In this document: one piece after another, positions 1-64,000 of the stretch | Layout: every line of letters starts with the position of its first letter | Numbering within the stretch: the first letter of the stretch is position 1 | Sequence record: PQ818761.1 | Source: Escherichia phage EcoM2 | DNA length: 64,000 nucleotides | Strand: one strand, 5' to 3' | Program-made: the position numbers and the translations under genes | Notes under the pieces: model-generated | What the model saw: the letters and a program-made list of their open reading frames with translations, nothing else | Databases searched by the model: none | What the model was told of the DNA's origin: nothing

Positions 1-1571
1 ACGCCACCTTCTTTGAACGTGATAAAAAAGAAGCAATTGATGAAATCTTAGAAGTCATGAATGGTGTTCTGGGTAAAGATGCTATTGGTCGAGAGCATTG
101 GGAAGCACTTCATGATTTGGGTTATCTACCAGTTGAAGTATACGCTGTAGAAGAAGGCACAGTTGTACCTATGCGTGTGCCAATGATTGTCTTCCAGAAT
201 ACTGTTTCAGGTTTCCATTGGGTAGCGGGGTATCTGGAAGATGCTTTCTCTGCTGAGATTTGGAAGGCTTGTACCATTGCAACTATTGCATTGCACTACA
301 AACGTATCTGTAAGAAGTGGGCTGACCTTACTTGTGACAACGACTTGCATTTACCTTATCAGTGCCATGACTTTGCTATGCGTGGTATGTCCGGCTTTAC
401 TGATGACGCATTTAACGCTGTAGGCCACTTAACCAGCTTTAAAGGAACTGATAGCTTCCCTGCTGTATATACAGCTAAACGCATCTACGGTCAGTCCTAC
501 CCAATCTCTGATATTGGTAGCTCTGTACCCGCCACTGAACACTCTGTAATGTGTGCAAACATTGCTTGGGAAGGTGGTAATGAGTTGATTGAAGAAGAAA
601 GACGCTTCAAAGGTGAGTTACAAACCTTCCGTCGCTTCTTAACAGAAACTTACCCAACTGGTATTGCAAGTGTTGTTTCAGACACTTATAATTTCTGGAG
701 AACTGTATCAGTAATACTACCAGAACTCCGTAAAGAGATTATGGAACGTGATGGCAAACTGGTAATTCGTCCTGACTCTGGAGACCCTGTACATATTGTC
801 ACAGGTTATAAAGCAATTCACTTAGAGTGTGCTAAAAAGGCTTATTACGAACACCTAAGCAAGCTGGAAGCCAGCGACACAATGTTGAATACTGTTCTGA
901 ACATGAAGCTTGAAAACATCAACTATGGTATTGCTGGATGGCTACTGTCAGAAGGCTACGAAATGGTTGTTGACAGAGAAGACTTTGAAGTTGCTGATAC
1001 AGTGATGTTGAAAAATGCTTATATGGTTGGTTCTGCAAACGTTGTAACACGTCCTGTAGCAGAGATTGATGGGGCTATTAAGACACTGTATAACATCTTT
1101 GGAGGGACTATCAACTCTAAAGGTTTTAAGGTACTGGATGAGCACATTGGCCTTATCTATGGTGACTCTATCACGTTGGAACGTGCAAACGAAATCCTGA
1201 AGCGTTTGTATGAAATGGGTTTTGCAAGCTCTAACGTAGTGTTTGGTGTAGGTTCTTACACTTACCAGTACATGACTCGTGACACCTTTGCATTTGCTGT
1301 CAAAGCAACTCTTGCAAGCATTGGTGGTAAAGAGATTATGCTTGCAAAAGACCCTAAAACAGATAGTGGTGTTAAGAAGTCTGCTTTTGGTGGTGTAGCA
1401 CCTATGTGGGATGGCGATAAGCTGAAAGCTGTAGATGGCTATGGATTCCAGAGCTTTGCAGATGTGCTTGAACATCCAGCTTGTGCTTTACGTTTAGTCT
1501 TTAGTGACTCTGAGCAGTTCGGTTACACAACTCTTGGTGATATTCGAAATAATATTGACAAGCAGCTTTAA
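1..1571 (+). CDS. nadV: nicotinamide phosphoribosyltransferase (NAMPT/NadV-like), 5' partial
   Basis: Frame of ORF 57..1571 stays open back to nt 1, so the gene starts upstream of the window; recalled NAMPT-like motifs (AVEEGTVVP, SVPATEHS, ASVVSDTYNFW, LVIRPDSGDP). Confidence 0.7.
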   Translation, partial: ATFFERDKKEAIDEILEVMNGVLGKDAIGREHWEALHDLGYLPVEVYAVEEGTVVPMRVPMIVFQNTVSGFHWVAGYLEDAFSAEIWKACTIATIALHYKRICKKWADLTCDNDLHLPYQCHDFAMRGMSGFTDDAFNAVGHLTSFKGTDSFPAVYTAKRIYGQSYPISDIGSSVPATEHSVMCANIAWEGGNELIEEERRFKGELQTFRRFLTETYPTGIASVVSDTYNFWRTVSVILPELRKEIMERDGKLVIRPDSGDPVHIVTGYKAIHLECAKKAYYEHLSKLEASDTMLNTVLNMKLENINYGIAGWLLSEGYEMVVDREDFEVADTVMLKNAYMVGSANVVTRPVAEIDGAIKTLYNIFGGTINSKGFKVLDEHIGLIYGDSITLERANEILKRLYEMGFASSNVVFGVGSYTYQYMTRDTFAFAVKATLASIGGKEIMLAKDPKTDSGVKKSAFGGVAPMWDGDKLKAVDGYGFQSFADVLEHPACALRLVFSDSEQFGYTTLGDIRNNIDKQL

Positions 1572-1586
1572 AAGTATATGATAAGA

Positions 1587-1607
1587 GGCTCCTACGGGAG
1601 CCTTTTT
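1587..1607 (+). terminator. rho-independent terminator
   Basis: GGCTCC-tacg-GGAGCC hairpin followed by TTTTT. Confidence 0.6.
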
Positions 1608-1624
1608 AACTTCTGGAGAAGATT

Positions 1625-1960
1625 ATGAAAATCAAAGAAATGAACATCAATATTGTCTTAGAAGAACGCTGGGAGAACATCAAGAAGCCTGAAAATGGTC
1701 ATAAGTTCCTCAACAAAATCTTAGTAGCAGCTAAAGAAGAACTGACTGGCAAGGTTGCAGCAGCAATCACAATAAAGGTCTGTGTAAAAGGTCTTCCAGA
1801 CAATCACCAATTTGCACTTGACGAGTTTAAAGAAAGCTTCTACAATCCAAACAAACAGATGCTTGAAAGTAACTTTGCAGTATCTACAAGTATCGTCCAT
1901 GACAGAAGCTTTATCCTTTACAAGAATATGAGAGGTGAGTCATGCAAGCATATTGGATAG
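1625..1960 (+). CDS. hypothetical protein
   Basis: 111-aa ORF with GAGA-type RBS upstream of ATG, co-oriented with neighbours. Confidence 0.5.
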   Translation: MKIKEMNINIVLEERWENIKKPENGHKFLNKILVAAKEELTGKVAAAITIKVCVKGLPDNHQFALDEFKESFYNPNKQMLESNFAVSTSIVHDRSFILYKNMRGESCKHIG

Positions 1961-2118
1961 AAATTTTGCTGTCACTTGGTAGTGTAGCAGTGTTTGTTTA
2001 CCTTCTTTGCAAGTACTATGCAGAGCACAAAAAATGTGACTTCTGTAACGGAGAAGGTTATACAAGGGCAGGTTGTTGCCCTATGTGTGGTGGTTCTGGT
2101 AAAATGTTTAATAAGTAA
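1942..2118 (+). CDS. small membrane protein with CxxC...CxxC zinc-ribbon-like motif (58 aa, below ORF-track cutoff)
   Basis: ATG 1942 to TAA 2116-2118; hydrophobic N-terminus then CDFCNGEG...CCPMCGGSG; fills gap before next gene; overlaps previous ORF by 19 nt. Confidence 0.3.
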   Translation: MQAYWIEILLSLGSVAVFVYLLCKYYAEHKKCDFCNGEGYTRAGCCPMCGGSGKMFNK

Positions 2119-2146
2119 TTTAACAGTAAACTAAGAGGAAAGTATT

Positions 2147-4513
2147 ATGCGCATGGTAAACGACCACGCAGAAGTGATTAAGAGTTCAACTTCTTTAGAG
2201 ACGTCTCAAGCACAGATTACAATGACACCTGAAATGTTCAGCCTTTTGAGTTCTGGTGTATATACCTTTAAAGAAAGGGCAGTGATTCGTGAACTGTCAT
2301 GTAACGCAGTAGATGCTCAGAAAGAAGCTGGAAAAGAGAATATCCCGTTCCATGTGCATTTACCTACTCGTTTTGAGCCTTACTTTGAAGTTCGTGATTT
2401 TGGAACTGGATTGACTCATGATAAAGTTATGAGTTTGTATCTAAATTACGGGGCTTCTACGAAGAATGACTCTAATGACTACATTGGTGCAATGGGTATC
2501 GGCTCAAAATCCCCATTTGCAATTGCTCAGTCATTCACAGTGTCTAGCTATGTTGACGGTGTTGTTAATAAGTACTCTGTTTATCTTGAGAATGGTATCC
2601 CTCAAGTAACTAAGCTGACCACTAACCCAACAAAAGAACCTAATGGTTTAGCTGTACGTGTGGCAGTTGCTGACCACCGTATTTCAAAGTTCTTTGAAGA
2701 GGCTGGTAATGTATACTCATACTTTGCTGTAAAACCAGAGAGTAATGTGGAGTATAATGATATATTAGCAGATATGGATGTGATTGCTCGTGAAGAAGGT
2801 GTCTATGATGCCATGACTCATAAGCATAGCTGGCGTTCAAGCAGCAATAGAACAGAGTTTAACGTGGTTATGGGTAATATTGCCTACCCAGTTAATATGG
2901 AGGCATTACTTGGTGATGATTTCTTCAAAGTCTTGCCAGAATTTTTCCGTAGGAGCGTAGACCTTGTAAACATCTACATGCCTATTGGTTCAGTTGCTAT
3001 CGCAGCTTCTCGTGAAGCATTGCAGATGAATGACACGACAAAAAATGTTATCATTGAGGCTACTAAAAAGATAACTGAAGCAATTACAAAGGATGTTATC
3101 AAGAAAGTTAATAGCCAACCTACACTCATGGATGCTGCACAGGCTTATGCTGAGTTACGTTTGAACTCACGAGAGATGTTTAATGCTGTGTGTCCAAAGC
3201 TAGAGTGGGGTGGTGTTAAGCTTGATTCTCTGGAAGAAGAATTACTAAACATTCGTCGTGGAATTATCTACGCAGAAGACGGCTCAGTCATTTATGAACG
3301 TGACGGCAAAGGTAATATTAAGGTTGATAGGAACGGGAACAATATCCCTAAAGTAGATTATCTTTATGACCCAGTTGCTTATGTCAAGTTCAACTCTTTA
3401 GAGAGTAAGATTCGTGCAACATCGCTTTCCTACACTCAAGAGGCAAGTATGTTCAATATCTTTGGTGCAATGCGTAAAAGCCAAATTGAACAGTTTTTGT
3501 TTGTTATAAATGACCGTCGCAATAAAAACGGTACTGAGAAGACTGTAGGACGCAATCAAATCTTGCGTGGTGCATGTCGAGACTATGCCAGTGAGTCTAG
3601 TCTGTTTCACAGATACAATGGTATTGTCTTTGTATTCTCGACTGAAAAAGAGCTAGATGACTTAATCAATCTACACAAACTTGACAAAAGCTTGTTAAAG
3701 ATTGTGAAGATGTCTGATAAGGAACACCATTATCAGCGTAAAGAAGCTGTAAGAGGTGTTGTAAAACTCTGGAAAGCTGTTCCAGCAGAAGGTGTAGCTT
3801 CCTATAAAGAGGTTTCAGAGGACTTAGACACAATTGAAGAGCCTCAACTTTATATCAAGGCAGTCGGTGACACAGTTGATGGCGAATGTTTTTGCTCATC
3901 TCCAGAAGATGTAGCTAAGTCAGTTGCCAATGTCATTGGAAAGACAGTCTATGTTTTCCGAAAAGCAAATTGGAAAAAGATACCAGAAGACTGGATTGAA
4001 GTAGATGAGAAGCTCTTGAACGACAGCTTAACTGATGTTCACTGGATTAACCATAACAGGTATATGACACGTATCTATATGAATGGTGTTCTTGACCTTA
4101 CAAGCAGTTGGATTATTGCCAGAAACTTTACGTTCAATAACAGGAAGATTTCTCGTGGCTATTGCTATTCACGAGACACAAACAAAACTATCTTCTTAGA
4201 AGGCAATGAAGATGCTGTAGAGGCAATGTTCGGTAAAATCCAATACGTTGCTGCACCGTTTGCATACACTTACACTATTAGCAGATTGCAAACTTTGAAA
4301 GAATGCCTTGACAATGATACAAAGCTATACAAGAAAATTAAGAAAGCTGGTGACCGTATGGTTATTAAGGTGACAAACTATCTTTCAAAAAGAAAACAAG
4401 AAAACTTCTTGCTTTCTCATTTAGATTGGAATAAAGTGTCACCCATCGAAGTGAGTAAGTTCTTAGGCTTTGATGTGAAGTGTGTTCCAGAAGGGACTAC
4501 AATTTACGATTAA
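2147..4513 (+). CDS. rIIA: rIIA-like protein with N-terminal GHKL-type ATPase fold
   Basis: 788 aa; Bergerat-fold-like motifs (VRDFGTGLT, GAMGIGSKS); size and position before a second large gene match the rIIA-rIIB pair of T4-like and Felix-O1-like phages. Confidence 0.55.
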   Translation: MRMVNDHAEVIKSSTSLETSQAQITMTPEMFSLLSSGVYTFKERAVIRELSCNAVDAQKEAGKENIPFHVHLPTRFEPYFEVRDFGTGLTHDKVMSLYLNYGASTKNDSNDYIGAMGIGSKSPFAIAQSFTVSSYVDGVVNKYSVYLENGIPQVTKLTTNPTKEPNGLAVRVAVADHRISKFFEEAGNVYSYFAVKPESNVEYNDILADMDVIAREEGVYDAMTHKHSWRSSSNRTEFNVVMGNIAYPVNMEALLGDDFFKVLPEFFRRSVDLVNIYMPIGSVAIAASREALQMNDTTKNVIIEATKKITEAITKDVIKKVNSQPTLMDAAQAYAELRLNSREMFNAVCPKLEWGGVKLDSLEEELLNIRRGIIYAEDGSVIYERDGKGNIKVDRNGNNIPKVDYLYDPVAYVKFNSLESKIRATSLSYTQEASMFNIFGAMRKSQIEQFLFVINDRRNKNGTEKTVGRNQILRGACRDYASESSLFHRYNGIVFVFSTEKELDDLINLHKLDKSLLKIVKMSDKEHHYQRKEAVRGVVKLWKAVPAEGVASYKEVSEDLDTIEEPQLYIKAVGDTVDGECFCSSPEDVAKSVANVIGKTVYVFRKANWKKIPEDWIEVDEKLLNDSLTDVHWINHNRYMTRIYMNGVLDLTSSWIIARNFTFNNRKISRGYCYSRDTNKTIFLEGNEDAVEAMFGKIQYVAAPFAYTYTISRLQTLKECLDNDTKLYKKIKKAGDRMVIKVTNYLSKRKQENFLLSHLDWNKVSPIEVSKFLGFDVKCVPEGTTIYD

Positions 4514-4592
4514 AGTGTTTGACAAGGGGCTTCAAAGCCCCTTAGAATAGCCTCACAAAATGATTTATTAACTAACAAGAGAGAGTAATAAG

Positions 4593-5702
4593 ATGACTAC
4601 TAAAACTAAAGCACAGATTGACGCAGAAATTTATGAACTGGTTAAAGAAGGTAAGCTGACTAAAACAGCTATTGCACAGAAGTTCAATACTTCAACCCGT
4701 TCAGTTGGTCGTGCTGTAGAGCGTCATGAAGCAACCTTAAAAGGCAAGAAAAAGGCAACTTCTAAGCCAGCTACAAAGACTTTGAAGCAAGTTGCTAAGT
4801 CAGTTAAAAAGAAAGCTGGCAAACCAGTTGAAAAGGTTGTTAAAGACACTGTACAGAAAGCTCCAGTAAATAAACTGCACGAAGCTATGCAGAAAGATGA
4901 TAAGATTGAGTACATGATTACTGGTGACTCTGTAATTATGACTTACGGTTCAGAATCTGAAATTGTTGAGTCTACTCATCCGAACTATCAAGAGATTGTA
5001 GTTCATGTTGTGAAAGGTGAGTTCAAGAAAGCATTTGAACTGATGAACATTCGTAAGTCTATCGAAAACTTCACTCAGGGTGCTATCACAATCAAAGGTG
5101 ACAAGTTATTCTACGGTGCTGTTGAGATGCGTTCTACTCTGGTTGACCGTATTCTTCACATGATGAAGACTGGTGATAAAGGTTTTGAACGACTTGTAAT
5201 GTTCTTCGAAAAACTGATGGAAAACCCATCTAAAGACTCTGTAGAACAACTTTGGGGCTTCGTATCTCACCTTGATGTCGAAATTGATGAAGAAGGCTAC
5301 ATCATTGGTTGGAAGAAAGTATCCACTCGTGAAGGCAAGCTGGTTGACTCCCACACCTACAAAGTACCTAATGATTTGGGTAACGTTGTAGAAATGCCAC
5401 GTTGGATGGTTGATAATAACCGTAACGTAACTTGCTCTCAGGGTCTTCATGTTGGTGCTTGGGATTATGTTCGTTGCTTCTCAGGTGATACAATCCTGAA
5501 GGTTCGTGTCCATCCACGAGATGTTGTATCTGTTCCGACTGATTACAACGATATGAAGATGCGTTCATCCCGTTATGAAGTTGCAGCAATCGTTGATAAT
5601 CAACGTAAAGTGTTGAAAGCATGGGACGGTAAGACTGAAGCTTTGCATGTCATCGTTGGCACTGCTGGTGAACTCATCTCCCAACGTAAACGTGAAATCT
5701 AA
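4593..5702 (+). CDS. rIIB-like protein (putative)
   Basis: 369 aa immediately downstream of the rIIA-like gene; N-terminal HTH-like segment; assignment by synteny only. Confidence 0.4.
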   Translation: MTTKTKAQIDAEIYELVKEGKLTKTAIAQKFNTSTRSVGRAVERHEATLKGKKKATSKPATKTLKQVAKSVKKKAGKPVEKVVKDTVQKAPVNKLHEAMQKDDKIEYMITGDSVIMTYGSESEIVESTHPNYQEIVVHVVKGEFKKAFELMNIRKSIENFTQGAITIKGDKLFYGAVEMRSTLVDRILHMMKTGDKGFERLVMFFEKLMENPSKDSVEQLWGFVSHLDVEIDEEGYIIGWKKVSTREGKLVDSHTYKVPNDLGNVVEMPRWMVDNNRNVTCSQGLHVGAWDYVRCFSGDTILKVRVHPRDVVSVPTDYNDMKMRSSRYEVAAIVDNQRKVLKAWDGKTEALHVIVGTAGELISQRKREI

Positions 5703-5718
5703 TAAGTAATTTCTTAAA

Positions 5719-5741
5719 AGGCTGCTTCGGCGGCCTTTTTT
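5719..5741 (+). terminator. rho-independent terminator
   Basis: GGCTGC-ttcg-GCGGCC hairpin followed by TTTTTT. Confidence 0.6.
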
Positions 5742-5802
5742 ATTTGTATTTTGTGCAGAGTACTGTATAATTGTTGTCACGATAAACTAAACAGGAGAAC
5801 CA

Positions 5803-6351
5803 ATGAAGAAATTGATTCTAAGTTTGTGCTTAATGTTTACAGCACACTTATCTTATGCAGTTGACTGCCCAGAGCTATCAATTAGCCAAAAAGTAAACAT
5901 GTTAAAAGCTTACCAGTATGGTGAGAATAATATGGGTAAAGGTTGGGGTATTACTCTAGCTGCTATAGCCTTACAAGAGTCAGAGTTAGGTCTGAAGGTA
6001 GAGAATAAAAAGACACATGATTATGGTATTTTCCAGAATCACTTGAAGACTGTTGTAAAGCGTAACAAAATTAGTCCTAATGTGGCTAAAAAGAAACTCT
6101 TAAGAGACTTTGATTATGCTGCGAAGGAAACTCACAAAGAACTTGAGTTTTGGACAAAGGTGCATGGCCAGCCAAAGTCAAAGAAGACTTTACAAAAAGT
6201 TTTAGCATCATATAATGCTGGGTATTCGTACAAAATCCCTAAAGCTAAGAAATATTCTCAAGATGTCTATAACAACATGAAAGTTATTGCTCAATGTGAA
6301 TTTGCAACAAACATTTCTAAGGTAAATCATGAAAAAATTAAGAAAGTCTGA
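5803..6351 (+). CDS. secreted lytic transglycosylase-like (SLT domain) protein
   Basis: N-terminal signal peptide (MKKLILSLCLMFTAHLSYA); SLT-like motifs LQESELG, YGIFQ, SYNAGY. Confidence 0.45.
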   Translation: MKKLILSLCLMFTAHLSYAVDCPELSISQKVNMLKAYQYGENNMGKGWGITLAAIALQESELGLKVENKKTHDYGIFQNHLKTVVKRNKISPNVAKKKLLRDFDYAAKETHKELEFWTKVHGQPKSKKTLQKVLASYNAGYSYKIPKAKKYSQDVYNNMKVIAQCEFATNISKVNHEKIKKV

Positions 6352-7024
6352 TGAAGTACTGTGTCATGCTTATGACTTACATCCTCATGAGTTAGGTCTT
6401 GATTCCTGTGTATGGACTCCAGAACAGTGTAGGGATTTTGAAGACACCGCAAGAGAAGTTGTATGTTCACTCGAAGAGTTTCACACATCAGAGACAATTG
6501 TGAATGTTGTAGATAAAGAGACTGGACAAGCTATAGGTGTAAGGCGTGACAGCTTAGTCATAGTCAATAAAGACCTTGTAGAAAAAGGTAACCTTATCTT
6601 AGCAGACATTGATGGTGTTCTTACAAATTTTAATCACGAAGATTGCTCAACGGAATTGATTGATGGGTCATTTTCACAGTACACTAATTTGCTTGACTCT
6701 GTAAGAGCAAAACCAACGTATGTTTTCAATATTATTGATGCAATTGCTAATCATGCCGCCATTGGACTCTTGACAGCGAGAGGTGAATCTCAGAGAATAC
6801 CTACTGAGATGTTTTTAAGGCATTACATAGAGCATGATTACATACTTTTTATGCGTGGTTTTGGGACTAACTCTATAAGTGCAGAAAGTTTGAAAGTGAG
6901 GATGATTCAGTCTTGCATTCTGCCTTACTTTAATATAGTATGTTTTATAGAAGATACAGAGAAGAATGTGCAGAAGGTGAACAGAATCCTTCCACACATT
7001 AAAACCATGTTAGTTAAACATTGA
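6329..7024 (+). CDS. hypothetical protein with C-terminal HAD-like nucleotidase motifs
   Basis: 231 aa; LILADIDGVLTNF (HAD motif I-like), LLTARG, FIEDTEKN; functional call tentative. Confidence 0.35.
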   Translation: MKKLRKSDEVLCHAYDLHPHELGLDSCVWTPEQCRDFEDTAREVVCSLEEFHTSETIVNVVDKETGQAIGVRRDSLVIVNKDLVEKGNLILADIDGVLTNFNHEDCSTELIDGSFSQYTNLLDSVRAKPTYVFNIIDAIANHAAIGLLTARGESQRIPTEMFLRHYIEHDYILFMRGFGTNSISAESLKVRMIQSCILPYFNIVCFIEDTEKNVQKVNRILPHIKTMLVKH

Positions 7025-7034
7025 GAGAAAACTT

Positions 7035-7499
7035 ATGAATAATATCATTACGGTAGCACTGGACGATACGGCAAACAAATCTGAAGTAGTTCGTAAAATG
7101 ATTCAAGGTAACTTTGAAGGTAAAATTTTCCGTGCTGTTAATGTAAAAGCTGATGGTAGCATTCGTGAATATCGTGCATTGTTGAACGTTAAGAAGCACG
7201 TAAAAGGTGTTGGTTCAACGACTGCACACAAAGAAAACCTGATGACTATCTATGATATGGGCAAGGCTTCAGAGTTAGGTGCTGAAGGTATCGTTAAAGA
7301 AGGTGCTCCGTATCGCTCTTTCAATCTGGAAACTACTCTTATGCTTTCCTTTACAAGTGGTTCTAAAACAATCACTTACCTCTTTACTGATGCTGCAACG
7401 GTATCTGCTATTAAGGATAGCACTGTCAAAGCTGGCGTAGTTGCTGCTGCAAAAGCTTCTTCGATGGCTGCAAATATCCTTGCTAAAGTTCTCGGTTAA
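7035..7499 (+). CDS. hypothetical protein
   Basis: 154-aa ORF, followed by terminator. Confidence 0.5.
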   Translation: MNNIITVALDDTANKSEVVRKMIQGNFEGKIFRAVNVKADGSIREYRALLNVKKHVKGVGSTTAHKENLMTIYDMGKASELGAEGIVKEGAPYRSFNLETTLMLSFTSGSKTITYLFTDAATVSAIKDSTVKAGVVAAAKASSMAANILAKVLG

Positions 7500-7510
7500 G
7501 GTTAAGATAC

Positions 7511-7532
7511 AGGCTCCTTCGGGAGCCTTTTT
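7511..7532 (+). terminator. rho-independent terminator
   Basis: GGCTCC-ttcg-GGAGCC hairpin followed by TTTTT. Confidence 0.6.
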
Positions 7533-7551
7533 CATTTCAGGAGATTGTTAA

Positions 7552-7899
7552 ATGACATTTAAAGAGTTCTGTCAAGCTACTTTCATAATTGTTTTCTTAG
7601 TTGGGACAGGTGTCTGGGGAGGATACTCTTACAGAGGCTACCAAGTTGCTGAAGCTGAGTTAAGCAATGAGAAACTAATAAGTGTTGCTAAAGATGCTTA
7701 TCAGGAAGGTTTAGCCACACTCAGCACCAATTACAAAAATGATTTGAAAGATGTGCTTGCTAAGAATAAGCACACAAAAGAGGTACTAACATATGAAAAA
7801 ACTAAGCCAGAGTTTTATAATGTTTGTGTTACTGACAATTATGTCAGGGTGTTCAACGAACAAAGTGAACAGTACATTCAAAAACTCCCAAGTAAGTGA
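7552..7899 (+). CDS. i-spanin-like protein (N-terminal TM, helical periplasmic domain)
   Basis: 115 aa; TM segment FIIVFLVGTGVWGG; overlaps a lipoprotein ORF in another frame. Confidence 0.4.
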   Translation: MTFKEFCQATFIIVFLVGTGVWGGYSYRGYQVAEAELSNEKLISVAKDAYQEGLATLSTNYKNDLKDVLAKNKHTKEVLTYEKTKPEFYNVCVTDNYVRVFNEQSEQYIQKLPSK

Positions 7900-8062
7900 G
7901 AGTGACAAGTACACACAAGAAGAGTCAAGATTCACTGTCAAAGGTAATACTGGTAGTGATGTGGCAGCAGCCCTTGAGTTTTATCGTGATGGTTTTTACC
8001 AGTGCACAATTAAAGCTAATAACCTTATTGATATGATTTTATTAGGAAATAAACAGCAATGA
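7793..8062 (+). CDS. o-spanin-like outer-membrane lipoprotein
   Basis: 89 aa; lipoprotein signal with lipobox (LTIMSGC); starts inside the preceding gene in a different frame and extends beyond it. Confidence 0.4.
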   Translation: MKKLSQSFIMFVLLTIMSGCSTNKVNSTFKNSQVSESDKYTQEESRFTVKGNTGSDVAAALEFYRDGFYQCTIKANNLIDMILLGNKQQ

Positions 8063-8328
8063 CAGAGAATGAAGATACTTTTTACGTAGAAGGTTACTTA
8101 CTGTTACCACGACCAAAAGAAACTTATATGCGAATTGACTTCTTGCCAACCATTATGGATAATGTGATGTGTCATATCTTTATGCAAGGTGTCACAGCAC
8201 AGCTTAAGCACGTTGGTAAAGAGTGCAAAATAAAGGTTGACACTCATCCAGAAATCAAAGAGAATCACTACACATGGTTCTTACCAGATTCTAAAGAAAT
8301 CTTAGCAGTTCTTAAAACGAGGAAATGA
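8059..8328 (+). CDS. hypothetical protein
   Basis: 89-aa ORF, overlapping start/stop with neighbours. Confidence 0.45.
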   Translation: MTENEDTFYVEGYLLLPRPKETYMRIDFLPTIMDNVMCHIFMQGVTAQLKHVGKECKIKVDTHPEIKENHYTWFLPDSKEILAVLKTRK

Positions 8329-8639
8329 TTATGCAATTCCAGCCAACCAATCGTGGATTTTCTTATGCAGAATTTAAAGATGCTAAAGGGGAAATTTGTA
8401 CTTTACAAGAGAGTTCATCATATGAACCATGTATCTGGTTAGGTGCTAAAGAGGTCTCTGTTCAGTATCTAGATGGTGGCTGGAAAACACTTGATATCCC
8501 AGCATTAGTAGGCAAAGATTTTGTAGGTAACCAAAGAATGAAACTCAACCAAGAACAGGTGAAAGAGCTATTGCCATACCTTCAGTACTTTGCTGAAAAT
8601 GGTGAATTACCAACAGAGGAACTTACAAATGCAGATTAA
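8325..8639 (+). CDS. hypothetical protein
   Basis: 104-aa ORF in operon-like arrangement. Confidence 0.45.
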   Translation: MIMQFQPTNRGFSYAEFKDAKGEICTLQESSSYEPCIWLGAKEVSVQYLDGGWKTLDIPALVGKDFVGNQRMKLNQEQVKELLPYLQYFAENGELPTEELTNAD

Positions 8640-8955
8640 CGGAAGAGACTTTGTAGCCGTTTACTATGAGAAAGATAAAGAAGTTGGTGTAGCACAAGTA
8701 TCTTATGGTAATGGTAAGTGGTTGTATGGGACAATCGCAGTAGTCGGAACAAGAAGTGATACAAAAACTTTTAAAGACTGTGTTGACCTTCTTGAAGAAT
8801 CCATCCATAATCATTGGTGTCTGATATGGATGACTGACAACGAAGTGATAGAACGCTTCAAAAAGATTGGTATCAACATTGATAGCATTGAACATGTTGA
8901 TTTATATGAGCTAACTGAGAAGGTAAACTATGAAAGTAATACTAGCCAGAGATAA
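8590..8955 (+). CDS. hypothetical protein
   Basis: 121-aa ORF; start may be downstream of the track start. Confidence 0.4.
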   Translation: MLKMVNYQQRNLQMQINGRDFVAVYYEKDKEVGVAQVSYGNGKWLYGTIAVVGTRSDTKTFKDCVDLLEESIHNHWCLIWMTDNEVIERFKKIGINIDSIEHVDLYELTEKVNYESNTSQR

Positions 8956-9157
8956 AAAGACACGGAAACTTATCAGGTCAGCGGTGTTCATTGGACGAAA
9001 TGAGGTCATACCATTTACAGCAAATGATGTGATAGCTTACCGGAAGAACTTAGTATTCACTGACTGTTTACGTGGCTTCATCTCTGAACCATTAGAACAC
9101 TTTAAAAGCCGTTGTGGTAAAGGAATCATCATTCAAGAGGCAATTATTCATGGCTGA
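8930..9157 (+). CDS. hypothetical protein
   Basis: 75-aa ORF. Confidence 0.4.
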   Translation: MKVILARDKKTRKLIRSAVFIGRNEVIPFTANDVIAYRKNLVFTDCLRGFISEPLEHFKSRCGKGIIIQEAIIHG

Positions 9158-9350
9158 CTTCTGCAAAGACTGTTCTATAGAAATGTTTGGACGTGATACA
9201 GGTGACTTAAAAGGTCTTATCACTGAAGATGACTTTAAAGCTGGCTATGCAATGCCAGTAATCTGTGAAGGTTGCGGGTGTATCTGGGTAGACCACGAAG
9301 GACAACGTGTAAAACCTTCAGAAGATAAAGAGTCTTGGGAGAGATGTTAA
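9114..9350 (+). CDS. hypothetical Cys-rich protein
   Basis: 78 aa with CxxC and CEGCGC motifs. Confidence 0.4.
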   Translation: MVKESSFKRQLFMADFCKDCSIEMFGRDTGDLKGLITEDDFKAGYAMPVICEGCGCIWVDHEGQRVKPSEDKESWERC

Positions 9351-10130
9351 ATGGGTATTGTAAAAGTTGTGAAAGGTAACTTACTGGCTGCCTTCAAAAA
9401 CACAGATATCGAGTTAATTGCTCATGGTTGCAACTGTCGTAACCTCATGGGTGCTGGAATCGCTCAAAAAATTGCTAAGATTTTCCCAAAAGCTGAAGAA
9501 GCTGACAGGAAATTCCATAAGAAGTTTGGCTACAATGCTCACGATATAGGATACCAGATGATTGGTGAGGTGTCACATGCTCGAACAGAGTATGGTTACA
9601 TTTTTAACCTATATACACAGTTGGATGTTGGAAAGTGTGCATCATACCGATACTTAGTGGAGTCACTAGAAAAACTCCGTAAGTTTTGCTGGATGCACAA
9701 CATTCGTAAGATTGGTTTACCCATGATTGGGGCAGGTATCGGTGGGTTAGACGCACAAGCCGTGAAAAGCCTCATTAATAGCATTATGTACAACGTTGAT
9801 GTGTACCTATACGTCTATGATGAAGCAATGGCAACTGTAGTTACCCCTAAGTATGCCACCTCAGCACCACAATTCTATGATGGTGTTGTTCTCAGTGACG
9901 GTAAGTCTAACCATGTTACCCTCTATCAACTTGTTGAAGGTAAGGTAGAGGTTAGTTACCCTCTGGTTAGTGAGATGGGTATGTGTAACAGTGAAATGTT
10001 CTCAGTTGACCCGTTTGGTAGATACGAAGGGGTATTCTTTGATAACTACCCAGCAGCATACATCTACACAACAAATCAGGATGAAGTTCACTACTTGCTG
10101 TATTCTAAAAAGTTCAAATTCATAAGCTGA
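9351..10130 (+). CDS. macro-domain (ADP-ribose binding/processing) protein
   Basis: 259 aa; macro-domain-like motifs HGCNCRNLMGAGIA and LPMIGAGIGGL. Confidence 0.55.
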   Translation: MGIVKVVKGNLLAAFKNTDIELIAHGCNCRNLMGAGIAQKIAKIFPKAEEADRKFHKKFGYNAHDIGYQMIGEVSHARTEYGYIFNLYTQLDVGKCASYRYLVESLEKLRKFCWMHNIRKIGLPMIGAGIGGLDAQAVKSLINSIMYNVDVYLYVYDEAMATVVTPKYATSAPQFYDGVVLSDGKSNHVTLYQLVEGKVEVSYPLVSEMGMCNSEMFSVDPFGRYEGVFFDNYPAAYIYTTNQDEVHYLLYSKKFKFIS

Positions 10131-10163
10131 TTAGCACTTCACATTATCTACAAATCATCCAAG

Positions 10164-10210
10164 AAGGCTGCCTAACCAATTGAAAAATTTAAGGTAAGGC
10201 GGCCTTTTTC
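10164..10210 (+). terminator. putative terminator (long-loop hairpin plus T-run)
   Basis: AAGGCTGCC ... GGCGGCCTT followed by TTTTC. Confidence 0.4.
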
Positions 10211-10374
10211 ATTTCCAATTTGTGCAGGTATCTGTAGAGGTCTGCACAAATACCTCAAAAAATCTCACCTCCAGATAGAAAAATCATTTTCAAAACGTGC
10301 AGACCCCGCTCAGGTCGGGCAAGAAAAATCATTTTAGAATTGTGCAGGTAGGATTTTATAGAGAGCCAGACCAG

Positions 10375-10405
10375 CCCCTCTCCCCCTCTTACTCCCCCTC
10401 TCCCC
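10375..10405. other. C-rich tract (i-motif) / G-quadruplex motif on the complementary strand
   Basis: CCCC-tct-CCCCC-tcttact-CCCCC-tct-CCCC; four C-runs with 3/7/3-nt loops, unusual in this AT-rich genome. Confidence 0.5.
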
Positions 10406-10526
10406 AAAAGTCAAGAGAAAAATTTGTAGCGGATTGAAAAATAATTCTTGATTTGTGTTCTGTTTTGTGGTAGTCGTGTGCGCCCGTTTCATTACAGTTT
10501 TGCTAAAAATATTTTTAAAATTTTTC

Positions 10527-10618
10527 TTGACTCTTTGAACGTGGTTATCTAGTATTTGCATCAACAGGGAGGGAATGTCCTTCCCCACTAAATAAAGTCC
10601 TAAACTGGAGATTCAAAA
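10527..10618 (+). promoter_or_regulatory. early promoter module A (TTGACT-N17-TAGTAT) with 5'-leader hairpin and conserved RBS
   Basis: Sigma70-like hexamers; leader hairpin GGGAGGGAATGTCCTTCCCC; conserved ACTAAATAAAGTCCTAAACTGGAGATTCAAAAATG. Confidence 0.55.
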
Positions 10619-11002
10619 ATGAAATACCGTGCACCTAAATTCATCAACAAAGACAACTTTCGCAACGCACTGGAGAAGTCACTTGATGAAAGTTTTAAAG
10701 GTAACATTATCGTTGTTCACGCATTCAATTTTAAGTATGATGTAAACGGGAATAGAATCAACCATTACACGGCAACCATGTTAGATGGTACACTTTCAAG
10801 TGAAAAAGCCGTACTAAATGCACTGGCAGGACGTGGAAAGGTATTAGTAAGATGTGATAAGAGACGTTATCAGGGCGGCGCATATGGTTATGATGATGCT
10901 GTTTACCATCTTGAAAATATGGGCTATCAAGTAGAAAAAGCTGGAGCATCACAAATCATCGGCAGCGATGGTTATGTAACTATCTTCAAAATTAACAAAT
11001 AA
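10619..11002 (+). CDS. hypothetical early protein
   Basis: 127 aa; ATG preceded by conserved module-A leader with GGAG RBS. Confidence 0.6.
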   Translation: MKYRAPKFINKDNFRNALEKSLDESFKGNIIVVHAFNFKYDVNGNRINHYTATMLDGTLSSEKAVLNALAGRGKVLVRCDKRRYQGGAYGYDDAVYHLENMGYQVEKAGASQIIGSDGYVTIFKINK

Positions 11003-11007
11003 AGTGC

Positions 11008-11088
11008 TTTACAGGGGGCTTATAGTTCGATAAAGTAAGCCCCAGATAAAGAGCTTTACCACTAAATCCTAAATTGGAGAACTTAAAA
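11008..11088 (+). promoter_or_regulatory. early promoter module B (TTTACA-N17-TAAAGT) embedded in GGGGCTTA/TAAGCCCC hairpin, plus conserved leader
   Basis: Repeated 6 times with the same architecture; hairpin arms covary between copies. Confidence 0.5.
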
Positions 11089-11382
11089 ATGGCTATTATC
11101 AAAAACGTTGTAATTGCTGCAAAAACTCGTGATGACGCTCGCGTTATGGCTAAAAAGTTATGCGGGAAAGTGGTTGACAACGGAAAACAATCTGCTGTAA
11201 GGTGGGGCGTGAAGGTTGATAAACAGTTGAAGTTAAAAAATTCACCGATAAACCTTTTTACATGTGTAAACACTATCGGTAAGACAAATGTATACACGAA
11301 AAAGGCATACATTAGACGCGTAGCATTAACATCCCCCATTCGTACAATGAGAAGTTATGCAAAGCTGAAAATTAACAAATAA
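11089..11382 (+). CDS. hypothetical early protein
   Basis: 97 aa from ATG 11089 behind conserved RBS; track ORF start 11074 judged an upstream extension. Confidence 0.55.
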   Translation: MAIIKNVVIAAKTRDDARVMAKKLCGKVVDNGKQSAVRWGVKVDKQLKLKNSPINLFTCVNTIGKTNVYTKKAYIRRVALTSPIRTMRSYAKLKINK

Positions 11383-11387
11383 AGTAC

Positions 11388-11467
11388 TTTACAAGGGGCT
11401 TAAAAGCTGATACCTTAAGCCCCAGATAAAGAGCTTTACCACTAAATCCTAAACTGGAGATTCTAAA
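11388..11467 (+). promoter_or_regulatory. early promoter module B (TTTACA-N17-TACCTT)
   Basis: Copy of module B with hairpin GGGGCTTAA.../TTAAGCCCC. Confidence 0.5.
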
Positions 11468-11980
11468 ATGAAAACTGTAGACGCTACCTTTGAAGTTGTA
11501 AAAGAAAAATTTTCCATCATCTACGAAGCGGTAAATTGCTACGAAGCAAGCCATAATCTCGTTAATTGGGAGTTTACAAACGACCATCAAGGCGGTGTGA
11601 CTGTTAAAAATCCTAACTGTCAGCATAATGATTTTAAATATGCAAACCCTTTGCATTACAGCCTTAAACAGCTTTCAAGTGACTATGCAAAACAAGGCCG
11701 GGAAAATCCATCAAAAGAGGCTTACGCAAGCTTACAAAAAGAACTAGAAAGAGATTTAGAGGCTTCAGAGTACAACCTTGCCGCGAAAGTTGTGGATGCA
11801 AACGGTAACACGGTTTTAGAAAGTTTTTATCTTGGTTATGCTTTCGATTGGTGCTATCGTGACGGCGATGATTTAGAGGATAGACTAAAAGAAGAGGTGA
11901 ACAATTCAGACGCAGAAACTGAAGTATTAGAACGTTTGGAATCGTTGAAAGATTCAGTGATGAATATCTTTAAGAACTAA
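11468..11980 (+). CDS. hypothetical early protein
   Basis: 170 aa behind module-B leader. Confidence 0.6.
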   Translation: MKTVDATFEVVKEKFSIIYEAVNCYEASHNLVNWEFTNDHQGGVTVKNPNCQHNDFKYANPLHYSLKQLSSDYAKQGRENPSKEAYASLQKELERDLEASEYNLAAKVVDANGNTVLESFYLGYAFDWCYRDGDDLEDRLKEEVNNSDAETEVLERLESLKDSVMNIFKN

Positions 11981-11989
11981 ATAGACCTC

Positions 11990-12072
11990 TTTACACGGGG
12001 TTATCAAGTTGGTATGATAGCCCCAGATAAAGAGATTTATCAAATAAAGCCCTTAAACTAGGAGATTCTAAA
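11990..12072 (+). promoter_or_regulatory. early promoter module B variant (TTTACA-N17-TATGAT)
   Basis: Hairpin arms changed to GGGGTTATC/GATAGCCCC (compensatory). Confidence 0.5.
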
Positions 12073-12369
12073 ATGAAATTATCAAATCAAGTGCGTGAAA
12101 ATTTGAGCAAATTACTCAACAAAATTGATTTTATCGAGACATCAAGGAATAGGCATGATGTTATGGAATGGTTACACGGCAAAATAAAAGGTCGTCGTGT
12201 AGTGATTTGCTTATGGAACAGTTGCAGGGAGTATAAAAAACCTGTATTACAAGTTAATATATACGATAATACTTTTAAAAGTCCTGTAAAGTCTAAAAGC
12301 GATTTATTAGAATCCTATGAGATAACTGTAAATGGCAAAGTATCACGTAAAGAGGAAACACCATGTTAA
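12073..12369 (+). CDS. hypothetical early protein
   Basis: 98 aa behind module-B leader. Confidence 0.55.
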   Translation: MKLSNQVRENLSKLLNKIDFIETSRNRHDVMEWLHGKIKGRRVVICLWNSCREYKKPVLQVNIYDNTFKSPVKSKSDLLESYEITVNGKVSRKEETPC

Positions 12370-12695
12370 TGACTGGTATCACTGCAATCATTGCCATTTT
12401 CGCGCTATATAAGGCATATAAAGCCTATAATCTAGCAAGTAAGGCAATTACGCAGCAGGTTAGCAATAACCTTGTAGAAAGCTTTCTAGGGCGTCTCAGT
12501 GATGAGCAAATAAAGCGGCTAGAGATGAGCTTCAGATATAAAGCGAAAACCTATCAGATAAGTGACATCTTTAAAGATGATTTTCAGTTAGTTGATGATT
12601 ATAATTCTCTGATAAATGCTTTAAACATCAATGACTTGAAAGAATATCACGCTGTAATTGTTCAAGAATTGAGCAAACGAAAACAAATCTGTTGA
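12363..12695 (+). CDS. hypothetical early membrane protein
   Basis: 110 aa; N-terminal TM segment (ITAIIAIFALY); start overlaps preceding stop. Confidence 0.5.
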   Translation: MLMTGITAIIAIFALYKAYKAYNLASKAITQQVSNNLVESFLGRLSDEQIKRLEMSFRYKAKTYQISDIFKDDFQLVDDYNSLINALNINDLKEYHAVIVQELSKRKQIC

Positions 12696-12787
12696 CACTG
12701 GTTTTTAGATAGATTAAATTACACATCAACGGGGAGGGAATGACCTCCCCCCCCACTAAATAAAGTCCTAAACTGGAGATTCAAAAA
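12692..12787 (+). promoter_or_regulatory. early promoter module A (TTGACA-N17-TAAATT) with leader hairpin
   Basis: Same architecture as 13744..13837. Confidence 0.55.
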
Positions 12788-12946
12788 ATGTTTTGTGCAG
12801 GTGATAAAGTTGTCTGGAATGATATAGATGACGGTTTATGTACGAAAGTTGTTGTTATCTTAGAAATTGATTATATCACTGGTGTTGCAACTGTAGCAGA
12901 TAATGATATAATCTTTGATGTCTTAATTAGTGAACTGTCAAAATAA
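12788..12946 (+). CDS. small hypothetical protein (52 aa, below ORF-track cutoff)
   Basis: ATG 12788 directly behind module-A leader/RBS, TAA 12944-12946. Confidence 0.4.
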   Translation: MFCAGDKVVWNDIDDGLCTKVVVILEIDYITGVATVADNDIIFDVLISELSK

Positions 12947-12971
12947 AGTCCTTAAACTAGGAGATTCAAAA

Positions 12972-13244
12972 ATGTACACTACTAACAACGGTCGCACCTT
13001 AAACGTAACCCTACGCCACTATGTGAACGGTGTAATGCACTTCGAGGATTTACAAGCTGAACAGCACATTTTGGATTGGCAACTTGCAGGATTCCAAAAA
13101 ACTGCTACCGGATACGGGAAAAAGATTCCAACTAGCTGGAAAGTATACTACGAAGGCCGTTTGCGTAGAATTTATCAAGATGTATGCGGCAATAGCGCAT
13201 CAAGTTACATCATAGTAAAAGGCAAAAAGCTGCATTTAGCATAA
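12972..13244 (+). CDS. hypothetical early protein
   Basis: 90 aa from ATG 12972 behind conserved RBS; track ORF start 12930 judged an upstream extension. Confidence 0.55.
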   Translation: MYTTNNGRTLNVTLRHYVNGVMHFEDLQAEQHILDWQLAGFQKTATGYGKKIPTSWKVYYEGRLRRIYQDVCGNSASSYIIVKGKKLHLA

Positions 13245-13249
13245 AGTAC

Positions 13250-13329
13250 TTTACAAGGGGCTTATAAGTCTGTACAGTAAGCCCCAGATAAAGAGCTTTA
13301 CCACTAAATCCTAAATTGGAGATTCAAAA
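13250..13329 (+). promoter_or_regulatory. early promoter module B (TTTACA-N17-TACAGT)
   Basis: Copy of module B. Confidence 0.5.
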
Positions 13330-13734
13330 ATGGCTATTAATAATCGTGAGTTATCTATCTTAAAAGCACGTTTGACCGTTAACCGGATTAATGTTATCAC
13401 ATCAGCAGCACCGGATGAAACACTGCAAAACATTATTGGGAAGATTCAAAGTGTTATCTTAGACGTTGAAAGCGTAAAAAACTCATTGGCTGACGTTGCA
13501 GCCGGTATCACGCTAGACGGTGCACAACATGAGATGGCCGACATGTTAGGCAAATCAAAGGTAATGAATAAAGAATTAGACTTGAAAATGTTTCGATTTG
13601 CTGTTAAAGTGTGGCTATCCGTCGAGTATGACGCTAACTTTGCAATCGCTGACTTTTTCGCCACTTGGTTGCAGCGTAATTTGTCAAATCATGATTTTCG
13701 TAATATCTGTGATGCAATTTATGCAGAACTCTAA
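13330..13734 (+). CDS. hypothetical early protein
   Basis: 134 aa behind module-B leader. Confidence 0.6.
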   Translation: MAINNRELSILKARLTVNRINVITSAAPDETLQNIIGKIQSVILDVESVKNSLADVAAGITLDGAQHEMADMLGKSKVMNKELDLKMFRFAVKVWLSVEYDANFAIADFFATWLQRNLSNHDFRNICDAIYAEL

Positions 13735-13743
13735 AAAATTTTG

Positions 13744-13837
13744 TTGACACTGGTTTTTAGATAGATTAAATTACACATCAACGGGGAGGGGATGACCTTC
13801 CCCACTAAATAAAGTCCTTAAACTAGGAGATTCTAAA
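13744..13837 (+). promoter_or_regulatory. early promoter module A (TTGACA-N17-TAAATT) with leader hairpin
   Basis: Hairpin GGGGAGGGGATGACCTTCCCC then conserved leader. Confidence 0.55.
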
Positions 13838-14035
13838 ATGGCTATTATTAACGGCTTAACCATTGAAACAACACACATCAAAGATATCAAAGTTGGTGAT
13901 GTAGTCCTTTCCCACGGCGTAGAAAAAACTGTCACTGTAAAGGATATCAAAGAGGATTCTTTCATGGGTAGAACTCTCTTCGGTGATTCTTATTGCTTAG
14001 GTTATCTTGCAGTTTTAAAAGTTGTCAAAAATTAA
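13838..14035 (+). CDS. hypothetical early protein
   Basis: 65 aa behind module-A leader. Confidence 0.5.
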   Translation: MAIINGLTIETTHIKDIKVGDVVLSHGVEKTVTVKDIKEDSFMGRTLFGDSYCLGYLAVLKVVKN

Positions 14036-14047
14036 GTAATAAAGTAC

Positions 14048-14127
14048 TTTACAAGGGGCTTAAAAAGTTGGTATCTTAAGCCCCAGATAAAGAGCTTTAC
14101 ACAGTCCTTAAACTAGGAGATTAAAGA
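14048..14127 (+). promoter_or_regulatory. early promoter module B (TTTACA-N18-TATCTT)
   Basis: Copy of module B. Confidence 0.45.
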
Positions 14128-14376
14128 ATGATGAATTATTTAAACATTCCCGACACTTGCAGACTGTTAACGCAACCAGAAAATTTAGGTAAGGCTTACC
14201 TATACCATATGCCAAATAATACGGCAAAAACTTATAGTTACACTGTTAACCGATTCACGGCATACGCTGCAAAAAACGGTTACAAGGTTGTTACTCAAAA
14301 AGTAACACTGTTTACAACTGTTGAGGAACTCCCCACGGTTGCAGTTAAACTGATTTTTTCAAAGAAAACTAAATAG
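14128..14376 (+). CDS. hypothetical early protein
   Basis: 82 aa behind module-B leader. Confidence 0.5.
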   Translation: MMNYLNIPDTCRLLTQPENLGKAYLYHMPNNTAKTYSYTVNRFTAYAAKNGYKVVTQKVTLFTTVEELPTVAVKLIFSKKTK

Positions 14377-14381
14377 ATTTC

Positions 14382-14461
14382 TTTACACGGGGTTATCAAG
14401 CTGATAAGATAGCCCCAGATAAAGAAATTTATCAAATAAATCCTAAACTGGAGATTCAAAA
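14382..14461 (+). promoter_or_regulatory. early promoter module B variant (TTTACA-N17-TAAGAT)
   Basis: Hairpin GGGGTTATC/GATAGCCCC. Confidence 0.5.
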
Positions 14462-15004
14462 ATGAAATGTTTTCACGGTACTACTCAAGAAAACTTTATC
14501 AACCTGATTAATAACGGTGATAAACCATCAGGCGCATGGAATTGTTCTGATATGGATGGGAATTTTTACGTTTACCCAGAGAATAAAATCTATGGCGACG
14601 ATGAGGAAGAAATAATCTTTGAAGGTATCCAGCAAGCTCTGGGCAATGCCACTATCACCGCAGCTTTTCAGATGAAAACTCAAAACATTGTTATCTTGGA
14701 ACTTGAGATTCCAGAAGATGAGCTAAACGATGATTATTCTTGTGATAATATGTCGAGCGTGGCAAGTTTTACAGAATATTTCGATTTAAATTGGATTAAA
14801 AAGGTTTACATCACTGAATTTAATGCTATGTATTCGCCTTTTTGTCTTCCTTCACTGGATAACCCAAATATGAATTATCTTGATGAGACATTAGAACTAC
14901 TTGCTAAAAGTGTTCAACAATCGGACAGTATTCAGGTTTTTTGTGACATCATGGACACACTAACGGAAAACATCGCAGAAGAGGATTTAAAGAGCTTTTT
15001 CTAA
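14462..15004 (+). CDS. hypothetical early protein
   Basis: 180-aa acidic protein behind module-B leader. Confidence 0.6.
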   Translation: MKCFHGTTQENFINLINNGDKPSGAWNCSDMDGNFYVYPENKIYGDDEEEIIFEGIQQALGNATITAAFQMKTQNIVILELEIPEDELNDDYSCDNMSSVASFTEYFDLNWIKKVYITEFNAMYSPFCLPSLDNPNMNYLDETLELLAKSVQQSDSIQVFCDIMDTLTENIAEEDLKSFF

Positions 15005-15036
15005 AACCCTATGCAATCACATTATAAACACTATTC

Positions 15037-15057
15037 AGCCCCTTGTAGGGGCTTTTA
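15037..15057 (+). terminator. rho-independent terminator
   Basis: AGCCCC-ttgta-GGGGCT followed by TTTT. Confidence 0.55.
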
Positions 15058-15070
15058 AGAGGCTTAAATC

Positions 15071-15304
15071 ATGCTTACAACCGTTTATCTTATCCTTTCT
15101 ATATGTAATGGTCATTCATGCGATTTTAAAGGGCTTGAAGAGTTTACAGGAAGTAAAGAAAATGCTATTCAAGTTTGCCAGATAGCGAGACAAGACTATC
15201 CCGCAAGTGATGATATTCAGTGTTACTTTAAGACAGAAGATGAAGACGGTATCTATTTTGACAGTGTAGATGGTCAGTATGAAATTATCATTGAAAAAGA
15301 CTAG
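15071..15304 (+). CDS. hypothetical early protein
   Basis: 77-aa ORF. Confidence 0.45.
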   Translation: MLTTVYLILSICNGHSCDFKGLEEFTGSKENAIQVCQIARQDYPASDDIQCYFKTEDEDGIYFDSVDGQYEIIIEKD

Positions 15305-15395
15305 ACAAGCCTGATAAAAATCTGTAAATTGTCAATCAACGGGGAGGGAATGACCTTCCCCACTAAATAAAGTCCTTAAACTAGGAGATTCAAAA
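15302..15395 (+). promoter_or_regulatory. early promoter module A (TAGACA-N17-TAAATT) with leader hairpin
   Basis: Conserved TAAATT + 7 nt + ATCAACGGGGAGGGAATGACCTTCCCC. Confidence 0.5.
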
Positions 15396-15737
15396 ATGGC
15401 TTATGTAACCGTAATTACCGATAAAGCTGGCGCATCTTGGTCAACTCAAGTAAGCGATAAGATGTCACCTATGCAGTGCCTAAAATACTTTGAACAGTGG
15501 AATAAAGGCGAGGACACAAGCCCCTTTCAAGTGATGCAGATTATCCATGTAGACAACGAAGGGAATAAAACTGTTTTGAACAGTGAGTACTATGCAACCC
15601 GATTTGAAACGAGAAGTAAAACAATGAAACTTTTACGTGAATCCGGTTATTCCCATATCGCCGCGTTAATCTGGGATGACCTGCTAAAAAACCAACGTAT
15701 CAGCTATGTAAAACCTGAAAAAATATTCATCAGTTAA
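15396..15737 (+). CDS. hypothetical early protein
   Basis: 113 aa behind module-A leader. Confidence 0.6.
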   Translation: MAYVTVITDKAGASWSTQVSDKMSPMQCLKYFEQWNKGEDTSPFQVMQIIHVDNEGNKTVLNSEYYATRFETRSKTMKLLRESGYSHIAALIWDDLLKNQRISYVKPEKIFIS

Positions 15738-15866
15738 TCAATAACTTACAAAAAACTTTCAAAAAAGTATTGACAAAGCCCCTTGACATTGGTAGATTTG
15801 TTCGAGGGGGTTTATCTAAAAGGGATTAACTTAAAAGATTCTTTATAGATAAGCTCAAAAAATTAC

Positions 15867-15957
15867 TTGCAATCAACTATCAAAACAAGTAAATTACTAA
15901 TCAACGGGAAGGCAATAACCTCCCCACTAAATAAAGTCCTAAACTGGAGATTCTAAA
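15867..15957 (+). promoter_or_regulatory. early promoter module A (TTGCAA-N17-TAAATT) with leader hairpin variant
   Basis: Hairpin GGGAAGGCAATAACCTCCCC. Confidence 0.5.
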
Positions 15958-16488
15958 ATGAACAAATTTCAAGCTATCAACTTCATTCGTTCAAATGCTG
16001 TAATGTCAAAGCCTGTTAAAGACACCTATGAATTTCGTTGTAATGGTGTACATTTTGCAACAATCACCAAATCAGAAAACGGGGCTTATTACGTCCATCG
16101 TCGTAATGTTTCTACTGTTGTAGTTTCTCACTTTATGCAAGCTGTCGCGGAACTTCTCCCGATGTTTTTAGGTCTTTACTTAGATGAGTGTAAAAACGTT
16201 CACAATCACGTTAAAAACCTTTTAAACAGTTATAAAATGGCTTATGAACGTTCTATCAAGTCCTTAAACAAGTTTTACAACGCACCTGAAAATACTGTGT
16301 CAATGGCCTATGCTGTAAATGGTGATGCGGTGAGTCTCTTTGAAGTGGAAGAAATCAAGCTGCATGATTTACGCACTAGCGGTTACTCTAAGACTCTCGG
16401 TGAAGGTTTAACGTTCAATATCAAGAACTTAGAAAAAACTTTAAAAGATATTGAAAAAGATATTGACGAGACAATCAAAAGTCTGTAA
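15958..16488 (+). CDS. hypothetical early protein
   Basis: 176 aa behind module-A leader. Confidence 0.6.
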   Translation: MNKFQAINFIRSNAVMSKPVKDTYEFRCNGVHFATITKSENGAYYVHRRNVSTVVVSHFMQAVAELLPMFLGLYLDECKNVHNHVKNLLNSYKMAYERSIKSLNKFYNAPENTVSMAYAVNGDAVSLFEVEEIKLHDLRTSGYSKTLGEGLTFNIKNLEKTLKDIEKDIDETIKSL

Positions 16489-16554
16489 ATTGTCAATCAA
16501 CGGGGAGGGAATGACCTTCCCCACTAAGTAAAATCCTAAACTGGAGTTATCAAG
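16463..16554 (+). promoter_or_regulatory. early promoter module A (TTGACG-N17-TAAATT) with leader hairpin
   Basis: -35 lies within the 3' end of the upstream gene. Confidence 0.5.
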
Positions 16555-16818
16555 ATGGAAAACGTAGAATTAACCACACTTTTACAAATTGCAACCGACA
16601 AAGAAGACGTAGCATTATTTCACCGTATCGAAAGCGATTTATTCAATGGTGAAATCATCAAAGAATCTTATGAAGTTGTCGGATTCAAAGATGGTAAAGC
16701 ATTTGGCTTTTTTGACCTCGACAAAGGCAACGCGGTTACAAAATACGATGTTTTATCTTGTGAGATTCTGACAAAATACAACGAAAAAAGGCTTGCAACA
16801 TACGCCAACATGCAGTAA
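16555..16818 (+). CDS. hypothetical early protein
   Basis: 87 aa behind module-A leader. Confidence 0.55.
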   Translation: MENVELTTLLQIATDKEDVALFHRIESDLFNGEIIKESYEVVGFKDGKAFGFFDLDKGNAVTKYDVLSCEILTKYNEKRLATYANMQ

Positions 16819-16884
16819 ATTATCAATCAACGGGAGGCGATAACCTCCCCACTAAATAAAACCCTTAAACTAGGAGATTCAAAA
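16793..16884 (+). promoter_or_regulatory. early promoter module A (TTGCAA-N17-TAAATT) with leader hairpin variant
   Basis: Hairpin GGGAGGCGATAACCTCCCC. Confidence 0.5.
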
Positions 16885-17133
16885 ATGGCAACTATCCGCG
16901 CAACTGTCAATGCTTATGGCTGTTATACTCTGGACGTTAAATTTGATATTGGTGGAACTGATGAGTGTTTTTCATTAGTGAAGACAGTTATCAAGCAAGT
17001 TATCCCAGATTATAACCCTACTGATGACTTCTGGAAAGACGCTGTAAAAGAGGCATTAAACGACGAGCATCACTATCATTACTGGGGTGACTTGATTATC
17101 TCACTGTACTACAATAAACAAGGTTACAACTAA
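16885..17133 (+). CDS. hypothetical early protein
   Basis: 82 aa behind module-A leader; last gene of the array. Confidence 0.55.
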   Translation: MATIRATVNAYGCYTLDVKFDIGGTDECFSLVKTVIKQVIPDYNPTDDFWKDAVKEALNDEHHYHYWGDLIISLYYNKQGYN

Positions 17134-17171
17134 TCGACGCAACGGGGCTAAATAGCCCCAGATACCTTCAC

Positions 17172-17194
17172 AGCCCCATTTAAGGGGCTTTTTT
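17172..17194 (+). terminator. rho-independent terminator ending the early array
   Basis: AGCCCC-attta-AGGGGCT followed by TTTTTT; preceded by a second GGGGCT/AGCCCC hairpin. Confidence 0.65.
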
Positions 17195-17199
17195 ACGTC

Positions 17200-18750
17200 T
17201 ATGTAATAGCCCCTATACAATCCTTTCCCTTTCCTTTCCAGAATCTTACTAGACCTTAAAAGCAATAACTCTATAGCTTACTCTATAACCCCTTATCAAA
17301 TCAACTTAAATATAAGCCCATAACCCGAAAGGGAAGGGCAACCGTTTAAACGCTCTATAAAGCTCTATAACAGCCTTATCAACCTAACTTAAGGGATTGC
17401 ATTACCTCACCCTTAAAAGCCCTTTATAAAGCTTCTCAGAGCCTTAAAAGAATCTTATAAGGGTGTAAGCTTTATTATCTCGTTAGTTCCTTGTGAATAT
17501 CTAGAAAGGGCTATGAGATAGGAATCTATCGAATCCTATTGTTAGTGTCTTAAAAGTGTGTTATAGGGGCTATGAAGTTACTTCAAAGTTGCTTAAAAGT
17601 TACGTAAATGCTAGCCCCCTTAACATTTTCTTAACAATTTCTTAACAAACCCTACATAGTTATGCTTTTAAGGCACTTGTTAGCAACTTGTTAGCCCCTT
17701 GTTAAATCTCTGTTAAAACCACGTAAAAGCCTTGTAAGAGTCTTTGACATAGCCTTAAAAGCTCCTGTAAAGCTCTATAAAAAGGTGTCTGTACAGTTGG
17801 GGTGTAATTACTAGGAAGAGACTTAAAAGAGCTTACAAAGAGCTATAGAGAGCTTTTAAGAGGTATGTTTAAGGAATCACTAAGAAAGGAAAGGGAATGA
17901 TAAGAAAAGGGATAGTGACCATGTTAATAGCTTGTTAAAAAGATTAGACACTTGTTAGGAACTTGTTAATTATCTTAACAAAATAACTCTTAAAAATTAA
18001 CTTGTTAGCTCTTGTTAGTCACTGTTAAGACTCTGTAAAGACCATGTATCGACTGTTAAGAACTTGTTACAGCCTTGTTAGTTCTGTTAAGAGTCTGTTA
18101 AGACCTCTGAAGAGATGTTAAGAGCTTGAGAGAGTTGTTAAGAGATTGTTAAGGATATTTTAAAATTCTGCAAAGGGGATGTTACAGGGATGTTAAGGGC
18201 TACCAAGCAGATATACATCCTAGACAGATATTTTTCAGTTCCTTCAAAAACCCTAAAAAATGACTTGATAGCCCTATTTTATAAAAATTTTAAAAATCTG
18301 AATAATTACCTAGACAGTCTTTCAAAAATACAGGTAGAAACAGGCTTATAAGATACCTTGTTAGTACCGTGTTAGACCTTGTGAGATAAGGTCTGTAAAG
18401 ATATTCCTGTTAAGTTTGTTAAAACAGTCTATATAGAGGCTTAGTAATACCTAGTGAACACCTATAGAGGGTCATCTATGTGACATAGAGATTAAGAGGT
18501 GTATAGGAGCTTCTAAGAATGTGTAGAGAGATGGTTAAGGTGATTGTATAGGTTGTTAAGAATGCTTGTTAGAAGAGTGTTTAGAAGGGCTATACAGATG
18601 GGCTATTAAGACCACTAGATAGATACTAAGATACTATATAGTACTATATAACTGTATATAGAGAGTAAGCTTAAGAAGGGTGTTAAGAAGGATAGATATT
18701 TTATTCACATATGATGGTGACCCAGAGGTTGGGACAACCGATAAAATTTT
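17200..18750. repeat. 1.6-kb repeat-rich region with no ORF of 60 aa or more (dense GTTAAG/CTTGTTAG/CTTAAAAG/CTATAAAG words)
   Basis: No ORF of 60 aa or more in any frame on the track; tens of short related words, some in inverted orientation (CTTAAC x3 at 17618-17646); lies between convergent transcription units. Confidence 0.6.
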
Positions 18751-18756
18751 ATAAAA

Positions 18757-18783
18757 ATTAAAAAGCCCCCAATTAAGGAGGCT
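18757..18783 (-). terminator. rho-independent terminator (minus strand)
   Basis: Minus-strand read AGCCTCC-ttaatt-GGGGGCT followed by TTTTTAATTTTT. Confidence 0.5.
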
Positions 18784-18794
18784 CTTAAGATATT

Positions 18795-19388
18795 TTAAAT
18801 CAGTGTTTCCAGAACTGTCTTCAGTGATGACTTGGTTGTCTGATAAAAATGAGTAAATCCATTGTTGTTATCGAATACCTGCATCATGATATCATCTCCC
18901 TTGATTGGGTACACTCGAATATCATAGTGAAACCCATTAAAGACAGCAGAACCATTACAGAATGAACTGAAATCATCCACTGAGATATACTCTTCATGAC
19001 CTGTGATTTTTATACAAACACCTTTACTCGGTCTCTTAGGGTTGATATCTTCCATCACAGACATACTCTGTCCACCAAGAGATACCATAGTGACCACTTT
19101 ACGGTTCTTCTGTCTAAAGTACATCTTAACTTTCTGCAAAGTGTCTTCATAGAACGGATAAGACTTCTCTACAAAGATTCCTTCTAACGGCTCTTTACCA
19201 TTTTCAACTTCTCTGTTATGCCGTACTGCAAAGATAATTTGTTGGAACCAGTCAAAATTTTCTTCGGAGAGTCCTTCCCGAATATCATTCCAGTCAAGGA
19301 CTAGGTAGTTACCTTCAACTTCTTTTAAGTTATCTTTTTCCATATCTATCACACCATTATCGTAAAACTTGGTACTCTGGAACTGCAA
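18795..19388 (-). CDS. hypothetical protein
   Basis: 197-aa ORF, first of a minus-strand gene block. Confidence 0.55.
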   Translation of the reverse strand: MQFQSTKFYDNGVIDMEKDNLKEVEGNYLVLDWNDIREGLSEENFDWFQQIIFAVRHNREVENGKEPLEGIFVEKSYPFYEDTLQKVKMYFRQKNRKVVTMVSLGGQSMSVMEDINPKRPSKGVCIKITGHEEYISVDDFSSFCNGSAVFNGFHYDIRVYPIKGDDIMMQVFDNNNGFTHFYQTTKSSLKTVLETLI

Positions 19389-19824
19389 ACTTGTTGTTGT
19401 TGTTCTTCTTAATGAGGTCTTCTTCTGTTACTAAAAATGTAAGACCACACAAGTGTGTATATCTGCTATCATACTCAAATATTTTAAGTAAGTATTTACC
19501 ATCATGATAAACAGACTCTACTACACCTTTTGCAACAATCTTTCCAGTCTTGAAATCTTTAAGAGGGTATACATTACCAACTTTAGGGACTGTTTTCATC
19601 TCAGGTTCTTTTAGTTTCTCACCAACTTCTACATCACCTAGTAAGTTAGAACTTTCAAAAGCTACATATTGCATATAAGCCTCTGAGCATTCCCAGATAA
19701 AGCAACTTACAAGAACCTTAGCAGCATGTCTTGAACAATTCAGCTTATCACAAATCTCTATGTACATTTCATGTTTAGTTGAATTGTTAAGCATGGCTTT
19801 TTGAACGACTTCTTTAATTTTCAT
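19357..19824 (-). CDS. hypothetical protein
   Basis: 155-aa ORF. Confidence 0.5.
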   Translation of the reverse strand: MKIKEVVQKAMLNNSTKHEMYIEICDKLNCSRHAAKVLVSCFIWECSEAYMQYVAFESSNLLGDVEVGEKLKEPEMKTVPKVGNVYPLKDFKTGKIVAKGVVESVYHDGKYLLKIFEYDSRYTHLCGLTFLVTEEDLIKKNNNNKFAVPEYQVLR

Positions 19825-20236
19825 AAGCTCTCCGAATAACCCTATTAAGCATCTCTAAAGTCAGCTTTCCAGATTCTAAATGCGGCATAATAAGCTTTAA
19901 AGCTTCTTCAACATCATGCACAACATCTATTATACCTTCTTCATAGGCTTCTACAAGGATATCTTTTACACCGATATAGCCTTCATTGATGAGGATTTGC
20001 ATATCAAAATCTTTCGATTGCTTGTTTAACTTACCTCTCCAATACCCATCAGCATTAAAAGATATCACTTCGCACTCTTTAAAACCCATATCATCTGCAT
20101 TGAATGGAGTAATTATTGTGCATTGGATTGGATACTCTACACCAGTGTAGTCAACATCAAAGACCTTCACAGAAGTGAGTGGTTTCTTTGTTTTAGAGCA
20201 ATAAACTGTCAATCTTTTACCAATAAGCTCTTTCAT
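19814..20236 (-). CDS. hypothetical protein
   Basis: 140-aa ORF. Confidence 0.5.
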   Translation of the reverse strand: MKELIGKRLTVYCSKTKKPLTSVKVFDVDYTGVEYPIQCTIITPFNADDMGFKECEVISFNADGYWRGKLNKQSKDFDMQILINEGYIGVKDILVEAYEEGIIDVVHDVEEALKLIMPHLESGKLTLEMLNRVIRRAYEN

Positions 20237-20289
20237 TTCGCTACCTTCTAAGTTCCTACAAAGGGGCTATCAAGTAACCCCTCAAGTTA

Positions 20290-20514
20290 TTACTCAGACT
20301 TTTCAGCCTTCTTATCGGATTTCTTACTAGTCTTCTTCTCAGCTTTCTGCTCAGGTTCCTTCTCAGAAGTTGCCTTGATAACCATATCAAGAAGCTCTGA
20401 TAAGTCACTCTTCAGTAGTGTAACAGGCTGCTCGTTGTAGAAGTTTTTGTCAAGATAAACTTTGAACTCTTCTATAGAAGGAAATCCAAAAATTGGTACA
20501 GGTGTCTTAATCAT
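20290..20514 (-). CDS. hypothetical protein (lysine-rich C-terminus)
   Basis: 74-aa ORF. Confidence 0.4.
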   Translation of the reverse strand: MIKTPVPIFGFPSIEEFKVYLDKNFYNEQPVTLLKSDLSELLDMVIKATSEKEPEQKAEKKTSKKSDKKAEKSE

Positions 20515-20590
20515 TACTTAGTCTCTCCATAGGCATCTTTCAAGATTGCCTTGTTAATCATTTCAGCGATTGCAAAACGAACACATACAG

Positions 20591-21124
20591 CTATAATTGT
20601 AGGTTGCATTCTTTACTTACCTCTTCAAGTTTAACCTCAGAGTCCTTGAGTCGTTTCTTATGAACTCTGAATCTTAGTAGTGAGATGATGATACCAACTA
20701 AAGGAACAGCATACAAGTACCAAACATCATATACCTTTGCAGTAATCTGTGTAATGGTCAAGTCTTGAGCTATGGAACTGATTGCTGATACTGCAAGTAA
20801 TGTTGCTAGGAAAAATGCCAGTACCATGACAATACTTAAACAACCTCTGGCATGGTGTTCATGCTTAATGCACTTATTCTTTTCGTCAACAACCCTGTTG
20901 TAGTCGTTTGTAAAGTCTCTGTAGAAAGCTTTCAAGTATTCTTTATTGTAGCCTTCAAAGCAACCTGTACCGTACCAATAATCACCACCAAAATGTGCTA
21001 TGATACCAGTATCTCCATTTGGTTTTGTTACTCTTAGGGAAGTATGATGGCGAGTATCCTGATAATCTATCTTGTATCTTTCTTCGTAAATCATTTTCCA
21101 ACCCCTCTCAATCGTTTGTTCCAC
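20591..21124 (-). CDS. hypothetical membrane protein
   Basis: 177 aa; hydrophobic segments VMVLAFFLATLLAV and AVPLVGIIISLL. Confidence 0.5.
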   Translation of the reverse strand: MEQTIERGWKMIYEERYKIDYQDTRHHTSLRVTKPNGDTGIIAHFGGDYWYGTGCFEGYNKEYLKAFYRDFTNDYNRVVDEKNKCIKHEHHARGCLSIVMVLAFFLATLLAVSAISSIAQDLTITQITAKVYDVWYLYAVPLVGIIISLLRFRVHKKRLKDSEVKLEEVSKECNLQL

Positions 21125-21324
21125 TCAAGGTCAACAAGTCTTTGCAGGACTTTCCCTCTAGGTGTTACACCTTTTAAGTCTGCATCGTAGCAACGGTAAA
21201 AGTCACCTTCAGCGTGTTTACCATAGCATTTCCTGATATTCTGACTTCTACGGTATTGTTCTAATAGAGACAGCCTGTAGTAATCTTCAACTGTAGTTAG
21301 TTTTTTCATTCTTCCACCACGCAT
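21091..21324 (-). CDS. hypothetical protein
   Basis: 77-aa ORF. Confidence 0.4.
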   Translation of the reverse strand: MRGGRMKKLTTVEDYYRLSLLEQYRRSQNIRKCYGKHAEGDFYRCYDADLKGVTPRGKVLQRLVDLEWNKRLRGVGK

Positions 21325-21392
21325 CTTCTTAAGAAACTAAAAAGGGAACTACCTCTCGATAGCTCCCATCATAATCAGTGTTGTATACTCGG

Positions 21393-21974
21393 TCAAGAGT
21401 ATTTTTTAGGCAGTAATGCACTACGCTTGTTACTCTCTTCACTCAATAGTGCAATGAAATCATCACTTTTACCTTTCCACGGGCTGAATGAAGGGATATG
21501 TTCACGAATGGCTTCAATCACTGTCTTCAGTGCTGTATTCTTCATCCACCAATCAGAATCTGCTGATGCTACAACATAGTACCCGCCATCATCAGTAAGG
21601 ATTGGCTCTGAGATACATGGTGAAATCAGAGTGGTGATGATTGAACCATTATTCATGTAGTATGTGCGCTTCATAACCTTTTCAAGAAGCTTGTGAAGGT
21701 CACCAAACAATGTTACAAGCTCTTTGTGGTCAATATCTTTTTCGAGGCTTGCTCGATACTTCAATAGTGCAGCATCAACCTCTCTGTCATTGAACTTGAA
21801 ATATTGAACTTCATCAACAAGGCAAACACTGATGTTGTTAACATTCATGGTCAACTTACAGACTTTTGCAGGAGAGTTGATGCTTGGTTGAAAAAGTGCA
21901 ATACACCCTTCAATATTTCCAAAGTGTTGTACTAGTGTCACTTGTGGAGTGGTATTCTGTTGCTCTTCGGACAT
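21393..21974 (-). CDS. hypothetical protein
   Basis: 193-aa ORF. Confidence 0.55.
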   Translation of the reverse strand: MSEEQQNTTPQVTLVQHFGNIEGCIALFQPSINSPAKVCKLTMNVNNISVCLVDEVQYFKFNDREVDAALLKYRASLEKDIDHKELVTLFGDLHKLLEKVMKRTYYMNNGSIITTLISPCISEPILTDDGGYYVVASADSDWWMKNTALKTVIEAIREHIPSFSPWKGKSDDFIALLSEESNKRSALLPKKYS

Positions 21975-22318
21975 TACAGTTTCCTCATTAAATACTTTTT
22001 AAGTTGTGTGTTAGGTTTCTCAAAAACTTCTATAGAAGATATCTTGACAGATTCACCACGCATACCAGTATGTTTGAATATATAATACTCTAACATCCCT
22101 ATGTACTTTGCTGGTAAGTCATATTTTACATATACCGTTACAGAATCTTCAAACTCAACAACCTTTGTACCATCTTTGTAGTTAAACTCTTTAGGGTGGT
22201 TGTAGTTGTCTATGTCGTACATTAAAAAGAGTCTTTTACGTTGTAAGTCAAGCTTATTTGTTAAAGACTCTTTGATATCTGAGAAGTTTTTGTACACTGT
22301 GACATGGAGCTTACTCAT
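21974..22318 (-). CDS. hypothetical protein
   Basis: 114-aa ORF, stop/start overlap with neighbours. Confidence 0.5.
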   Translation of the reverse strand: MSKLHVTVYKNFSDIKESLTNKLDLQRKRLFLMYDIDNYNHPKEFNYKDGTKVVEFEDSVTVYVKYDLPAKYIGMLEYYIFKHTGMRGESVKISSIEVFEKPNTQLKKYLMRKL

Positions 22319-22604
22319 CGTTAAACTCTCTGACGAAGAAATAGTTGACTTTGTTATTACCTACCATAAGGTCAAAGCAGGTATTCTCAAAAGGTTTGTT
22401 GTAGGCATCATATGAAACATATGGGTCAGCTACTTGCTTAGTGCTTAACTTCTTACTTGATGGGTTTAAGAGGCCACCATATAGTTTCTTGATAGCCTCT
22501 TCTACAACAGACCAGATAATTTCGTCAGTAATTTCTTCGTACAGGTCAAGTTCACGCTCTAGTGAGAAGTCACAAATAGGGAAAACAACCTGTACTTTAC
22601 TCAT
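22311..22604 (-). CDS. hypothetical protein
   Basis: 97-aa ORF. Confidence 0.5.
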   Translation of the reverse strand: MSKVQVVFPICDFSLERELDLYEEITDEIIWSVVEEAIKKLYGGLLNPSSKKLSTKQVADPYVSYDAYNKPFENTCFDLMVGNNKVNYFFVREFNDE

Positions 22605-22999
22605 TAACGAATAACCTGTGAGACTTGAATTGCTTCAGTTACTGACAAATCACCCACTTTCTCTTCTTTGATAAAAGTGAAGGTGAGTTCAACAGGCTCT
22701 TGCTCTTCTTGCTCAACTGGAACACCATTAAGCTCATCAAAGATTGATTGAGTTGTCCAGTCTTCTCCACCATCTGGGTAGTGGATTGCGTAAAGAGGGA
22801 ACTCTAAATTATACCAAGCAAAAACAGGACAACCATCGGCATCATCTCGACATCTGTGGAGATATGTGTTTGTACCTTCAAAATGCAAATGCAGATTGCC
22901 ATTCTTCTCAAATAGGAGAGCATCTTGCAGGTCTAATTCTTCATTTTCACTGTAACGACTGACATCAACTTTAACGTGGATATGACTGCTATTATTCAT
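22604..22999 (-). CDS. hypothetical protein
   Basis: 131-aa acidic ORF. Confidence 0.5.
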   Translation of the reverse strand: MNNSSHIHVKVDVSRYSENEELDLQDALLFEKNGNLHLHFEGTNTYLHRCRDDADGCPVFAWYNLEFPLYAIHYPDGGEDWTTQSIFDELNGVPVEQEEQEPVELTFTFIKEEKVGDLSVTEAIQVSQVIR

Positions 23000-23390
23000 A
23001 AAAACCTCTCTCTGCTTGTTCGATTTTCGCTTTTAGGACTTCACACCGTTCAATGTGATATCTGGCTTCATTCTCATGTGTCGCCAAAGTTCTTTCAAGA
23101 ATGGTTTTATAGTAACCTGCAAGTTGCTCTCTTGTCAAGGGGTGTTCTGAAATAATATCAAGACCACTTTCCCCTAGAGTATTAAACTGCCCGTGTTCAT
23201 TTACATGGTAAGTCTCAAACTTGAATAGTCCATTGTTAGCAGATTCAATAGGCGATAGCTCAGCTAACTCAACAGTAAACCTTGTGTGTACCCTATCTCC
23301 AACTGTAACAACGTTACTCCCAATGATTCTCACCATTGAGCCATTACGAGTGTACTTAAAAGTCCCAAAGTCACTAGCCCAAAGTTTCAT
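22992..23390 (-). CDS. hypothetical protein
   Basis: 132-aa ORF. Confidence 0.5.
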   Translation of the reverse strand: MKLWASDFGTFKYTRNGSMVRIIGSNVVTVGDRVHTRFTVELAELSPIESANNGLFKFETYHVNEHGQFNTLGESGLDIISEHPLTREQLAGYYKTILERTLATHENEARYHIERCEVLKAKIEQAERGFYE

Positions 23391-23404
23391 AGTTTTCTCC
23401 TTAG

Positions 23405-23431
23405 AAAATAAAAAAGGCTCCCGAAGGAGCC
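23405..23431 (-). terminator. rho-independent terminator (minus strand) downstream of lysozyme
   Basis: GGCTCC-cgaa-GGAGCC hairpin followed by a T-run on the minus strand. Confidence 0.6.
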
Positions 23432-23441
23432 TATGAAGATA

Positions 23442-23906
23442 TTACTTTGGATATACACTGTCAAGATAAATGTCAGCTTCCATTCTACGTCTGTTTTTCA
23501 GTCCGTTTGAAGTGACCTTCTGACCTTTGACTGTAACCTTGTTCCACCACTGCATAGCTTCTGCACAACCTACCTTATTACCAGCATTGTGGCGCTTGAT
23601 AAATGTAGAATCCTGCATAGCTGTGATACCGATGTTGTATGTTTCACTTACAAGTGCATCGAACTCATTCTGAGAGGTTGGAACCTTGATAGCTTTATTC
23701 ACTGCTGCAACGAACTTCTCAACATCTGCAAGAAGATACTGTTCAGCTTGTTCAGCAGTAATTTTCATACCCATCTTAACAGGTTTTCCGTCAATACGGA
23801 TTGTACCATACCCAATTGTCGGGATTCCGGCAGAGTCTTCGTAAGCCTCTAACTTCAGACCTTCGAAGAACTTAATAGCTTCTAAACCTTTTCTTGAGAG
23901 TTGCAT
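23442..23906 (-). CDS. phage lysozyme (T4 e-type, GH24 endolysin)
   Basis: 154 aa; GH24-like motifs EGLKLEAYEDSAG-IPTIGYGT and NIG. Confidence 0.75.
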   Translation of the reverse strand: MQLSRKGLEAIKFFEGLKLEAYEDSAGIPTIGYGTIRIDGKPVKMGMKITAEQAEQYLLADVEKFVAAVNKAIKVPTSQNEFDALVSETYNIGITAMQDSTFIKRHNAGNKVGCAEAMQWWNKVTVKGQKVTSNGLKNRRRMEADIYLDSVYPK

Positions 23907-25039
23907 TATGCCTCCCCTGCTGGGTTAACTGTAACTGTTGCCGCATTAGATGTTACAGAACCACCTGCGCCAGTCACTACACAGGTGTAGCTTCCTGCAT
24001 CAGCAGCGGTTGCACCTTCTTTGGTGTAAGTTGCAGCAGTTGCATCTGGGATGACTTCCTCACCTTTCTTCCACTGATAACCTGTCGCACCTGTTGCCAC
24101 AACATTCAGTGTTAAGGTCTCACCTTCAGTGATTTCTTGATTGGTTGGTTGCTGAGTGATTACCGGAAGTGCATTCACAGTAACTGTTGCAGGGCTAGAA
24201 GTAACAGAACCACCTGCACCTGTTACAACGCAAGTGTATGAACCTGCATCTGCTGGCAGAGCACCAGACTTGCTATAGGTAGCGTTTGTCGCTGAAGGAA
24301 TGTCAGAGCCATCTTTCTTCCACTGGTAACCTGTCGCACCTGTTGCAGTAACTACTAAGTTGATGTTTCCACCTTCATTAATAGTCTGATTAGAAGGTTG
24401 CTTGGTAATCACAGGTAGTGCGTTCACAGTAACTGTTGCTGCATCTGAGGTAACACTTGTTCCACCCTCTCCAGATACAACACAAGTGTATGAACCAGCG
24501 TCAGAAGGTGCTACTGACTGTTTTGTGTAAGTTGCAGAATTGGCACTAGGGATATCCTCACCATCCTTCTTCCACTGATATCCAGTGGCGTTAGTTGCTA
24601 GAATGCTTAGAGTAAGTGTGCCACCCTCATTGACTGTTTGACCTGTTGGTTGCTGAGTAATTGCTGGTGGCTTAATAGCATCCTTCAACTTAGCATTCAA
24701 CATTGAGAACGGCTTAACTCTTGCCAACCATTCACAATACACTGTGTCAACGTCTTTACCATTGATGATTGCATACTGTAAATCCATGAAGAAATCAGCA
24801 GTCCTCATCTGTGCACCAACACTGTAAAGGAGTTCATCACTAAAAGGAACTTTGTAGTCTGGTTTGTAGTCAAACTTCGCAACCTCTGCAATATCAGCTT
24901 CAGGCCAATATGAGCTATAGGTTAGCGGTAAAATAGCTTCTTGATATGTTCTAAAATCATATCTCTTACCAGCCTTTACATTTGCAACGAAACCTTTTAC
25001 AAATTCTTTGAAGTCTGGGTAAGTCTTTGCTTTAATCAT
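23906..25039 (-). CDS. Ig-like repeat protein (N-terminal domain plus three tandem Ig-like domains; Hoc-like surface protein candidate)
   Basis: 377 aa; three ~80-aa repeats each with PVITxQP...GATGYQWKKDG...AGSYTCVV; N-terminal ~120 aa paralogous to adjacent 123-aa ORF. Confidence 0.55.
   Translation of the reverse strand: MIKAKTYPDFKEFVKGFVANVKAGKRYDFRTYQEAILPLTYSSYWPEADIAEVAKFDYKPDYKVPFSDELLYSVGAQMRTADFFMDLQYAIINGKDVDTVYCEWLARVKPFSMLNAKLKDAIKPPAITQQPTGQTVNEGGTLTLSILATNATGYQWKKDGEDIPSANSATYTKQSVAPSDAGSYTCVVSGEGGTSVTSDAATVTVNALPVITKQPSNQTINEGGNINLVVTATGATGYQWKKDGSDIPSATNATYSKSGALPADAGSYTCVVTGAGGSVTSSPATVTVNALPVITQQPTNQEITEGETLTLNVVATGATGYQWKKGEEVIPDATAATYTKEGATAADAGSYTCVVTGAGGSVTSNAATVTVNPAGEA
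23909..24652 (-). repeat. three tandem ~240-bp repeats encoding Ig-like domains
   Basis: Near-identical protein repeats visible in translation. Confidence 0.6.
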
Positions 25040-25407
25040 TTCTTTTTAGCCTCTAAACGTGCGTTTAATCTAAAATAGCCTTTATGTTGTGGAGACACAT
25101 CACTAACAACAATACCTTCAACTTTATAGCCCTTACCAATTACATACTGGATATCCATAAGAAACGTACCAAGCCCAACAATGTGGAACATTGGGTATAG
25201 TAACTTATCTGAATCTGGGAGTTTAATTTCTGGTTTATAGGTAGGTTGTTCGGCAGTTGGTGTAATATCTTCTTCAGGCCATTTGCTAAGTCTCCATGTT
25301 AAAGGTGATGCAATAACATCGTTAAGATTATATCTCTCACCTTTCTCCACGGAATTAATATAGGATTGTAGGAAGCAATAAAAGTCTTTTGCACTCTTAG
25401 CCTTCAT
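25036..25407 (-). CDS. hypothetical protein, paralog of the N-terminal domain of the Ig-repeat protein
   Basis: 123 aa; shared motifs (YKPxxKxPxSDxLLY, FxMDxQYxI) with residues 1-120 of the downstream gene. Confidence 0.5.
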   Translation of the reverse strand: MKAKSAKDFYCFLQSYINSVEKGERYNLNDVIASPLTWRLSKWPEEDITPTAEQPTYKPEIKLPDSDKLLYPMFHIVGLGTFLMDIQYVIGKGYKVEGIVVSDVSPQHKGYFRLNARLEAKKK

Positions 25408-25454
25408 TAAATATCCTTATAAATAGATAAAGGGGCATTAGCCCCTGTTTATAC

Positions 25455-26045
25455 TTAAGCTTTGGTCTTAAGTAGGTTCTTAAGTTTTTTGAGATTCATG
25501 CTCTCGTCAAACTTAAAACCAAATCCATTGACATAATCAATGAACTCGGATTTCTTACTAAGTGATAGTGCGTAACTCATATCAAAGTTATTACTTGTTT
25601 CTGCGTCTGGACTAGAGTTCACATCAAATGAAATCTCTGTAGGCTCTTGCTTGCTACTTCTCATATTATCAATCAATAGACAGGTATAGTTCGCTGGATA
25701 GAAGTTAACACTCCCATCAACATACCCATACTTATTATTATGAATAAGGTTTGAAAACACCTTAAGAAATGTTTCTGAGTCGTGGCATACAAGTTTGAAT
25801 TGACTGCATTCTCCAAGAGCCACTAAAGAGTAAGGACTCTCACTATCAATGTCATAGTTTGGATTTGATGTTGTAACCGTCACACGCATCAAGTTATTAG
25901 CAATAGTCTTCTGCTTGAAAGAATTTGGGACATAGTGAAGACCTCTATCACACTGATTAACTAGCTCTTTCAATAGGTCATTTGCATATGGTGAATTAAT
26001 TGATACAGAGCCATCACTATTATAATTAAAACTTACTGTTAACAT
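25455..26045 (-). CDS. hypothetical protein
   Basis: 196-aa ORF. Confidence 0.55.
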   Translation of the reverse strand: MLTVSFNYNSDGSVSINSPYANDLLKELVNQCDRGLHYVPNSFKQKTIANNLMRVTVTTSNPNYDIDSESPYSLVALGECSQFKLVCHDSETFLKVFSNLIHNNKYGYVDGSVNFYPANYTCLLIDNMRSSKQEPTEISFDVNSSPDAETSNNFDMSYALSLSKKSEFIDYVNGFGFKFDESMNLKKLKNLLKTKA

Positions 26046-26272
26046 TTTTCAGTTCTCCTGCGATTTATGATTTTGCTGCAATAGAGAAACGAAGTAAACT
26101 CACTGGAAGAAACCATTAAGTGTTGTTCACTAGATTGAGCCATTGCCCTGAAATACATTCCAGTCAAAGCATCGTAGTGACTATTCTTTCCAATTGAGGT
26201 TATATAGCCATGACTCTTTGCAGTTTTATATAAATCTATAATATCTGCGATTTCTAATTGGGAACTACACAT
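26039..26272 (-). CDS. hypothetical protein
   Basis: 77-aa ORF. Confidence 0.4.
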   Translation of the reverse strand: MCSSQLEIADIIDLYKTAKSHGYITSIGKNSHYDALTGMYFRAMAQSSEQHLMVSSSEFTSFLYCSKIINRRRTEKC

Positions 26273-26664
26273 AGATAATCCTCTTGTCTTCTGTAATTTT
26301 GAAAGAACAGGTACAGACCAATTTCAGAGGATGAATAGTAGAGTAACTCTACCCTTTTTGATTCCTTACAGTGATTGGTATTTTTACCTTTCTTCGGGTT
26401 GTTTGATTTTCTCATTAAGTCTCCTTTGTAGAACAAGGCAGACCTACAGCTTTAAGTAAGATGGTACAGTAATCCATACAACAAGTCAAGAACTATTGCA
26501 AGTTAAAAAAGTTGTTGACAAAGCACTTGACAAGGTGTAGGCTTATAAATACTTAGAAGATAACTTAAAAGGTTCCTCTAAAAAGGCTATTTAAACAGAT
26601 ATCTTTCTGGATATCTATCTTTTATCTTAAAAGCCTTTTAAGAGGTCTTATAAGAGGCATACCA

Positions 26665-33155: not shown

Positions 33156-33230
33156 TAGTCCAAGTAGCTTATATGGTTAAAGCGCGTGTCTGAAAAACAT
33201 GAGAAGAGGGTTCAAATCCCACTGGACTAC
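33156..33230 (+). tRNA. tRNA-Phe (anticodon GAA)
   Basis: Acceptor TAGTCCA/TGGACTA; anticodon stem CGTGT/ACATG loop CTGAAAA; T-loop TTCAAAT; 3' CAA (CCA not encoded). Confidence 0.55.
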
Positions 33231-33248
33231 CAATTTCAAAGGTGCTTA

Positions 33249-33983
33249 ATGAAAGAGATGACAGAACAAGGTAAGGAGATTTTTAATCTCTTAAAAACCG
33301 GTAGAGGGTTTTCTAATCCCCTTATTACTGGTGCAGCAGTTCTAGGTGGAACCGTAGCTGCCTCTACATCACTTGTAAGCTCTATTAGCTCTGTAACAGA
33401 CCCTACAATAAAGGATAAGCTTGTTGCCGCTGGACTGACAACAGTTCTGCTTAACAGCTTTACAACGAGTCTGACAAGCACTACATCAACTACTAAGACA
33501 TTGACAGATTATGGTCAAAAGTCTATTGATGAGTTTTCCTCACGTATGCAGGTAGCAAAAGGCTACTCCAATGTTATGGGTGCAGCAGGAGAGCAAGTTG
33601 GTTGTACACCATTTAGTGGTATTATGGGTGTTGCTACAGAGTATGGTCAAAAAGCTATTGACACAATTAACAGTGCACTAGACGGTGTTAATGATGTATT
33701 AAGTGACTTACAAGATGCTATTGATAAAGGTCTTGATACTGTTTCTGATTTAGCTAACCAAGCTGTTAGTAAGATTAATGAAGGTATCTCGAAGATTACA
33801 GCTTATGCAGATGAAGTTGTGCAGATGATTGAAGAAGAAGCTGCCCTTATTGCAGAGTACCTTAAAACGAATATCAATGGGTTCTTAGCAGGTATCTTAC
33901 CAGACTGGTTTGATGATGCTTGTAAAACTGGTGTAATTGACACTATTGCAACACCAGAAATGAAGAACGCATTACAGAAATAA
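33249..33983 (+). CDS. hypothetical protein (Ser/Thr-rich N-terminal region, acidic helical C-terminus)
   Basis: ATG 33249 with AAAGG RBS; track ORF start 33186 rejected because it overlaps tRNA-Phe. Confidence 0.5.
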   Translation: MKEMTEQGKEIFNLLKTGRGFSNPLITGAAVLGGTVAASTSLVSSISSVTDPTIKDKLVAAGLTTVLLNSFTTSLTSTTSTTKTLTDYGQKSIDEFSSRMQVAKGYSNVMGAAGEQVGCTPFSGIMGVATEYGQKAIDTINSALDGVNDVLSDLQDAIDKGLDTVSDLANQAVSKINEGISKITAYADEVVQMIEEEAALIAEYLKTNINGFLAGILPDWFDDACKTGVIDTIATPEMKNALQK

Positions 33984-33984
33984 T

Positions 33985-34077
33985 GGAAGATTAACCCTAA
34001 AAGGTAAGGGAGCAGTTTGCTAAACTGCCAGTAGCTGAGAAATCGGTGTACCAGTTCAAGTCTGGTATCTTCCTCCA
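33985..34077 (+). tRNA. tRNA-Ser (anticodon GCT), class II
   Basis: Acceptor GGAAGAT/ATCTTCC; D-arm CCC-TAAAAGGTAA-GGG; anticodon stem GCAGT/ACTGC loop TTGCTAA; ~21-nt variable arm; T-arm ACCAG-TTCAAGT-CTGGT; CCA encoded. Confidence 0.6.
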
Positions 34078-34081
34078 ATTT

Positions 34082-34157
34082 GAATCCGTGACAGAAATGG
34101 CTATGTGCCTGTCTGCAAAACAGGTTTATAAGGGTTCGAGTCCCTTCGGATTCTCCA
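34082..34157 (+). tRNA. tRNA-Cys (anticodon GCA)
   Basis: Acceptor GAATCCG/CGGATTC; anticodon stem CCTGT/ACAGG loop CTGCAAA; T-arm AAGGG-TTCGAGT-CCCTT; CCA encoded. Confidence 0.6.
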
Positions 34158-34194
34158 AGTTATTTTACTCTCTCTCAATTAAAATAATAATAAT

Positions 34195-34254
34195 GCCCTG
34201 CTATAAGTATTCTTCCTTTCGCTACCGAAGAGTATTTTTAGACAGGGCTTTTTT
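34195..34254 (+). terminator. compound rho-independent terminator (nested hairpins plus T-runs)
   Basis: Outer stem GCCCTG ... CAGGGC followed by TTTTTT; inner hairpin with TTTTT. Confidence 0.55.
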
Positions 34255-34319
34255 ACAGAGTTATACTTTATAAGAAGCCTTATACAGTATGTCTCTGACG
34301 TACATTGTGGTTTCTCCTT

Positions 34320-34343
34320 GACGGTCTCTGTACCGTCTTTTTT
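34320..34343 (+). terminator. rho-independent terminator
   Basis: GACGGT-ctctgt-ACCGTC followed by TTTTTT. Confidence 0.55.
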
Positions 34344-34379
34344 AAGGAGAAACATGGTTAATTATTTGGAGAAAACATA

Positions 34380-34580
34380 ATGAGCGAGACCGTTTATAAA
34401 GAACTTTATGAAGCTAACAAAAAGCTGGAATTTATGCAGAACACTATCATGGCAATTGCAGACAGATTATCTGTAGCAACAGGTATTGATATTAAAGAGG
34501 CATCTATGGATGCACTTCTTGATGCTGTTGATGCTAAATTCGAAGTTAAGAAAGAAGAGACTGCTACAGACTCTGAATAA
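34380..34580 (+). CDS. hypothetical small acidic protein upstream of terminase
   Basis: 66 aa with GGAG RBS; position suggests packaging-associated role but size atypical for a small terminase subunit. Confidence 0.45.
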   Translation: MSETVYKELYEANKKLEFMQNTIMAIADRLSVATGIDIKEASMDALLDAVDAKFEVKKEETATDSE

Positions 34581-34601
34581 TTCTATTTGCGGAGGTGCTT
34601 A

Positions 34602-36203
34602 ATGGATTTAAATGCTGTTAAGCAGAAGCGAGTGGAAGATGTTAGGAAAGTCCTAGCTGGAGAGTTGGGGCTTTCTGATGAAGTAAAAGAAATTATCAAA
34701 TCATTCGGTAAAGACCCCTCTAAATTCCTTCCAACTCAAATTCTGACTTTATTAAGATACACACCAGACCAAGTTAGACTTATCTTCAAATTGATGACTG
34801 ATAAGAATTATGTAGCCCCTCAACCGGGTTCTCAAGAGGTGTTTTTAAATACTAATGCTGACTTGGTTTTATATGGTGGTGCTGCTGGTGCTGGTAAAAC
34901 TGCTGCATTGTTAATGGACTCTTTAAGGTTTATTGAAGACCCTAACTATAACGCTGTATATTTCCGTCGAAATACAACACAGTTACAAGGTGGTTTATGG
35001 CCTGCTGCAAAGAAACTATTTGGTAAGTTTGGTGGGGTTCCTCACGAGCAGAAGATGACTATCACATTCCCTTCTGGGGCAACTATCAAGTTTACCTACC
35101 TAGAACTTGAAAAGCACGCTGAAGGTCATCAGGGTATTGAATACTCAGCTATCTACTTTGACGAAGGTACACACTTCTCTGCTTCACAGATTTCATACCT
35201 ACAGACTCGTCTACGTTCTGGTGCTGAAGGCGATTCATACATGAAGATTTCCATGAACCCAGATAGAGACCATTTTATTTATGATTGGGTAGAACCATTC
35301 TTAGATAAAGAAGGTTATCCAGACCCTGAAAAGTGTGGTCGTATTCGTTGGTATGTAATGAATGATGGTGTTATGGTTTCTGATTGGGAAAGAGACAAGA
35401 TTCTTGAAATGTTCCCTCTTGAGATTCCTCAAACATACACCTTCATCTCTGGTACGATTGATGATAACCCAATTCTTGACTTCTTAGAACCTAAATATCG
35501 TGGTAAGTTGGAAAACAACACACCTGTAAACGTTGCAAGACTTCGTTTCGGTAACTGGAAGGCTCGTGCAGAAGGTTCAAACTATTGGCAAAGACAATGG
35601 TGTGAGATTGTTGATTCACTCCCAGAAGATGTGTTTGATGTCAGAGCATGGGACTTAGCAGCAACTTTACCATCTGAGATTAACCCTAACCCAGACTGGA
35701 CAGCGGGTGTTAAGATGGGTAAATCTAAAAAAGACGGTTGCTATTATATCATTGATGTAGTAAGATTTAGAGATAGACCCTCTGGAGTCGAAACACAAAT
35801 TAATTTGACTGCTGAAAGTGACGGTAAGCGAACTGGTATTTTTATCCCTCAAGACCCAGGCGCTGCTGGTAAATCCTATGCAACATCCCTCATCAGGAAA
35901 CTTGCCGAGAAAGGTTATCGCGCAAGAGCTAAACCAACAAATAAAGATAAAGTTACCCGCTTTGCGGGATTTTCTGCTGCTTCTGAAGCTGGACTTGTAA
36001 AAGTTTTGAGAGGCAGTTGGAACGAAGCTTACTTTCAAGAACTTGAAGGTTTTTGTGGTGATGGTAAAACTAAAGATGACCAAGTGGATGCTACCAGTGA
36101 TGCTTTCAACAGTCTTAACGAAGTTAAATTATTCAAGCCACCATCAATGGGTGCTCACACAGACTTAGTGAGAGGAAACCCATATGAGGGGCTTAGACGT
36201 TGA
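34602..36203 (+). CDS. terminase large subunit
   Basis: Walker A (GGAAGAGKT) in N-terminal ATPase region; start set at ATG 34602 behind GGAGG RBS (track start 34587 is TTG). Confidence 0.75.
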   Translation: MDLNAVKQKRVEDVRKVLAGELGLSDEVKEIIKSFGKDPSKFLPTQILTLLRYTPDQVRLIFKLMTDKNYVAPQPGSQEVFLNTNADLVLYGGAAGAGKTAALLMDSLRFIEDPNYNAVYFRRNTTQLQGGLWPAAKKLFGKFGGVPHEQKMTITFPSGATIKFTYLELEKHAEGHQGIEYSAIYFDEGTHFSASQISYLQTRLRSGAEGDSYMKISMNPDRDHFIYDWVEPFLDKEGYPDPEKCGRIRWYVMNDGVMVSDWERDKILEMFPLEIPQTYTFISGTIDDNPILDFLEPKYRGKLENNTPVNVARLRFGNWKARAEGSNYWQRQWCEIVDSLPEDVFDVRAWDLAATLPSEINPNPDWTAGVKMGKSKKDGCYYIIDVVRFRDRPSGVETQINLTAESDGKRTGIFIPQDPGAAGKSYATSLIRKLAEKGYRARAKPTNKDKVTRFAGFSAASEAGLVKVLRGSWNEAYFQELEGFCGDGKTKDDQVDATSDAFNSLNEVKLFKPPSMGAHTDLVRGNPYEGLRR

Positions 36204-36219
36204 TAGCTAGGTGAGAAGA

Positions 36220-37686
36220 ATGGCAGAAATTACAGAAACACAAGAAAGCTTACCACCATTTAGAATGGGTGAAGTAGGTTCTTTGGGTCTGAAGGTTAAG
36301 AATGGTAGAATCTATGAAGAACCTCGTCAGGCACTAAGGTTCCCTGAAAGTATTAAAACTTTCCAATTAATGATGCGTGACCCTGCTGTAGCAGCATCTG
36401 TGAATATTATTAAGATGTTTGTCAGAAAAGTCAACTGGAGATTTGTACCTCCAAAGGGAAAAGAGCAAGACCCTAAAATGCTTGAAAGAGCAGACTTCTT
36501 TAATTCTTTAATGGATGACATGGAGCATGATTGGGCAGATTTTATTAACTCTGTAATGTCATTCTGCACTTATGGGTTCTGTGTTAACGAAAAAGTTTAT
36601 AAGAAGCGACAGGGTAAAAAAGGAAAGTACCAGTCTAAGTTTGATGATGGTCTAATTGGGTGGGCTAAATTACCAATCAGAAACCAATCAACACTTGATA
36701 AGTGGTATTTTGACGAAGACTTTAGAAAAGTTACTGGTGTTAGACAGAATCTGAGAAATGTTTCACATATTGCTGGAGCAATTAATCTTGGGGAAAGACC
36801 TCTAACAAGAAAACTCCCACGAGCTAAATTCATGCTGTTTAAGTATGACGATGAATATGGAAATCCAGAAGGTCGTTCACCATTACTTAATGCTTATGTA
36901 CCGTGGAAATATAAAGTACAGATTGAAGAGTACGAAGCTGTTGGTGTTTCAAGAGACTTGGTAGGTATGCCAAAGATTGGTTTACCACCAGATTATCTGG
37001 ATGAAAATGCAGAACCTGAAAAGAAAGCTTTCGTACAATACTGCAAAACTGTTGTTAACGATATGATTGCTAATGACAGAGCAGGTTTAATCTGGCCTAG
37101 ATATATCGACCCAGATACTAAAGAGGATATTTTTGAGTTCTCATTAGTTTCTAGACAGGGTGCTAAAGCGTATGATACAGGTTCTATTATTGACAGATAT
37201 TCCAAGCAGATTATGATGGCATTTATGTCAGATGTTCTTGCTATGGGTCAGTCAAAATACGGTTCATTCTCTCTTGCAGATTCTAAGACAAGCTTATTAG
37301 CAATGTCAGTAGATATTCTGCTGAAGCAAATTAAGAACGTAATTAACCGTGACTTAGTTGCACAGACTTATGCTCTTAATATGTGGGATGATGAAGAACA
37401 TGTGCAAATCACATATGATGATATCGAAACTCCAGACCTTGAAGCAATTGGTTCTTATATTCAGAAGACTGTTGCAGTAGGTGCTTTGGAAGTTGACAAA
37501 GAGCTATCTAACAAACTTAGAGAGCATATTGGTCTTCCTCCTGCTGATGAGTCTCAGCCAGTATCTGAAAAACTTTCTCCGAATAGCCAAAGCCGTTCAG
37601 GAGATGGTTATAAGACCGCTGGAGAAGGTACTGCAAAGACACCTTCAGCAAAAGACCCAAGCACAGCAAATAAGGCAAATAAATAA
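36220..37686 (+). CDS. portal protein (putative)
   Basis: ~490 aa immediately downstream of large terminase; start set at ATG 36220. Confidence 0.55.
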   Translation: MAEITETQESLPPFRMGEVGSLGLKVKNGRIYEEPRQALRFPESIKTFQLMMRDPAVAASVNIIKMFVRKVNWRFVPPKGKEQDPKMLERADFFNSLMDDMEHDWADFINSVMSFCTYGFCVNEKVYKKRQGKKGKYQSKFDDGLIGWAKLPIRNQSTLDKWYFDEDFRKVTGVRQNLRNVSHIAGAINLGERPLTRKLPRAKFMLFKYDDEYGNPEGRSPLLNAYVPWKYKVQIEEYEAVGVSRDLVGMPKIGLPPDYLDENAEPEKKAFVQYCKTVVNDMIANDRAGLIWPRYIDPDTKEDIFEFSLVSRQGAKAYDTGSIIDRYSKQIMMAFMSDVLAMGQSKYGSFSLADSKTSLLAMSVDILLKQIKNVINRDLVAQTYALNMWDDEEHVQITYDDIETPDLEAIGSYIQKTVAVGALEVDKELSNKLREHIGLPPADESQPVSEKLSPNSQSRSGDGYKTAGEGTAKTPSAKDPSTANKANK

Positions 37687-38186
37687 TGGCTGAAGTTATC
37701 TCTATTTCAAATGCTACACGAGTGCATTCGTATAGGGGTGTCCTTATCATTACTGATAAGTTATCTGTAGAGGCTGGCTCAAGGGTCAGCCTTTCAGGTT
37801 ATGTTAGTGATGGTGGAGTCTCTGACGTTTTCACTATTTGCAGGTTACTTGATGCACCAATGAGTGGAAAACCGTTTATTTCAGGAAATTGTAGTGAAAT
37901 TGTTAAAATTCCATTTGACAGTTCATGCCTTTTGGGTGTAAAGTTATATAACTGCGAGAATAAACGTATCAATGTTAAAAGCATTGAAGCCGCTTTCATT
38001 ACCCTCGACACTGCATTTCAATCTCCAATGACAGTTAATAAAGAAACAAACAGACTTGAATACATTTTTTCACAAAATGATTACAAAGTACTTGTCAAAG
38101 GTAAAGTATATGATATGATTGTAAATGTGGTAGATGAATCTGGTAACCATTCAACAGTCCTTAAACAAAAAGTAAGGTTTAATTAA
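37686..38186 (+). CDS. hypothetical protein
   Basis: 166-aa ORF between portal and protease genes. Confidence 0.5.
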   Translation: MAEVISISNATRVHSYRGVLIITDKLSVEAGSRVSLSGYVSDGGVSDVFTICRLLDAPMSGKPFISGNCSEIVKIPFDSSCLLGVKLYNCENKRINVKSIEAAFITLDTAFQSPMTVNKETNRLEYIFSQNDYKVLVKGKVYDMIVNVVDESGNHSTVLKQKVRFN

Positions 38187-38518
38187 TGGGAACATTAACT
38201 ATTGATGGTAAGAATAAAATCCTCGCCACGCTAACCCCAACGACTATTATTTTACACAATGTAGACCCAACGGCAGACCCTACAGCAAATAAGGTTACTC
38301 AGCCAGTGGCTATTTATTTTTCTGAACCGGATAATGGCTTAATTGCCTCAGAAGACACAGTTAATATTACTGTTCCAGCTTCTGCAACGGTCTCACACTA
38401 TAGCTTGTGGGATGCTAACGATAAATGCGTGGCAACTGGTGCTCTTAGCAAACCTCAATTCTTTGCTGAAGAAGGTATATATGTTATCTCTTCAGTCTCT
38501 GTAGATTTAAACAAATAG
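38186..38518 (+). CDS. hypothetical protein
   Basis: 110-aa ORF. Confidence 0.5.
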   Translation: MGTLTIDGKNKILATLTPTTIILHNVDPTADPTANKVTQPVAIYFSEPDNGLIASEDTVNITVPASATVSHYSLWDANDKCVATGALSKPQFFAEEGIYVISSVSVDLNK

Positions 38519-38529
38519 GGTGAGTAAAA

Positions 38530-39876
38530 ATGAGTTCGAATATCTTCAGACTTGCTGATAGATTATTCAACCAACCTTTACTAGCCACTGAATCATTAGC
38601 TCACTCAGCAGCAACTTATGTGAATAACAGATTGCTGGGTGATGTCCAAGCAGCAGTAAACTTTGATAAACCCAAAGGTGAAGCAAGAAGTCTTTTAAAA
38701 GTAAAAGATGACATTGCTATTATCCCTATTATGGGTGGTTTAACCCATCGTATGACATTCATTGATGCAATGTGTACAGGTGGATTAAGTTCTTATGAAG
38801 GTTTGCGTAGAGGCTTTGACGAAGCTTTAGCAGATGAGTCAATCAAGACTATTGTTCTGCACATCGATTCCGGTGGTGGTGAAGCTTCAGGTTGCTTTGA
38901 ATTAGCACGTCACATTATGGCTTCAAGAGGCCAAAAGAAAATTATTGCTTATGTAGATGAGTTCGCTTGTTCCGCTGCATACGCTCTTGCATCTTCTGCT
39001 GAAGAAATTATTGCATCACCAGATGCAGATGTTGGTTCTATCGGTGTAATCATGGTTCATCAGGAATTAACTAAGGCATTTGAAAAGAATGGCGTAACAA
39101 TTAACGTCATCAAAGCTGGTGAGTTTAAAGGTATGGGTTCACCATTCCAAGCACTCTCAGAAGAAAGCAAAGAAAGACTTCAAAAGAGAATTAATGATAC
39201 CTACGCAACCTTTACAGGTTTTGTAGCCGAATCTCGTAATCTCTCTGAAGAAGCTGTAAAGAATACTGAGGCGAATGTTTATTCTGCTCAGGAAGCTCTT
39301 GAACTTGGTTTAATTAACTCAATCATGTCTCAAGATGATTTCTTAAATTACTTACAAGGTTCTGAAGAGGCTCCTGTAAGTTTAAACGTTAACAATTCAG
39401 GTGAAGAAATGACTGAACAAGAAAAGCAAGAACTAGAAGCTTTGCGTCTTCAGGTTGCTCAAATGAAAGCTAAAGAACAGGAAGCTGCTTTGTCAGATTT
39501 GACTAATAAGATTTCTGCTTCTGCTGAAGCTTTTGGATTTGATGCAAAAGAAGCTGCAACGACTATTTTAGGTGCTGGTCTTGATAACCCTCTGAGTGTT
39601 CTGTTTATGAATGCTATGGAAGGTGCTAACCAGAAACTTAATGAAACTATCGCATCCCACGCTTCTGCAATGGAAGAAAAAGAATCAGAAATTACCAAGC
39701 TGAAAGAAACTGCTGGTGCTGTTCTTGAACATTCCAACGCTATGGAAGAAATGGGTAATGACGGCGAAGCTGATTTGGTTGAAGAAGAAAACGAACCAGC
39801 TAAGAATGCTTCCGAAGACACCGCTGAACAACGCAAACTGGCTCTCCAGAATGCTCTAAAATCTCTTATTAAATAA
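38530..39876 (+). CDS. prohead protease (S49/ClpP-like) fused to scaffold-like coiled-coil C-terminal region
   Basis: 448 aa; S49/ClpP-like segment (IVLHIDSGGGEASG, FACSAAYALA); acidic Ala/Glu-rich helical C-terminus. Confidence 0.6.
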   Translation: MSSNIFRLADRLFNQPLLATESLAHSAATYVNNRLLGDVQAAVNFDKPKGEARSLLKVKDDIAIIPIMGGLTHRMTFIDAMCTGGLSSYEGLRRGFDEALADESIKTIVLHIDSGGGEASGCFELARHIMASRGQKKIIAYVDEFACSAAYALASSAEEIIASPDADVGSIGVIMVHQELTKAFEKNGVTINVIKAGEFKGMGSPFQALSEESKERLQKRINDTYATFTGFVAESRNLSEEAVKNTEANVYSAQEALELGLINSIMSQDDFLNYLQGSEEAPVSLNVNNSGEEMTEQEKQELEALRLQVAQMKAKEQEAALSDLTNKISASAEAFGFDAKEAATTILGAGLDNPLSVLFMNAMEGANQKLNETIASHASAMEEKESEITKLKETAGAVLEHSNAMEEMGNDGEADLVEEENEPAKNASEDTAEQRKLALQNALKSLIK

Positions 39877-39887
39877 GGAACACAATA

Positions 39888-40265
39888 ATGGCATATGAAG
39901 GTTTTACTAAGCTAGGTAAAAGAGAACCTCTGAATGATATCATTCTTTGGGAACAGATTACCCCAACAGGCCACTCTCGTAAAGAGTACACTCCAGTTGC
40001 TTCAACAGAATACCGTGTAGGTGAAGTTCTGAAAGCAGATGGTACTAAAGTTGCAGCAGGGGAAGAAACTCAGGCTGATTCTGTATGTATCGTTAACTTT
40101 TATTCAGACCTGCAACTGTCTTACCACGGTCAGTTGAAAGTTGTTGGTATTTACCGCGACGCAGAACTGAAAGACATGCTTACTCTTGAGTCTGGTGTTA
40201 ATGCTGAGAACGTCAAGAAAGCTCTGGCTGCTAAAGGTATTGATTTCGTACCAACTGGCCTGTAA
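39888..40265 (+). CDS. head decoration protein (putative)
   Basis: 125 aa between protease/scaffold and major capsid genes. Confidence 0.35.
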   Translation: MAYEGFTKLGKREPLNDIILWEQITPTGHSRKEYTPVASTEYRVGEVLKADGTKVAAGEETQADSVCIVNFYSDLQLSYHGQLKVVGIYRDAELKDMLTLESGVNAENVKKALAAKGIDFVPTGL

Positions 40266-40298
40266 TAACAATAATAAGACATTCTGGAGAATTTTACA

Positions 40299-41402
40299 AT
40301 GTTGACTAATTCTGAAAAAAGCAGATTTTTCCTTGCTGACCTGACTGGTGAAGTCCAGTCTATCCCAAATACTTATGGGTATATTTCCAACTTAGGTCTG
40401 TTCCGTTCAGCACCAATCACCCAAACTACTTTCCTTATGGACTTGACTGATTGGGATGTTAGCTTGCTTGATGCGGTAGACCGTGATAGCCGTAAAGCAG
40501 AGACTAGCGCACCTGAGCGTGTTCGTCAAATCAGCTTCCCAATGATGTACTTCAAAGAAGTTGAAAGCATCACTCCTGATGAAATTCAGGGTGTACGTCA
40601 GCCAGGCACTGCAAACGAGCTTACTACTGAAGCTGTAGTACGTGCTAAGAAGCTGATGAAGATTCGTACCAAGTTCGATATTACTCGTGAGTTCCTGTTT
40701 ATGCAAGCTCTGAAGGGTAAAGTTGTTGATGCTCGTGGTACTCTGTATGCTGACCTGTACAAGCAGTTCGATGTTGAGAAGAAGACTGTTTACTTCGACC
40801 TTGACAACCCTAATGCGGATATCGACGCTTCTATTGAAGAACTGCGTATGCACATGGAAGATGAAGCTAAGACTGGCACTGTAATCAACGGTGAAGAAAT
40901 TCACGTAGTTGTTGACCGTGTGTTCTTCAGCAAGCTGACTAAACATCCTAAGATTCGTGATGCTTATCTTGCACAGCAGACTCCGCTGGCTTGGCAACAG
41001 ATTACTGGTTCTCTGAGAACTGGTGGTACTGACGGCGTTCAGGCTCATATGAACACCTTCTACTACGGTGGTGTTAAGTTTGTCCAGTACAACGGTAAGT
41101 TCAAAGACAAGCGCGGTAAGGTTCACACTCTGGTGAGCATTGATGGTGCAGCAGCAACTGTTGGTGTTGGTCATGCCTTCCCTAACGTTTCTATGCTGGG
41201 TGAAGCAAACAACATCTTCGAAGTGGCTTATGGTCCATGTCCTAAGATGGGTTACGCAAATACACTTGGTCAGGAACTGTACGTATTCGAATACGAAAAA
41301 GACCGTGACGAAGGTATTGACTTCGAAGCTCACTCTTACATGCTGCCATACTGTACTCGTCCTCAGTTGCTGGTAGATGTTCGTGCTGACGCCAAAGACT
41401 AA
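40299..41402 (+). CDS. major capsid protein (putative, HK97-like)
   Basis: 367 aa directly after protease/decoration genes; typical size and position. Confidence 0.6.
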   Translation: MLTNSEKSRFFLADLTGEVQSIPNTYGYISNLGLFRSAPITQTTFLMDLTDWDVSLLDAVDRDSRKAETSAPERVRQISFPMMYFKEVESITPDEIQGVRQPGTANELTTEAVVRAKKLMKIRTKFDITREFLFMQALKGKVVDARGTLYADLYKQFDVEKKTVYFDLDNPNADIDASIEELRMHMEDEAKTGTVINGEEIHVVVDRVFFSKLTKHPKIRDAYLAQQTPLAWQQITGSLRTGGTDGVQAHMNTFYYGGVKFVQYNGKFKDKRGKVHTLVSIDGAAATVGVGHAFPNVSMLGEANNIFEVAYGPCPKMGYANTLGQELYVFEYEKDRDEGIDFEAHSYMLPYCTRPQLLVDVRADAKD

Positions 41403-41423
41403 TATTCTTAAGGAGGGTTATGA

Positions 41424-41873
41424 ATGTGTTATACAGGCGACCCAGCCAATAACCCTCTTGATAGAGTAAGAATCCTCTGCACAGACACCAATAATGATGA
41501 AATTCTTATTGAACAGTCTGTGCTAGAGTGGTTCTATCTAGAATCTGGAAAGGATGAAAAGAAAGCAGCCATCAAAGCTCTTAAATATTTACTCTTTCAA
41601 GTAGCCAAGATGGGAGATGAGAAGGTTGGTGGTGTTTATTTACGTAACTCTTCCAGATTCAAGTCTCTGAAAGCTGTTTATGACGACCTTGTTAAAAGCT
41701 CTGTTTCAGGACTACCCTATGCAGGTGGTATTAATCAGTGTGATATTGACATGCGTCGTCAAAATCCTTGCTCTGTCAAGAAATACACAGAATATGGTGA
41801 TGCTGCCAGATACGAAGGCAGAGATTACTGCAACCGTGTTAATGGCGTATTTATTATCGAGCGAGATGAATAA
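41424..41873 (+). CDS. head completion / head-tail connector protein (putative)
   Basis: 149-aa ORF in head-to-tail joining position. Confidence 0.35.
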   Translation: MCYTGDPANNPLDRVRILCTDTNNDEILIEQSVLEWFYLESGKDEKKAAIKALKYLLFQVAKMGDEKVGGVYLRNSSRFKSLKAVYDDLVKSSVSGLPYAGGINQCDIDMRRQNPCSVKKYTEYGDAARYEGRDYCNRVNGVFIIERDE

Positions 41874-42355
41874 TGGTTAAAAGGGTTATTCACCCCGCTA
41901 GAGCAAAATTAGTCGGGGCTATGAAGAACTTGCATACGGCTAATGCTCAAGTTGGGTATTTTCAAGAACAAGGTCAACATAGCTCTGGTTTTTCTTATCC
42001 TGCTTTAATGTATTTACAAGAAGTTATTGGGGTTCCTTCAGCTTCTGGTAAAGTATATCGTAGGTTGTTTGAAATCACTATGATGCTAAACAAACAGACC
42101 TTGTTAGAGCAGACTAAGAAGAATCTATATAAGCAACTTAGCAGTCTCAACACAGACCCTTCAAATACCTTAGAAGCATTTGCAAAGAATGCTCAAAAGG
42201 CAATTAAAAGGGGTTTTGGTAATTCTGCTATCCTCCCTCCTAACGCACCTTCCACAGTCAAGAAAAAAGGCTTTAATGCACCTCTTGTTGAGACAGGTGA
42301 CTTAAGAGATAACCTTGCTTATAAAATTTCTACTAAGAAGGGTATTAAGAAATGA
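41873..42355 (+). CDS. head-tail adaptor protein (putative)
   Basis: 160-aa ORF. Confidence 0.35.
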   Translation: MVKRVIHPARAKLVGAMKNLHTANAQVGYFQEQGQHSSGFSYPALMYLQEVIGVPSASGKVYRRLFEITMMLNKQTLLEQTKKNLYKQLSSLNTDPSNTLEAFAKNAQKAIKRGFGNSAILPPNAPSTVKKKGFNAPLVETGDLRDNLAYKISTKKGIKK

Positions 42356-42753
42356 GACTCTTAAACAGACACAGCTTTGTAGTAAAGCGTAAAGTCTCTG
42401 AAGACGGTTATTATAATGATGATGGTGATTGGGTAGCTTCACAAGATATTGTAGAGGTTAACTGTAAAGGTAATATCCAGCCATATATCAAAGGTTCTGT
42501 AAAGAACGGTACACAGATTGCTTTACCGGAAGGTATTAGACTTACCGATACAAGAATCCTGTACACTACATATAAACTTAGAACTTCAGATGATGTAGAG
42601 TGGAATGAGTCTGATATTGTTATGATTGACGGTCATGAGTATGAAGTATTTATGACTATGGATTGGTCACAACAATTAGCCCATACATCCCATTATGAAT
42701 ATATCATTATTAGAAGGGATAAAATGAATGCAGTTAGAAACAGCAGAACTTGA
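42352..42753 (+). CDS. head closure / tail completion protein (putative)
   Basis: 133-aa ORF. Confidence 0.3.
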   Translation: MRLLNRHSFVVKRKVSEDGYYNDDGDWVASQDIVEVNCKGNIQPYIKGSVKNGTQIALPEGIRLTDTRILYTTYKLRTSDDVEWNESDIVMIDGHEYEVFMTMDWSQQLAHTSHYEYIIIRRDKMNAVRNSRT

Positions 42754-43327
42754 AAAAGGTCTAGTTAGAACCTTAGTGGATGTTATTGGTCACAGATTAG
42801 CTCGTGATAAAAATAATAGACCAAACGTAATTAGAGCTTACCCTTCTGATAACTCAAATGACAAAGGTTTAAAACCTGACCAGCCATTTATTACCGTATA
42901 TTGTCAAGATGCTGCAACACCTTATGGTTGGGTTCTTGATAAATTTGTTGAAGATGATGTAGTTTGCTACAGAATTGCTTTTCAGATTCCTGTATTGATT
43001 ACGGTAAATGGTAAGGGTGCTCACAGTATCATGCTTGAGCTTAAACAACGATTAGAGATGAGTTCAGTCAGAGATTTAATCCTTGAAGAAACGGGGGCCA
43101 CAGTACTAGATACTGGAGCAATCCCGAATGACTATACTTATCTCAATACAGATTTCGAAAATTCTGCACCTCTTGTTGTAACTCTTGTAAAAAATTCAGT
43201 CCTGAAAGATGAACGTGGAAGTATTATTGAGCGTGTCATTGCTGATGGTGAGTTAGTTTACGAAGAAGGACAAGAGCCACCAGAATATACTATCCATCTA
43301 GATGTAGACTCCAAAGGGGTAAAATAA
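42728..43327 (+). CDS. tail completion/terminator protein (putative)
   Basis: 199-aa ORF preceding sheath-like gene. Confidence 0.3.
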   Translation: MQLETAELEKGLVRTLVDVIGHRLARDKNNRPNVIRAYPSDNSNDKGLKPDQPFITVYCQDAATPYGWVLDKFVEDDVVCYRIAFQIPVLITVNGKGAHSIMLELKQRLEMSSVRDLILEETGATVLDTGAIPNDYTYLNTDFENSAPLVVTLVKNSVLKDERGSIIERVIADGELVYEEGQEPPEYTIHLDVDSKGVK

Positions 43328-44680
43328 ATGTGGAATCCAATTGTTAATGTAGATATTACATTGAACACCGCAGGAACTACAAGAGAAGGTTTTGGCTTGC
43401 CACTATTCTTAGCTTCAACAGACAACTTTGAAGAAAGAGTGCGTGGCTACACTTCCTTAACTGAAGTTGCTGAAGATTTCGATGAAAACTCTGCTGCATA
43501 TAAAGCTGCTAAACAACTTTGGAGTCAGACTCCTAAAGTAACTCAGCTTTATATTGGTAGACGTGCTATGCAGTACACTGTATCAATTCCTGATGCCGTT
43601 GCCGAAAGTACAGACTACTCAATTACTGTAGCTGCTGGCGGTGGAATTTCTCAACCATATCAGTATACAGCAGTGGAATCAGATACTGCTGAGAAAGTTT
43701 TGCAACAGTTTAAAACACAGATTGAAGCTGACCCAACAATCAAAGACAAGGTTTCTGTGAACGTAACTGGTAGTGGTGGTTCTGCCACAATGGTTATCAC
43801 CAAAGCTGGTGACAATGACTTTGTAAAAGTAACAACCACAGCACAGACTGTATATATTGCAAGTACAACTGCCGATACAGCATCAACCGCTCTAGCAGCT
43901 ATTGAAGCTTATTCAACTGACTGGTATTTCATTGCAGCAGAAGATAGAACTCAACAGTTTGTCTTAGCAATGGCTTCTGAGATTCAAGCTCGTAAGAAAA
44001 TCTTCTTTACAGCTAACTCAGATGTAACAGCACTACAGGGCACAGAATTGGCTAGTGCAAATGATGTTCCAGCACAGCTTGCTAAGAGCATGTACACTCG
44101 TACAGTTTGTTTGTGGCATCACACAGCAGCAGAAGACTATCCAGAAATGGCATACATTGCTTATGGTGCTCCATATGATGCAGGGTCAATTGCTTGGGGT
44201 AATGCACAGCTCACTGGTGTAGCTGCTTCTCTACAACCAACTAATAAGAGACCACTAACAAGTATTCAGAAATCTGCTTTAGATGCACGTCACTGTAACT
44301 TTATTGACCTTGATGGTGGTGTTCCAGTGGTTCGTAGAGGGATTACTTCTGGTGGGGAATGGATTGATATCATCCGTGGTGTTGACTGGTTAGAATCAGA
44401 CCTGAAAACTGCTCTGAGAGACTTGCTAATTAACCAGAAGGGTGGTAAGATTACTTATGATGATACTGGTATTACTCGTATTCGTCAAGTCATTGAAACC
44501 TCTCTGCAAAGAGCAGTCAACAGAAACTTCCTGTCATCTTACACAGTTAATGTTCCTAAAGCCTCTCAAGTTGCTTTGGCAGACAAGAAAGCTCGTATCC
44601 TGAAAGATATTACCTTCGCAGGTATCTTAGCAGGGGCTATCTTGGATGTTGACTTGAAAGGTACAGTGGCTTACGAATAA
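43328..44680 (+). CDS. tail sheath protein (putative)
   Basis: 450 aa followed by 148-aa tube-like gene, two small chaperone ORFs and tape measure (P2 FI-FII-E-E'-T order). Confidence 0.5.
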   Translation: MWNPIVNVDITLNTAGTTREGFGLPLFLASTDNFEERVRGYTSLTEVAEDFDENSAAYKAAKQLWSQTPKVTQLYIGRRAMQYTVSIPDAVAESTDYSITVAAGGGISQPYQYTAVESDTAEKVLQQFKTQIEADPTIKDKVSVNVTGSGGSATMVITKAGDNDFVKVTTTAQTVYIASTTADTASTALAAIEAYSTDWYFIAAEDRTQQFVLAMASEIQARKKIFFTANSDVTALQGTELASANDVPAQLAKSMYTRTVCLWHHTAAEDYPEMAYIAYGAPYDAGSIAWGNAQLTGVAASLQPTNKRPLTSIQKSALDARHCNFIDLDGGVPVVRRGITSGGEWIDIIRGVDWLESDLKTALRDLLINQKGGKITYDDTGITRIRQVIETSLQRAVNRNFLSSYTVNVPKASQVALADKKARILKDITFAGILAGAILDVDLKGTVAYE

Positions 44681-44695
44681 TAGAGGTAAATTGGA

Positions 44696-45142
44696 ATGGC
44701 TATGTATCAGCAATATTCCCCTAAAGACGTTGTATGTAGCTGGAATGGTATTGCCATTGAAGGCTTTGCCCCAGACTCTTTCTTACGTCTACAGAGAACA
44801 TCACCACTCGTGACACCAGTCGTTGGTGCGGGTGGTCAAGTTGCTCTGACAAGAAATGCAGACAAGACAGGTACTATTGAGATTGAGCTAATGCAGACTT
44901 CTCTCTCTAACCAGATGCTTTCTGCAATTCAAGCTAAACAAGACAATATGGAACTTGAAGAAGATATCTCTTCTAACTTCGTAATCTACGACCCATCAGG
45001 CTCTGTTCTGGCAACTGGTATTAATGCTTGGTTGCAGGAATTACCACAGATTGAACTTGGTCGTGACCAGAACTCTAAAACTTGGATTTTTGGTTGTGAG
45101 AAGTTAGACTACACTTCTACAATTCCAGCGTCAAGTGTTTAA
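44696..45142 (+). CDS. tail tube protein (putative)
   Basis: 148 aa directly after sheath-like gene. Confidence 0.5.
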   Translation: MAMYQQYSPKDVVCSWNGIAIEGFAPDSFLRLQRTSPLVTPVVGAGGQVALTRNADKTGTIEIELMQTSLSNQMLSAIQAKQDNMELEEDISSNFVIYDPSGSVLATGINAWLQELPQIELGRDQNSKTWIFGCEKLDYTSTIPASSV

Positions 45143-45154
45143 TAAATCCTATAA

Positions 45155-45187
45155 GGGGGAGACTTTAAAAGGTCTTCCCCTTTTTTT
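45155..45187 (+). terminator. rho-independent terminator / attenuator
   Basis: GGGGAGAC ... GGTCTTCCCC hairpin followed by TTTTTTTGTTT. Confidence 0.5.
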
Positions 45188-45216
45188 GTTTCTTTTAAAA
45201 GTATTAAGGAATCACA

Positions 45217-45615
45217 ATGAAAACAGAATCTAGAGTAATTAATGGTAAGAAAGTAAATATCGTTCTGCTTGGGGCAAGAGATGGTATTAAGATGTCTATG
45301 AAGTTGGGTAAAATTGTTGTCCCCACTTTTGCACAGATGCTGTCAAGTCTGACTGACAAGGGTAAGAAAGAAGCTCCAATGGTTCCATTTAAAGAACTTG
45401 TTGAAGCTTGTTTTGACAGAATTGAAGAAATTAACCTTGAAGAAATGGCTACCCTGTTATTTCAAGGGGCAACTGTTGATGACTTCCCACTTAATATTGA
45501 TACATACTTCCAAGCAAACTATGGTGAATTTATTGATTACTTAGCATTTGCGCTGGAGGCAAACTTCGGAAGTTTTTTCGAAGCAAGCATTTTCAAAAGC
45601 CTAACTTCTCAGTAA
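45217..45615 (+). CDS. tail assembly chaperone (gpE/G-like)
   Basis: 132 aa; immediately upstream of tape measure; slippery heptamer T_TTT_TTC near 3' end. Confidence 0.5.
   Translation: MKTESRVINGKKVNIVLLGARDGIKMSMKLGKIVVPTFAQMLSSLTDKGKKEAPMVPFKELVEACFDRIEEINLEEMATLLFQGATVDDFPLNIDTYFQANYGEFIDYLAFALEANFGSFFEASIFKSLTSQ
45573..45579 (+). promoter_or_regulatory. candidate -1 programmed ribosomal frameshift slippery site (T TTT TTC)
   Basis: X_XXY_YYZ heptamer in frame of 45217..45615; -1 frame is open from 45537 through 45857. Confidence 0.4.
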
Positions 45616-45617
45616 AC

Positions 45618-45856
45618 ATGGGTAACACTCTACAGACACCACTGACTGATGCTGCTGTAGAGGCAACCTATGAAGAAGCAGACGAGATGAAATTTGTGCT
45701 TGCTATTTATGGTATGGAAGGGTGTAAAGAAACACTTGACCAACTCTTTGCTATGACATTCTCTGATTTATTATCATTGAGACAATTTCTTGAGATTCAG
45801 AGGTCGTATAAAGAGGAAATTGCTTACAACGAACTTAGAAGAGCAGGAAAAATGTA

Positions 45857-45857
<1 letters not shown>
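45618..45857 (+). CDS. tail assembly chaperone C-terminal extension (gpE'/T-like)
   Basis: 79-aa ORF in the -1 frame relative to the preceding chaperone. Confidence 0.45.
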
Positions 45858-53873
<8,016 letters not shown>

Positions 53874-53875
53874 TA

Positions 53876-55048
53876 ATGGCAGTAGGTGAAATTCAAATTA
53901 GTGCCTTGCCTCAAGCAGCCTTACCAATTGACCTTAGTGATATCTTCCATCTTAAGCAGGGTATTGAGGATAAAAGGTGTACTCTTGAGCAATTACTTGC
54001 TCCACACTCAAGCCTAAGAAATAACCCTCATGGTGTTACTAAAACACAAATTGGTTTAGATAATGTTATTAATGCTCTTCAGTTAGTCGCTGCAAATAAC
54101 TTATCAGATATTGTTAATGTAGCTGAGGCAAGAGCAAATCTACAGATTATGTCTTCAGAAGAGGTTAATAACCTTGTCCAACAACACATCAAGGACAAGA
54201 GTAACCCACACAATACAACTAAGGCACAGGTTGGCTTAAGTAATGTTCAGAACTGGACAACATCTGACCTTTATAATGAAGATGCAAATAAGTATGCTAC
54301 AGCAAGAGCAGTAAATAACTTGTACAAGGCTGTTCAGGCTTCTTATCCAGTAGGTACTATTCATCTTTCTATGAACTCTGCAAACCCTTCTACATATTTA
54401 ATTTGTGGGGGTACTTGGGAGCTAGTTTCAAAGGGTAGAGCATTGGTTGGCTATGACTCTGACACAAGACCAGCAGGTTCTGTATTTGGTGCTTCAACTG
54501 TTACTTTGTCAGTTAATAATATGCCTCAGCACTCCCACTCTGTGTCTCTTAGTGGTGGTGGTCACACTCATAGTGCCACTGTGTCAATTTCAGCTTTTGA
54601 CTATGGAACTAAGACTACCAATTCTTTTGACTATGGAACAAAGACTACTAATACAACTGGTAATCATACACACAGTGTGTCAGGTAACACAAGTACAAAC
54701 GGTACTCATGACCATGATGTGTACCCTAGAGAAAATGATGGTACTGGTAATGCTGTAGCTGACTCTGATGGTGGTGGTGCAAGAAGGACATCAAGGACAT
54801 CTAGTGACGGTGCACACTCACACAGTTTTAGCGTTACATCTGGTGCATCTGGTAACCACAGCCACACAGTCGGTATTGGTGCTCACAGCCACACAGTCGG
54901 CATCGGCTCACATACACACAGTGGTTCTGTAACAGTTTCTTCTTCTGAGCATACACACAGTGGGAACACAAATAGTGTTGGTAGTGGACAAGCTTTCAAT
55001 ATTGAACAGCCATCCTTCGTACTATATGTATGGCAGAGAACAGCTTAA
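53876..55048 (+). CDS. tail fiber protein with C-terminal HxH-repeat tip domain
   Basis: 390 aa; C-terminal HxH repeats (SHSHS, GHTHS, NHTHS, AHSHS, NHSHT, AHSHT, SHTHS, EHTHS); tandem SFDYGTKTTN duplication. Confidence 0.6.
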   Translation: MAVGEIQISALPQAALPIDLSDIFHLKQGIEDKRCTLEQLLAPHSSLRNNPHGVTKTQIGLDNVINALQLVAANNLSDIVNVAEARANLQIMSSEEVNNLVQQHIKDKSNPHNTTKAQVGLSNVQNWTTSDLYNEDANKYATARAVNNLYKAVQASYPVGTIHLSMNSANPSTYLICGGTWELVSKGRALVGYDSDTRPAGSVFGASTVTLSVNNMPQHSHSVSLSGGGHTHSATVSISAFDYGTKTTNSFDYGTKTTNTTGNHTHSVSGNTSTNGTHDHDVYPRENDGTGNAVADSDGGGARRTSRTSSDGAHSHSFSVTSGASGNHSHTVGIGAHSHTVGIGSHTHSGSVTVSSSEHTHSGNTNSVGSGQAFNIEQPSFVLYVWQRTA

Positions 55049-55094
55049 TTTCTTTACAGGGACTTTGTAGTCCCTTTTTAGAGGAAAATTTATA

Positions 55095-57446
55095 ATGGCA
55101 GATTACAAGTTGAGTGAATTAAACTCAATCGATACAATCCGTTCAGATGACCTTCTCCATGTCAGGGTTAAAAAGAGACCTGAAATGCTTGGTGATGAAG
55201 ACCGTCGAATGACCTATCAAGACTTCTTAGCATCTTTTAAACTTGAAAGATTTGTTCAGATTGCTGGTAGCACTATGACGGGTGACTTAGGGATTGTTAA
55301 GTTACTTTATGGTGGTAAGGTAGTATTTAACCCAACAGGCTCTTCTGAGATTAATATTGGGGATGTTTTAAAGACTTTTAAAATCAATGCAAATGGCCTT
55401 AAACTAACTATTGCAGATGCTTCAAGGTCGGCAACCGTTTATCATACTCTGAATAAGCCAAGTCCTAATGAGCTTGGTATGAGAACTAATGAAGAGAATG
55501 ATGCAAGATATGCAAGACTTGCTGTAAATAACACCTTTAGAGGCACTCAAGCTATCCTCTCTGACAATGAAGCACTCATTATCAAAAATATCACTCAAGG
55601 TGCTCCACTCTATCTTCGTGGTCAAGATGCAGATGGTACTAACAGATGGTATCTAGGTAATGATAATAGGGGTACACATAATCTTGTATTAAAGAATGTA
55701 AAGTCCGACGTTTCAATTGCTATTTTAGAGAATTTGGTGACAGTCAACAGGACTCTTCAAATTGCTGGTCAAGTTCAACCTTCAAGTTTTGCTAACTTAG
55801 ATGCTAGATATTTTACCCAGACAGTAGCTAATCAGAGGTTTGCACAGTTAGCTGGTAATAACACATTTAGTGGCTCTAATATTTTCACTAATTTTGTTGT
55901 TAAGAAGAACGCTAATGCTATTACTCTGCAAAATGTAGATACAACTGCTGCTTTGTATATCCAAGCAAGAAAATCAGATGGAACTAATAAGTGGTACATT
56001 GGTAATGACGGTGATGAGAACATTGTAAACATCTATAACTATTTAGCAAAAACACAAATCTCATTAGGCAACACCATTACCATGAGTAGAACAGTCCAAA
56101 TTGGTGGTCAAGTGCAACCTTCTGATTGGACTAACATCGACTCTAGATATATTCCAGCAGCCACTTTGAGTAATCTCCCTAAACTTAATGTCTCTAATAC
56201 TTTCACAAATGTGCAGACTATTGTATCTAACAATGAGGGTTTGGTATTAAGGAACTTGACACAGGGGCAGCCACTATATATCCGTGGTGTTGATACCGAG
56301 AATGTCTCTAGATGGTGGTTAGGTGTAGGTGGCCCAAACTCTAATGTGGTAACACTGAATAACAACTACTCTGACACTAAAATCTCACTTGGTGGTACAT
56401 CAGTAATGGCTAATAAGAGTTTAGCTATCACTGGACAGGTACAACCTTCTGATTGGTCTAACTTAGATGCTAGGTACTATACCCAATCCGCCGCAAACGC
56501 AAGGTATATGCTAGCAAGTATCACTGATACAGCTTCTGAAAAGGATGGTGATGGTGTTGCATGGAATGCAAAAACAGGTCTCTATAAGGTTACTAACTCA
56601 ACGGGCCAGTCTTCTGCACTTGTGTATCACCTGTTTTTGGGCACTAGTTCTACGCCCTCTGCACAATTAAAGTTTAGCTTTAAAAATGGTGGGATGTGGT
56701 ATAGGTCATCAAGAGATAATTATGGTTTTGAGGCTAGCTGGTCCAAAGTTTACACGGAAGCACAAAAGCCAACTCCTTCAGAGATTGGTGCATATACTAA
56801 AGCAGAGACTGACCAGAAGATTGCAACAGCAATTAGTGACTCTACAGACCTGAATAAAATCTACCCAGTGGGTATTGTAACGTGGTTTAATAGTAATGTT
56901 GACCCTAATACAGCACTTCCTGGGTTAACTTGGACGTACCTGAACAATGGTGTTGGTAGGACTATCAGAATCGCAGCAGCAAACGGTTCGGATGTTGCTA
57001 CAACAGGCGGCTCAGATTCTGTGACGTTAGCTGTTGGTAACTTACCATCACATACCCATAGTTTCTCTGCTACCACTTCATCTTTTGATTATGGTACAAA
57101 GAACACTAATAGTACTGGTGCACACACTCACTCAGTTAGTGGTACTGCTGCATCTGCTGGACAACACGCGCACAAGATTTCACAGGGTGATAACGCTAAC
57201 GTTTCATCAGGTAGAGTCGCGTCTTCAAACTCTAGACAGACCCATGTTGGTTGGACTGAAAATGATGGTGCACACACTCACTCAGTCAGTGGTACTGCTG
57301 CATCTGCTGGGGGGCACGCTCACTCTGTAGGTATTGGTGCTCACAGTCACACAGTAAGTGGTAACACTGGTGGTACAGGTTCTGGTTCAGCATTTAGTGT
57401 TACTAACCAGTTCTACAAGTTAATGGCTTGGGTAAGAACTGCTTAA
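55095..57446 (+). CDS. tail fiber protein (long) with three ~95-aa tandem repeats and C-terminal HxH tip module
   Basis: 783 aa; repeats each ending ...GQVQPS(D/S)(W/F)xN(L/I)D(A/S)RY; C-terminal SFDYGTKNTN and AHTHSVSGTAASAG x2 shared with upstream fiber. Confidence 0.65.
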   Translation: MADYKLSELNSIDTIRSDDLLHVRVKKRPEMLGDEDRRMTYQDFLASFKLERFVQIAGSTMTGDLGIVKLLYGGKVVFNPTGSSEINIGDVLKTFKINANGLKLTIADASRSATVYHTLNKPSPNELGMRTNEENDARYARLAVNNTFRGTQAILSDNEALIIKNITQGAPLYLRGQDADGTNRWYLGNDNRGTHNLVLKNVKSDVSIAILENLVTVNRTLQIAGQVQPSSFANLDARYFTQTVANQRFAQLAGNNTFSGSNIFTNFVVKKNANAITLQNVDTTAALYIQARKSDGTNKWYIGNDGDENIVNIYNYLAKTQISLGNTITMSRTVQIGGQVQPSDWTNIDSRYIPAATLSNLPKLNVSNTFTNVQTIVSNNEGLVLRNLTQGQPLYIRGVDTENVSRWWLGVGGPNSNVVTLNNNYSDTKISLGGTSVMANKSLAITGQVQPSDWSNLDARYYTQSAANARYMLASITDTASEKDGDGVAWNAKTGLYKVTNSTGQSSALVYHLFLGTSSTPSAQLKFSFKNGGMWYRSSRDNYGFEASWSKVYTEAQKPTPSEIGAYTKAETDQKIATAISDSTDLNKIYPVGIVTWFNSNVDPNTALPGLTWTYLNNGVGRTIRIAAANGSDVATTGGSDSVTLAVGNLPSHTHSFSATTSSFDYGTKNTNSTGAHTHSVSGTAASAGQHAHKISQGDNANVSSGRVASSNSRQTHVGWTENDGAHTHSVSGTAASAGGHAHSVGIGAHSHTVSGNTGGTGSGSAFSVTNQFYKLMAWVRTA
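55540..56470 (+). repeat. three tandem ~285-bp repeats encoding ~95-aa fiber shaft modules
   Basis: Conserved LQIAGQVQPSSFANLDARY / VQIGGQVQPSDWTNIDSRY / LAITGQVQPSDWSNLDARY blocks in translation. Confidence 0.55.
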
Positions 57447-57453
57447 TCCCTTG

Positions 57454-57482
57454 TTGACTGATTGTTAAGATGGTGTTAATAT
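57454..57482 (+). promoter_or_regulatory. sigma70-like promoter (TTGACT-N17-TAATAT) with embedded inverted repeat
   Basis: AGATGGTG ... CACCATCT inverted repeat flanking the -10. Confidence 0.5.
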
Positions 57483-57525
57483 TCTTTATGGGTATTCTCA
57501 CCATCTTGGCTGATGAGGTGATTAA

Positions 57526-57723
57526 ATGCCTACAATCCTAGCAATTCTTCTAAAAAATCTAGGTAGCTTCTTCTGGAAACTCATTTTATCCCTTCTAAGT
57601 GAATACATGATTGAGAAAGTGTTCTTTAGGCTTGCAAGATACCTTGCGAGTAAAACAGACACACCTATTGATGATGAGTTCGTAGATAATTTAGAAAAAG
57701 CTTTTAAGGGGGAGAATAAATGA
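57526..57723 (+). CDS. small membrane protein (holin-like candidate)
   Basis: 65 aa; N-terminal hydrophobic/amphipathic segment, charged C-terminus; own promoter. Confidence 0.35.
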   Translation: MPTILAILLKNLGSFFWKLILSLLSEYMIEKVFFRLARYLASKTDTPIDDEFVDNLEKAFKGENK

Positions 57724-58091
57724 AGTGGCTAGAGGAAGCTTTTAAAAATAATATTGGTGCAATTGTAGTTGGTATTTTTAGTGTTATTGGGATGTATACC
57801 ACGATGCAAGTTTCAAGTGGTAAACAAGAAGTGTCTGTCACAACAAAGTTACAGCAGCTAGATAATTATTCCAAAAGTAACTATTCAGCTATTCGTGATT
57901 TACAGTCTGACATGAGACTGATTCAGCTAGGGATGGAGAACCAGAAAGTTCAGTTAGAGAATGTTAAGGGTGAAAACGCAAAACTTACCAAAACTCTTGA
58001 TAAATTCTCTGACAGTGTGAATAATCTGGCTCAATCAGTATCAGCCCTCCAAGCTATTACTGAAAAGAACACAAAGAGTACTGAAAAGTAA
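57720..58091 (+). CDS. membrane-anchored coiled-coil protein (lysis-associated candidate)
   Basis: 123 aa; N-terminal TM (IGAIVVGIFSVIGMY) then coiled-coil-like region. Confidence 0.35.
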   Translation: MKWLEEAFKNNIGAIVVGIFSVIGMYTTMQVSSGKQEVSVTTKLQQLDNYSKSNYSAIRDLQSDMRLIQLGMENQKVQLENVKGENAKLTKTLDKFSDSVNNLAQSVSALQAITEKNTKSTEK

Positions 58092-58097
58092 AGTTTA

Positions 58098-58125
58098 AGG
58101 CTCCTTTTTTACGGGAGCCTTTTTT
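58098..58125 (+). terminator. rho-independent terminator (possibly bidirectional)
   Basis: AGGCTCC-ttttttac-GGGAGCCT followed by TTTTTTG; between convergent units. Confidence 0.6.
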
Positions 58126-58128
58126 GTT

Positions 58129-59028
58129 TTATTTACCTACTGACAAAGGTGCTTCAATCTTTCCTGCATGTTGGTAGTTGTTAATGCCACCAATAAAATC
58201 ACTTGCAGTAAGATGTTTAAGGTCACTTAGAGTGTTAAGTTGTACACCAATCTCAAAAGTAGGTGCATGGAACTCTTCATTGTTCATCAGTTCATAAACC
58301 TGCTTCATATGGTTCTGGTAAATCTGAGTATCCCCAAAGACACCTATCAAGTATCGTGGAGTGTATCCAGTCATCTTACAAAGAACTTCCAGAATAAAAC
58401 CATAAGACGCAATATTAAATGGAAGTCCTAAAAAGGTGTCTACAGAGCGTTGATACCATTGTAAGTCAACTTCACCTTCGTTGGTGATATAAATCTGAAA
58501 CAGAACATGACAAGGTGCTAAAGCCATCGAGTTTGCTGCAATATCTGCTGCATTCCAAGCATTAACAATCATGTAACGGTCTGTGATATCACCTTTCATC
58601 TTCGTTACTAAGGTTTCTAACTGGTCTACAACACAACCATTATGACCTTCAAAGTTTCTCCACTGAACCCCGTAGATTCTCCCACCTGCATCTTCTAACC
58701 AGTCTTGCTCAGAAGAATAGTTAGAGCTTAACCAGCGTTTAAAATCATCTGACCAGATAGTCCAACGTTCTCCATCATTTTCACCCCAAGTGCGATAACG
58801 GAGTTCACCAAGTTTATTCTCACCATTCAGGAACCATAAAGCTTCCCCAATGACTTGCCGTGTAAACACCTGTTTAGATGTTAAGAGCGGGAAACCAGTT
58901 CGCATATCAAAACGAAATTGTGGTGGAGCAAATGCAGAGATAACATCTCCAGTTCGTGTAGTACGCAGTTCGCCAACAGATAAAACATGGTTCAGGATAT
59001 TTTTGTAACTCAAATCAGCTTGTGACAT
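58129..59028 (-). CDS. thyA: thymidylate synthase
   Basis: 299 aa; ThyA-like active-site region LAPCH and FLGLPFNIASYG. Confidence 0.8.
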   Translation of the reverse strand: MSQADLSYKNILNHVLSVGELRTTRTGDVISAFAPPQFRFDMRTGFPLLTSKQVFTRQVIGEALWFLNGENKLGELRYRTWGENDGERWTIWSDDFKRWLSSNYSSEQDWLEDAGGRIYGVQWRNFEGHNGCVVDQLETLVTKMKGDITDRYMIVNAWNAADIAANSMALAPCHVLFQIYITNEGEVDLQWYQRSVDTFLGLPFNIASYGFILEVLCKMTGYTPRYLIGVFGDTQIYQNHMKQVYELMNNEEFHAPTFEIGVQLNTLSDLKHLTASDFIGGINNYQHAGKIEAPLSVGK

Positions 59029-59029
59029 A

Positions 59030-59575
59030 TCAAAAGTGTCCTTTTACTTGTGGAACATAAATTTCAAAGGTTGCTTTACCATCATCTGAGGGTCTTGACT
59101 GCACCTTTGCAAATACACGGCTATCATACAGCTTCTCAAAGAAGTTTTCAAAAGGTAAATGTACAGTGACCTCTTCAGTAACTTTATGGAAAACTGTATG
59201 GAAAACTACACCAGCATACGGCAAAGCATCGACAAGAACACCTGCACCACCAATTACAAAGACATCTTCATCAATAGAGCTGTCAAGATACTTCAAAAAT
59301 GCTCCAAATGACTCTTTACTGGCTTTAGCATACATTACATCATCTTTGCCAAAGTCTATGCCTAAGTATGGTACAGAATTTGTTAAGATGAGGTTTGCAC
59401 GTTCTGGTAAAGGTTTACTACCCAGAGTCTTAAAAGTCTCATTACCCATAACTACTAAGTTATTTTTAGTGAGCCTCTTAAACTCTTGCATGTCCTGTTT
59501 ATGTCGAGGCCACGGCATACCAGTTGGAGTACCAAATTCACCGTTTTCACCACTTGCAAATATTAGCTTAATCAT
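59030..59575 (-). CDS. dihydrofolate reductase
   Basis: 181 aa; DHFR-like N-terminus (IFASGENGEFG...GMPW), VVMGNETFK; adjacent to thyA. Confidence 0.7.
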   Translation of the reverse strand: MIKLIFASGENGEFGTPTGMPWPRHKQDMQEFKRLTKNNLVVMGNETFKTLGSKPLPERANLILTNSVPYLGIDFGKDDVMYAKASKESFGAFLKYLDSSIDEDVFVIGGAGVLVDALPYAGVVFHTVFHKVTEEVTVHLPFENFFEKLYDSRVFAKVQSRPSDDGKATFEIYVPQVKGHF

Positions 59576-59832
59576 TTTGTAAACCCTTTCTTAATGAACC
59601 AGTTGATGACACTCTTCACAACTTTACTACGATGGTAGATAAAATGTGGAGAGGGTTGGTATGAACCATAAGCCCAGAAAGCGATAATTTCATTACACCC
59701 TGTGCATCGGGTACTTTCTTCAGCAATATGACCGTTGACTATTTCACTTACCTCACCTTGTAAGTCTGTACATCCACAATGTGGACAACGGATAGGTGCT
59801 CCGTCAGACTCATAGCAGTGTTCAATTTTCAT
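59572..59832 (-). CDS. hypothetical zinc-ribbon protein
   Basis: 86 aa; CPHCGC ... CTGC motifs. Confidence 0.45.
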   Translation of the reverse strand: MKIEHCYESDGAPIRCPHCGCTDLQGEVSEIVNGHIAEESTRCTGCNEIIAFWAYGSYQPSPHFIYHRSKVVKSVINWFIKKGFTK

Positions 59833-60348
59833 TTATTTAACCTCAAAAACTGGCTCAAGAGCCAATATAAAGTCTACACAGTCATCTTCTTCATCCAGAA
59901 TACCATCAAAGTTCTTAGGAACGAAGTCGAAGAGGCTCATAACAAAACAGTCAGAAGTGACCTTGATAGTCCCTCCCATGTTCTCTACAGTTAACACTGT
60001 ACGACTTTCTTTTACCTCCCTCAGAAGATTACCCACAAAGTCATCTAAGAAGTACTTCATCAATGACTTGAAGCCTTTAGGGTAATCTGTACCAGAGTAT
60101 GTTTCAATCTGAGGCACAAGCTTAACATTTATACTAGTCTTTGTTAAGAACGTGTTAGAAAACATACTATCAGGTAACTTACAAACAGTCTTTCCAGTAC
60201 CTTCATGTTCAATCTCAACAAAACCAGCTTCGTCACCACATGTAACTATTTTAAAAGATGCTTCATTCTCATACTGTGAAGCCATAAACTTTTTAAGCAT
60301 TTCTTTAAGGAAGTCTGCATGAGCATCTTGTAAGTAGATATCAATCAT
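59833..60348 (-). CDS. hypothetical protein
   Basis: Start set at internal ATG (plus 60346-60348) behind AGGTGG RBS, removing overlap with upstream gene; track ORF extends to 60450. Confidence 0.45.
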   Translation of the reverse strand: MIDIYLQDAHADFLKEMLKKFMASQYENEASFKIVTCGDEAGFVEIEHEGTGKTVCKLPDSMFSNTFLTKTSINVKLVPQIETYSGTDYPKGFKSLMKYFLDDFVGNLLREVKESRTVLTVENMGGTIKVTSDCFVMSLFDFVPKNFDGILDEEDDCVDFILALEPVFEVK

Positions 60349-60361
60349 AGTTAACCACCTA

Positions 60362-60721
60362 TTAAGGGAACAAACACTTAATGTCATCGTTTTTGAAAAC
60401 GAAACTTGTGTAGTTGTGACCGTCAACATCCAGCCAAACAGCCTGAACATCTACACCATCAAGATTGTGGTAAAGCTCTTTGATGAAGTGGTCTTTCACA
60501 ATCTGGCTGCTGGTTGTTTCCAGCTTAATGTTTGAGATTGCTGAACCTACAGCCATATAGCCCATGACACGTTTCTTCTCAGTATGCTTAATCTTACCAT
60601 CTTTGTAAGCCATAATGAGATTGGAGAGAATCTTCACACCATAATACTTTTCAAGGTGAGTAGGTACACCATAAAATCCTAATGCAAAGTTTTCAGAGTG
60701 GATAATGTTTTCACGTTTCAT
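60362..60721 (-). CDS. hypothetical protein
   Basis: 119-aa ORF. Confidence 0.45.
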   Translation of the reverse strand: MKRENIIHSENFALGFYGVPTHLEKYYGVKILSNLIMAYKDGKIKHTEKKRVMGYMAVGSAISNIKLETTSSQIVKDHFIKELYHNLDGVDVQAVWLDVDGHNYTSFVFKNDDIKCLFP

Positions 60722-60722
60722 A

Positions 60723-61022
60723 TTAGTCTGCCAACCTTAAATTGAAATTAACACCAAATTTTTCGCATACTTCCAACATAAACTCAAGAGAGACATTACC
60801 AGTGAGATTGATTATGTTGGATACGCGAGCCTGAGAGATACCACAAATTTTAGCAACTTGCTCTTGAGAAAGACCTCTGGATTTAATCTCTCTCTTAAAA
60901 CGATGTGCAACGAAATCTCTCATTTCGTCTACATCCATTGGACAAATATAACTCTCCATTTCAGCTTCTCTGTCAGCCTCCCAATCATCTTGTGGAGCAT
61001 AAGGGTCAAAAACCTCATTCAT
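60723..61022 (-). CDS. HTH (XRE-like) DNA-binding protein
   Basis: HTH segment LSQEQVAKICGISQARVSNI; start set at ATG (plus 61020-61022); track start 61052 is TTG. Confidence 0.5.
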   Translation of the reverse strand: MNEVFDPYAPQDDWEADREAEMESYICPMDVDEMRDFVAHRFKREIKSRGLSQEQVAKICGISQARVSNIINLTGNVSLEFMLEVCEKFGVNFNLRLAD

Positions 61023-61227
61023 CTTTTTTCTTCCGTTTGCGTGAAGTGTCAATCAATGAATCTATGTTTGTAGCCCTAACCTTTTCACGTTCATCGTTAA
61101 GATAATCATCAAGAGCCTTTTCAATCTGTGAATCATCTTGGCAGATAACTGTAAAGACTGTAAAGCCATCTGTATCGTCAATTATCTTACCATAGCCGCT
61201 TCTGGGATGTAACTTTTTAAGAGCCAT
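61015..61227 (-). CDS. hypothetical protein
   Basis: 70-aa ORF. Confidence 0.4.
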   Translation of the reverse strand: MALKKLHPRSGYGKIIDDTDGFTVFTVICQDDSQIEKALDDYLNDEREKVRATNIDSLIDTSRKRKKKDE

Positions 61228-61228
61228 A

Positions 61229-61612
61229 TCAAATACCTGTGCAGCTTCTGTTTTCTAAGAAATACTCAACACCATACATAGCTTTTTGCATCAAGTCTTC
61301 TTTAAACTGAATACGATGATTGAGCATAGCCTGTACATCAATATCTTCATGGTGCTTCTCTTTAATGTTTGCAGATTGCAGGAAATACTCTGCAAGAACA
61401 CGGTACTGATAGTCAGTTACCTTATCAGTCATCTCTGTTAAAGACTCTTCAGAGATTGGTTTAAGTAACTCACCATTAGTCAAAGCAACACCTTTTACAA
61501 TCTGGCAAGTGTCTTCTGGAACACCTGATAAGTCCACATTTGGGAGTTCTGTTGCATTGACTGGTAAATTCATTGCCATAACCATTGCAGCAGCTAATAA
61601 AATCTTTTTCAT
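61229..61612 (-). CDS. secreted hypothetical protein
   Basis: 127 aa; N-terminal signal peptide (MKKILLAAAMVMAMNLPVNA). Confidence 0.5.
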   Translation of the reverse strand: MKKILLAAAMVMAMNLPVNATELPNVDLSGVPEDTCQIVKGVALTNGELLKPISEESLTEMTDKVTDYQYRVLAEYFLQSANIKEKHHEDIDVQAMLNHRIQFKEDLMQKAMYGVEYFLENRSCTGI

Positions 61613-61679
61613 AATGACCTCAAAGTTATATTAAATTTTGTATTACGTTGAGTATAAAAATAAGCTATAACACCTGACT

Positions 61680-62020
61680 TGTCAACAGATTTTATAGCTT
61701 ATTTGGCAGATTTTTTATAAGGCTACTGCCATCCTTCCATACCAAACCGTTCCCAACCCAACCCTACAGCACCGAGCCAAACCCTACCGAACCGTGCCTA
61801 ACCTGACCTAGCCGTACCTTACCAAACATCGCTTAAAAACCCTCTTAGAAGACGCTTAAGTGATGTAATCGAATTTTAATGTAGCTCCGATTAACTACCC
61901 ATACCTGACCTAACCTGACCTAACCGAACCGAACCAAACCCTACCCCGCCTCACTGTACCTCATTAAAAGACCCTGTTTAAAGACCTTTTAAAAAGGAGC
62001 CTCCGAAGAGGCTACCTAGT
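61680..62020. repeat. ACC-rich dispersed repeat region, copy 1 (promoter-region element)
   Basis: Runs of TACCNNACC/CCTAACC words plus blocks shared with 63120-63430 (CTTAAAAACCCTCTTAGAAGAC.CTTAAGTGATG; TAAAAGACCCT.TTTAAAGACCTTTTAAAAAGG; ATTTTAATGTAGCT..GA.TAACTACCCATACCT). Confidence 0.6.
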
Positions 62021-62024
62021 CAAC

Positions 62025-62465
62025 TTAGAAAGGTTTTCTACGTTGCTTGTTAATGTTAGCTTTCATAGCAGCTAAATGGTTTTGCTGTTCAATTAGTCGT
62101 GAACGTTCTTGGTGGCTAAGTGCCATAGTGTTCACATTCTCAATTGCTTGAGTGGCTTGCTTTAAAGCACGACCAATCTTACCAGACATTTTACGTTTTG
62201 CAATAGTTGCTTGATGCTTAGGTTCAACCACACGATAACCAACACCCATTGAAGCAACCAGATAAATCTTCTCTTCTTTAAGAAGCTTCTCAATAAACTT
62301 CTCAAGTCGGTTTAGACGTGTAAGTGCATAAGCCTTCATTTCATCTTCGTACTTAACAATGTCACCTTGATAAGTTGGCTTCACAATACCTAAGAAGGTG
62401 TCCATCTCAGAATGTGATACAGTGTCACCGTAACTGAACTTTGCTGCTAATGCTTTTGTATTCAT
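62025..62465 (-). CDS. hypothetical protein
   Basis: 146-aa ORF. Confidence 0.5.
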   Translation of the reverse strand: MNTKALAAKFSYGDTVSHSEMDTFLGIVKPTYQGDIVKYEDEMKAYALTRLNRLEKFIEKLLKEEKIYLVASMGVGYRVVEPKHQATIAKRKMSGKIGRALKQATQAIENVNTMALSHQERSRLIEQQNHLAAMKANINKQRRKPF

Positions 62466-62467
62466 AA

Positions 62468-63073
<606 letters not shown>

Positions 63074-63119
63074 TTAGTTGATTGTTAAGTTGTTTGTAAA
63101 GAACCCTCAACAGAAGACT

Positions 63120-63430
63120 CTTTAGAAACTTGGTAGATTTTTAACGTGGCTACTACCATCCACCCATACCAGACCCTACCTTACCACACCTAACCATACC
63201 TAACCAAACTACACCAGACAATACCTTGTTAAAAGACCCTCTTTAAAGACCTTTTAAAAAGGTGAGTCTCATTTTAATGTAGCTGAGACTAACTACCCAT
63301 ACCTCACATCACCATACCTGACCGAACCGGACCCTACCGGACCAGACCTTACCGCGCCTTGCCACACCTTACAACACCAAACATTACTTAAAAACCCTCT
63401 TAGAAGACTCTTAAGTGATGCTGGTGAGTA
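63120..63430. repeat. ACC-rich dispersed repeat region, copy 2
   Basis: Same motif blocks and ACC-rich tract as 61680-62020, same orientation; upstream of the minus-strand operon 62025..63070. Confidence 0.6.
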
Positions 63431-63474
63431 CCCGTTGGTTTATGCTGCTCAGTATACTCACCATATTTTCTATG

Positions 63475-63663
63475 TCAACAACTTTCTAATAAAGTTTTAT
63501 GAAGATTTTGCTTAACGACCCGCCTCACATGCCTGTGCTCTTTCTTAATAAAGAGTGACCTCTTCTTGATAGAGCGCCTATTCTTGTAAGTATTACTAGG
63601 ATACTTATCATGAACCGGACAACAGCTACCCGGATTGGTAAACTTGATAATCTCTCTTTTCAC
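63475..63663 (-). CDS. hypothetical basic protein
   Basis: 62-aa ORF. Confidence 0.35.
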   Translation of the reverse strand: MKREIIKFTNPGSCCPVHDKYPSNTYKNRRSIKKRSLFIKKEHRHVRRVVKQNLHKTLLESC

Positions 63664-63986
63664 TATTCATAATCCCTAATAACTAGCCCGACAGGGAACT
63701 GTAAAGAGCCCTTACGAGTCATCTTCTGGAACTGAACCGTTAAAGGTTTCCCGATAAACTCTTCAGGATGCTCAGCAAGATACTGTTTCTTCTCATGAGT
63801 AGTCTTCCATGAGACATCTACAAAGACGTTAGGAAGAGTCTCTACAACGAACTTGCCATGTCCACGTTTATCAGTCTTGACACCAGTCACTTTAAACTCT
63901 TCAGTGTGCATCTTCTTGTGCTTAATCAAGAAGTATGAACGGTGACAACACTCATAGAAGGAGTCTTCAGAGATTGAACGGTACAT
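63663..63986 (-). CDS. hypothetical protein
   Basis: 107-aa ORF near window end. Confidence 0.45.
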   Translation of the reverse strand: MYRSISEDSFYECCHRSYFLIKHKKMHTEEFKVTGVKTDKRGHGKFVVETLPNVFVDVSWKTTHEKKQYLAEHPEEFIGKPLTVQFQKMTRKGSLQFPVGLVIRDYE

Positions 63987-64000
63987 TGCACCTTCAAACT

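Follow-up and report, generated by a model that had tools for sequence, protein, structure and literature searches.

The first 10,130 nucleotides of the window (the whole stretch of 64,000 nucleotides that was analysed, from a Felixounavirus genome, that of a Felix O1-like phage) carry, on our best explanation, two separate counter-defence functions, a Namat (nicotinamide ADP-ribose transferase) and a macro-domain protein. The Namat half belongs to a system that is already characterised, NARP1, since Adps lies directly upstream in complete relatives and the Namat is 98% identical to Bas63 gp80, and the macro protein is an uncharacterised variant. Both gene calls are far above chance level. An earlier note on this DNA had proposed an NAD/ADP-ribose-centred anti-defence strategy based on a nicotinamide phosphoribosyltransferase (NAMPT) and a macro protein: both genes are real and lie where they had been placed (ORFs and Pfam matches), and the general idea survives, as such a gene set is present, but the specific chemistry, NAMPT/NMNAT, which is the NARP2 pathway, and the implied linkage of the two genes fail.

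Namat at the window edge

Namat occupies positions 1..1571 (+ strand) with its 3' 522 codons, the frame running from nt 3 in an ORF that is open from the window edge to the stop codon at 1569-1571. The ORF matches Pfam PF04095 NAPRTase (E=9.9e-35, 120.8 bits for a cut-off of 20.8 bits) and PHROG 448 'nicotinamide phosphoribosyl transferase' (E=2.6e-176), and 513 of its 522 residues (98%) are identical to residues 72-593 of Bas63 gp80. As the alignment to this protein of 593 residues begins at 72, the gene is 5' partial, as had been noted, and 71 N-terminal codons, among them those of the SCL clamp loop, are missing from the window. The best PDB matches are the Namat-type structures 9w5x/9w5w (E=2e-111), the Nampt matches being weaker (bacterial 1e-47, human 1e-38). 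At 1251..1283 (+) the protein reads GSYTYQYMTRD, the signature of the selectivity-clamp helix (SCH), defined for Namat as GSXphiXphiXphiTRD (PMC12774641) and reading GSFTYQYNTRD in SpbetaL1 Namat. The product of nt 3-1571 is, as predicted from sequence, Namat and not a true NAMPT, because of its identity to the NARP1-defining Bas63 protein and this Namat-specific clamp motif.

The Nampt-like conserved catalytic core, at 366..785 (+), was aligned residue by residue to 9w5x, the numbering of which is that of PMC12774641, from which the residue roles were taken. HDFAMRG is the equivalent of SpbetaL1 F189/R192 and GTD that of D215, VPATEHS covers A242 and the catalytic His245, and IRPDSGD covers R306/D308; the core is intact and the enzyme is predicted not to be catalytically dead, a possibility that the earlier note had named as a refutation. 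A gap between two HMMER alignment domains (query residues 273-356) reveals about 84 aa that the crystallised SpbetaL1 Namat lacks, an insertion (819..1070, +) which is shared by Bas63 gp80 and is not discussed in the structural paper PMC12774641.

Adps itself lies outside the window. In finno and Bas63, relatives that are complete, this Prs-like gene directly precedes Namat, and finno, Felix O1 and Bas63 appear as 'Adps-associated' in the tables of the paper on NARP1, which consists of Adps and Namat and rebuilds NAD+ from ADP-ribose and nicotinamide (bioRxiv 10.1101/2024.02.11.579819); in that study, deletion of Bas63 genes 79-80 led to SIR2-HerA sensitivity and abolished NAD+ recovery. By orthology to these tested proteins, nt 3-1571 almost certainly encode the second NARP1 enzyme. 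A NADase defence of the host (SIR2-HerA/Nezha, Thoeris, DSR or SEFIR) would break NAD+ down into ADP-ribose (ADPR) plus nicotinamide, Adps would pyrophosphorylate ADPR to ADPR-PP, and Namat would combine ADPR-PP with nicotinamide, restoring NAD+.

The names given by Pfam, PHROG and NCBIfam (nicotinate/nicotinamide phosphoribosyltransferase) would suit a classical NAMPT, which would make NMN from PRPP and nicotinamide for a phage or host NMN adenylyltransferase to turn into NAD+, as in NARP2, and Namat does keep some PRPP-dependent NMN synthesis in vitro (bioRxiv 10.1101/2024.02.11.579819; PMC12774641). We regard this role as highly improbable: the protein is 98% identical to an enzyme shown to act in NARP1, the clamp motif is present, and the gene is adjoined in relatives by Adps, not Nmnat, so that NAMPT/NMNAT salvage is effectively refuted. 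For Bas63, NAD+ recovery was followed in a host without pncC and nadR as well (bioRxiv 10.1101/2024.02.11.579819), and neither the scanned window ORFs nor the Bas63 annotation contained an NMNAT-like gene; of the upstream partners that had been expected, the Prs-like one is found in relatives.

The macro-domain protein and its genomic setting

The macro gene (9351..10130, +) encodes a two-domain protein of 259 aa, recognised by Pfam PF01661 Macro (E=5.6e-7, 30 bits for a cut-off of 22 bits, residues 25-140) and by a confident AlphaFold2 model (pLDDT 92.4, pTM 0.89). Residues 1-157 of the model superpose in Foldseek on the macrodomains of DarG, TARG1 and Poa1p (E about 1e-10 to 1e-11, target-normalised TM 0.77-0.87), DarG macrodomains being the top matches, which confirms the macro-domain call; the motifs quoted for it are also present, within AHGCNC (residues 24-29) and MGAGIA (33-38). 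The macro domain proper, residues 1-158 (9351..9824, +), was delimited by PF01661, AF2/Foldseek and alignments to relatives, which took in Gary/PaP1 Adpp, T4-type Tk.4, PhiKZ AdfM and TARG1. Its active site comprises His25 and Asn28 (AHGCNC), Gln90 (NLYTQ) and the diphosphate loop GAGIGGLD; H25, N28 and Q90 are invariant across 34 homologues, and by these residues the protein is assigned to a phage macro family with active-site His, Asn and Gln. Two members of this family have been tested, Adpp and T4 Tk.4/AdfM, and in the tree the window protein sits in its own clade, apart from both.

The remaining residues, 159-259, form with the stop codon an orphan beta-rich C-terminal domain (9825..10130, +), about 100 aa long and confined to the Ounavirinae-type two-domain macro clade. 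Between alleles it shows 23% identity, against 51% for the macro domain, and this fast-evolving part may bind a variable host protein; its pI is inconsistent across the clade (4.9-9.3), which argues against a general DNA mimicry. The macro gene and its downstream spacer make up a replaced cassette (9366..10600, +; BLASTN against Bas63) over which DNA similarity to most Felixounaviruses collapses, the flanks being about 90-96% identical and the megablast matches of most relatives ending at 9365-9493. The window-type macro allele is rare, being found at 90% identity or more in only 12 phage records; the common Felixounavirus form is an allele about 40% identical, in about 245 records.

The two genes had been read as a pair, but they do not form an operon, as 7.8 kb, about 15 genes and two strong terminator-like hairpins lie between them. 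The first hairpin, after rIIB (5716..5739, +; a 10-bp stem then a T-run), divides the Namat block from the downstream genes, and the second (7511..7528, +; a 7-bp stem with 5 GC pairs, then a T-run) lies upstream of the block in which the macro gene comes last. NARP1 is found in the same genome as the macro gene in every close relative, distant Ounavirinae-like contigs retain both Namat and macro genes, and at least five unrelated lineages of phages have the macro family within NARP1 or next to it; in two further lineages, CC2 and ESCO9, NARP1 and macro genes are both present and unlinked.

Candidate substrates of the macro domain

The macro protein is probably a hydrolase directed at the C1'' position of ADP-ribose that serves counter-defence. 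As a tentative and narrower commitment, which is also our best explanation as a whole, we propose an Adpp-like choice of substrate. The product of 9351-10130 would be a separately transcribed two-domain protein whose His/Asn/Gln-type macro domain strips the C1'' substituent of ADP-ribose, giving free ADPR; its main substrate would be ADPR-1''-phosphate, which aRES and other NAD+ phosphorylases with a RES domain make and which is unusable by NARP1, for which the protein would act in trans as a feeder, yielding a 'split' NARP1-AP. Adpp is an ADPR-1''-phosphate phosphatase that yields ADPR and extends NARP1 against aRES (bioRxiv 10.64898/2026.01.28.702374). Residues H24 and N27 of Gary Adpp, mutation of which kills the enzyme, correspond to window H25 and N28, and a studied Poa1p mutant, H23A, hits the same His. 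The protein is 31-38% identical to NARP1-operon Adpps (Pakpunavirus Adpps: tblastn E=6e-18 to 7e-17), its score against the DarG model (57 bits) lies near those of Adpps (35-49) and not that of the DarG-type PhiKZ AdfM (138), and NARP1 co-occurs as described above. Against an Adpp-like role, the gene lies outside the NARP1 operon, past the two hairpins, and so fails the adjacency by which Adpp was defined; the Adpp table contains no Felixounavirus, most macro-bearing lineages examined are absent from NARP1 lists, and there is no co-segregation between Adps alleles and macro alleles. Moreover, it is not obvious why a phosphatase acting on a small molecule should need a second domain that diverges rapidly.

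The same distance from NARP1 would suit an AdfM-like orphan antitoxin acting independently of Namat/NARP1, which would take DarT2-type ADP-ribose off the thymidines of phage ssDNA, as has been inferred for T4 Tk.4, and might also bind the toxin through its C-terminal domain, like the second domain of DarG. We hold this to be possible, though doubtful. T4-type Tk.4 is 33-34% identical to the window protein, as similar as the Adpps, with exactly shared HGCNC, NLYTQ and IGAGIG, and comes from a phage that is not in the NARP1 tables; knockout of tk.4 renders T4 sensitive to DarTG2 (10.1101/2025.11.20.689424). DarG is the best NCBIfam and PADLOC match (E=1.4e-15 and 1.4e-16) as well as the top Foldseek match, SCO6735, which hydrolyses dT-ADPr, has Gln85 at the position of window Q90, the layout of a macro and a second domain parallels DarG2, the rapid C-terminal change is that expected of a module binding a host protein, and an unsupported NJ topology sets the window clade next to the Tk.4 group. 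However, the DarG score falls far short of the 250-bit cut-off and of the PhiKZ value and is level with validated phosphatases, PhiKZ AdfM, which is validated biochemically, is only 25% identical, the C-terminal domain resembles DarG's DarT-binding domain neither in structure nor in sequence and varies in charge, and the support from Tk.4 is purely genetic. The roles of Adpp and Tk.4 are inseparable by sequence, motifs, fold or tree; removal of ADP-ribose marks, as first suggested, is one of two options, the nearest tested relatives being a phosphatase (biochemical) and a DarTG2 counter (genetic).

Both reactions break the bond at ribose C1'', and the domain could be promiscuous, acting as an ADPR-1''P phosphatase and as a de-ADP-ribosylase of DNA or other targets, so that several defences would be covered and the freed ADPR would feed NARP1. 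Adpp, Tk.4 and the window protein do share one set of active-site motifs, have mutual identities of about 30-38% and fall into no supported subgroups, and viral macrodomains able to de-ADP-ribosylate proteins are cited as dephosphorylating ADPR-1''P in vitro too. Selection for adjacency in NARP1-embedded members suggests specialisation instead, and we consider such promiscuity unlikely. We give equally little credence to a housekeeping or other role, be it Poa1p-like clearance of RNA-repair by-products alongside a PNKP-like gene, cleavage of C1''-linked Thoeris signals such as His-ADPR or pure binding of ADP-ribose. Poa1p is a relative in structure and sequence, 2.3 kb upstream of the macro gene there is a HAD/PNKP-like gene, and NARP1 'feeder' enzymes for other ADPR derivatives exist, such as RyDEP; on the other hand, the region showed neither a Tpt1 (2'-phosphotransferase) nor an RNA ligase, the macro family offers no experimental precedent for such roles, and the invariant catalytic residues speak against a pure binder.

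Comparison with known systems

The closest known system to the Namat half is the NARP1 of Bas63 (Escherichia phage JohannRWettstein), of the same genus, with the same Namat insertion and the same gene order 3' of Namat (rIIA, rIIB, onward); the close relative finno has its own entry in the NARP1 paper's Namat table. Compared with Bas63, the window holds only the C-terminal 88% of Namat, with Adps and the SCL loop outside, and lacks gene 81, directly 3' of Namat there. Core residues and the SCH motif are conserved with SpbetaL1 Namat (PMC12774641), from which the window differs by the insertion, 3' of the IRPDSGD strand, by Ser for A362 and by Met, not Asn/Val, at phi3. NARP2 (Nampt and Nmnat, Vibrio phage KVP40) and cellular Nampt share the type II phosphoribosyltransferase fold and the same chemistry at nicotinamide N1, but Nampts have no adenine-clamp motif and are partnered by Nmnat, here replaced by Adps.

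For the macro protein, Gary Adpp (Vibrio phage Gary KNV71_gp137, NARP1-AP) shares the macro fold, a NARP1 in the same genome, the Gln in the N-x-Y-x-Q strand and the G-x-G-[IL]-x-G loop, but is only 31% identical, has a single domain of about 157 aa, is encoded in the operon and carries a GD-x-x-KLG loop, in place of which the window protein has a loop 8 residues longer. T4 Tk.4, or AdfM (anti-DarT factor Macrodomain; HIDEN-SEQ preprint), is like the window protein not adjacent to NARP1 genes, the T4-type RB55 being absent from the NARP1 tables, and differs as a single domain of 155 aa with an activity known from genetics. PhiKZ gp104 AdfM and the DarG2 macrodomain (PMC13309987; PDB 5M3E) have a fold of the same macro class (Foldseek E=2.7e-11) and share the Asn, but DarG-type enzymes use Asn and Lys (N22/K80; PhiKZ N23/K78) without His, the window having Gln/Leu at the Lys spot. 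Two cellular, single-domain proteins are distant relatives (phmmer E=9e-4 and 3.5e-5, respectively): SCO6735 (Streptomyces, PDB 5E3B), with Gln at the catalytic-Lys position, and yeast Poa1p (PDB 6LFQ), the founding ADPR-1''P phosphatase, the catalytic His of which corresponds to window H25.

NAD+ reconstitution by the Namat gene

Both genes named in the earlier note are present, one as a reading frame that enters at the window edge (frame of nt 3) and ends with a stop codon at 1569-1571, and the other as an ORF at 9351-10130. The first (522 codons) matches the Pfam family NAPRTase (PF04095, E=9.9e-35) and PHROG 448 (E=2.6e-176), and is identical at 513 of 522 positions (98%) to residues 72-593 of gp80 of phage Bas63, the Namat enzyme. 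Its best PDB matches are 9w5x/9w5w (E=2e-111), the residue numbering of which fits the published SpbetaL1 Namat structures, followed by bacterial Nampt (1e-47) and human Nampt (1e-38). Core positions and the clamp signature GS-X-phi-X-phi-X-phi-TRD have been defined for Namat in a structural paper (PMC12774641). In the alignment to 9w5x all the catalytic-core positions are conserved (SpbetaL1 F189, R192, D215, the catalytic His245, R306 and D308), which disposes of the possibility, raised earlier, that the NAMPT-like enzyme is catalytically dead. The clamp signature was found as GSYTYQYMTRD (nt 1251-1283), with Met at phi3 where Namat usually has Asn or Val. The beta1-beta2 selectivity-clamp loop (SCL), which supplies the adenine-stacking residue and is present in modelled Bas63 Namat (PMC12774641), belongs to the N-terminal stretch of 71 residues that precedes the window, and is presumed present from the 98%-identical Bas63 protein.

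NAD+ reconstitution pathway 1 (NARP1) was discovered on Bas63 genes 79-80, and Bas63 lacking these genes is sensitive to SIR2-HerA and its NAD+ recovery stops (bioRxiv 10.1101/2024.02.11.579819). Adps, the Prs-like first enzyme, pyrophosphorylates ADP-ribose and Namat joins the resulting ADPR-PP to nicotinamide; the function was demonstrated with Bas63 genes 79-80 in vivo and with the SpbetaL1 system in vitro, and the same paper tabulates finno, Felix O1 and Bas63 as 'Adps-associated' (bioRxiv 10.1101/2024.02.11.579819). Adps itself lies outside the window and its presence rests on the complete relatives finno and Bas63, in both of which the gene directly upstream of Namat is annotated as ribose-phosphate pyrophosphokinase, in line with the expectation of a Prs-like partner upstream. 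No Nmnat gene was found in the Bas63 annotation or among the window ORFs scanned. The NAMPT/NMNAT salvage chemistry proposed in the earlier note, that is NARP2 or classical Nampt, was therefore rejected in favour of NARP1, on the identity to Bas63 gp80, the clamp motif, the lack of Nmnat in the Bas63 annotation and the scanned ORFs, and the Adps partner in relatives. Judging from its near identity to the Bas63 enzyme, the window Namat is predicted to prefer ADPR-PP over PRPP and to rescue the infected cell from NAD+-depleting defence. The Namat half is thus NARP1 as already published, in the genus of its discovery, and holds nothing new; automatic annotation mislabels Namat as NAMPT/NAPRT and its partner as Prs.

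Compared with the crystallised SpbetaL1 Namat, the window protein carries an insertion of about 84 aa (window 819-1070, fragment residues 273-356), common to Bas63 gp80 and not discussed in the structural paper (PMC12774641); Namat is likewise long (594-610 aa) in two distant Ounavirinae-like contigs (L013 and L014). Bas63 gene 81 (114 aa), which directly follows Namat, is missing from the window, with a junction at 1624-1627. The ORF found directly after Namat, at 1625-1960, has no Pfam match, and nothing favoured its being a RyDEP-like accessory.

Genomic setting and alleles of the macro gene

Nucleotides 1-10200 match 276 phage records by megablast, and in 170 of these a single match, about 94-96% identical, spans at least 80% of the region. 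Nearly all the records come from Felix O1-like myoviruses (genus Felixounavirus, subfamily Ounavirinae) with hosts in Escherichia, Salmonella, Shigella and Citrobacter. The window is colinear with the Bas63 genome (MZ501086), beginning at Bas63 position 53,884, crossing the end of that genome and reaching about 28,100. Between Namat and the macro gene downstream of it are 7.8 kb of DNA and about 15 genes, among them rIIA, rIIB, SLT-like, HAD/PNKP-like and spanin genes, as well as two strong terminator-like hairpins (5716-5739 and 7511-7528). Distant members of the clade retain the order Namat, rIIA, rIIB, HAD/PNKP-like and macro, with the last about 9-10 kb downstream.

DNA similarity to Bas63 stays at 91-95% as far as about 9,493, then collapses until about 10,600, and the megablast matches of most relatives end at 9,365-9,493. 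The window allele of the macro gene is rare, occurring at 90% identity or more in 12 records, one of them finno (96%), whereas about 245 Felixounaviruses, Felix O1 and Bas63 among them, carry an allele that is 40% identical overall (51% in the macro domain, 23% in the C-terminal domain). The replaced cassette includes a 488-bp spacer after the gene (10131-10618; 61% A+T, no convincing ORF), with only 78% similarity to the part of Bas63 where the small reverse-strand genes 96 and 97 are encoded. Adps also varies, being 80% identical between finno (L001:4863-5741) and Bas63 (L009:7746-8624), most divergent in its first 60 residues, while the neighbouring Namat is about 98% conserved. Since each of the macro alleles is found with the finno-type Adps, Adps and macro alleles do not co-segregate and there is no linkage signal.

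Several other features were recorded along the window. A small indel relative to Bas63 at 8336-8615 leaves about 280 bp of the ORF at 8325-8639 (104 aa) without a Bas63 counterpart. The gene at 6329-7024, called "polynucleotide kinase" in relatives (PHROG 3970), gives a weak HAD/PNKP-type phosphatase signal and has no kinase domain, and may encode a stand-alone phosphatase. Between 10559 and 16895, a family of intergenic repeats (about 60-110 bp) stands 5' of small + strand genes (for example at 10559-10621, 10988-11098, 11368-11473, 12682-12787, 13241-13343, 15290-15400 and 16814-16895); every copy matches numerous intergenic sites in Bas63 (80-95% identity), and the copies may be promoter/leader units. 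Just upstream of the tRNA-rich region, 27118-28533 encodes a protein of 471 aa that matches DUF2828 (E=1.9e-28) and DUF7788 (E=1.7e-43). In the tail-fibre region (54645-56660) DNA similarity to Bas63 is weak or none (77% or less), which probably represents host-range variation. It is again weak or none at 61997-63164, where two minus-strand ORFs (146 and 200 aa) have no Bas63 match; a Pfam search with the 200-aa ORF gave no match. No further NAD or ADP-ribose genes were found among 20 of the larger ORFs (at least 120 aa) at 10-34 kb and 62-63 kb.

A two-domain macro protein and its candidate roles

The macro call made earlier held in a profile search, the 259-aa product of ORF 9351-10130 matching Pfam Macro at E=5.6e-7 and 30 bits (gathering score 22). 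An AlphaFold2 model built with 34 homologues (pLDDT 92.4, pTM 0.89) has an N-terminal part of 157 residues that superposes on the DarG, TARG1 and Poa1p macrodomains (Foldseek E ~1e-10 to 1e-11). By tblastn, homologues occur in 2,827 phage records, those of T4 type being tk.4. In a neighbour-joining tree the two-domain proteins (246-281 aa) group together in a clade (bootstrap 96%), the only supported one, since the deep nodes and the placement relative to the Tk.4 and Adpp groups are without support. This two-domain protein is encoded by some 250 of the Felix O1-like phages sequenced, including candidates for therapy or biocontrol. For the C-terminal domain (residues 159-259), charge or DNA mimicry was discarded as inconsistent across the clade, and interaction with the Namat insertion is unlikely, the insertion being almost invariant and the domain only 23% identical between alleles.

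Two characterised phage proteins suggest roles for this enzyme. Adpp, tested from Vibrio phage Gary, dephosphorylates ADPR-1''-phosphate to ADPR; this phosphate is the product of the aRES defence (a RES-domain NAD+ phosphorylase) and is unusable by NARP1, so that the combination, NARP1-AP, overcomes aRES (bioRxiv 10.64898/2026.01.28.702374). In that study Adpp was counted only if the macro gene lay at most two genes from NARP1, the published frequency of NARP1-AP (15% of NARP1 phages) comes from this adjacency-based count only, and the Adpp table has no Felixounavirus entries (bioRxiv 10.64898/2026.01.28.702374). T4 Tk.4, named AdfM, is needed against the DNA ADP-ribosylating system DarTG2, to which T4 becomes sensitive on tk.4 knockout (10.1101/2025.11.20.689424). 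We found no literature report of a Felixounavirus phenotype, Bas63 included, against DarTG or aRES.

We tentatively put first an Adpp-like role, in which the macro protein would feed NARP1. NARP1 is present in the same genome throughout the subfamily, and no fewer than five unrelated lineages (Thalassavirus, Pakpunavirus, Acinetobacter, phiPsa374-like and Pseudoalteromonas phages) have the macro family embedded in NARP1 or adjoining it; Vibrio phage River4 has its macro gene between the Prs-like gene and the NAPRT-like one. Two further lineages (Aeromonas CC2 and E. coli ESCO9) hold both in one genome unlinked, and phosphatase activity is the only biochemistry on a phage member of the His/Asn/Gln type. 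A role like that of T4 AdfM is somewhat less probable and still a serious candidate: the macro gene stands outside the NARP1 operon, the fast-evolving second domain beside a macro domain recalls the layout of the antitoxin DarG, and most of the macro-bearing lineages checked are absent from the NARP1 table entries listed, among which at least two of the ten lineages checked with an unlinked macro gene do appear. Promiscuity and other roles share the remaining weight.

If the protein is an Adpp acting in trans, adjacency-only counts of NARP1-AP underestimate how often phages can overcome aRES; as an AdfM, it would give Felixounaviruses a DarTG2 counter-measure. Either way Adpp and Tk.4/AdfM share one active site, which raises the question of whether a single family of enzymes acts against the two defences, and the allelic replacement with its orphan C-terminal domain offers a natural experiment on specificity.

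Comparison with Adpp, Tk.4 and DarG-type enzymes

Like Adpp, the window protein combines the macro fold and the catalytic His/Asn pair (H25 and N28, invariant in the 34 homologues) and is 31-38% identical; these residues match H24 and N27 of Gary Adpp, where H24A and N27A lose function (bioRxiv 10.64898/2026.01.28.702374). With T4 Tk.4, the active-site motifs of which are common to Adpp, the window domain shares HGCNC, NLYTQ and IGAGIG exactly at 33-34% identity, and this most literal agreement in motifs speaks for an AdfM-like role. Two macro types bear the name AdfM, each named independently of the other: the His/Asn/Gln, Adpp-related T4 Tk.4 and the DarG-like Asn/Lys PhiKZ gp104. The latter (N23/K78) strips DarT2 ADP-ribose from DNA in biochemical tests (PMC13309987), but is only 25% identical to the window domain, lacks the His and has F-P-T-K where the window has Y-T-Q-L. 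Of the DarG-type pair Asn+Lys (TaqDarG N22/K80; PhiKZ N23/K78), the window protein keeps N28, and the Lys site falls by alignment at Gln90/Leu91.

The NCBIfam DarG model gives 137.8 bits for PhiKZ AdfM, 57.4 for the window protein, 49 for PaP1 Adpp, 48 for Bas63 gp95, 35 for Gary Adpp and 30 for T4 Tk.4. The window protein stays below the DarG equivalog cut-off of 250, covering profile positions 2-153 of 338, and its C-terminal domain gave no match to this model and no sign of a DarT-binding domain. Because its scores resemble those of the Adpps and Tk.4, not that of PhiKZ AdfM, the protein groups with the His/Asn/Gln type and not with true DarG-type enzymes. The missing Lys does not exclude DNA de-ADP-ribosylation, since SCO6735, with Gln85 at the catalytic-Lys position (Q85A abolishes activity), cleaves thymidine-linked ADP-ribose.

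Four features were tried and rejected as discriminators between Adpp and AdfM: the PDB sequence ranking, as the validated Gary Adpp ranks TARG1 first and barely detects Poa1p, much like the window protein; the fold, as DarG, TARG1 and Poa1p all match similarly; the absent Lys, as T4 Tk.4 and SCO6735 also lack it; and the tree, for its unsupported deep nodes. Motifs, fold and profile scores, being shared, thus cannot choose between the two. Over positions ~20-146 of the 4j5q chain, the human TARG1 sequence used in the macro alignments agrees with the HMMER alignments.

A dual-mode factor is an unlikely but explicit further proposal for the Ounavirinae protein: a Gln-type hydrolase would reverse ADP-ribose attack while the lineage-restricted, fast-diversifying C-terminal domain would directly bind and block the host enzyme making the adduct. 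Its target might be DarT2, aRES or another ADP-ribosyltransferase or NADase, an improbable parallel to the two prongs of DarG with an unrelated fold. Equally speculative, the two deeply diverged alleles in near-identical Felixounaviruses would be specificity variants for different host toxins.

Adpp has one domain (about 150-170 aa in all) and its gene stands no more than two genes from NARP1, whereas the window protein, at 259 aa, carries about 100 aa more as a second, C-terminal domain, and its gene lies beyond that distance from the Adps-Namat pair. Within the Adpp/Tk.4 macro family, the macro half represents a subfamily of its own, with two domains, unlinked and allelically dimorphic.

Follow-up and report, generated by a model that had tools for sequence, protein, structure and literature searches.

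A probable overlapped spanin gene pair of the Felix O1 type, set apart from the endolysin gene

Two small overlapping genes, one for a membrane protein and one for a putative lipoprotein, raise the question of whether they form the spanin of the phage that carries them, and of how a location so far from the phage lysozyme gene is to be understood. We considered both questions across the 64-kb stretch of DNA in which the genes lie, referred to below as the window. We put the probability at about 0.9 that a Felix O1-like myophage has its overlapped two-component spanin encoded in this region. The window as a whole is assigned with confidence to Felixounavirus, that is, to the Felix O1-like myophages: the 1.7 kb around the pair are 98.2% identical to Escherichia phage KEP1 and match 257 phage records, almost all of them from Felixounavirus and its relatives.

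In the six-frame ORF list, the first of the two reading frames encodes 115 residues and begins with MTFKEFCQATFIIVFLVGTGVWGG (also given as MTFKEFCQATFIIVFLVGTGVWGGYSYRG...KLPSK), and the second encodes 89 residues and begins with MKKLSQSFIMFVLLTIMSGCSTNK (also given as MKKLSQSFIMFVLLTIMSGCSTNKV...GNKQQ). The 89-aa frame opens 241 nt into the 115-aa frame, in the +1 register relative to it, and continues for 163 nt past its stop codon, so that the stretch common to both is 107 nt long (Table 1). Each start codon is preceded by a Shine-Dalgarno-like sequence. The first of these is the same string that is given for the Felix O1 i-spanin in the supplement of the spanin survey (PMC6139136), and the phage Mordin record has a ribosome-binding site annotated at the place equivalent to the second. 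Ahead of the i-spanin gene, in the gap that parts it from the 154-aa gene upstream, stands a GC-rich hairpin resembling an intrinsic terminator, and a terminator is annotated at the corresponding position in the records of Mordin and phiEa21-4. A promoter scan of positions 3000..11000 returned 24 sigma-70-like sites compared with 20.0 +/- 4.7 in shuffled sequence, which is no enrichment, and no convincing promoter between the terminator (hairpin 7511..7528) and the i-spanin start. Two features of the minus strand, a 51-aa ORF (7786..7941) and a terminator-like site (7903..7884), were set aside as chance features, as the local variation tracks the two plus-strand frames.

Table 1. Coordinates of the predicted spanin pair, its signals and the other lysis genes or candidates in the window.
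Feature	Position	Strand	Basis
Terminator-like hairpin, AGGCTCC-TTCG-GGAGCCT followed by a T run	7511..7535	+	Sequence scan
Shine-Dalgarno AGGAG, 8 nt 5' of the i-spanin ATG	7539..7543	+	Sequence
Predicted i-spanin gene, 115 aa	7552..7899	+	ORF, PHROG 1152, hydropathy, third-position variation, Felix O1 entry (PMC6139136)
Hydrophobic segment of the i-spanin	7567..7623	+	Kyte-Doolittle
Shine-Dalgarno GAGG, 9 nt 5' of the o-spanin ATG, within the i-spanin gene	7780..7783	+	Sequence
Predicted o-spanin gene, 89-aa precursor	7793..8062	+	ORF, PHROG 4180/456, lipobox, o-frame variation, annotation in Mordin and JN01
Dual-coding overlap, 107 nt	7793..7899	+	Low variability without codon-position bias
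Predicted lipoprotein signal peptide of the o-spanin	7793..7849	+	
Conserved C-terminal motif of the i-spanin	7813..7860	+	
Periplasmic Cys92 of the i-spanin	7825..7827	+	
Predicted acylated Cys20 of the o-spanin	7850..7852	+	
Cys71 of the o-spanin	8003..8005	+	
Endolysin gene, 154 aa, GH24 phage lysozyme	23442..23906	-	PF00959 E=9e-41; PHROG 7 endolysin 4.5e-58
Pair of small genes, 65 and 123 aa	57526..57723 and 57720..58091	+	ORF list; directly 3' of the gp37-like tail fibre gene

We compared the two products with the features by which Summer et al. (2007) and Kongari et al. (2018) define two-component spanins, namely a type II inner-membrane protein, an outer-membrane lipoprotein, a characteristic gene architecture and periplasmic cysteines. 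The 115-aa protein contains a single hydrophobic segment, at residues 6-24 by Kyte-Doolittle analysis, and its other 91 residues are polar and predicted, by a low-confidence model, to be helical. This corresponds to the one N-terminal transmembrane domain and the predicted periplasmic C-terminal domain of a type II protein. Single-sequence AlphaFold2 gave a mean pLDDT of 52 for each of the two proteins and offers a weak hint of helical content only; for the Felix O1 i-spanin, Kongari et al. did not predict a coiled coil (PMC6139136). The C-terminal portion carries a conserved motif, F88-YNVC92VTDNYVRVFNE103, and among 28 distinct relatives both C7, in the cytoplasmic or membrane part, and C92, in the periplasmic part, are invariant. 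Over its full length the protein matches the 'Rz-like spanin' family PHROG 1152 (E=2e-41).

The 89-aa product has the appearance of a lipoprotein precursor, with a basic N-terminus (MKK) followed by a hydrophobic core at residues 4-21 (Kyte-Doolittle). Residues 1-19 are predicted to form the signal peptide, so that the precursor begins MKKLSQSFIMFVLLTIMSG|C-S-T, and the lipobox reads I-M-S-G-C20. Methionine at position -3 lies outside the strict [LVI] consensus; in relatives this residue is I, L or M, and o-spanins with non-consensus lipoboxes have been documented (PMC6139136). The lipobox ends in Cys and is followed by Ser at +2, where the Asp that signals inner-membrane retention is absent, as is characteristic of an outer-membrane lipoprotein. 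When the six frames of the whole window were scanned by our own simple criteria, this was the sole ORF with a lipoprotein-type signal peptide. The mature part, 70 aa long and free of proline, contains one further cysteine, C71, within the conserved motif LEFYRDGFYxC...NNLID, and both SGC and C71 are invariant in 22 distinct versions of the protein. Each subunit thus has one invariant periplasmic cysteine (i-spanin C92, o-spanin C71), and the gene of the second overlaps that of the first by 107 nt on the same strand. The 89-aa protein matches PHROG 4180, of unknown function, at 3e-50 and the 'Rz-like spanin' family PHROG 456 weakly, at 7.6e-5.

Neither protein reaches the threshold of a curated Pfam or NCBIfam family, and a sequence search of the PDB returned no relatives of either. 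We rejected the sub-threshold hits to SH3b_T, TMEM174, NAGLU_N and generic lipoprotein signals as noise or as matches to the signal peptide only. The original prediction, made from the DNA letters and a list of open reading frames, had described this locus as an i-spanin/o-spanin-like pair of the overlapped type: a 115-aa protein with an N-terminal transmembrane helix and, in another frame, an 89-aa lipoprotein with a lipobox that starts inside the first gene and extends beyond it. The ORF list agrees with the arrangement of frames, the segment at residues 6-24 with the helix, and hydropathy, the MSG|C site and the six-frame scan with the lipoprotein; the architecture as a whole is borne out by the ORFs, PHROG 1152, existing annotation and the published survey (PMC6139136).

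That survey shows that the pair is already known. Kongari et al. (2018) placed Felix01, FO1a and UAB_Phi87 among the phages with overlapped spanins, and their list enters Felix01 as 'ovl', with an i-spanin at 5330-5678 (115 aa, gene of 348 nt), an o-spanin at 5571-5841 (89 aa, of which 70 aa are mature and periplasmic) and an overlap of 107 nt (PMC6139136). The Felix O1 pair, as given in SpaninDB and in the GenBank records of Mordin, JN01 and JK55, has the same lengths, overlap and Shine-Dalgarno string as the pair in the window, and likewise follows rIIA, rIIB, a PNK-like gene and a 154-aa gene. The differences amount to strain-level substitutions only, and the i-spanin of the window is 94.8% identical to gp6 of FO1a. 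These matches place the pair in the Felix O1 spanin family and in PHROG 1152. Dozens of Felixounavirus and Mooglevirus records, including those from the Center for Phage Technology, label the two ORFs i-spanin and o-spanin, and the o-spanin is annotated at the same start in Mordin (Center for Phage Technology) and in JN01. In other words, these are ordinary genes of Felix O1-like phages that have stood in the spanin catalogue since 2018, and as the standard outer-membrane-disruption module of the group they matter little beyond annotation. Some public records miss the o-spanin or begin it at the wrong ATG, and there the start at 7793, together with the evidence for dual coding described below, could mend the annotation.

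The resemblance to the spanins of lambda is one of architecture. Rz and Rz1 likewise comprise a type II inner-membrane protein and an outer-membrane lipoprotein whose gene lies in the +1 frame, periplasmic cysteines are present there too, and the presumed mechanism, a periplasm-spanning complex that is freed when the peptidoglycan is degraded and then brings about membrane fusion, is the same. The lambda genes are embedded, whereas those of the window are overlapped and lie outside any S-R-Rz cassette. Rz1 is short and proline-rich, unlike the proline-free mature o-spanin of the window with its predicted C-terminal helix. Searches of the two proteins gave no match to the Pfam families Rz (Phage_lysis) or Rz1 at E<=1. 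A single BLASTP comparison with lambda Rz gave a marginal alignment (E=0.002) over 42 residues, ending at C99 of Rz and C92 of the i-spanin, which is too weak for us to claim homology, and the comparison with Rz1 gave nothing. The pair accordingly falls outside the Rz and Rz1 sequence families as far as these searches can place it.

The T4 spanins, PseT.3 and PseT.2, offer a different set of likenesses. In BLASTP comparisons the i-spanin of the window gave no alignment with them and the o-spanin reached only E=8.3, which puts the pair, as judged by these alignments, outside the PseT.3/PseT.2 families as well. The T4 proteins are nonetheless of similar size (117 and 99 aa as annotated), and T4 likewise has dispersed lysis genes, with its spanins among early-type genes and with a single gene between them and a polynucleotide kinase/phosphatase-like gene. 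The T4 order is alc, pseT.3, pseT.2, pseT.1, pseT, which, relative to the PNK-like gene, is reversed in the window. Since the window's PNK-like protein matches T4 PseT weakly, over the HAD phosphatase part only (E about 0.1), and the order is reversed, we do not take the shared proximity of spanin and PNK genes as a sign of common descent. The T4 spanin genes are separated, in contrast to the overlapped genes of the window, and T4 has no periplasmic cysteine in its i-spanin and two in its o-spanin (PMC6139136), unlike the one per subunit found here.

How, then, are the lysis genes of the window distributed? The endolysin gene lies 15.4 kb from the spanin pair on the opposite strand. The neighbours of the pair are rIIA and rIIB, the PNK-like gene and macro-domain genes, an early/middle-type block behind the terminator and not a late lysis cassette. 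Candidates for the holin lie elsewhere again, in the two small genes behind the tail fibre gene. By Kyte-Doolittle analysis the longer product, of 123 aa, has a single membrane helix near its N-terminus, at residues 11-31, and the 65-aa product is no more than borderline hydrophobic. They belong to PHROG 402 and PHROG 4038 (the 123-aa protein to 4038), both of unknown function, and neither matches a holin family in Pfam. The Mijalis record calls the longer gene 'putative holin' and the shorter 'putative cytoplasmic membrane protein', and several other records use 'holin'. T4 gene t follows the tail-fibre gene 38, which is paralleled by the position of the candidate behind the gp37-like tail fibre gene of the window. 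The authors of the Meda genome identified no holin (PMC6486253). A holin/antiholin label for these two genes is plausible, and is not a new idea.

These observations agree with what had been anticipated for the rest of the lysis system, namely a GH24 lysozyme about 15 kb away, which the PF00959 match and the measured distance confirm, and a pair of small ORFs after the tail fibres, whose coordinates hold. The further proposal that the lysis functions are dispersed is right, and had already been published: scattered lysis genes have been described for Felix O1-like phages in the genomes of Moogle (PMC4319497), Meda (PMC6486253) and Felix O1 itself (PMC3185647), and the layout has been in print since 2010-2015. 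Spanins that stand apart from the endolysin and the holin candidate are the normal layout of this phage group, as they are in T4.

The likely course of events at lysis can be outlined from the models for lambda Rz/Rz1 and T4 PseT.3/PseT.2, as summarised in the survey (PMC6139136), and from general lipoprotein biology. The N-terminal helix of the i-spanin would anchor the protein in the inner membrane and leave about 90 residues on the periplasmic side. The o-spanin precursor would be acylated at Cys20, cut by signal peptidase II and carried by the Lol pathway to the outer membrane, where it would sit in the inner leaflet, a location that we predict because Asp is absent at +2. The C-terminal periplasmic parts of the two proteins would then bind each other, so that the complex reaches across the periplasm and through the meshwork of the peptidoglycan. 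Intermolecular disulfides, which appear to be general in spanins (PMC6139136), may stabilise this complex, and C92 and C71 could supply the cysteines. Once the holin lets the GH24 endolysin destroy the peptidoglycan, the spanin complexes would be free to move and to change conformation, and would act on the inner and outer membranes, by fusing or disrupting them, as the last step of lysis. In Felix O1 the transcript of ORF 6, which from gene order we infer to be the i-spanin, reaches its maximum at 25 min and falls into one class with that of the lysin, ORF 35 (PMC3185647 Table 3).

More distant homologues of the pair, at 26-40% identity, occur in Sashavirus, Kuravirus, Kolesnikvirus and Gorganvirus and in a Yersinia phage of the Peduoviridae. 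The genes of Salmonella phage Sergei (Sashavirus) run holin/antiholin, endolysin, holin, i-spanin, o-spanin; those of Yersinia phage YenM324 (Peduoviridae) run holin, a 'metallopeptidase' in the position of the endolysin, i-spanin, o-spanin; and the homologous pair of Proteus phage 2207-N35 has an endolysin gene just upstream. The pairs of Sergei and YenM324 are thus part of a lysis cluster, whereas the pair of the Ounavirinae is detached from the other lysis genes. With these distant proteins the window's i-spanin shares F.N.C..[D/P].Y..(F/Y)NE, and its o-spanin shares C-S/T-T and Y..C....N.L.

Whether both frames are in use can be judged from the pattern of variation among close relatives. 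We compared 29 related viral contigs and phage Mordin, which together give 28 distinct nucleotide versions, and in all 30 the ORFs are kept at exactly 115 and 89 codons. In the 241 nt that belong to the i-spanin only, variable sites at codon positions 1, 2 and 3 of the i-frame number 22/81, 14/80 and 59/80 (39% variable); in the 163 nt that belong to the o-spanin only, the corresponding figures in the o-frame are 15/54, 8/54 and 46/55 (42% variable). Across the 107 nt of overlap they are 9/35, 7/36 and 10/36 in the i-frame, or 26/107 in total (24% variable). The bias by codon position has a chi-square p of ~1e-13 in each flank and of 0.69 in the overlap, and the overlap is less variable than the flanks (Fisher p=0.002), values that are indicative, as the sequences are related by descent. 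Because third-position variation dominates in each flank and variation in the overlap is low and unbiased, the pair is evidently more than chance, with two translated frames that are each subject to purifying selection. It is accordingly extremely unlikely that the 115-aa gene alone is real and that the 89-aa ORF is a chance +1 frame with a coincidental lipobox. Such a reading could draw on the public annotation, in which several GenBank records either lack the second ORF or label it 'hypothetical', one record has it begin at an internal ATG (MSGC...) and so removes the signal peptide, and a comparative paper gives only the i-spanin for one phage (PMC8300805). These missing calls are better attributed to gene callers, which are biased against overlapped genes (PMC6139136). 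A coincidental frame would also have to stay open at an unchanged length, with the SGC lipobox and C71 preserved, in 31 of 31 sequences, follow its own third-position bias past the i-spanin stop, and have homologous lipoproteins with the same C-terminal motif in distant phages.

Two other readings accept both proteins as real and differ from ours in what the pair does or in how it is joined. The genes could form an envelope-modifying or superinfection-exclusion module, expressed with the surrounding early/middle genes and not concerned with lysis, in which an inner-membrane protein and an outer-membrane lipoprotein block receptors or DNA entry in the manner of T5 Llp or T4 Imm/Sp. The setting lends this some appeal: the pair sits among the rIIA/rIIB, PNK-like and macro-domain genes and not among late genes, a terminator precedes it and a convincing promoter of its own was not found, and in the literature we found neither an experimental test of any member of the Felix O1-type spanin family nor experimental proof of its function. 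The T4 spanins, however, also lie among early genes and are functional spanins (PMC6139136), and homologues of the present pair adjoin the endolysin in three unrelated lineages, and the holin as well in two fully annotated records. Overlapped genes in a +1 relation, for a type II membrane protein and a lipoprotein, are a hallmark of spanins (PMC6139136), and, as this is the sole lipoprotein ORF of the window, a myophage that infects a Gram-negative host would on the rival reading have no spanin there. We therefore consider exclusion or envelope modification improbable. Even less probable, to our mind, is a working spanin whose subunits are joined to each other by a heterotypic i-o disulfide through their single periplasmic cysteines, instead of by i-i and o-o bonds. 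There is exactly one conserved periplasmic cysteine per subunit, each inside the most conserved C-terminal motif, and it is in the C-terminal region that the subunits of other spanins are believed to make contact (PMC6139136). One cysteine per subunit is nevertheless fully compatible with homodimers, and all spanins examined so far, those of lambda and T4, use homotypic bonds (PMC6139136). An overlapped two-component spanin of the familiar kind remains our preferred reading. Against it stand the missing Pfam and NCBIfam matches, the lack of significant similarity to the T4 spanins, the marginal match to Rz with nothing for Rz1, the coiled coil that Kongari et al. did not predict, the low-confidence models and the early/middle-type setting.

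The overlap itself has one further property. In one frame it contains the C-terminal 35 codons of the i-spanin and its stop; in the other it specifies the signal peptide of the o-spanin, the lipobox and the residues with which the mature part begins. The i-spanin motif F-x-N-x-C-x-x-(D/P)-x-Y-x-x-(F/Y)-N-E, the best-conserved stretch of that protein, is encoded within the overlap. In the window the string G TGT TCA ACG AA (7849..7860) reads V-F-N-E in the i-frame (codons 7848..7859) and C-S-T in the o-frame (7850..7858). We examined the equivalent position in nine phages: the window, Mordin, phiEa21-4 (Kolesnikvirus), Arno162, IMEP8 (Kuravirus), YenM324, Sergei, Klebsiella KPN_H2 and Proteus 2207-N35. 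In all nine the TGT codon of the lipobox cysteine occupies the same position inside the (F/Y)NE codons: the pattern nTG TWC AAC GAn gives x-(F/Y)-N-E when read in one frame, while the other yields C-(S/T)-T; read from the second frame, some 10 nt, TGT WCA ACG A, encode both Cys-Ser/Thr-Thr in the o-spanin and (F/Y)-N-E in the i-spanin (9/9). This suggests an old, register-locked overlap common to a broad spanin superfamily, which would be a small addition to published work. A stronger version, in which Ounavirinae, Kuravirus, Sashavirus, Gorganvirus and the Peduoviridae phage make up one wide superfamily with an ancient, frozen overlap and perhaps a covalent arrangement unlike that of lambda or T4, is a tentative proposal that we hold to be rather doubtful. 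If it were true, the best-conserved part of the protein would be the i-spanin's C-terminal region inside the overlap, the opposite of what Kongari et al. described for three families of mixed architecture, where the overlap region is variable (PMC6139136).

The overlap of the i-spanin gene with the o-spanin gene is locked in register across nine phages of several lineages. In all nine, the codon for the lipobox cysteine of the o-spanin falls within a conserved (F/Y)NE motif of the i-spanin, where one frame of the nucleotides nTG TWC AAC GAn gives x-(F/Y)-N-E and the other gives C-(S/T)-T. The comparison took in positions 7813..7860 of the window and the equivalent places in eight comparison loci from other phages (L004, L034, L035, L036 and L041-L044), and its lineages comprise myo-, sipho- and podophages.

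Public annotation treats the o-spanin unevenly. At least one record (MW481326.1, 3843..4064, corresponding to 7841..8062 of the window) begins the protein at an internal ATG (MSGC...), which costs it its signal peptide, and in other records the ORF is uncalled or labeled 'hypothetical'. The start consistent with a lipoprotein is 7793, and GAGG lies 9 nt upstream of it. In Citrobacter phage BSwM KMM4 (OP902293.1), a frameshift after about codon 21 breaks the i-spanin frame, and the o-spanin is intact despite this. The frameshift is either a sequencing error or the mark of a defective i-spanin.

Residues 51-92 of the i-spanin (7702..7827) align by BLASTP with residues 58-99 of lambda Rz at 24% identity, with E=0.002 in a single comparison. 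The end of the alignment pairs C92 with C99, a cysteine through which Rz forms disulfides. An alignment this marginal is too weak for a claim of homology to Rz, and we make none.

A strong terminator-like hairpin lies directly 5' of the i-spanin gene and is conserved, a terminator being annotated at the equivalent position in the related phages Mordin and phiEa21-4. Since a promoter scan found no convincing promoter between this hairpin and the i-spanin gene, expression of the spanins must depend either on read-through or on a promoter that has escaped recognition. The same question is posed in the genome paper on Felix O1 (PMC3185647).

A single gene separates the spanin pair from a 'polynucleotide kinase' gene upstream of it. 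The T4 spanins pseT.3/pseT.2 sit one gene upstream of pseT (L039, the T4 region, 131000-136300). Resemblance of the 'polynucleotide kinase' to T4 PseT is confined to the HAD phosphatase part and is weak (E about 0.1). By sequence, the spanins of the two phages are unrelated. A 259-aa ORF shares an early-type gene block with the spanin pair.

Features of the spanin and endolysin regions
Feature	Location	Strand	Remark
'Polynucleotide kinase' gene	6329..7024		PHROG 3970
Gene between 'polynucleotide kinase' and spanin pair	7035..7499		
Terminator-like hairpin	7511..7535		
259-aa ORF	9351..10130	+	macro domain-containing protein or phosphatase (label in relatives)
377-aa ORF	23906..25039	-	immediately upstream of endolysin
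Frameshifted i-spanin, BSwM KMM4	OP902293.1, about 1477..1821		in frame only to MTFKEFCQAAFVIIFLIGVGAW

The 377-aa ORF carries three tandem repeats of ~90 aa that are immunoglobulin-like in look (...ATGYQWKKDG...AGSYTCVV...), and its product is a candidate Hoc-like protein decorating the surface.

Follow-up and report, generated by a model that had tools for sequence, protein, structure and literature searches.

The closest described counterparts of the gene array analysed here are the PeSL (promoter-early stem-loop) units of T4-like phages (Arbiol et al. 2010, PMC2839356; Comeau et al. 2014, PMC4122927), in which a sigma-70-type early promoter, a GGGG...CCCC stem-loop, a ribosome site and an ATG form one intergenic unit. 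They cluster in a hyperplastic region whose small ORFs have no known function; there, close relatives differ by indels that have these units at their borders, and crossovers fall between the -10 element and the ATG. All of this is shared by the cassettes of Escherichia phage EcoM2, a member of the Ounavirinae. On the other hand, the PeSL stem-loop is located just upstream of the -35 element and terminates transcription, whereas the EcoM2-type stem-loop has no U-tract and either encloses the spacer and -10 element (cassette B), or is part of the 5' UTR (cassette A), or (in an Erwinia relative) holds a -10 or -35 element in its loop. The Ounavirinae array also differs in having two cassette families with one leader and, in cassette B, a long two-tier hairpin. 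A likeness to T4 PeSLs, proposed in a preliminary description of this DNA, therefore holds for behaviour and not for anatomy: the Felix O1-like cassettes work like T4-type PeSLs but are more compact, differently built and found in another subfamily.

The same sequences have been recorded before as direct repeats of Felix O1 (Whichard et al. 2010, PMC3185647) and as DR_1 to DR_9 of wV8 (EU877232). Cassette B is found there as the 57-bp repeat CTTTACATGGGGCTTAAAAGTCTGTAAAGTAAGCCCCAGATAAAGAGCTTTACCACT, and the cassette A promoter as the 39-bp repeat TTGACACTGGTTTTTAGATAGATTAAATTACACATCAAC; both were listed as repeats only and are absent from the promoters predicted in that study (PMC3185647). New here is the recognition of these Felix O1/wV8 repeats as putative promoters, hairpins and gene-shuffling sites, since earlier annotators listed them without interpreting them.

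The window (the whole stretch of 64,000 nucleotides analysed, PQ818761.1) belongs to a Felixounavirus with 92-94% identity to ASO1A, PHB11 and VpaE1. Within 10527-17200 we confirmed 16 small ORFs of 52-180 aa, all on the + strand at 10619-17133, and with them the core observation of the preliminary description, a small-gene array behind two conserved cassettes. In order (ORFs a, b, c, d, e, f, g, h, g2, i, j, k, l, m, n and o) they encode 127, 97, 170, 98, 110, 52, 90, 134, 65, 82, 180, 77, 113, 176, 87 and 82 aa. We consider it probable that the locus holds accessory genes of this Felix O1-like myovirus in a hyperplastic array built of standardised, self-contained expression units.

Function is unknown for ORFs a (10619..11002, PHROG 4495), b (11089..11382, PHROG 5089), c (11468..11980), d (12073..12369), g (12972..13244, PHROG 3436), h (13330..13734), g2 (13838..14035, PHROG 3623), i (14128..14376), l (15396..15737) and n (16555..16818). 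ORF e (12363..12695) has an N-terminal hydrophobic helix, and ORF f (12788..12946) has no family match. The product of ORF j (14462..15004), with homologues in Ounavirinae only, gave a weak match to the ADP-ribosyltransferase fold, and that of ORF m (15958..16488) has a confidently predicted structure (pLDDT 92) with no informative fold match. ORF o (16885..17133) is the last gene. The array ORFs probably serve early, dispensable host-interaction or counter-defence functions; a role in host takeover is plausible, albeit unproven. The designation of these genes as early stands only in part: by RT-PCR in Felix O1, expression of genes 16, 20, 21 and 22 (homologues of four array genes) was highest at 5 min, but genes 17, 19 and 23 (three other homologues) peaked at 25 min (PMC3185647), so that "early" is not uniform, and transcription timing in such phages is an open question (PMC3185647, PMC4690856).

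The claim that every ORF follows one of the two cassettes holds for 13 of the 16 (seven behind A, six behind B) and fails for ORFs e, g and k. The start of ORF e overlaps the stop of ORF d, ATGTTAATGA. ORF g is preceded by a leader and ribosome site without promoter (AAATAAAGTCCTTAAACTAGGAGATTCAAAA, 12947..12971), at the junction of ORF f with the ORF g leader. ORF k (15071..15304), with its own AAGAGG site, lies just downstream of a terminator-like hairpin within the array (GCCCCTTGTAGGGGC then TTTT, 15037..15056), the homologous site of wV8 being annotated as a terminator. A -35 or -10 element often contains the stop codon of the gene before it, as with the TGA of ORF e (within the -35 of A2), the TAG of ORF k (within the -35 of A4) and the TAA of ORF m, with which the -10 of A6 begins.

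The seven copies of cassette A, all on the + strand like the B copies, are A1 (10527..10618; -35 TTGACT 10527-10532, -10 TAGTAT 10550-10555, hairpin 10567-10585, followed by the leader and GGAG site), A2 (12692..12787; TTGACA 12692-12697, TAAATT 12715-12720, hairpin 12731-12751), A3 (13744..13837; TTGACA 13744-13749, TAAATT 13767-13772, hairpin 13783-13803), A4 (15302..15395; TAGACA 15302-15307, TAAATT 15325-15330, hairpin 15341-15361), A5 (15867..15957; TTGCAA 15867-15872, TAAATT 15890-15895, hairpin 15906-15925), A6 (16463..16554; TTGACG 16463-16468, TAAATT 16486-16491, hairpin 16502-16522) and A7 (16793..16884; TTGCAA 16793-16798, TAAATT 16816-16821, hairpin 16832-16849). The -35 consensus TTGNNA given earlier is thus too strict. 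Cassette B is represented by B1 (11003..11088; -35 TTTACA 11008-11013, -10 TAAAGT 11031-11036, two-tier hairpin 11000-11058), B2 (11383..11467; TTTACA 11388-11393, TACCTT 11411-11416, two-tier hairpin 11380-11438), B3 (11981..12072; variant stem GGGGTTATC/GATAGCCCC, -35 11990-11995, TATGAT 12013-12018, hairpin 11981-12040), B4 (13245..13329; -35 13250-13255, TACAGT 13273-13278, hairpin 13242-13300), B5 (14036..14127; -35 14048-14053, TATCTT 14072-14077, hairpin 14040-14099) and B6 (14377..14461; lower stem fully paired, -35 14382-14387, TAAGAT 14405-14410, hairpin 14373-14432). The 17-nt spacer ascribed to this cassette was found in all but B5, which has 18 nt. A stand-alone predicted promoter, TTGACA-17-TAGATT with TGn, lies at 15770..15813 (+), its spacer and -10 element in a hairpin GCCCCTTG/CGAGGGGG.

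The exact B pattern matched six times (none in 100 shuffles) and the leader pattern three and seven times (about none expected). HMMs built from the cassette copies recovered 13 of 13 with E values of 1e-20 to 1e-28; neither the rest of the 64-kb window nor the remaining 37.6 kb of a relative's genome yielded a further copy. A consensus promoter scan of this AT-rich DNA gave 33 sites versus 23.5 ± 4.9 in shuffles and was thus not enriched, so that the promoter assignment rests on the pattern of conservation and on position. From 17 related loci we collected 170 distinct copies, 87 of A and 83 of B. Among the A copies the TTG of the -35 is kept in 73-87, T1, A2 and T6 of the -10 never vary, and the 17-nt spacing is fixed while the spacer bases differ. 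TTTACA is present in 83 of 83 B copies, the 17-nt spacer in 78 of 83, and T1, A2 and T6 of the -10 in 83, 83 and 82, respectively, with the three middle -10 positions varying freely and TGn in 39. This in silico behaviour, with only promoter-relevant bases invariant, supports the assignment of both cassettes as putative sigma-70 promoters; a literature search found no Felixounavirus transcriptome.

The GC-rich hairpin of cassette A begins about 3 nt past the predicted start, and all distinct copies fold at the same place (dG -7.5 to -17 kcal/mol). In some relatives the stem differs with compensation on both sides (GGGC/GCCC, GGGGC/GCCCC, GGGA/TCCC), although these are slippage-tolerant purine/pyrimidine tracts, which makes the kept pairing weaker evidence than it appears. 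The B hairpin (~59 nt, ~21-23 bp, with a 3x3 internal loop) surrounds its own promoter in two tiers, the lower stem being formed by flanking arms TAAAGTACTTTA and TAAAGAGCTTTA; the preliminary description correctly placed the spacer and -10 element within a hairpin but made it too small. All six copies yield the identical two-tier minimum-energy structure (dG -21 to -25, z -3 to -6.4), and over 65 distinct copies 93.4% of cells are paired, a share that falls to 30-55% on sliding the partners. At one pair, the G-C of 51 copies is replaced by U-A in 9; covariation within the genus amounts to one doubly changed pair and may reflect a single inherited event. In the Erwinia phage phiEa21-4 the fold is kept through compensatory changes, with an upper stem GGUGUUUA/UAAGCACC. 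Overall, these data support the cassette hairpins as real and maintained.

The pairing also bears on another reading of cassette B, that its arms (TAAAGTACTTTA over the -35, TAAAGAGCTTTA at about +3) serve as DNA operators at which a dimeric phage or host regulator shuts off the promoter, the hairpin being a by-product. Both arms are near-perfect palindromes at typical repressor positions, a putative transcriptional regulator is annotated elsewhere in the relatives' genomes, and the timing of transcription is open, as mentioned above. Nevertheless, we regard this as improbable: the 5' arm of the B3/B6 class (TAGACCTCTTTA or TAGATTTCTTTA) has lost its palindrome but keeps its pairing with the 3' arm, where the matching changes are found (G-C to U-A at 6-57, a new U-A at 8-55), and the upper stem, outside the arms, is compensated in the Erwinia phage too. 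The operator and hairpin readings of cassette B are mutually compatible.

It is likewise unlikely that the stem-loops are ordinary terminators, the unit being a terminator followed by a promoter as in T4-type PeSLs, with no RNA-processing or stabilising role. PeSL stem-loops, also GGGG...CCCC, do terminate in reporter assays (PMC2839356), several of the hairpins were labelled terminators by the annotators of ASO1A and wV8, and one hairpin of the Erwinia phage array is a true terminator, with the -35 of the following promoter as its loop. However, no T-run follows any A or B hairpin (B is followed by AGATAAAG, A by ACTAAATAAAG), and the A hairpin, lying downstream of its own promoter, would as a terminator end its own transcript. 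The + strand terminator scan yielded only 17172-17189, a canonical intrinsic terminator that with its T-run (to 17195) closes the array; the terminator-like sites on this strand are only this one and that at ~15037-15056. A cassette-like half hairpin, CAACGGGGCTAAATAGCCCCAGATA, is located at the array end (17144..17159, +).

In the working model that we favour, a unit would hold a single small ORF, transcribed from a host sigma-70 promoter and preceded by a GC-rich hairpin and the common 5' leader, which carries a GGAG ribosome site. A stem-loop at the 5' end of an mRNA can protect it against 5'-end-dependent decay, the hairpin of the ompA 5' UTR being a stabiliser of this type. Provided that cassette A transcripts start at the conserved ATCAAC, as we infer, the hairpin GGGGAGGG...CCTTCCCC would lie ~3 nt from the 5' end. 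The likeness to ompA is thus a stable hairpin at most ~3 nt from the predicted 5' end of all cassette A units; the difference is that the A hairpin would also be contained in read-through RNA, where other roles are possible, and that the 5' end is a predicted one. Between the small early cistrons of T7, transcribed by host RNA polymerase, lie irregular RNase III hairpins of ~60 nt and ~20 bp with an internal loop. The B hairpin resembles them in size, internal loop and place between early cistrons, but the T7 sites carry no promoter and belong to one long transcript from three upstream promoters, whereas the B hairpin overlies a promoter. The transcript of cassette B itself would start inside the 3' arm, so that the full two-tier hairpin would form only in read-through RNA from the upstream gene. 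There it would most likely mark the RNA for processing or protect its 3' end, in the style of the RNase III sites of T7, and each unit would thereby be insulated. A small CCU...AGG stem in the leader with its GGAG site, common to cassettes A and B, would hide part of the ribosome site and might standardise translation. Within this leader, a T and an A insertion 6 nt apart are linked in 205 of 207 cases, a pattern that may be no more than two haplotypes.

Gain and loss of genes with cassettes as the boundaries, suggested earlier as a check, was clearly evident among the relatives. Gene-order strings differ by whole units (gene plus cassette), and the same gene is found behind A in some loci and behind B in others; for example, ORF l follows B, not A, in loci with an insertion of ORF t or v upstream of it. 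ORFs d, f, h and i are present in 16, 7, 17 and 6 of the 17 loci, respectively, ORF h behind eight different B cores; conversely, one B core precedes five different genes. ORF a is missing in some relatives, ORF c was lost from VpaE1 and wV8 through a B x B crossover, and ORF n from several relatives via A x A crossovers. Deletion junctions carry chimeric cassettes with crossovers between the -10 element and the ATG, and 64 of 87 homology breakpoints (74%) fall in the cassette zone, which makes up 30% of the array (2.4-fold enrichment, p = 1.5e-16), most others lying at most 6 nt from a start codon. The expected variability was also borne out, the region showing much stronger mosaicism than two controls: at least 80% coverage was found in 4 of 258 related records, as opposed to 203 of 305 and 210 of 276. 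The comparison shows that related phages gained, lost and re-wired array genes by recombination inside the cassettes. These act as portable homology, with crossovers mostly between -10 and ATG that delete, insert or exchange single ORFs, so that close relatives carry different gene sets; crossovers also swap promoter cores between positions, leaving the neighbours intact.

The greater conservation of cassettes than of genes, claimed previously, is true between positions within one genome but not between orthologous positions of different phages, where cassettes are 88.5% and ORFs 88.3% identical. Such gene-like divergence, and the confinement of the copies to one locus, could suggest promoters that are passive relics of an old intergenic tandem duplication, the turnover being due to unrelated illegitimate recombination. 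This is very unlikely and already largely refuted by the breakpoint enrichment, by deletion junctions at which the two flanking cassettes form clean chimeras, and by identical B cores before different genes across genomes. Even less credible are selfish miniature transposable or homing-type elements spread by their own enzyme. The cassettes are indeed repeated, have inverted-repeat character and are tied to insertions and deletions, and a dedicated recombinase was suggested by the PeSL authors; yet no copy lies outside the array in the ~100 kb examined, target-site duplications and a transposase were not found in the array, IMG/VR motif matches occur only in Felix O1-like contigs, and the copies share one orientation, in register with the ORFs.

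The array occupies its usual place in the Felix O1 layout, preceded by rIIA/rIIB and a putative phosphatase gene and followed first by 1.6 kb without genes and then by a block of opposite-strand genes. A megablast search with 10400-17300 matched 258 phage records, nearly all of them Felixounavirus (Felix O1-like myoviruses of Escherichia, Salmonella, Shigella and Citrobacter), with the best matches to ASO1A, PHB11 and VpaE1 derivatives (92-94% identity). The interval 10619-17133 is filled by 16 plus-strand ORFs (52-180 aa), and the only canonical plus-strand terminator called by the terminator scan (17172-17189) closes the array. The preliminary description placed each of these small genes behind one of two promoter/leader cassettes, A or B, which holds for 13 of the 16 (7 behind A and 6 behind B). 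The three remaining plus-strand ORFs differ: ORF 12972 has only the leader upstream, ORF 15071 is preceded by a terminator-like hairpin, and ORF e (12363-12695) has a start codon overlapping the preceding stop. The latter is translationally coupled to ORF d (12073) via ATGTTAATGA, and its product is probably membrane-anchored, as judged from a hydrophobic N-terminal helix (MLMTGITAIIAIFALY). ORFs 12972 and 13838 were considered as a single family, but direct BLAST detected no similarity between them, leaving the array without paralogues.

Module A (7 ORFs) consists of a -35 element, a 17-nt spacer, TAAATT or TAGTAT, ATCAAC, a GGGGAGGG...CCTTCCCC hairpin and a leader of the form ACTAAATAAAGTCCT(T)AAACT(A)GGAGATTCAAAAATG. 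Module B (6 ORFs) comprises ATAAAGTACTTTACA, GGGGCTTA, a variable loop, TAAGCCCC and AGATAAAGAGCTTTAC, followed by the A-type leader. In both types, GGAG is conserved 8-9 nt before the ATG (13 of 13 units). Pattern searches returned 6 matches to the exact B pattern and 3 and 7 matches to the leader, none being expected, and HMMs built from the copies recovered all 13 cassettes with E-values of 1e-20 to 1e-28. Neither the rest of the window nor the remaining 37.6 kb of ASO1A yielded a further copy in the HMM search, and within IMG/VR the cassette motifs were confined to Felix O1-like contigs, with no match in other phage groups.

The information in a sigma-70 promoter resides in the -35 element, the spacing and positions T1, A2 and T6 of the -10 element. 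A plain consensus scan yielded 33 sites versus 23.5 expected, i.e. no enrichment in this AT-rich DNA, picking up 11 of the 13 cassette promoters and one more at 15770. Stronger evidence comes from the pattern of conservation among 93 A and 91 B copies (87 and 83 distinct, respectively) gathered from the window and 16 related loci. The -10 of the distinct A copies always keeps T1, A2 and T6, and TTG is found 17 nt upstream in nearly all, with spacers of at least six unrelated sequence types. Among the distinct B copies, TTTACA is invariant, 78 of 83 have a 17-nt spacer, and the -10 retains T1 (83/83), A2 (83/83) and T6 (82/83) with its three middle positions free to vary; half of them carry TGn. 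The earlier suggestion that the cassettes carry promoters is thus borne out in silico, the promoter-critical bases being kept over 170 distinct copies while others vary, a pattern pointing to promoters of the sigma-70 type in both A and B. The stop codons of upstream genes often fall within the next promoter: on the plus strand, TGA at 12693 (TTGACA) and TAG at 15302 (TAGACA) lie inside -35 elements, and TAA at 16486 and 16816 (TAAATT) inside -10 elements. An additional stand-alone plus-strand promoter, TTGACA-17-TAGATT (15770-15813), is enclosed in a GCCCCTTG/CGAGGGGG hairpin and precedes cassette A5 by about 100 nt, so that ORF 15958 appears to have tandem promoters; the 220-nt spacer that holds it is also present in relatives.

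The A hairpin folds at the same spot, 5 nt after TCAAC, in every distinct copy despite indels and substitutions (dG of -7.5 to -17 kcal/mol), and some relatives have quite different stems compensated on both sides (GGGC/GCCC, GGGGC/GCCCC, GGGA/TCCC). It starts 11 nt downstream of the -10. Were transcription to begin at the conserved ATCAAC (7-9 nt past the -10), about 3 nt would separate the hairpin from the 5′ end, a position that would suit a 5′-terminal stem-loop mRNA stabiliser, which needs its hairpin within a few unpaired nucleotides of that end. We also considered a leader peptide, as an ATG in the loop would open a 6-codon ORF (ATGACCTTCCCCACTAAATAA); this was rejected because many copies have a GATAA or AATAA loop with no ATG. 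An Rfam search turned up no relevant family; its sole match, to STnc280, was sub-threshold and lay on the wrong strand. In the Felix-type leader itself, UCC(U) pairs with (A)GGA, and the two one-base insertions of the leader are linked in 205 of 207 copies.

The B hairpin exists as first described but is larger, since the flanking arms TAAAGTACTTTA and TAAAGAGCTTTA also pair with each other. As a result, all six copies form the same two-tier hairpin, in which a 3x3 internal loop separates the lower stem (11-13 bp) from the upper one (9-10 bp) and the loop at the top holds the -10 (dG of -21 to -25 kcal/mol, z of -3 to -6.4). Over 65 distinct copies, 93.4% of the cells are paired versus 30-55% with the partners slid; one pair, G-C in 51 copies, has switched to U-A in 9, and two more vary in a pair-compatible manner. 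The symmetry of the arms could instead reflect two separate protein-binding palindromes. However, the 5′ arm of the B3/B6 class has lost its palindromic character and yet still pairs with the 3′ arm, which argues for arm-to-arm pairing. Given pairing between the arms, the full structure would be possible only in read-through RNA, because the cassette's own predicted start lies within its 3′ half.

A syntenic array of 17 small ORFs is present in the Erwinia phage phiEa21-4 (Kolesnikvirus, 9265-16600), which has its own cassette families of the same design. Among them are a B-like two-tier hairpin with an upper stem GGTGTTTA/TAAGCACC, compensated relative to GGGGCTTA/TAAGCCCC, promoters in which the -10 forms the loop of a GC stem, a true terminator with the next -35 as its loop, and a common leader in which CCUU pairs with the AAGG ribosome site, comparable to the pairing in the Felix-type leader. 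This shared hairpin/promoter/leader layout indicates that the cassette design, and not only its sequence, is maintained across the subfamily. One gene of the phiEa21-4 array is annotated as 'immunity to superinfection'.

To follow gene turnover, we annotated the array in 16 related loci (14 Felixounavirus, Moogle and SUSP1). Gene order is collinear, with whole units gained or lost: families a, b, c, f, i, m and n occur in some loci but not in others, and extra families (r, q, s, t, u, v) appear in relatives. Either A or B may precede the same gene, depending on the upstream neighbour ('Aa' vs 'Ar Ba'; 'Al' vs 'At Bl'). Junction alignments revealed clean chimeric cassettes. For example, the cassette before ORF o in PHB11 matches the ORF n cassette of the window in its promoter and hairpin and the ORF o cassette in its ribosome-site end; corresponding deletions of m and m+n are seen in VpaE1_ev78 and Si3, and in wV8 a B x B crossover has removed ORF c. 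Homology blocks end internally at 87 points. The cassette zone, 30% of the array, accounts for 64 of them (p = 1.5e-16), and the others mostly lie no more than 6 nt from a start codon. From genome to genome, identical B cores precede different genes, and ORF h occurs downstream of eight distinct cores. Chimeric junctions, breakpoints and swapped promoter cores agree in showing the cassette-bounded gain and loss among relatives that the preliminary description proposed to look for. The region is also as variable as it anticipated: at coverage of at least 80% with equal-sized queries, the array was matched by only 4 of 258 records, whereas the terminase-portal and rII regions were matched by 203 of 305 and 210 of 276, respectively. 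On the other hand, its view that the cassettes are much more conserved than the genes applies only to positions within one genome; at orthologous positions the cassettes show no advantage over the ORFs (88.5% for cassettes vs 88.3% for ORFs).

These features invite comparison with the promoter-early stem-loop (PeSL) cassettes of T4-like phages, in which a sigma-70 promoter and a ribosome site are combined with a GGGG...CCCC terminator stem-loop just upstream, and which mediate indels by crossovers between the -10 and the ATG (PMC2839356, PMC4122927). The likeness drawn in the preliminary description applies to behaviour. Like PeSLs, the cassettes cluster in a hyperplastic region of small non-conserved ORFs, undergo indels and replacements between close relatives with crossovers inside the units, carry a predicted sigma-70-like early promoter and, in the 13 units, end with a ribosome site and start codon. 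It does not extend to the position, and probably not to the nature, of the stem-loop: instead of preceding the promoter, the B hairpin encloses the spacer and the -10 while the A hairpin lies downstream of the predicted start, and neither is followed by a T-run in any copy or called by the terminator scan. In Felix O1, 57-bp and 39-bp sequences were listed as direct repeats and not called promoters (Whichard et al., PMC3185647); the wV8 record marks DR_1 to DR_9 in the array region, and the ASO1A annotation has a promoter followed by a terminator 10 nt later. Our literature searches found no paper tying PeSL-type elements to Felix O1-like phages and no Felixounavirus transcriptome. Overall, the array cassettes are a real, well-supported feature with PeSL-like behaviour, outside the anatomical definition of PeSL and in another subfamily.

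In its predicted fold, the B hairpin also resembles T7-type RNase III sites (about two turns of dsRNA, often with an internal loop, between cistrons), and this fold is kept in the 65 distinct copies and in phiEa21-4. A rather improbable reading takes cassette B and its relatives with a -10 or -35 in the hairpin loop as deliberately superimposed dual elements. The same ~59 bp would act as a sigma-70 promoter on DNA and as a processing hairpin in read-through RNA only. The predicted cleavage zone, on the 3′ side of the internal loop (AGA), would coincide with the promoter's own predicted start, so that read-through and local messages would share a 5′ end and the standard leader. If true, cassette B would be a natural 'insulator part', making the expression of a swapped-in gene independent of its neighbours. 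More speculatively, the palindrome might extrude on supercoiled injected DNA, offering a single-stranded -10.

In line with the initial impression that none of the ORFs is recognisable, none of the 16 has a Pfam match, and all PHROG families matched are of unknown function. ORF m (15958-16488) gave a confident structure model with no informative match; its homologues carry a precomputed assignment to Pfam family PF26821.1, which the Pfam copy searched here lacks. The ADP-ribosyltransferase fold is a split, NAD-binding beta-sheet with catalytic H-Y-E or R-S-E residues. A weak but consistent signal of this fold was obtained for ORF j (14462-15004), with motifs CFHGTT, YVYP and ELEIPEDE. ORF j may belong to the same family as gp107 of Bas63, described as similar to a Tpt1 NAD-binding domain and as conditionally needed in one host (PhageMaP preprint, PMC11482910). 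By RT-PCR in Felix O1, genes 16, 20, 21 and 22, which correspond to families c, h, l and m, peaked at 5 min, as against 25 min for genes 17, 19 and 23 (PMC3185647). A host-takeover role is a reasonable hypothesis for the array genes, and the cassettes flag 20-odd small gene families as candidates for host-takeover or counter-defence screens.

Gene shuffling by regulatory cassettes, described for T4-like phages, is hereby extended to another phage group in wide use, with applications in diagnostics, biocontrol and therapy. It explains the large accessory-gene differences between near-identical Felix O1-like isolates and adds a missing piece to the picture of early transcription in these phages: more promoters are predicted here than in the published annotations examined. 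The cassettes, each a small natural expression unit with a promoter, an RNA-end element and a standard leader, also mark safe insertion points for engineering.

Several observations concern the surroundings of the array. The upstream 'phosphatase' gene (9351-10130) has two very different alleles among otherwise close Felixounaviruses, its protein being ~96% identical to the window copy in 2 relatives and only ~40% in 14. Three TGTGCAGGTA-like motifs lie in the non-coding lead-in to the array (10213-10420), which also has an inverted repeat TTGTGCAG...CTGCACAA and a tract rich in C (CCCCTCTCCCCCTCTTACTCCCCCTCTCCCC). The 1.6 kb without ORFs (17200-18790), a gap in all relatives, is dense in short iterons (TGTTAAGA, CTTGTTAG, CTTAAAAG) with ~11-nt phase in both orientations, and could be an origin, packaging or partition-type region. 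Finally, a promoter-like TTGACA, aGGGGCTTcaaAGCCCCt, TAGAAT at 4507-4569, outside the array, has a hairpin in its spacer and weakly matches the B model.

What the first reader, a model, noticed from the sequence alone, without database searches (positions are those of the whole stretch)
11015..14410. Compensatory base changes in the module-B hairpin imply selection on structure
Four copies have arms GGGGCTTA/TAAGCCCC (11015-11043, 11395-11423, 13257-13285, 14055-14083) while two (11997-12025, 14389-14417) have GGGGTTATC/GATAGCCCC. Both arms changed together while the TTTACA -35 and TAnnnT -10 spacing is kept. The hairpin therefore probably acts as a structure (DNA cruciform, operator or RNA processing/stability element) rather than as primary sequence only.
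Basis: seen in the sequence. Interest (0 to 1): 0.5.

Follow-up and report, generated by a model that had tools for sequence, protein, structure and literature searches.

The report
Promoter-embedded RNA hairpin between phage early genes
The repeated hairpin wrapped around six early promoters of this Felix O1-like phage is real and has been kept by compensatory changes across four phage genera, so it works as a structure, most likely in read-through RNA, much like the promoter/stem-loop cassettes known from T4-type phages.

Summary
The window is the early small-gene array of a Felix O1-like phage (Ounavirinae). All six hairpins exist, with three end coordinates off by one. I collected 211 copies from 58 loci in four genera, chosen only by their flanks. 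In the 9-bp stem 96.7% of cells pair, against 83.5% in shuffles and at most 56% in shifted registers. Five of nine pairs change on both sides. One-sided changes are almost all G·U on the sense strand (114 cells against 5 A·C). This argues against a cruciform and a symmetric protein operator, and for a sense-strand fold, most likely RNA.

Inside the otherwise variable loop, TA (invariant) and T (at least 90%) of a -10 box are kept 17 bp from an invariant TTTACA. The inferred start site lies just after the stem, so the hairpin would be present only in RNA reading through from the upstream gene.

New here: the hairpin is the tip of an interrupted stem of about 20 bp, which pairs the -35 box with the transcript's own leader.

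The anatomy, the ORFan setting and the recombination breakpoints match PeSL cassettes of T4-type phages. Its activity (attenuator, 3' protective hairpin or RNase III site) is untested.

The parts
11000..11058 (+). Module B copy 1, type 1. -35 TTTACA 11008-11013, -10 TAAAGT 11031-11036, tip hairpin 11015-11043. Extended stem: 11000-11005/11053-11058 and 11007-11011/11047-11051. Inferred start at A 11044. Downstream ATG at 11089.
11380..11438 (+). Module B copy 2, type 1. -35 11388-11393, -10 TACCTT 11411-11416, tip hairpin 11395-11423 (9 bp). Downstream ATG at 11468.
11981..12040 (+). Module B copy 3, type 2. -35 11990-11995, -10 TATGAT 12013-12018, tip hairpin 11997-12024 (GGGGTTATC/GATAGCCCC, T.G at pair 5). 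Lower stems 11981-11993/12028-12040. Downstream ATG at 12073.
13242..13300 (+). Module B copy 4, type 1. -35 13250-13255, -10 TACAGT 13273-13278, tip hairpin 13257-13285. Extended stem 13242-13253/13289-13300. Downstream ATG at 13330.
14040..14099 (+). Module B copy 5, type 1 with an 18-bp spacer. -35 14048-14053, -10 TATCTT 14072-14077, tip hairpin 14055-14084. Downstream ATG at 14128.
14373..14432 (+). Module B copy 6, type 2. -35 14382-14387, -10 TAAGAT 14405-14410, tip hairpin 14389-14416. Uninterrupted 13-bp lower stem ATAGATTTCTTTA/TAAAGAAATTTAT. Downstream ATG at 14462.
4512..4549 (+). Relative of module B with different geometry. It has the same upstream AAAGTGTTTGACA and the same AAGGGGCT arm, but the right arm AGCCCCTT follows a 4-nt loop. 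The hairpin (4524-4543) therefore lies inside the 18-bp spacer, and the -10 TAGAAT (4543-4548) lies almost wholly outside it, sharing only the first T.
   Evidence: (family D11)
12692..12750 (+). Module A, shown for contrast. Promoter TTGACA-17-TAAATT (12692-12720) is followed by, not wrapped in, a GC-rich hairpin at 12731-12750. Similar module-A-type promoter/hairpin units lie near 10527, 13744, 15302, 15770, 16463 and about 16790.
17172..17189 (+). Canonical intrinsic terminator (AGCCCCATTTAAGGGGCT followed by TTTTT) that closes the early cassette array. It shows that the phage uses T-run terminators where it needs them.
   Evidence: Felix O1 terminator t23 in PMC3185647

Best explanation
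Module B is a composite cassette boundary of the PeSL type. At the DNA level it is a sigma-70 early promoter: extended -35 AAAGTnCTTTACA, a 17-bp spacer, -10 TAnnnT, and an inferred start at the A of AGATAAAG. A 9-bp GC-capped stem encloses the spacer, the -10 and the discriminator. Because the stem ends at -1, it is absent from the promoter's own transcript. It is present in sense RNA that reads through from the upstream cassette, where it forms within about 10-20 nt of that gene's stop codon. There it is the tip of an interrupted stem of about 20 bp (9 + 5 + 6 bp, with 3x3 and 1x1 internal loops). The lower strands of that stem are the -35 box region and nt +4 to +15 of the leader.

I infer that this RNA structure marks the end of the upstream message. 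It would do so by attenuating read-through and/or by giving a stable, exonuclease-resistant 3' end. The conserved module of about 100 bp would also serve as a homology patch for gaining, losing and duplicating ORFan cassettes.

Shown: the structure is under selection, it is specific to the + strand, the promoter signature is conserved, and homology breakpoints fall at modules. Inferred: the start site, that RNA rather than single-stranded DNA is the folding species, and the attenuator or stabiliser activity.
For: (1) Covariation. For the tip, 96.7% of cells pair, 5 of 9 pairs change on both sides, and the score is 0.377 against 0.136 (0/500), with slid registers at most 0.056. For the full 20-pair model, 96.5% pair against 87.5%, and the score is 0.254 against 0.103 (0/500). 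Pair types include G-C/U-A at pair 3 (Erwinia phages), C-G/U.G/U-A at pair 5, U-A/A-U at pair 7, A-U/U-A at pair 8 and four Watson-Crick types at pair 9.

(2) Strand specificity. There are 114 G.U cells against 5 A.C (96.5% against 87.9% paired). Single-step haplotype links run 9 WC<->G.U against 1 WC<->A.C.

(3) Selection on stability. The extra closing pair is present in 24 of 33 T.G-type cores against 4 of 32 C-G-type cores (Fisher 1e-6), and mean dG is -13.1 against -13.9 kcal/mol.

(4) The three-helix fold is the MFE in three window copies and in an Erwinia phage copy, with z from -2.6 to -4.8.

(5) Promoter signature. TTTACA is invariant, and T24, A25 (invariant) and T29 (at least 90%) sit in a variable loop. 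Five of six copies are called by the consensus scan.

(6) Module A puts a GC hairpin after its promoter, and the 4519 variant puts the same arms inside the spacer. The common feature is a hairpin at the end of the upstream gene.

(7) PeSL anatomy matches point by point, and a PeSL stem-loop reduced downstream lacZ as strongly as rrnB T1 (PMC2839356).

(8) 26 of 37 homology-breakpoint clusters lie in modules that cover 26% of the region (p = 3e-8). Michonne carries a tandem 430-bp cassette duplication bounded by module B copies.

(9) The flanked genes are ORFans.
Against: No T-run follows the stem. The tail is AGATAAAGAG in 199 of 211 copies, the loop is 10-13 nt, and the terminator scan calls none of the six. 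It is therefore not a canonical intrinsic terminator, and any attenuation is unproven.

No transcript map for this phage group was found, so the start site and the existence of read-through RNA are inferences.

G.T tolerance also fits a hairpin in + strand single-stranded DNA.

Seven of the eleven lower-helix pairs never vary. They overlap the -35 box or the conserved leader, so they say nothing either way, and the key lower pair is unpaired in 8 of 63 rows.

Copies are paralogues that recombine, so cells are not independent events. I count about 5-6 independent double changes.

Breakpoints at intergenic spacers are expected to some degree in any case, because breaks inside genes are removed by selection.
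Confidence: 0.55

Rival explanations
1. RNase III-type processing signal. In read-through RNA the interrupted stem of about 20 bp is cut by host RNase III, as at the T7 early intercistronic sites. Cutting on the 3' side of the 3x3 internal loop would leave the upstream mRNA with a protective 3' hairpin. The downstream mRNA would then begin almost where the promoter's own transcript begins.
For: The predicted stem of 9 + 5 + 6 bp spans about two helical turns with internal loops. According to PMC1540722, E. coli RNase III substrates typically span two helical turns, coaxially stacked short helices can suffice, and internal loops restrict cleavage to one strand, leaving protective 3' hairpins. 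The element sits between cistrons of an early, host-polymerase-transcribed phage array. The 3' side of the internal loop (AGA) coincides with the inferred +1 to +3.
Against: Nothing here tests cleavage. Proximal- and distal-box determinants were not examined. The lower helix has limited covariation. Module A and the 4519 variant have only short hairpins of 7-8 bp without an extended stem, so RNase III cannot be the function shared by all cassette hairpins. The tip alone is far too short for RNase III.
Confidence: 0.2
2. DNA-level control of the promoter itself. A hairpin on the non-template strand, or a cruciform extruded under negative supercoiling, would change the spacer and -10 geometry, making these promoters sensitive to supercoiling or self-limiting.
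For: The stem exactly brackets the spacer, the -10 and the discriminator and ends at -1. The + strand is the non-template strand, and G.T is the least destabilising DNA mismatch, so the strand asymmetry does not exclude + strand DNA. A designed promoter regulated by superhelix-induced cruciform extrusion has been described (Horwitz and Loeb 1988; from memory, not checked here).
Against: Loops of 10-13 nt and arms of 8-9 bp give only -2.5 to -6.5 kcal/mol with DNA parameters. The - strand arm carries an A.C mismatch in most copies outside Felixounavirus, and a cruciform needs both arms. The open complex melts only about -11 to +2, which does not free the left arm. The 4519 variant and module A keep a hairpin but place it differently relative to the -10.
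Confidence: 0.1
3. Operator. A dimeric phage or host protein binds the inverted repeat GGGGCTTA-N13-TAAGCCCC on double-stranded DNA and shuts off the early promoters. The arms co-vary because both half-sites must fit the same subunit.
For: The half-site centres lie about 21 bp apart, two helical turns, and cover the -10. Lineage-wide arm variants such as GGTG/CACC in all Erwinia-phage copies could reflect co-evolution with a protein.
Against: The half-sites are asymmetric in about half of the distinct cores (left GGGGT, right equivalent GGGGC), and the asymmetry always runs in the G.T direction. At least two different arm sequences coexist in one genome. The same arms occur 4 nt apart at 4524-4543. 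Ten early cassette proteins have no recognisable DNA-binding domain, which is weak evidence.
Confidence: 0.05
4. No selection on structure. Complementarity is maintained mutationally, by template switching within quasi-palindromes and gene conversion among paralogous modules. The apparent compensation would then be hitch-hiking of a few ancestral haplotypes.
For: Copies are paralogues that clearly recombine. Many both-sides cells descend from a few events. Loop inversion (TCAA/TTGA) at the 4519 palindrome among relatives shows that palindrome-mediated rearrangement occurs.
Against: Pairing is retained across four genera while the loop and flanks diverge. Template-switch correction would erase T.G wobbles, yet they persist as the majority state in three genera. 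One-sided changes are biased 9:1 toward wobble in the single-step network. Stability is compensated by an extra closing pair.
Confidence: 0.05

Closest known systems
PeSLs (promoter-early stem-loops) of T4-type phages RB49/phi1, T4/PST and KVP40/nt-1 (Arbiol et al. 2010, PMC2839356; Comeau et al. 2014, PMC4122927)
   Same: The order of parts is the same: upstream stop codon in an AT-rich stretch, sigma-70-like -35 and -10, then a stem-loop with a G-run and a C-run that most often lies between the boxes or overlaps the -10. G-T pairs are tolerated, and a Shine-Dalgarno sequence and ATG close the module. PeSLs are also repeated many times in a region of small ORFans, and indel and replacement boundaries fall at the motifs.
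   Different: The phage lineage differs (Ounavirinae, not T4-type), and I have shown no sequence homology to PeSLs. Here the stem is backed by cross-genus covariation, which the PeSL papers do not report ('covari' and 'compensat' have 0 occurrences in the 2014 paper). Here the stem also extends to about 20 bp by pairing the -35 box with the leader. Terminator activity and mini-circles, shown for PeSLs, are untested here.
Phage T7 early-mRNA RNase III processing signals (R1.1 and relatives; Pertzev and Nicholson 2006, PMC1540722)
   Same: Both are intercistronic hairpins in early phage RNA made by host polymerase. Both span about two helical turns interrupted by internal loops. The expected product is an upstream mRNA with a protective 3' hairpin.
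   Different: No cleavage data exist here and the box determinants were not examined. T7 sites are not embedded in promoters. T7 early genes share upstream promoters, whereas here every cassette has its own.
Rho-independent (intrinsic) terminators
   Same: A GC-rich stem just downstream of a stop codon. Its stability (-12 to -16 kcal/mol for the tip) is in the range of the terminators listed for Felix O1.
   Different: There is no U-tract and the loop is 10-13 nt. The genuine terminators of this phage have T-runs (17172-17189; PMC3185647 Table 2).
Palindromic operators and superhelix-dependent cruciform promoters
   Same: An inverted repeat that covers the promoter spacer and the -10.
   Different: The arms are asymmetric in the G.T sense, the loop is long, the DNA arms are weak, and the same arms occur at another spacing.
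The 57-bp 'direct repeats' reported in the Felix O1 genome paper (Whichard et al. 2010, PMC3185647)
   Same: This is the same element: CTTTACATGGGGCTTAAAAGTCTGTAAAGTAAGCCCCAGATAAAGAGCTTTACCACT, between genes 15/16 and 19/20.
   Different: The paper lists it only as a direct repeat. It does not call it a promoter or a hairpin, and it states that how transcription is organised is not known.

Membership tests
PeSL (promoter-early stem-loop cassette) | Sigma-70-like -35 and -10 boxes with 16-18 bp spacing | tested here: met
   TTTACA is invariant in 211 copies. TA (invariant) and T (at least 90%) are conserved at 17-bp spacing within a variable loop. Five of six window copies are called by the consensus scan. 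Promoter activity itself was not tested.
PeSL (promoter-early stem-loop cassette) | Stable stem-loop with a G-tract and a C-tract, placed between the boxes or overlapping the -10 | tested here: met
   GGGG...CCCC stem of 8-10 bp, -12 to -16 kcal/mol in the window. The left arm starts 1 nt after the -35 and the right arm overlaps the end of the -10. The 4519 variant lies between the boxes.
PeSL (promoter-early stem-loop cassette) | Upstream gene's stop codon in an AT-rich stretch 5' of the -35; Shine-Dalgarno sequence and ATG at the 3' end | tested here: met
   Seen directly in all six copies, e.g. ...AACAAATAAAGTGCTTTACA... then ...TAAATTGGAGAACTTAAAAATG.
PeSL (promoter-early stem-loop cassette) | Many copies in a hyperplastic region of small ORFans | tested here: met
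   About 15 promoter-led cassettes lie between 10.5 and 17.1 kb. Ten proteins have no Pfam match and only PHROGs of unknown function.
PeSL (promoter-early stem-loop cassette) | Indel, replacement and duplication boundaries between related genomes fall at the motifs | tested here: met
   26 of 37 breakpoint clusters fall in modules that cover 26% of the region, p = 3e-8. Michonne has a tandem cassette duplication bounded by module B. This is consistent with modular shuffling but does not prove that recombination occurs within the motifs.
PeSL (promoter-early stem-loop cassette) | Stem-loop lowers downstream expression in vivo; mini-circles form by recombination between motifs | not testable with these tools
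   Needs reporter assays and inverse PCR on infected cells.
Intrinsic terminator | Short loop and a U-tract directly after the stem | tested here: not met
   The loop is 10-13 nt. The tail is AGATAAAGAG in 199 of 211 copies. None of the six is called by the terminator scan.
E. coli RNase III processing signal | About two helical turns of (quasi-)continuous helix, often with an internal loop at the cleavage site | tested here: inconclusive
   A stem of 9 + 5 + 6 bp with 3x3 and 1x1 loops is predicted in four copies, and the 20-pair model is 96.5% paired. The lower helix has little independent covariation, and this is a prediction only.
E. coli RNase III processing signal | Proximal- and distal-box base-pair determinants; cleavage by the enzyme | not tested
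   The box rules were not applied. Cleavage needs an experiment.
Symmetric dimer operator | Two equivalent half-sites at a fixed spacing | tested here: not met
   Pair 5 is T.G, so the half-sites differ, in 33 of 68 distinct cores. Several arm sequences coexist in one genome. The same arms lie 4 nt apart at 4524-4543.
Rfam families | Match to any curated RNA family | tested here: not met
   In window 10400-17300 the only match up to E = 1 is a sub-threshold STnc280 hit (27.7 bits against a gathering score of 80) on the other strand.

The most novel reading that the evidence does not exclude
The promoter and an RNA-processing site are one and the same sequence. The -35 box and the first 15 nt of the promoter's own leader form the two strands of a processing stem that exists only in read-through RNA. 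Host RNase III, or a phage nuclease, cuts at the internal loop. Every message in the array would then end in the same protective hairpin and begin at nearly the same nucleotide, whether it was initiated at its own promoter or upstream. This would be a built-in way to make uniform monocistronic mRNAs from tandem, freely shuffled cassettes.
Probability: 0.2. Interest if true: 0.65.

Novelty: new member of a known kind. Interest (0 to 1): 0.45.

Why it matters
Felix O1-like phages are widely used for Salmonella and E. coli typing, biocontrol and therapy. Yet the genome paper states that how their transcription is organised and timed is not known. This analysis makes three contributions:

- It turns a pair of unexplained direct repeats into a defined promoter-plus-structure element present in at least 287 sequenced phages.
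- It shows that PeSL-style cassettes are not peculiar to T4-type phages. This suggests either convergence on, or ancient sharing of, one solution for expressing and shuffling early ORFans.
- It supplies what I did not find in the PeSL papers I read: comparative evidence that the stem is selected, and on which strand.

The left arm lies in the promoter spacer, so the stem can be broken and restored without touching either promoter hexamer. That makes the function directly testable.

Tried and rejected
- The first scan of viral contigs, with AGATAAAGANNTTTAYC, was too loose. Most of the 120 loci were chance hits. It was replaced by CAGATAAAGAGCTTTAC plus GenBank regions.
- My first anchor regex missed copies whose loop contains GATAAAG, such as 11008. 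This was fixed.
- MAFFT on full cores (A1) gapped only the right arm of type 2 and broke its register. I therefore used flank-anchored gapless alignments with the loop replaced by a constant linker (A2 and A3). These are built from flanks only, but they fix type 2 in the substitution register rather than the paired-deletion register.
- The 'direct repeat' TAAAGnGCTTTA flanking the hairpin looked at first like a target-site duplication. It is itself palindromic and forms the lower stem, and its upstream copy is part of a general extended -35 motif.
- The near-match TCCCAGATAAAG at 19691 is chance.
- Embedded hairpins at 28643 (7 bp, AT-rich) and at 16463 (6 bp; a similar GACAAT/ATTGTC pairing may exist near 15302) are not clearly above chance once the module B paralogues are set aside.
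- Rfam gave nothing.
- Two literature searches for transcript maps of Felix O1-like phages found none.
- Pfam and PHROGs on ten cassette proteins gave no functional lead.
- I did not use the large protein-homology, structure-prediction or covariance-model tools, because the question concerns nucleic-acid structure and the anchored alignments answered it.

Full report
WHAT THE WINDOW IS. Megablast of 10800-14700 finds 249 phage records. The best is Escherichia phage PHB11 at 94.7% identity, and nearly all hits are Felix O1-like myoviruses. The finding lies in the early array of small + strand genes downstream of rIIA/rIIB. About 15 short ORFs between 10.5 and 17.1 kb each follow a conserved intergenic module of about 85-100 bp. 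A canonical hairpin plus T-run at 17172-17189 closes the array.

CHECK OF THE OBSERVATION. All six hairpins are present. Four are GGGGCTTA...TAAGCCCC (11015-11043, 11395-11423, 13257-13285, 14055-14084). Two are GGGGTTATC...GATAGCCCC (11997-12024, 14389-14416). Each hairpin sits 1 nt after an invariant TTTACA. A TAnnnT hexamer lies 17 bp (once 18 bp) from that box. The right arm overlaps the last 1-3 nt of the hexamer and ends directly before AGATAAAG. The type-2 stem has T.G at its fifth pair. On its own, the window shows about one evolutionary event, so I looked for more copies.

COLLECTING COPIES WITHOUT SELECTING FOR THE STEM. A 103-nt module query finds 1384 places in 287 records across Ounavirinae: Felixounavirus, Mooglevirus, Suspvirus and Kolesnikvirus. 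I fetched early regions from eleven GenBank phages and Ounavirinae contigs from IMG/VR. I then extracted every site that has TTTACN followed 26-36 nt later by NGATAAAGANNTTT. The anchors lie outside the stem. This gave 211 genuine copies in 58 loci, with 68 distinct cores and 30 distinct arm pairs.

THE STEM CO-VARIES.
- Variants include GGGGTTTA(T/A)/(A/T)TAAGCCCC (pair 5 T.G) and GGGGTTTAT/ATAAACCCC (pair 5 T-A).
- Also seen: GGTGTTTA(T/G)/(A/C)TAAGCACC in Erwinia phages (pair 3 T-A), and GGGGTTATA/TATAGCCCC beside GGGGTTATC/GATAGCCCC (pair 9 A-T or C-G).
- On a flank-anchored gapless alignment (A2), 96.7% of cells pair, against 83.5 ± 1.2% in shuffles (0/500).
- Five of nine pairs change on both sides, giving 41 such cells against 9.2 expected.
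- The covariation score is 0.377 against 0.136 (0/500). Registers slid by 1-3 columns pair in 21-56% of cells and score at most 0.056.
- Counting events rather than cells, I see about five or six independent double changes. Type 1 and type 2 may instead differ by a paired 1-bp deletion.

WHICH STRAND FOLDS.
- One-sided transitions from a Watson-Crick pair give G.T on one strand and A.C on the other, with equal expectation.
- In the 20-pair model there are 114 G.U cells and 5 A.C cells. The + strand is 96.5% paired and the - strand 87.9%.
- In a network of arm haplotypes that differ by one substitution, nine links are WC<->G.U. One link is WC<->A.C, a singleton that also destroys the -10 T. Four are WC<->mismatch, three of them at the terminal pair.
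- T.G at pair 5 is the majority state in three of four genera.
- Copies with that wobble carry an extra closing pair (the base after the -35 with the first leader base) in 24 of 33 distinct cores, against 4 of 32 for C-G copies (Fisher 1e-6). Mean stabilities are alike, -13.1 and -13.9 kcal/mol. Lineage confounding is possible, but the association recurs within single genomes.
- With DNA parameters the arms are weak, and weaker on the - strand: -6.5/-6.4, -6.1/-4.5 and -3.8/-2.5 kcal/mol.
- These results argue against a cruciform, which needs both arms, and against a symmetric dimer operator, whose half-sites should be equivalent.
- A relative of the module at 4512-4549 keeps the same arms only 4 nt apart, inside the spacer, with the -10 almost wholly outside the stem. 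That does not fit a fixed-spacing operator either.

THE PROMOTER READING. In the MAFFT alignment of 68 cores the loop varies freely, except for an invariant TA and a T conserved in at least 90% of cores. These sit at the -12, -11 and -7 positions of a hexamer 17 bp from the invariant TTTACA. AAAGTnnTTkACA recurs at many other promoter-like sites in these genomes, so it looks like an extended -35 motif. The consensus scan calls five of the six copies. From the usual spacing, transcription should start at the A of AGATAAAG (a CA start 8 nt after the -10). That would explain why CCCCAGATAAAG is so constant. This start site is an inference. If it is right, the stem is absent from the promoter's own RNA and occurs only in RNA arriving from the upstream cassette.

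A LONGER STRUCTURE.
- Folding whole intergenic regions as RNA shows that the 9-bp hairpin is the tip of an interrupted stem.
- UAAAGU pairs with GCUUUA (6 bp). After a 1x1 loop, CUUUA (most of the -35 box and the C before it) pairs with UAAAG (leader +4 to +8).
- A 3x3 loop (CAN/AGA) then leads to the tip.
- The same fold is the MFE in Erwinia phage phiEa21-4, with z = -4.8.
- The 20-pair model is 96.5% paired against 87.5% in shuffles, with covariation 0.254 against 0.103 (0/500).
- The lower helix is less well supported. Seven of its eleven pairs never vary, and they overlap the -35 box or the conserved leader. One pair alternates G-C (43) with U-A (11) but is unpaired in 8 rows. Two pairs vary by wobble.
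- Module A gives only a simple hairpin of 7-8 bp placed after its promoter.

WHAT IT PROBABLY DOES. What module B, the 4519 variant and module A share is a GC-capped hairpin within about 10-20 nt of the upstream stop codon. This points to a role at the end of the upstream message.

It is not a canonical intrinsic terminator. The loop is 10-13 nt, no T-run follows, and the scan calls none, while the phage's real terminators do have T-runs.

The closest described system is the PeSL of T4-type phages. PeSLs show the same order of parts and the same preferred stem positions. They tolerate G-T pairs, sit among ORFans, and have been proposed as recombination sites. One PeSL stem-loop cut downstream lacZ expression as strongly as rrnB T1.

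Here, 26 of 37 homology-breakpoint clusters between the window and its relatives fall in modules that occupy 26% of the region (p = 3e-8). Michonne carries a tandem 430-bp cassette duplication bounded by module B copies. The ten cassette proteins tested are ORFans.

My best explanation (0.55) is a PeSL-type boundary element that acts in read-through RNA as an attenuator and/or 3' stabiliser, and in DNA as a homology patch. A more specific variant (0.2) is an RNase III site like the T7 early processing signals. The stem has about two helical turns and internal loops of the kind that limit cleavage to one strand and leave a protective 3' hairpin (PMC1540722). DNA-level promoter control (0.1), an operator (0.05) and purely mutational maintenance (0.05) are less likely, for the reasons above.

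WHAT IS KNOWN. The Felix O1 genome paper lists this element and module A only as 57-bp and 39-bp direct repeats. It states that transcriptional organisation and timing are not understood. One related record, vB_EcoM_ASO1A, annotates module A as promoter plus terminator but leaves module B unannotated. In the searchable library PeSLs are described only for T4-type phages, and the two PeSL papers I read report no covariation analysis. Rfam has no matching family. I found no transcript map for this phage group.

VERDICT. The evidence narrows it to a sense-strand, most likely RNA, structure. I file the element as a new member of a known kind: PeSL-like promoter/stem-loop cassettes, here in Ounavirinae. 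It brings one feature I did not find in the PeSL papers I read, the pairing of the -35 box with the transcript's own leader. Interest is moderate (0.45). The element is well supported and easy to test, but its most likely function is one already proposed for other phages.

Noticed in passing
window 4512-4549: A promoter with the same upstream motif and the same AAGGGGCT arm as module B, but with the hairpin (4524-4543, 4-nt loop) entirely inside an 18-bp spacer before a TAGAAT -10. Among relatives the loop is either TCAA or its reverse complement TTGA, which suggests the palindrome has been inverted.
   Followed up: partly
window 10527-10618, 12692-12787, 13744-13837, 15302-15395, 15770-15957, 16463-16554, about 16790-16884: Module A cassettes: near-consensus TTGACA-17-TAAATT promoters followed by a GGGGAGGG...CCTCCCC hairpin that would lie at the 5' end of their own transcript. 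The stem sequence differs among copies and genera (e.g. GGGGCAAGATAAAGCCCC in Michonne, L122 about 9990), so it may co-vary too. Not tested.
   Followed up: partly
window and loci generally, e.g. window 12684-12697 and 28636-28648: AAAGTnnTT(G/T)ACA recurs upstream of many promoter-like sites, including the one before the tRNA cluster. It looks like a phage-wide extended -35 or proximal UP-like motif.
   Followed up: partly
window 11060-11088 and every other cassette leader: The leaders share ...CCTAAA(C/T)TGGAGA... or ...TAAACTAGGAGA... with a GGAG Shine-Dalgarno sequence. GGAG in early-mRNA SD sequences is the target of T4 RegB (from memory). One related record (mistaenkt, L127:2134-2727) labels the gene after rIIB 'endoribonuclease', whereas XTG1 labels its counterpart as a T4 vs-regB intergenic-region protein. 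I did not check whether a RegB-like enzyme is encoded.
   Followed up: no
window 12043-12014 and 14435-14406 (- strand): Both type-2 modules also match a promoter consensus on the opposite strand (TTGATA-18-TATCAT and TTGATA-18-TATCTT; 10 and 9 of 12). An antisense promoter is possible, but this is a consensus match only.
   Followed up: no
L122 (Citrobacter phage Michonne) 7009-7870: Tandem duplication of a 430-bp cassette (gp101/gp102 paralogues) with alternating module B variants at 7009/7439 and 7356/7786. This looks like unequal crossing-over between modules.
   Followed up: partly
GenBank GU169904.1 (Staphylococcus phage SA1) and MG065664.1 (Campylobacter phage A132): Records labelled as Staphylococcus and Campylobacter phages carry this enterobacterial Felix O1-type module at 88-93% identity (five places in SA1). 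This suggests chimeric, contaminated or mislabelled records.
   Followed up: no
window 28643-28680: The promoter-like site in front of the tRNA cluster (TTGACA-18-TAAAGT) has a 7-bp AT-rich inverted repeat AACCACT/AGTGGTT with the same layout as module B: the left arm begins at the last base of the -35 box and the right arm overlaps the -10. This may be chance (0.42 such sites expected among 55).
   Followed up: partly
window 28746-34165; 23925-24502; 54797-57323; 61756-63420: Other repeat families: the T-arm and acceptor ends of a tRNA gene cluster of at least a dozen genes, three 249-bp tandem-like repeats at 23.9-24.5 kb, and repeated blocks at 54.8-57.3 kb and 61.8-63.4 kb. The 54.8-57.3 kb blocks may correspond to the gp76/gp77 repeats noted for Felix O1.
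   Followed up: no

Follow-up and report, generated by a model that had tools for sequence, protein, structure and literature searches.

The repeat-rich gap of Escherichia phage EcoM2: a probable genome-terminus region built of 10-11-bp units

Outside T7, little is understood of how terminases locate the two cut sites and duplicate the repeat in phages whose terminal repeats are short and exact. The T7 terminal repeat is 160 bp long and itself contains some short words; CCTAAAG words occupy positions 175-340, and a second array lies just upstream of the right repeat. The short-repeat arrays flanking the T7 repeat go by the names SRL and SRR. The pacL/pacR region of SPP1 and cosB of lambda are small-terminase recognition regions of ~100-200 bp with phased repeats and bent DNA, and these pac and cos sites serve headful or cos packaging with a single cut site. 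The genome ends of phi29, a phage with protein-primed replication and without a terminal repeat of the EcoM2 kind, are coated by a p6 complex via periodic features (12 or 24 bp) and not via one strict site. Felix O1-type phages are in wide use for typing, biocontrol, and therapy of Salmonella and E. coli. For the Felixounavirus direct terminal repeat (DTR), published work gives the repeat length only (UAB_Phi87 and UAB_69, with that of Felix O1 inferred): the ends of UAB_Phi87 were mapped by Bal31 digestion and run-off sequencing, with a DTR of 608 bp (PMC4837284), and the DTR of Pr103Blw was placed at 581 bp by PhageTerm (PMC8303462). We found no description of periodic words, a border inverted repeat, or cut-site modules in the Felixounavirus or Ounavirinae literature.

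We analyzed a stretch of 64,000 nucleotides of Escherichia phage EcoM2 (PQ818761.1), referred to from here on as the window, in which an earlier note had singled out a repeat-rich gap with no ORF of 60 aa or more. By sequence similarity, the phage is a Felixounavirus (a Felix O1-like myovirus), and 256 phage records match, all from Ounavirinae save one that is named as a Staphylococcus phage. Six-frame analysis bears out the claim about ORFs, as none of at least 60 aa is present in 17134-18794; the plus-strand ORF upstream of the gap (~1.56 kb) stops at 17133, the minus-strand ORF beyond it occupies 18795-19388, and the only ORFs between the two are small ones, of 54 aa (17101-17265, minus strand) and 53 aa (18190-18351, plus strand). 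The flanking ORFs have no Pfam match and, in PHROGs, match only families of unknown function. Because terminator-like hairpins bracket the gap at 17172-17189 (plus) and 18786-18761 (minus), the flanking transcription units are convergent, again as the earlier note had it. The first two hairpins are GGGGCT-AAAT-AGCCCC (17144-17159) and AGCCCC-ATTTAA-GGGGCT (17172-17189), the latter followed by a T run; the terminator of the rightward cluster is also annotated as such in AYO145A, and that of the leftward cluster in AYO145A and Moogle. Further, the terminator scan placed terminators on both sides facing into the gap and none inside it. The power of the 3-nt periodicity was 0.32 in the gap and 6.2 in coding controls, and the gap sequence thus behaves as non-coding. 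The earlier note called the recurring words rich in stop codons, but the few ORFs and many stop codons of the gap are no more than its composition predicts: the longest stop-free run is 69 codons, compared with 68 ± 14 in shuffles.

The DTR annotation of UAB_69 is 2 nt wider on each side than the repeat given in Table 1 and maps to 17612-18206, an interval that is 93.7% identical to the UAB_69/UAB_Phi87 repeat over 100% of its length. In UAB_69, the repeat is found at the same site between the same convergent gene clusters and has the same border sequences. Further, the DTR borders coincide to within 0-4 nt with a terminus of at least eight independent records. The records of ZX4221 and of SPARTY, which belongs to another genus, carry exact terminal duplications (591/591 and 439/439, respectively), in both cases with borders corresponding to 17614 and 18204. 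By homology, the left virion end would be GCTA/GCCCCC (17614) and the right end GGGCTACC/AAGCAG (18204), where the slash marks the border. Relying on mapped relatives with 92-96% identity to EcoM2, we conclude that the DTR and the physical genome ends very probably lie in the gap. By the same homology, each junction of the replicating concatemers would contain a single copy of the DTR and packaged DNA would carry it at either end, and the ends themselves are identified as exact, sequence-defined, and non-permuted. Packaging had been listed by the earlier note among the possible roles of a protein-binding array, and this option was borne out because the physical ends map by homology inside the gap, which would hold the DTR and both terminase cut sites. 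That the gap comprises the physical chromosome ends had escaped the note, as had the 10-11-bp periodicity described below. The terminal repeat and its ends are known from close relatives; of the fine structure of the gap we found no published account.

A T4-type large terminase gene is located at 34587-36203 (Terminase_6N/6C profile matches). Its product is 97% identical to the large terminase of phiSUSP1, and clustering with DTR-type terminases has been reported (PMC4837284). The ORFs beside it are a 66-aa acidic ORF and those of a DUF7217 protein and a DUF7338 protein, and a profile search of the three ORFs upstream recognized no small terminase or other candidate binding protein. A headful pac site was considered and rejected, the ends being exact and unpermuted and the three upstream ORFs having no match to a small-terminase family.

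Table 1. Features of the EcoM2 gap and its borders (positions are those of the window)
Feature	Position	Strand	Basis or remark
Two terminator hairpins, end of rightward gene cluster	17144..17197	+	Sequence, terminator scan
Left flank array, ~20 degenerate 10-11-bp units	17200..17613	nearly all -	PWM map
Invariant block with nested hairpin (GCCC..CCC-GAAA-GGG..GGGC)	17305..17342	.	Alignment, 10 phages, two genera
Conserved imperfect palindrome CACCCTTAAAAG...CTTATAAGGGTG, 26-nt arms, 6-nt centre	17408..17465	.	Inverted-repeat search
27-nt hairpin-containing insert, presence varies among relatives	17512..17538	.	Alignment, indel list
Direct terminal repeat (DTR), 591 bp by homology	17614..18204	.	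UAB_69 DTR annotation (OL656108), aligned
Left arm of DTR-border inverted repeat	17620..17648	-	Inverted-repeat search, four-arm alignment
Dense CTTGTTAG / CTGTTAAGA unit array, 62-nt higher-order period	17999..18200	+	TRF, PWM map
Right arm of DTR-border inverted repeat, TTGTTAAGAGATTGTTAAGGATATTTTAA	18135..18163	+	41 nt inside right end
Right cut-site module TGCAAAGG-N28-AAGCAGATATACA	18169..18217	+	Spans right DTR border, putative cut after 18204
Segment without array units, phased A/T tracts	18220..18340	.	PWM map, wedge-model curvature
Right flank array, ~22 units (GTTAAGA, CTATAGAG, GTGTTAG)	18340..18700	all +	PWM map
Terminator hairpin, end of leftward gene cluster	18761..18786	-	Terminator scan

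The recurring words to which the earlier note had drawn attention are present and strongly enriched. Pairs of identical 6-, 7-, and 8-mers in the gap gave z values of 23.6, 23.4, and 23.2 against dinucleotide shuffles, the density of recurring words was 6-50 times that in the rest of the window, and by word-pair count the gap is the most repetitive 1.56-kb stretch of the 64-kb window. Above all, the gap is periodic at 10-11 bp: the autocorrelation reaches z = 7.0 for lag 10 and z = 8.8 for lag 11, harmonics appear at lags 20-22 and 31-32, and both flanks show the periodicity, as does the DTR. The tandem words reported for 18000-18150 were found there with TRF periods of 10, 20, 31, and 62. All 1.56 kb is made of degenerate 10-11-bp units with the consensus GCTGTTAAGAG. 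As mapped with the PWM, the gap contains 67 sites whose orientation is opposite on the two sides, sites at 17211-17650 being nearly all on the minus strand and those at 17842-18700 on the plus strand with one exception. The gap makes up 2.4% of the window and holds 25% of its strong PWM matches. Elsewhere in the 64-kb window the words are scattered and form no clusters, and a reading of the words as a transcription-factor regulon was therefore rejected. The left flank array, which on the top strand reads CCTTAAAAGC, CTCTATAAAG, and GGGCTATGA, has a lag-11 autocorrelation of 0.38. The 27-nt insert (Table 1) is present as a single copy in the window and occurs at other gap positions in other phages. 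With regard to DNA shape, the wedge model predicts the strongest intrinsic bend of the 64-kb window at ~18253, ~50 bp outside the right cut site (13.2 degrees per turn compared with a window mean of 3.7), and predicts no more than average curvature for the arrays themselves. Intrinsic curvature was consequently rejected as the cause of the periodicity, the one strong bend lying outside the right border.

The DTR border sequences are invariant in the alignment of 10 phages, and inverted arms are located just inside them. The left arm is composed of three CTTAACA words 11 bp apart, the first of them 6 nt inside the left end; the three inverted CTTAAC words of the earlier note are these, at 17619-17646. 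Left and right arms match at 25 of 29 positions in the window and at 22 of 24 in SPARTY, and in either case 0 of 1000 shuffles reached that match. The offset of the right arm from the right end is identical in SPARTY, and the four-arm alignment revealed that the two arms are alike within a genus and different between genera. At the right border, exact AAGCAGATATACA has its one copy in the window within the cut-site module, and the 28-nt spacing between TGCAAAGG and AAGCAGATATACA is fixed in 21 IMG/VR Ounavirinae contigs. The module is shared with Kolesnikvirus, in which border similarity persists though the remaining gap is not alignable. Farther left, the bins at 17400-17500 have 66-74% invariant positions in the invariance profile.

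In a comparison with related phages, a check that the earlier note had proposed, the gap was found at full length in three genera, and a fourth genus keeps its architecture and border motifs. A size of 1.44-1.69 kb, the periodicity, and long invariant blocks are maintained across these four genera, with adjoining genes that have diverged or been replaced. Thus, compared with Mooglevirus, the left flank array is 81% identical and the adjoining gene 60%, the right flank array 76% and the adjoining gene 64%, and no homologue of the flanking protein was found in Suspvirus or Kolesnikvirus. The 10-11-bp periodicity and the word TGTTAAGA recur in phiEa21-4 and phiSUSP1, and word counts for phiEa21-4 put TGTTAAGA first in the Kolesnikvirus DTR as well. 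In the Kolesnikvirus left flank, the minus orientation is lost, and the flank has a plus-strand word of its own, CTTCTAAG.

Overall, we favor the reading, taken as a whole, that the gap is a concatemer-junction and genome-terminus region with protein-bound arrays serving packaging, and we think it somewhat likelier to be right than wrong. The specific proposal that the arrays act as a scaffold for bound protein, used in recognizing the termini or in duplicating the DTR, is nearly evenly poised, leaning slightly to the doubtful side. In such a scheme, terminase would cut at the two conserved DTR borders, and packaging would entail duplication of the DTR; one route, put forward for T7, is staggered nicking with subsequent strand-displacement synthesis. 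The repeat and ~400-600 bp on each side would present GCTGTTAAGAG-like units, one per helical turn, to a candidate packaging or architectural protein that may bind them cooperatively on one face of the DNA. With inverted arms just inside the borders, one and the same protein could mark the two cut sites as mirror images, and the predicted bent segment adjoins the right cut site.

Several other explanations were weighed against this reading. The first is a telomere-like end complex apart from terminase, in which an architectural protein, either of the phage or of the host nucleoid, coats ~1 kb at each virion end; we regard such a complex as unlikely, and equally so the roles that it might have in exonuclease protection, annealing of repeats into concatemers, or pacing of DNA ejection. 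It would explain why periodic units span the terminal repeat and the neighboring sequence, and because they do, each packaged end would carry a 1.0-1.15-kb array. Bas63, a relative, may lack a RecBCD inhibitor, as the PhageMaP authors suggest, and the ends have no promoters nearby that could drive transcription-coupled entry. However, the analysis yielded no candidate protein and no enrichment of Chi sites, and the precise coincidence of the inverted arms and conserved modules with the cut sites argues for cutting rather than coating. We found no essentiality data on the gap in Bas63 in the literature. The end complex and the packaging reading are compatible with each other. A variant would have the 10-11-bp units form a lattice for a dedicated phage architectural protein, a telomere-like cap over ~1 kb per genome end, which seems improbable to us. 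The further steps of this variant, namely that the inverted arms synapse the repeat borders for coordinated nicking and repeat duplication and that the ends are protected or paired after ejection, are improbable to the same degree. If true, the cap would represent a packaging or end-maintenance device unlike small-terminase/pac and cos systems and common to all Ounavirinae.

The flank arrays could also have no function of their own and be satellite DNA made by slippage and accumulated beside the sole functional elements, the two cut sites and the homology of the repeat, a possibility to which we give about as little credence as to the end complex. Consistent with slippage, most indels add or remove one or two units, 14 of the 26 that are at least 5 nt long measuring 10-13 or 21-22 nt. 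The conservation of word cores does not significantly exceed that of the rest (0.876 compared with 0.810 and 0.851 at other positions, a difference reached in 121 of 2000 permutations), and conservation of the gap equals the genome average and is no higher (78% and 80%, respectively, in comparison with phiSUSP1, with structural genes at 87-93%). Further, most terminal positions of T7, those in the analogous arrays among them, tolerated insertions (bioRxiv 10.1101/2024.10.10.617714), so the EcoM2 arrays may be dispensable in the laboratory. Against this explanation stands the persistence, in four genera, of gap size, periodicity, and long invariant blocks next to genes that are at 60-64% identity or replaced. 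In a lytic phage with so tightly packed a genome, one would expect neutral AT-rich non-coding DNA to shrink, and the orientation of the units is highly non-random.

Slightly less likely still is the replication origin with iterons that the earlier note had put forward, in which a phage initiator would recognize the words and unwinding would start in the AT-rich tracts at 18270-18300, possibly beside a terminal function. Many short direct repeats in helical phase, phased AT-rich tracts together with the strongest predicted bend, and a gap that, unlike the adjoining genes, is kept at full length across genera would all suit an origin. However, the gap contains ~60-140 units of 10-11 bp over 1.56 kb, compared with the handful of 17-22-bp repeats of typical iterons, and DnaA boxes are not enriched (one site with one mismatch in the gap; 18 in the window compared with 21 expected). 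No initiator-like gene adjoins the gap, the matches of the flanking ORFs being confined to families of unknown function, and the best-conserved elements fall on the two mapped DNA ends. The analysis lent DnaA-type origin features no support; a phage-specific origin keeps a small probability.

We consider it very unlikely that the gap is a source of small RNAs, as the earlier note had also suggested, or a cluster of phage-specific promoters. Several words do contain TATAAA, and the folding z is below -2 in 12% of 120-nt windows. However, the likeness to T4-type late promoters that the note had seen did not hold up, the TATAAATA core being absent from the gap (2 copies in the window compared with 3.8 expected), and sigma-70-like sites occur at chance frequency (11 compared with 7.1 ± 2.4). 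The mean folding z is -0.74, and no Rfam 15 family was found, the sole match being a subthreshold one to Phe_leader on a terminator hairpin (26 bits, with a gathering threshold of 55). The terminators point in from both sides with none internal, and indels of unit size and of 1 nt are so frequent that they would disrupt any defined transcript. A hidden protein gene with a non-standard start, a frameshift (both raised by the earlier note), or an alternative code has next to no likelihood: some GenBank records do annotate tiny ORFs in the gap (UAB69_gp027 and gp028 in UAB_69; three in ESh19), but 3-nt periodicity is lacking, ORF lengths are as in shuffles, and the indels break frames, with 29 single-nucleotide events, only 7 of the 26 longer indels divisible by 3, and the 53-aa ORF interrupted by a 25-nt insertion in three relatives.

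The reading of the gap as a terminus region has practical consequences. Many Felix O1-type GenBank records are opened arbitrarily or have spurious small ORFs in the gap, and the border motifs, GCTA/GCCCCC on the left and TGCAAAGG-N28-AAGCAGATATACA on the right, permit correct genome orientation and annotation. Mutagenesis can now be aimed at concrete elements, namely the inverted arms, unit arrays, and predicted bent segment. For phage engineering, the 1.6-kb non-coding region should not be taken as a neutral insertion site.

Among known systems, the gap resembles iteron-type origins in having AT-rich tracts, at 18270-18300, and departs from them in its 10-11-bp units and unenriched DnaA boxes. 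The likeness to the phi29 p6 complex would be that of a regularly spaced architectural complex over the terminal region of a linear phage genome. Like SPP1 pacL/pacR and lambda cosB, EcoM2 has helically phased short repeats on both sides of the cleavage position and a predicted bent segment beside the cut; unlike them, it has repeats over 1.5 kb, ends that are exact and non-permuted, and two cut sites with ~590 bp between them, and no small terminase gene was recognized in the profile search beside its large terminase gene. We know of no terminase recognition site that reaches as far as the 400-600 bp by which the arrays extend beyond each cut site. The closest analogue is the T7 concatemer junction, although the families are unrelated, EcoM2 being a myovirus with a T4-type large terminase and T7 a podovirus. 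The words of the two phages differ, since the Felix-type PWM has no match at the T7 left end and one weak match (7.3) at the right end, compared with a shuffle mean of ~1, and we rejected their homology on these counts. The period is 13 bp in T7 and 10-11 bp in EcoM2, the flank arrays measure ~170 and 140 bp in T7 and ~410 and 550 bp in EcoM2, and words fill the EcoM2 repeat. The promoters A0, phiOL, and phiOR lie near the T7 junction, whereas in the EcoM2 junction promoter-like sites are at chance level; with flanking terminators that would block incoming transcripts, we found no sign of transcription-coupled packaging of the T7 type. What the two junctions have in common is their layout, in which a word array is followed by a short exact terminal repeat and then by another word array.

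The gene clusters on either side of the region both end in hairpins (listed in the table below), and the flanking transcription units are therefore convergent and enclose a bare interval at ~17200-18760, here called the gap. As the earlier note had stated, the gap lacks any ORF of 60 aa or more (none is found across window positions 17134-18794); its only ORFs are one of 54 aa, which overlaps the left terminators, and one of 53 aa (18190-18351). The missing ORFs are unremarkable for the composition of the gap, in which the longest stop-free run is 69 codons, compared with 68 ± 14 in shuffles. The flanking genes matched only families of unknown function. The gap is also, as proposed in that note, built of recurring words: identical 6-, 7-, and 8-mer pairs occur at z ~23 against dinucleotide shuffles, and no other 1.56 kb of the window is as repetitive. 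Its dominant signal is a 10-11-bp periodicity (harmonics 20-22 and 31-32), found separately in its left, middle, and right parts, and TRF gave periods of 10, 11, 20, 31, and 62. A position weight matrix refined iteratively from the gap sequence converged on an 11-mer unit (consensus GCTGTTAAGAG) with 67 non-overlapping sites in the gap. The sites at 17211-17650 are in the '-' orientation almost throughout, those at 17660-17830 are mixed, and those at 17842-18700 are all '+' except one; this change in unit orientation accounts for a GC skew that switches from -0.26 to +0.38 across the gap. The suggested genome-wide motif search found the words scattered elsewhere, one-quarter of the strong matches in the 64-kb window falling in the gap.

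Features of the gap, its flanks, and the terminase region (window positions)
Feature	Position	Strand	Remark
Left gene cluster	end 17133	+	followed by two hairpins
Left hairpin 1	17144-17159
Left hairpin 2	17172-17189		with T run
Right gene cluster	end 18795	-	followed by hairpin 18786-18761
Invariant 38-nt block	17305-17342		ten phages, two genera; most conserved piece of left flank; nested hairpin GCCC-ATAA-CCC-GAAA-GGG-AA-GGGC
tRNA gene cluster	28699-34157	+	25 genes, just upstream of large terminase gene
HNH endonuclease ORF	31397-31810		within tRNA cluster
DUF7338	32240-32797		within tRNA cluster
DUF7217	33186-33983		within tRNA cluster
Large terminase gene	34587-36203		Terminase_6N/6C

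Coding DNA has a 3-nt periodicity that the gap lacks (0.32, compared with 6.2 in controls). Further, 14 of the 26 indels of at least 5 nt cluster at 10-13 and 21-22 nt rather than at multiples of three, and the gap alignment contains 29 single-nucleotide indel events. These indel sizes and single-nucleotide events are consistent with units being gained and lost whole, and they exclude coding; the gap thus does not behave as protein-coding DNA, the contrary outcome that had been envisaged. Tiny ORFs (25-60 aa) are annotated inside the gap in public records, e.g. at 3915-4210 of the UAB_69 record (L001) and 1092-1883 of the ESh19 record (L013). These are probably spurious because of the indel pattern and the absence of a coding signal.

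Matches to the gap, at 60-95% identity, came from 256 phage records; Felix O1-like myoviruses (Ounavirinae) account for nearly all of these, and every matching record has this gap between the same two convergent clusters of genes. A 618-bp "DTR" (direct terminal repeat) is annotated inside the gap in the record of Salmonella phage UAB_69 and aligns to window 17612-18206. The ends of its sister phage UAB_Phi87 were mapped by run-off sequencing and time-limited Bal31 digestion and proved to be direct terminal repeats of 608 bp (PMC4837284). For Felixounavirus Pr103Blw, PhageTerm gave 581 bp (PMC8303462); the original paper on Felix O1 went no further than inferring "short terminal repeats" and did not discuss the interval (PMC3185647). 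Independent deposits start or end 0-4 nt from the DTR borders (ECP2307, ZX4221, CRP22, D4, I14.1, GE_vB_7A, pEP20, Ro111lw, and NBSal004). The records of BPS17W1 and PC79-13 end elsewhere in the gap, and several public records of relatives were opened at arbitrary positions. Two records were compared base by base for terminal duplication: the two ends of ZX4221 share an exact duplication of 591 bp, and those of Hafnia phage SPARTY, which belongs to another genus (Kolesnikvirus), share one of 439 bp that is likewise exact. In both, the left border corresponds to window GCTA/GCCCCC (17614) and the right border to GGGCTACC/AAGCAG (18204), the slash marking the border; on each side, the annotation in UAB_69 extends 2 nt farther. 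From the mapped and annotated ends, the record ends, and the duplications in relatives, we take window 17614-18204 (± 2 nt) as the putative terminal repeat of EcoM2. By homology to the mapped ends, the gap is the junction between genome copies in concatemers; packaged DNA would start at 17614 and end at 18204, so that the 591 bp would be present at both ends. Such a terminal repeat was already known from the genus.

The comparison with related phages advised in the earlier note thus finds the gap kept in relatives, where it holds their mapped or annotated DTR, and among the functions offered there packaging fits, the gap holding the DTR borders by this homology. The reading in that note is correct in part, with no support found for promoters, RNAs, or an origin. 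T4-type late promoters were not borne out (TATAAATA is absent from the gap), sigma-70-like sites occur in the gap at chance level, and small RNAs are unsupported (no Rfam family matches in the gap; RNA folding z-scores average -0.74). The gap may also have an origin function, although DnaA boxes are not enriched and a replication origin is to that extent unsupported; Chi sites are not enriched either.

The DTR border sequences are invariant in an alignment of the gap from ten phages of two genera. The right border falls within a module, TGCAAAGG-N28-AAGCAGATATACA. All 21 IMG/VR Ounavirinae contigs that have this module keep its spacing at exactly 28. AAGCAGATATACA occurs exactly once in the window, and at two or fewer mismatches the right-border word is found twice, compared with 2.8 expected, which is within chance. 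A near-copy with one mismatch (TAGCAGATATACA) is located at 19456-19468 on the - strand, inside ORF 19357-19824 and ~1.25 kb from the real right border. The whole gap could not be aligned with that of the Kolesnikvirus phages phiEa21-4 and SPARTY, its sole BLAST match to this genus being the right border (window 18116-18217). When the borders were compared directly, the left matched at 31 of 36 positions and the module at the right aligned, each reached in 0 of 1000 shuffles. Just inside both ends is an inverted repeat (17620-17648 and 18135-18163; 25 of 29 positions match, reached by 0 of 1000 shuffles), and SPARTY has its own (22 of 24). Within a genus the two arms are alike, with CTTAACAAT in the window and TGCAACATT in SPARTY, and between genera they are unlike; on this single independent comparison, the arms co-evolve, whether through gene conversion or because selection favors a binding factor common to both. 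With words that recur every 11 bp, the left arms in the two genera may lack positional homology.

Identity between Felixounavirus and Mooglevirus is 81% in the left flank of the gap, 78% in the terminal repeat, and 76% in the right flank; it is 60% in the left and 64% in the right adjacent gene, and the protein of the latter is just 49-53% identical to its Mooglevirus counterpart. Suspvirus phiSUSP1 has the same gap (1,694 bp), which aligns end to end at 75-78% and has the same periodicity. Whole-genome calibration against phiSUSP1 gave 78% for the gap, compared with a genome average of 80% and 87-93% for structural genes. Judged by these identities, constraint on the gap is real, though not exceptional. 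The gap of phiEa21-4 (1.44 kb) has lag-11 periodicity with a top word, TGTTAAGA, in 12 copies, all '+', and a different word, CTTCTAAG, in its left flank. We also note a 25-27-nt hairpin-bearing insert (ATGAGATAGGAATCTATCGAATCCTAT, stem GATAG/CTATC) that some relatives have and others lack, at three places in the gap that differ by phage (alignment columns ~871-897, 1635-1659, and 2280-2300): its single copy in the window is at 17512-17538, SP116, SFPB, and Moogle carry it immediately beyond the right border of the repeat, and in ESh19 and Moogle it falls within the terminator region on the right. It resembles a tiny element that is mobile or has been duplicated repeatedly.

We propose that terminase would cut at the two conserved borders and that the repeat would be duplicated, e.g. 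through the staggered nicking and strand-displacement synthesis that have been put forward for T7. The mirror-image arms would mark both borders for one and the same factor, and the phased units would offer a lattice to which a packaging or architectural protein binds cooperatively. Immediately beyond the right cut site, 18220-18340 is without units and has phased A/T tracts, and the wedge model predicts here the strongest intrinsic bend of the 64-kb window (13.2 degrees per turn at 18253); this bent segment may help assembly beside the right cut. The predicted bend (18220-18300) lies ~50 bp outside the right DTR border, in the only unit-free part of the gap. The arrays themselves have average curvature in the same model, and thus their periodicity is less likely to come from intrinsic bending than from a register for protein binding or, as a by-product, from the duplication of units. 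Alternatively, a terminase-independent complex that protects the ends may form. The arrays may also be non-functional products of slippage. Within units, core positions are somewhat more conserved than junction positions (0.88-0.94 versus 0.73-0.82); the contrast overall, which 121 of 2000 permutations reach, is only suggestive. By comparison with T7, in which most terminal insertions are tolerated (bioRxiv 10.1101/2024.10.10.617714), the arrays may well be dispensable in the laboratory. No small terminase was recognizable among the three ORFs tested upstream of the large terminase gene, which are an acidic ORF of 66 aa (region 34380-36203 together with the terminase gene) and the DUF7217 and DUF7338 proteins. 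The adjoining ORF is the 66-aa protein, which is helical and belongs to phrog_4397.

The T7 junction is the closest analogue for the architecture of the gap. On the T7 sequence, we checked that the 160-bp repeat is followed by a CCTAAAG array at 175-340 with a period of 13 and that a related array precedes the repeat at the right end. The matrix derived from the gap units gave no hits at the left end of T7 and one weak hit at the right end, at or below shuffle expectation; it finds essentially nothing in T7, and the likeness is one of design rather than descent. Two words in the T7 right-end array (L016 407-545), CCTATAGAGTC and CCTAAAGAGGGTC, superficially resemble CCTATAGAGGGTC in the right flank of the window (18459-18475), which is probably a coincidence because the matrix overall fails to match the T7 arrays. 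Literature searches on Ounavirinae turned up no description of the periodic units, the inverted repeat at the borders, or the modules at the cut sites. Candidate functional analogues of the gap are the regions that terminase recognizes in SPP1 and lambda and the p6 complex at the ends of phi29. In its fine structure, the gap adds a new and well-defined case to a known kind of element.
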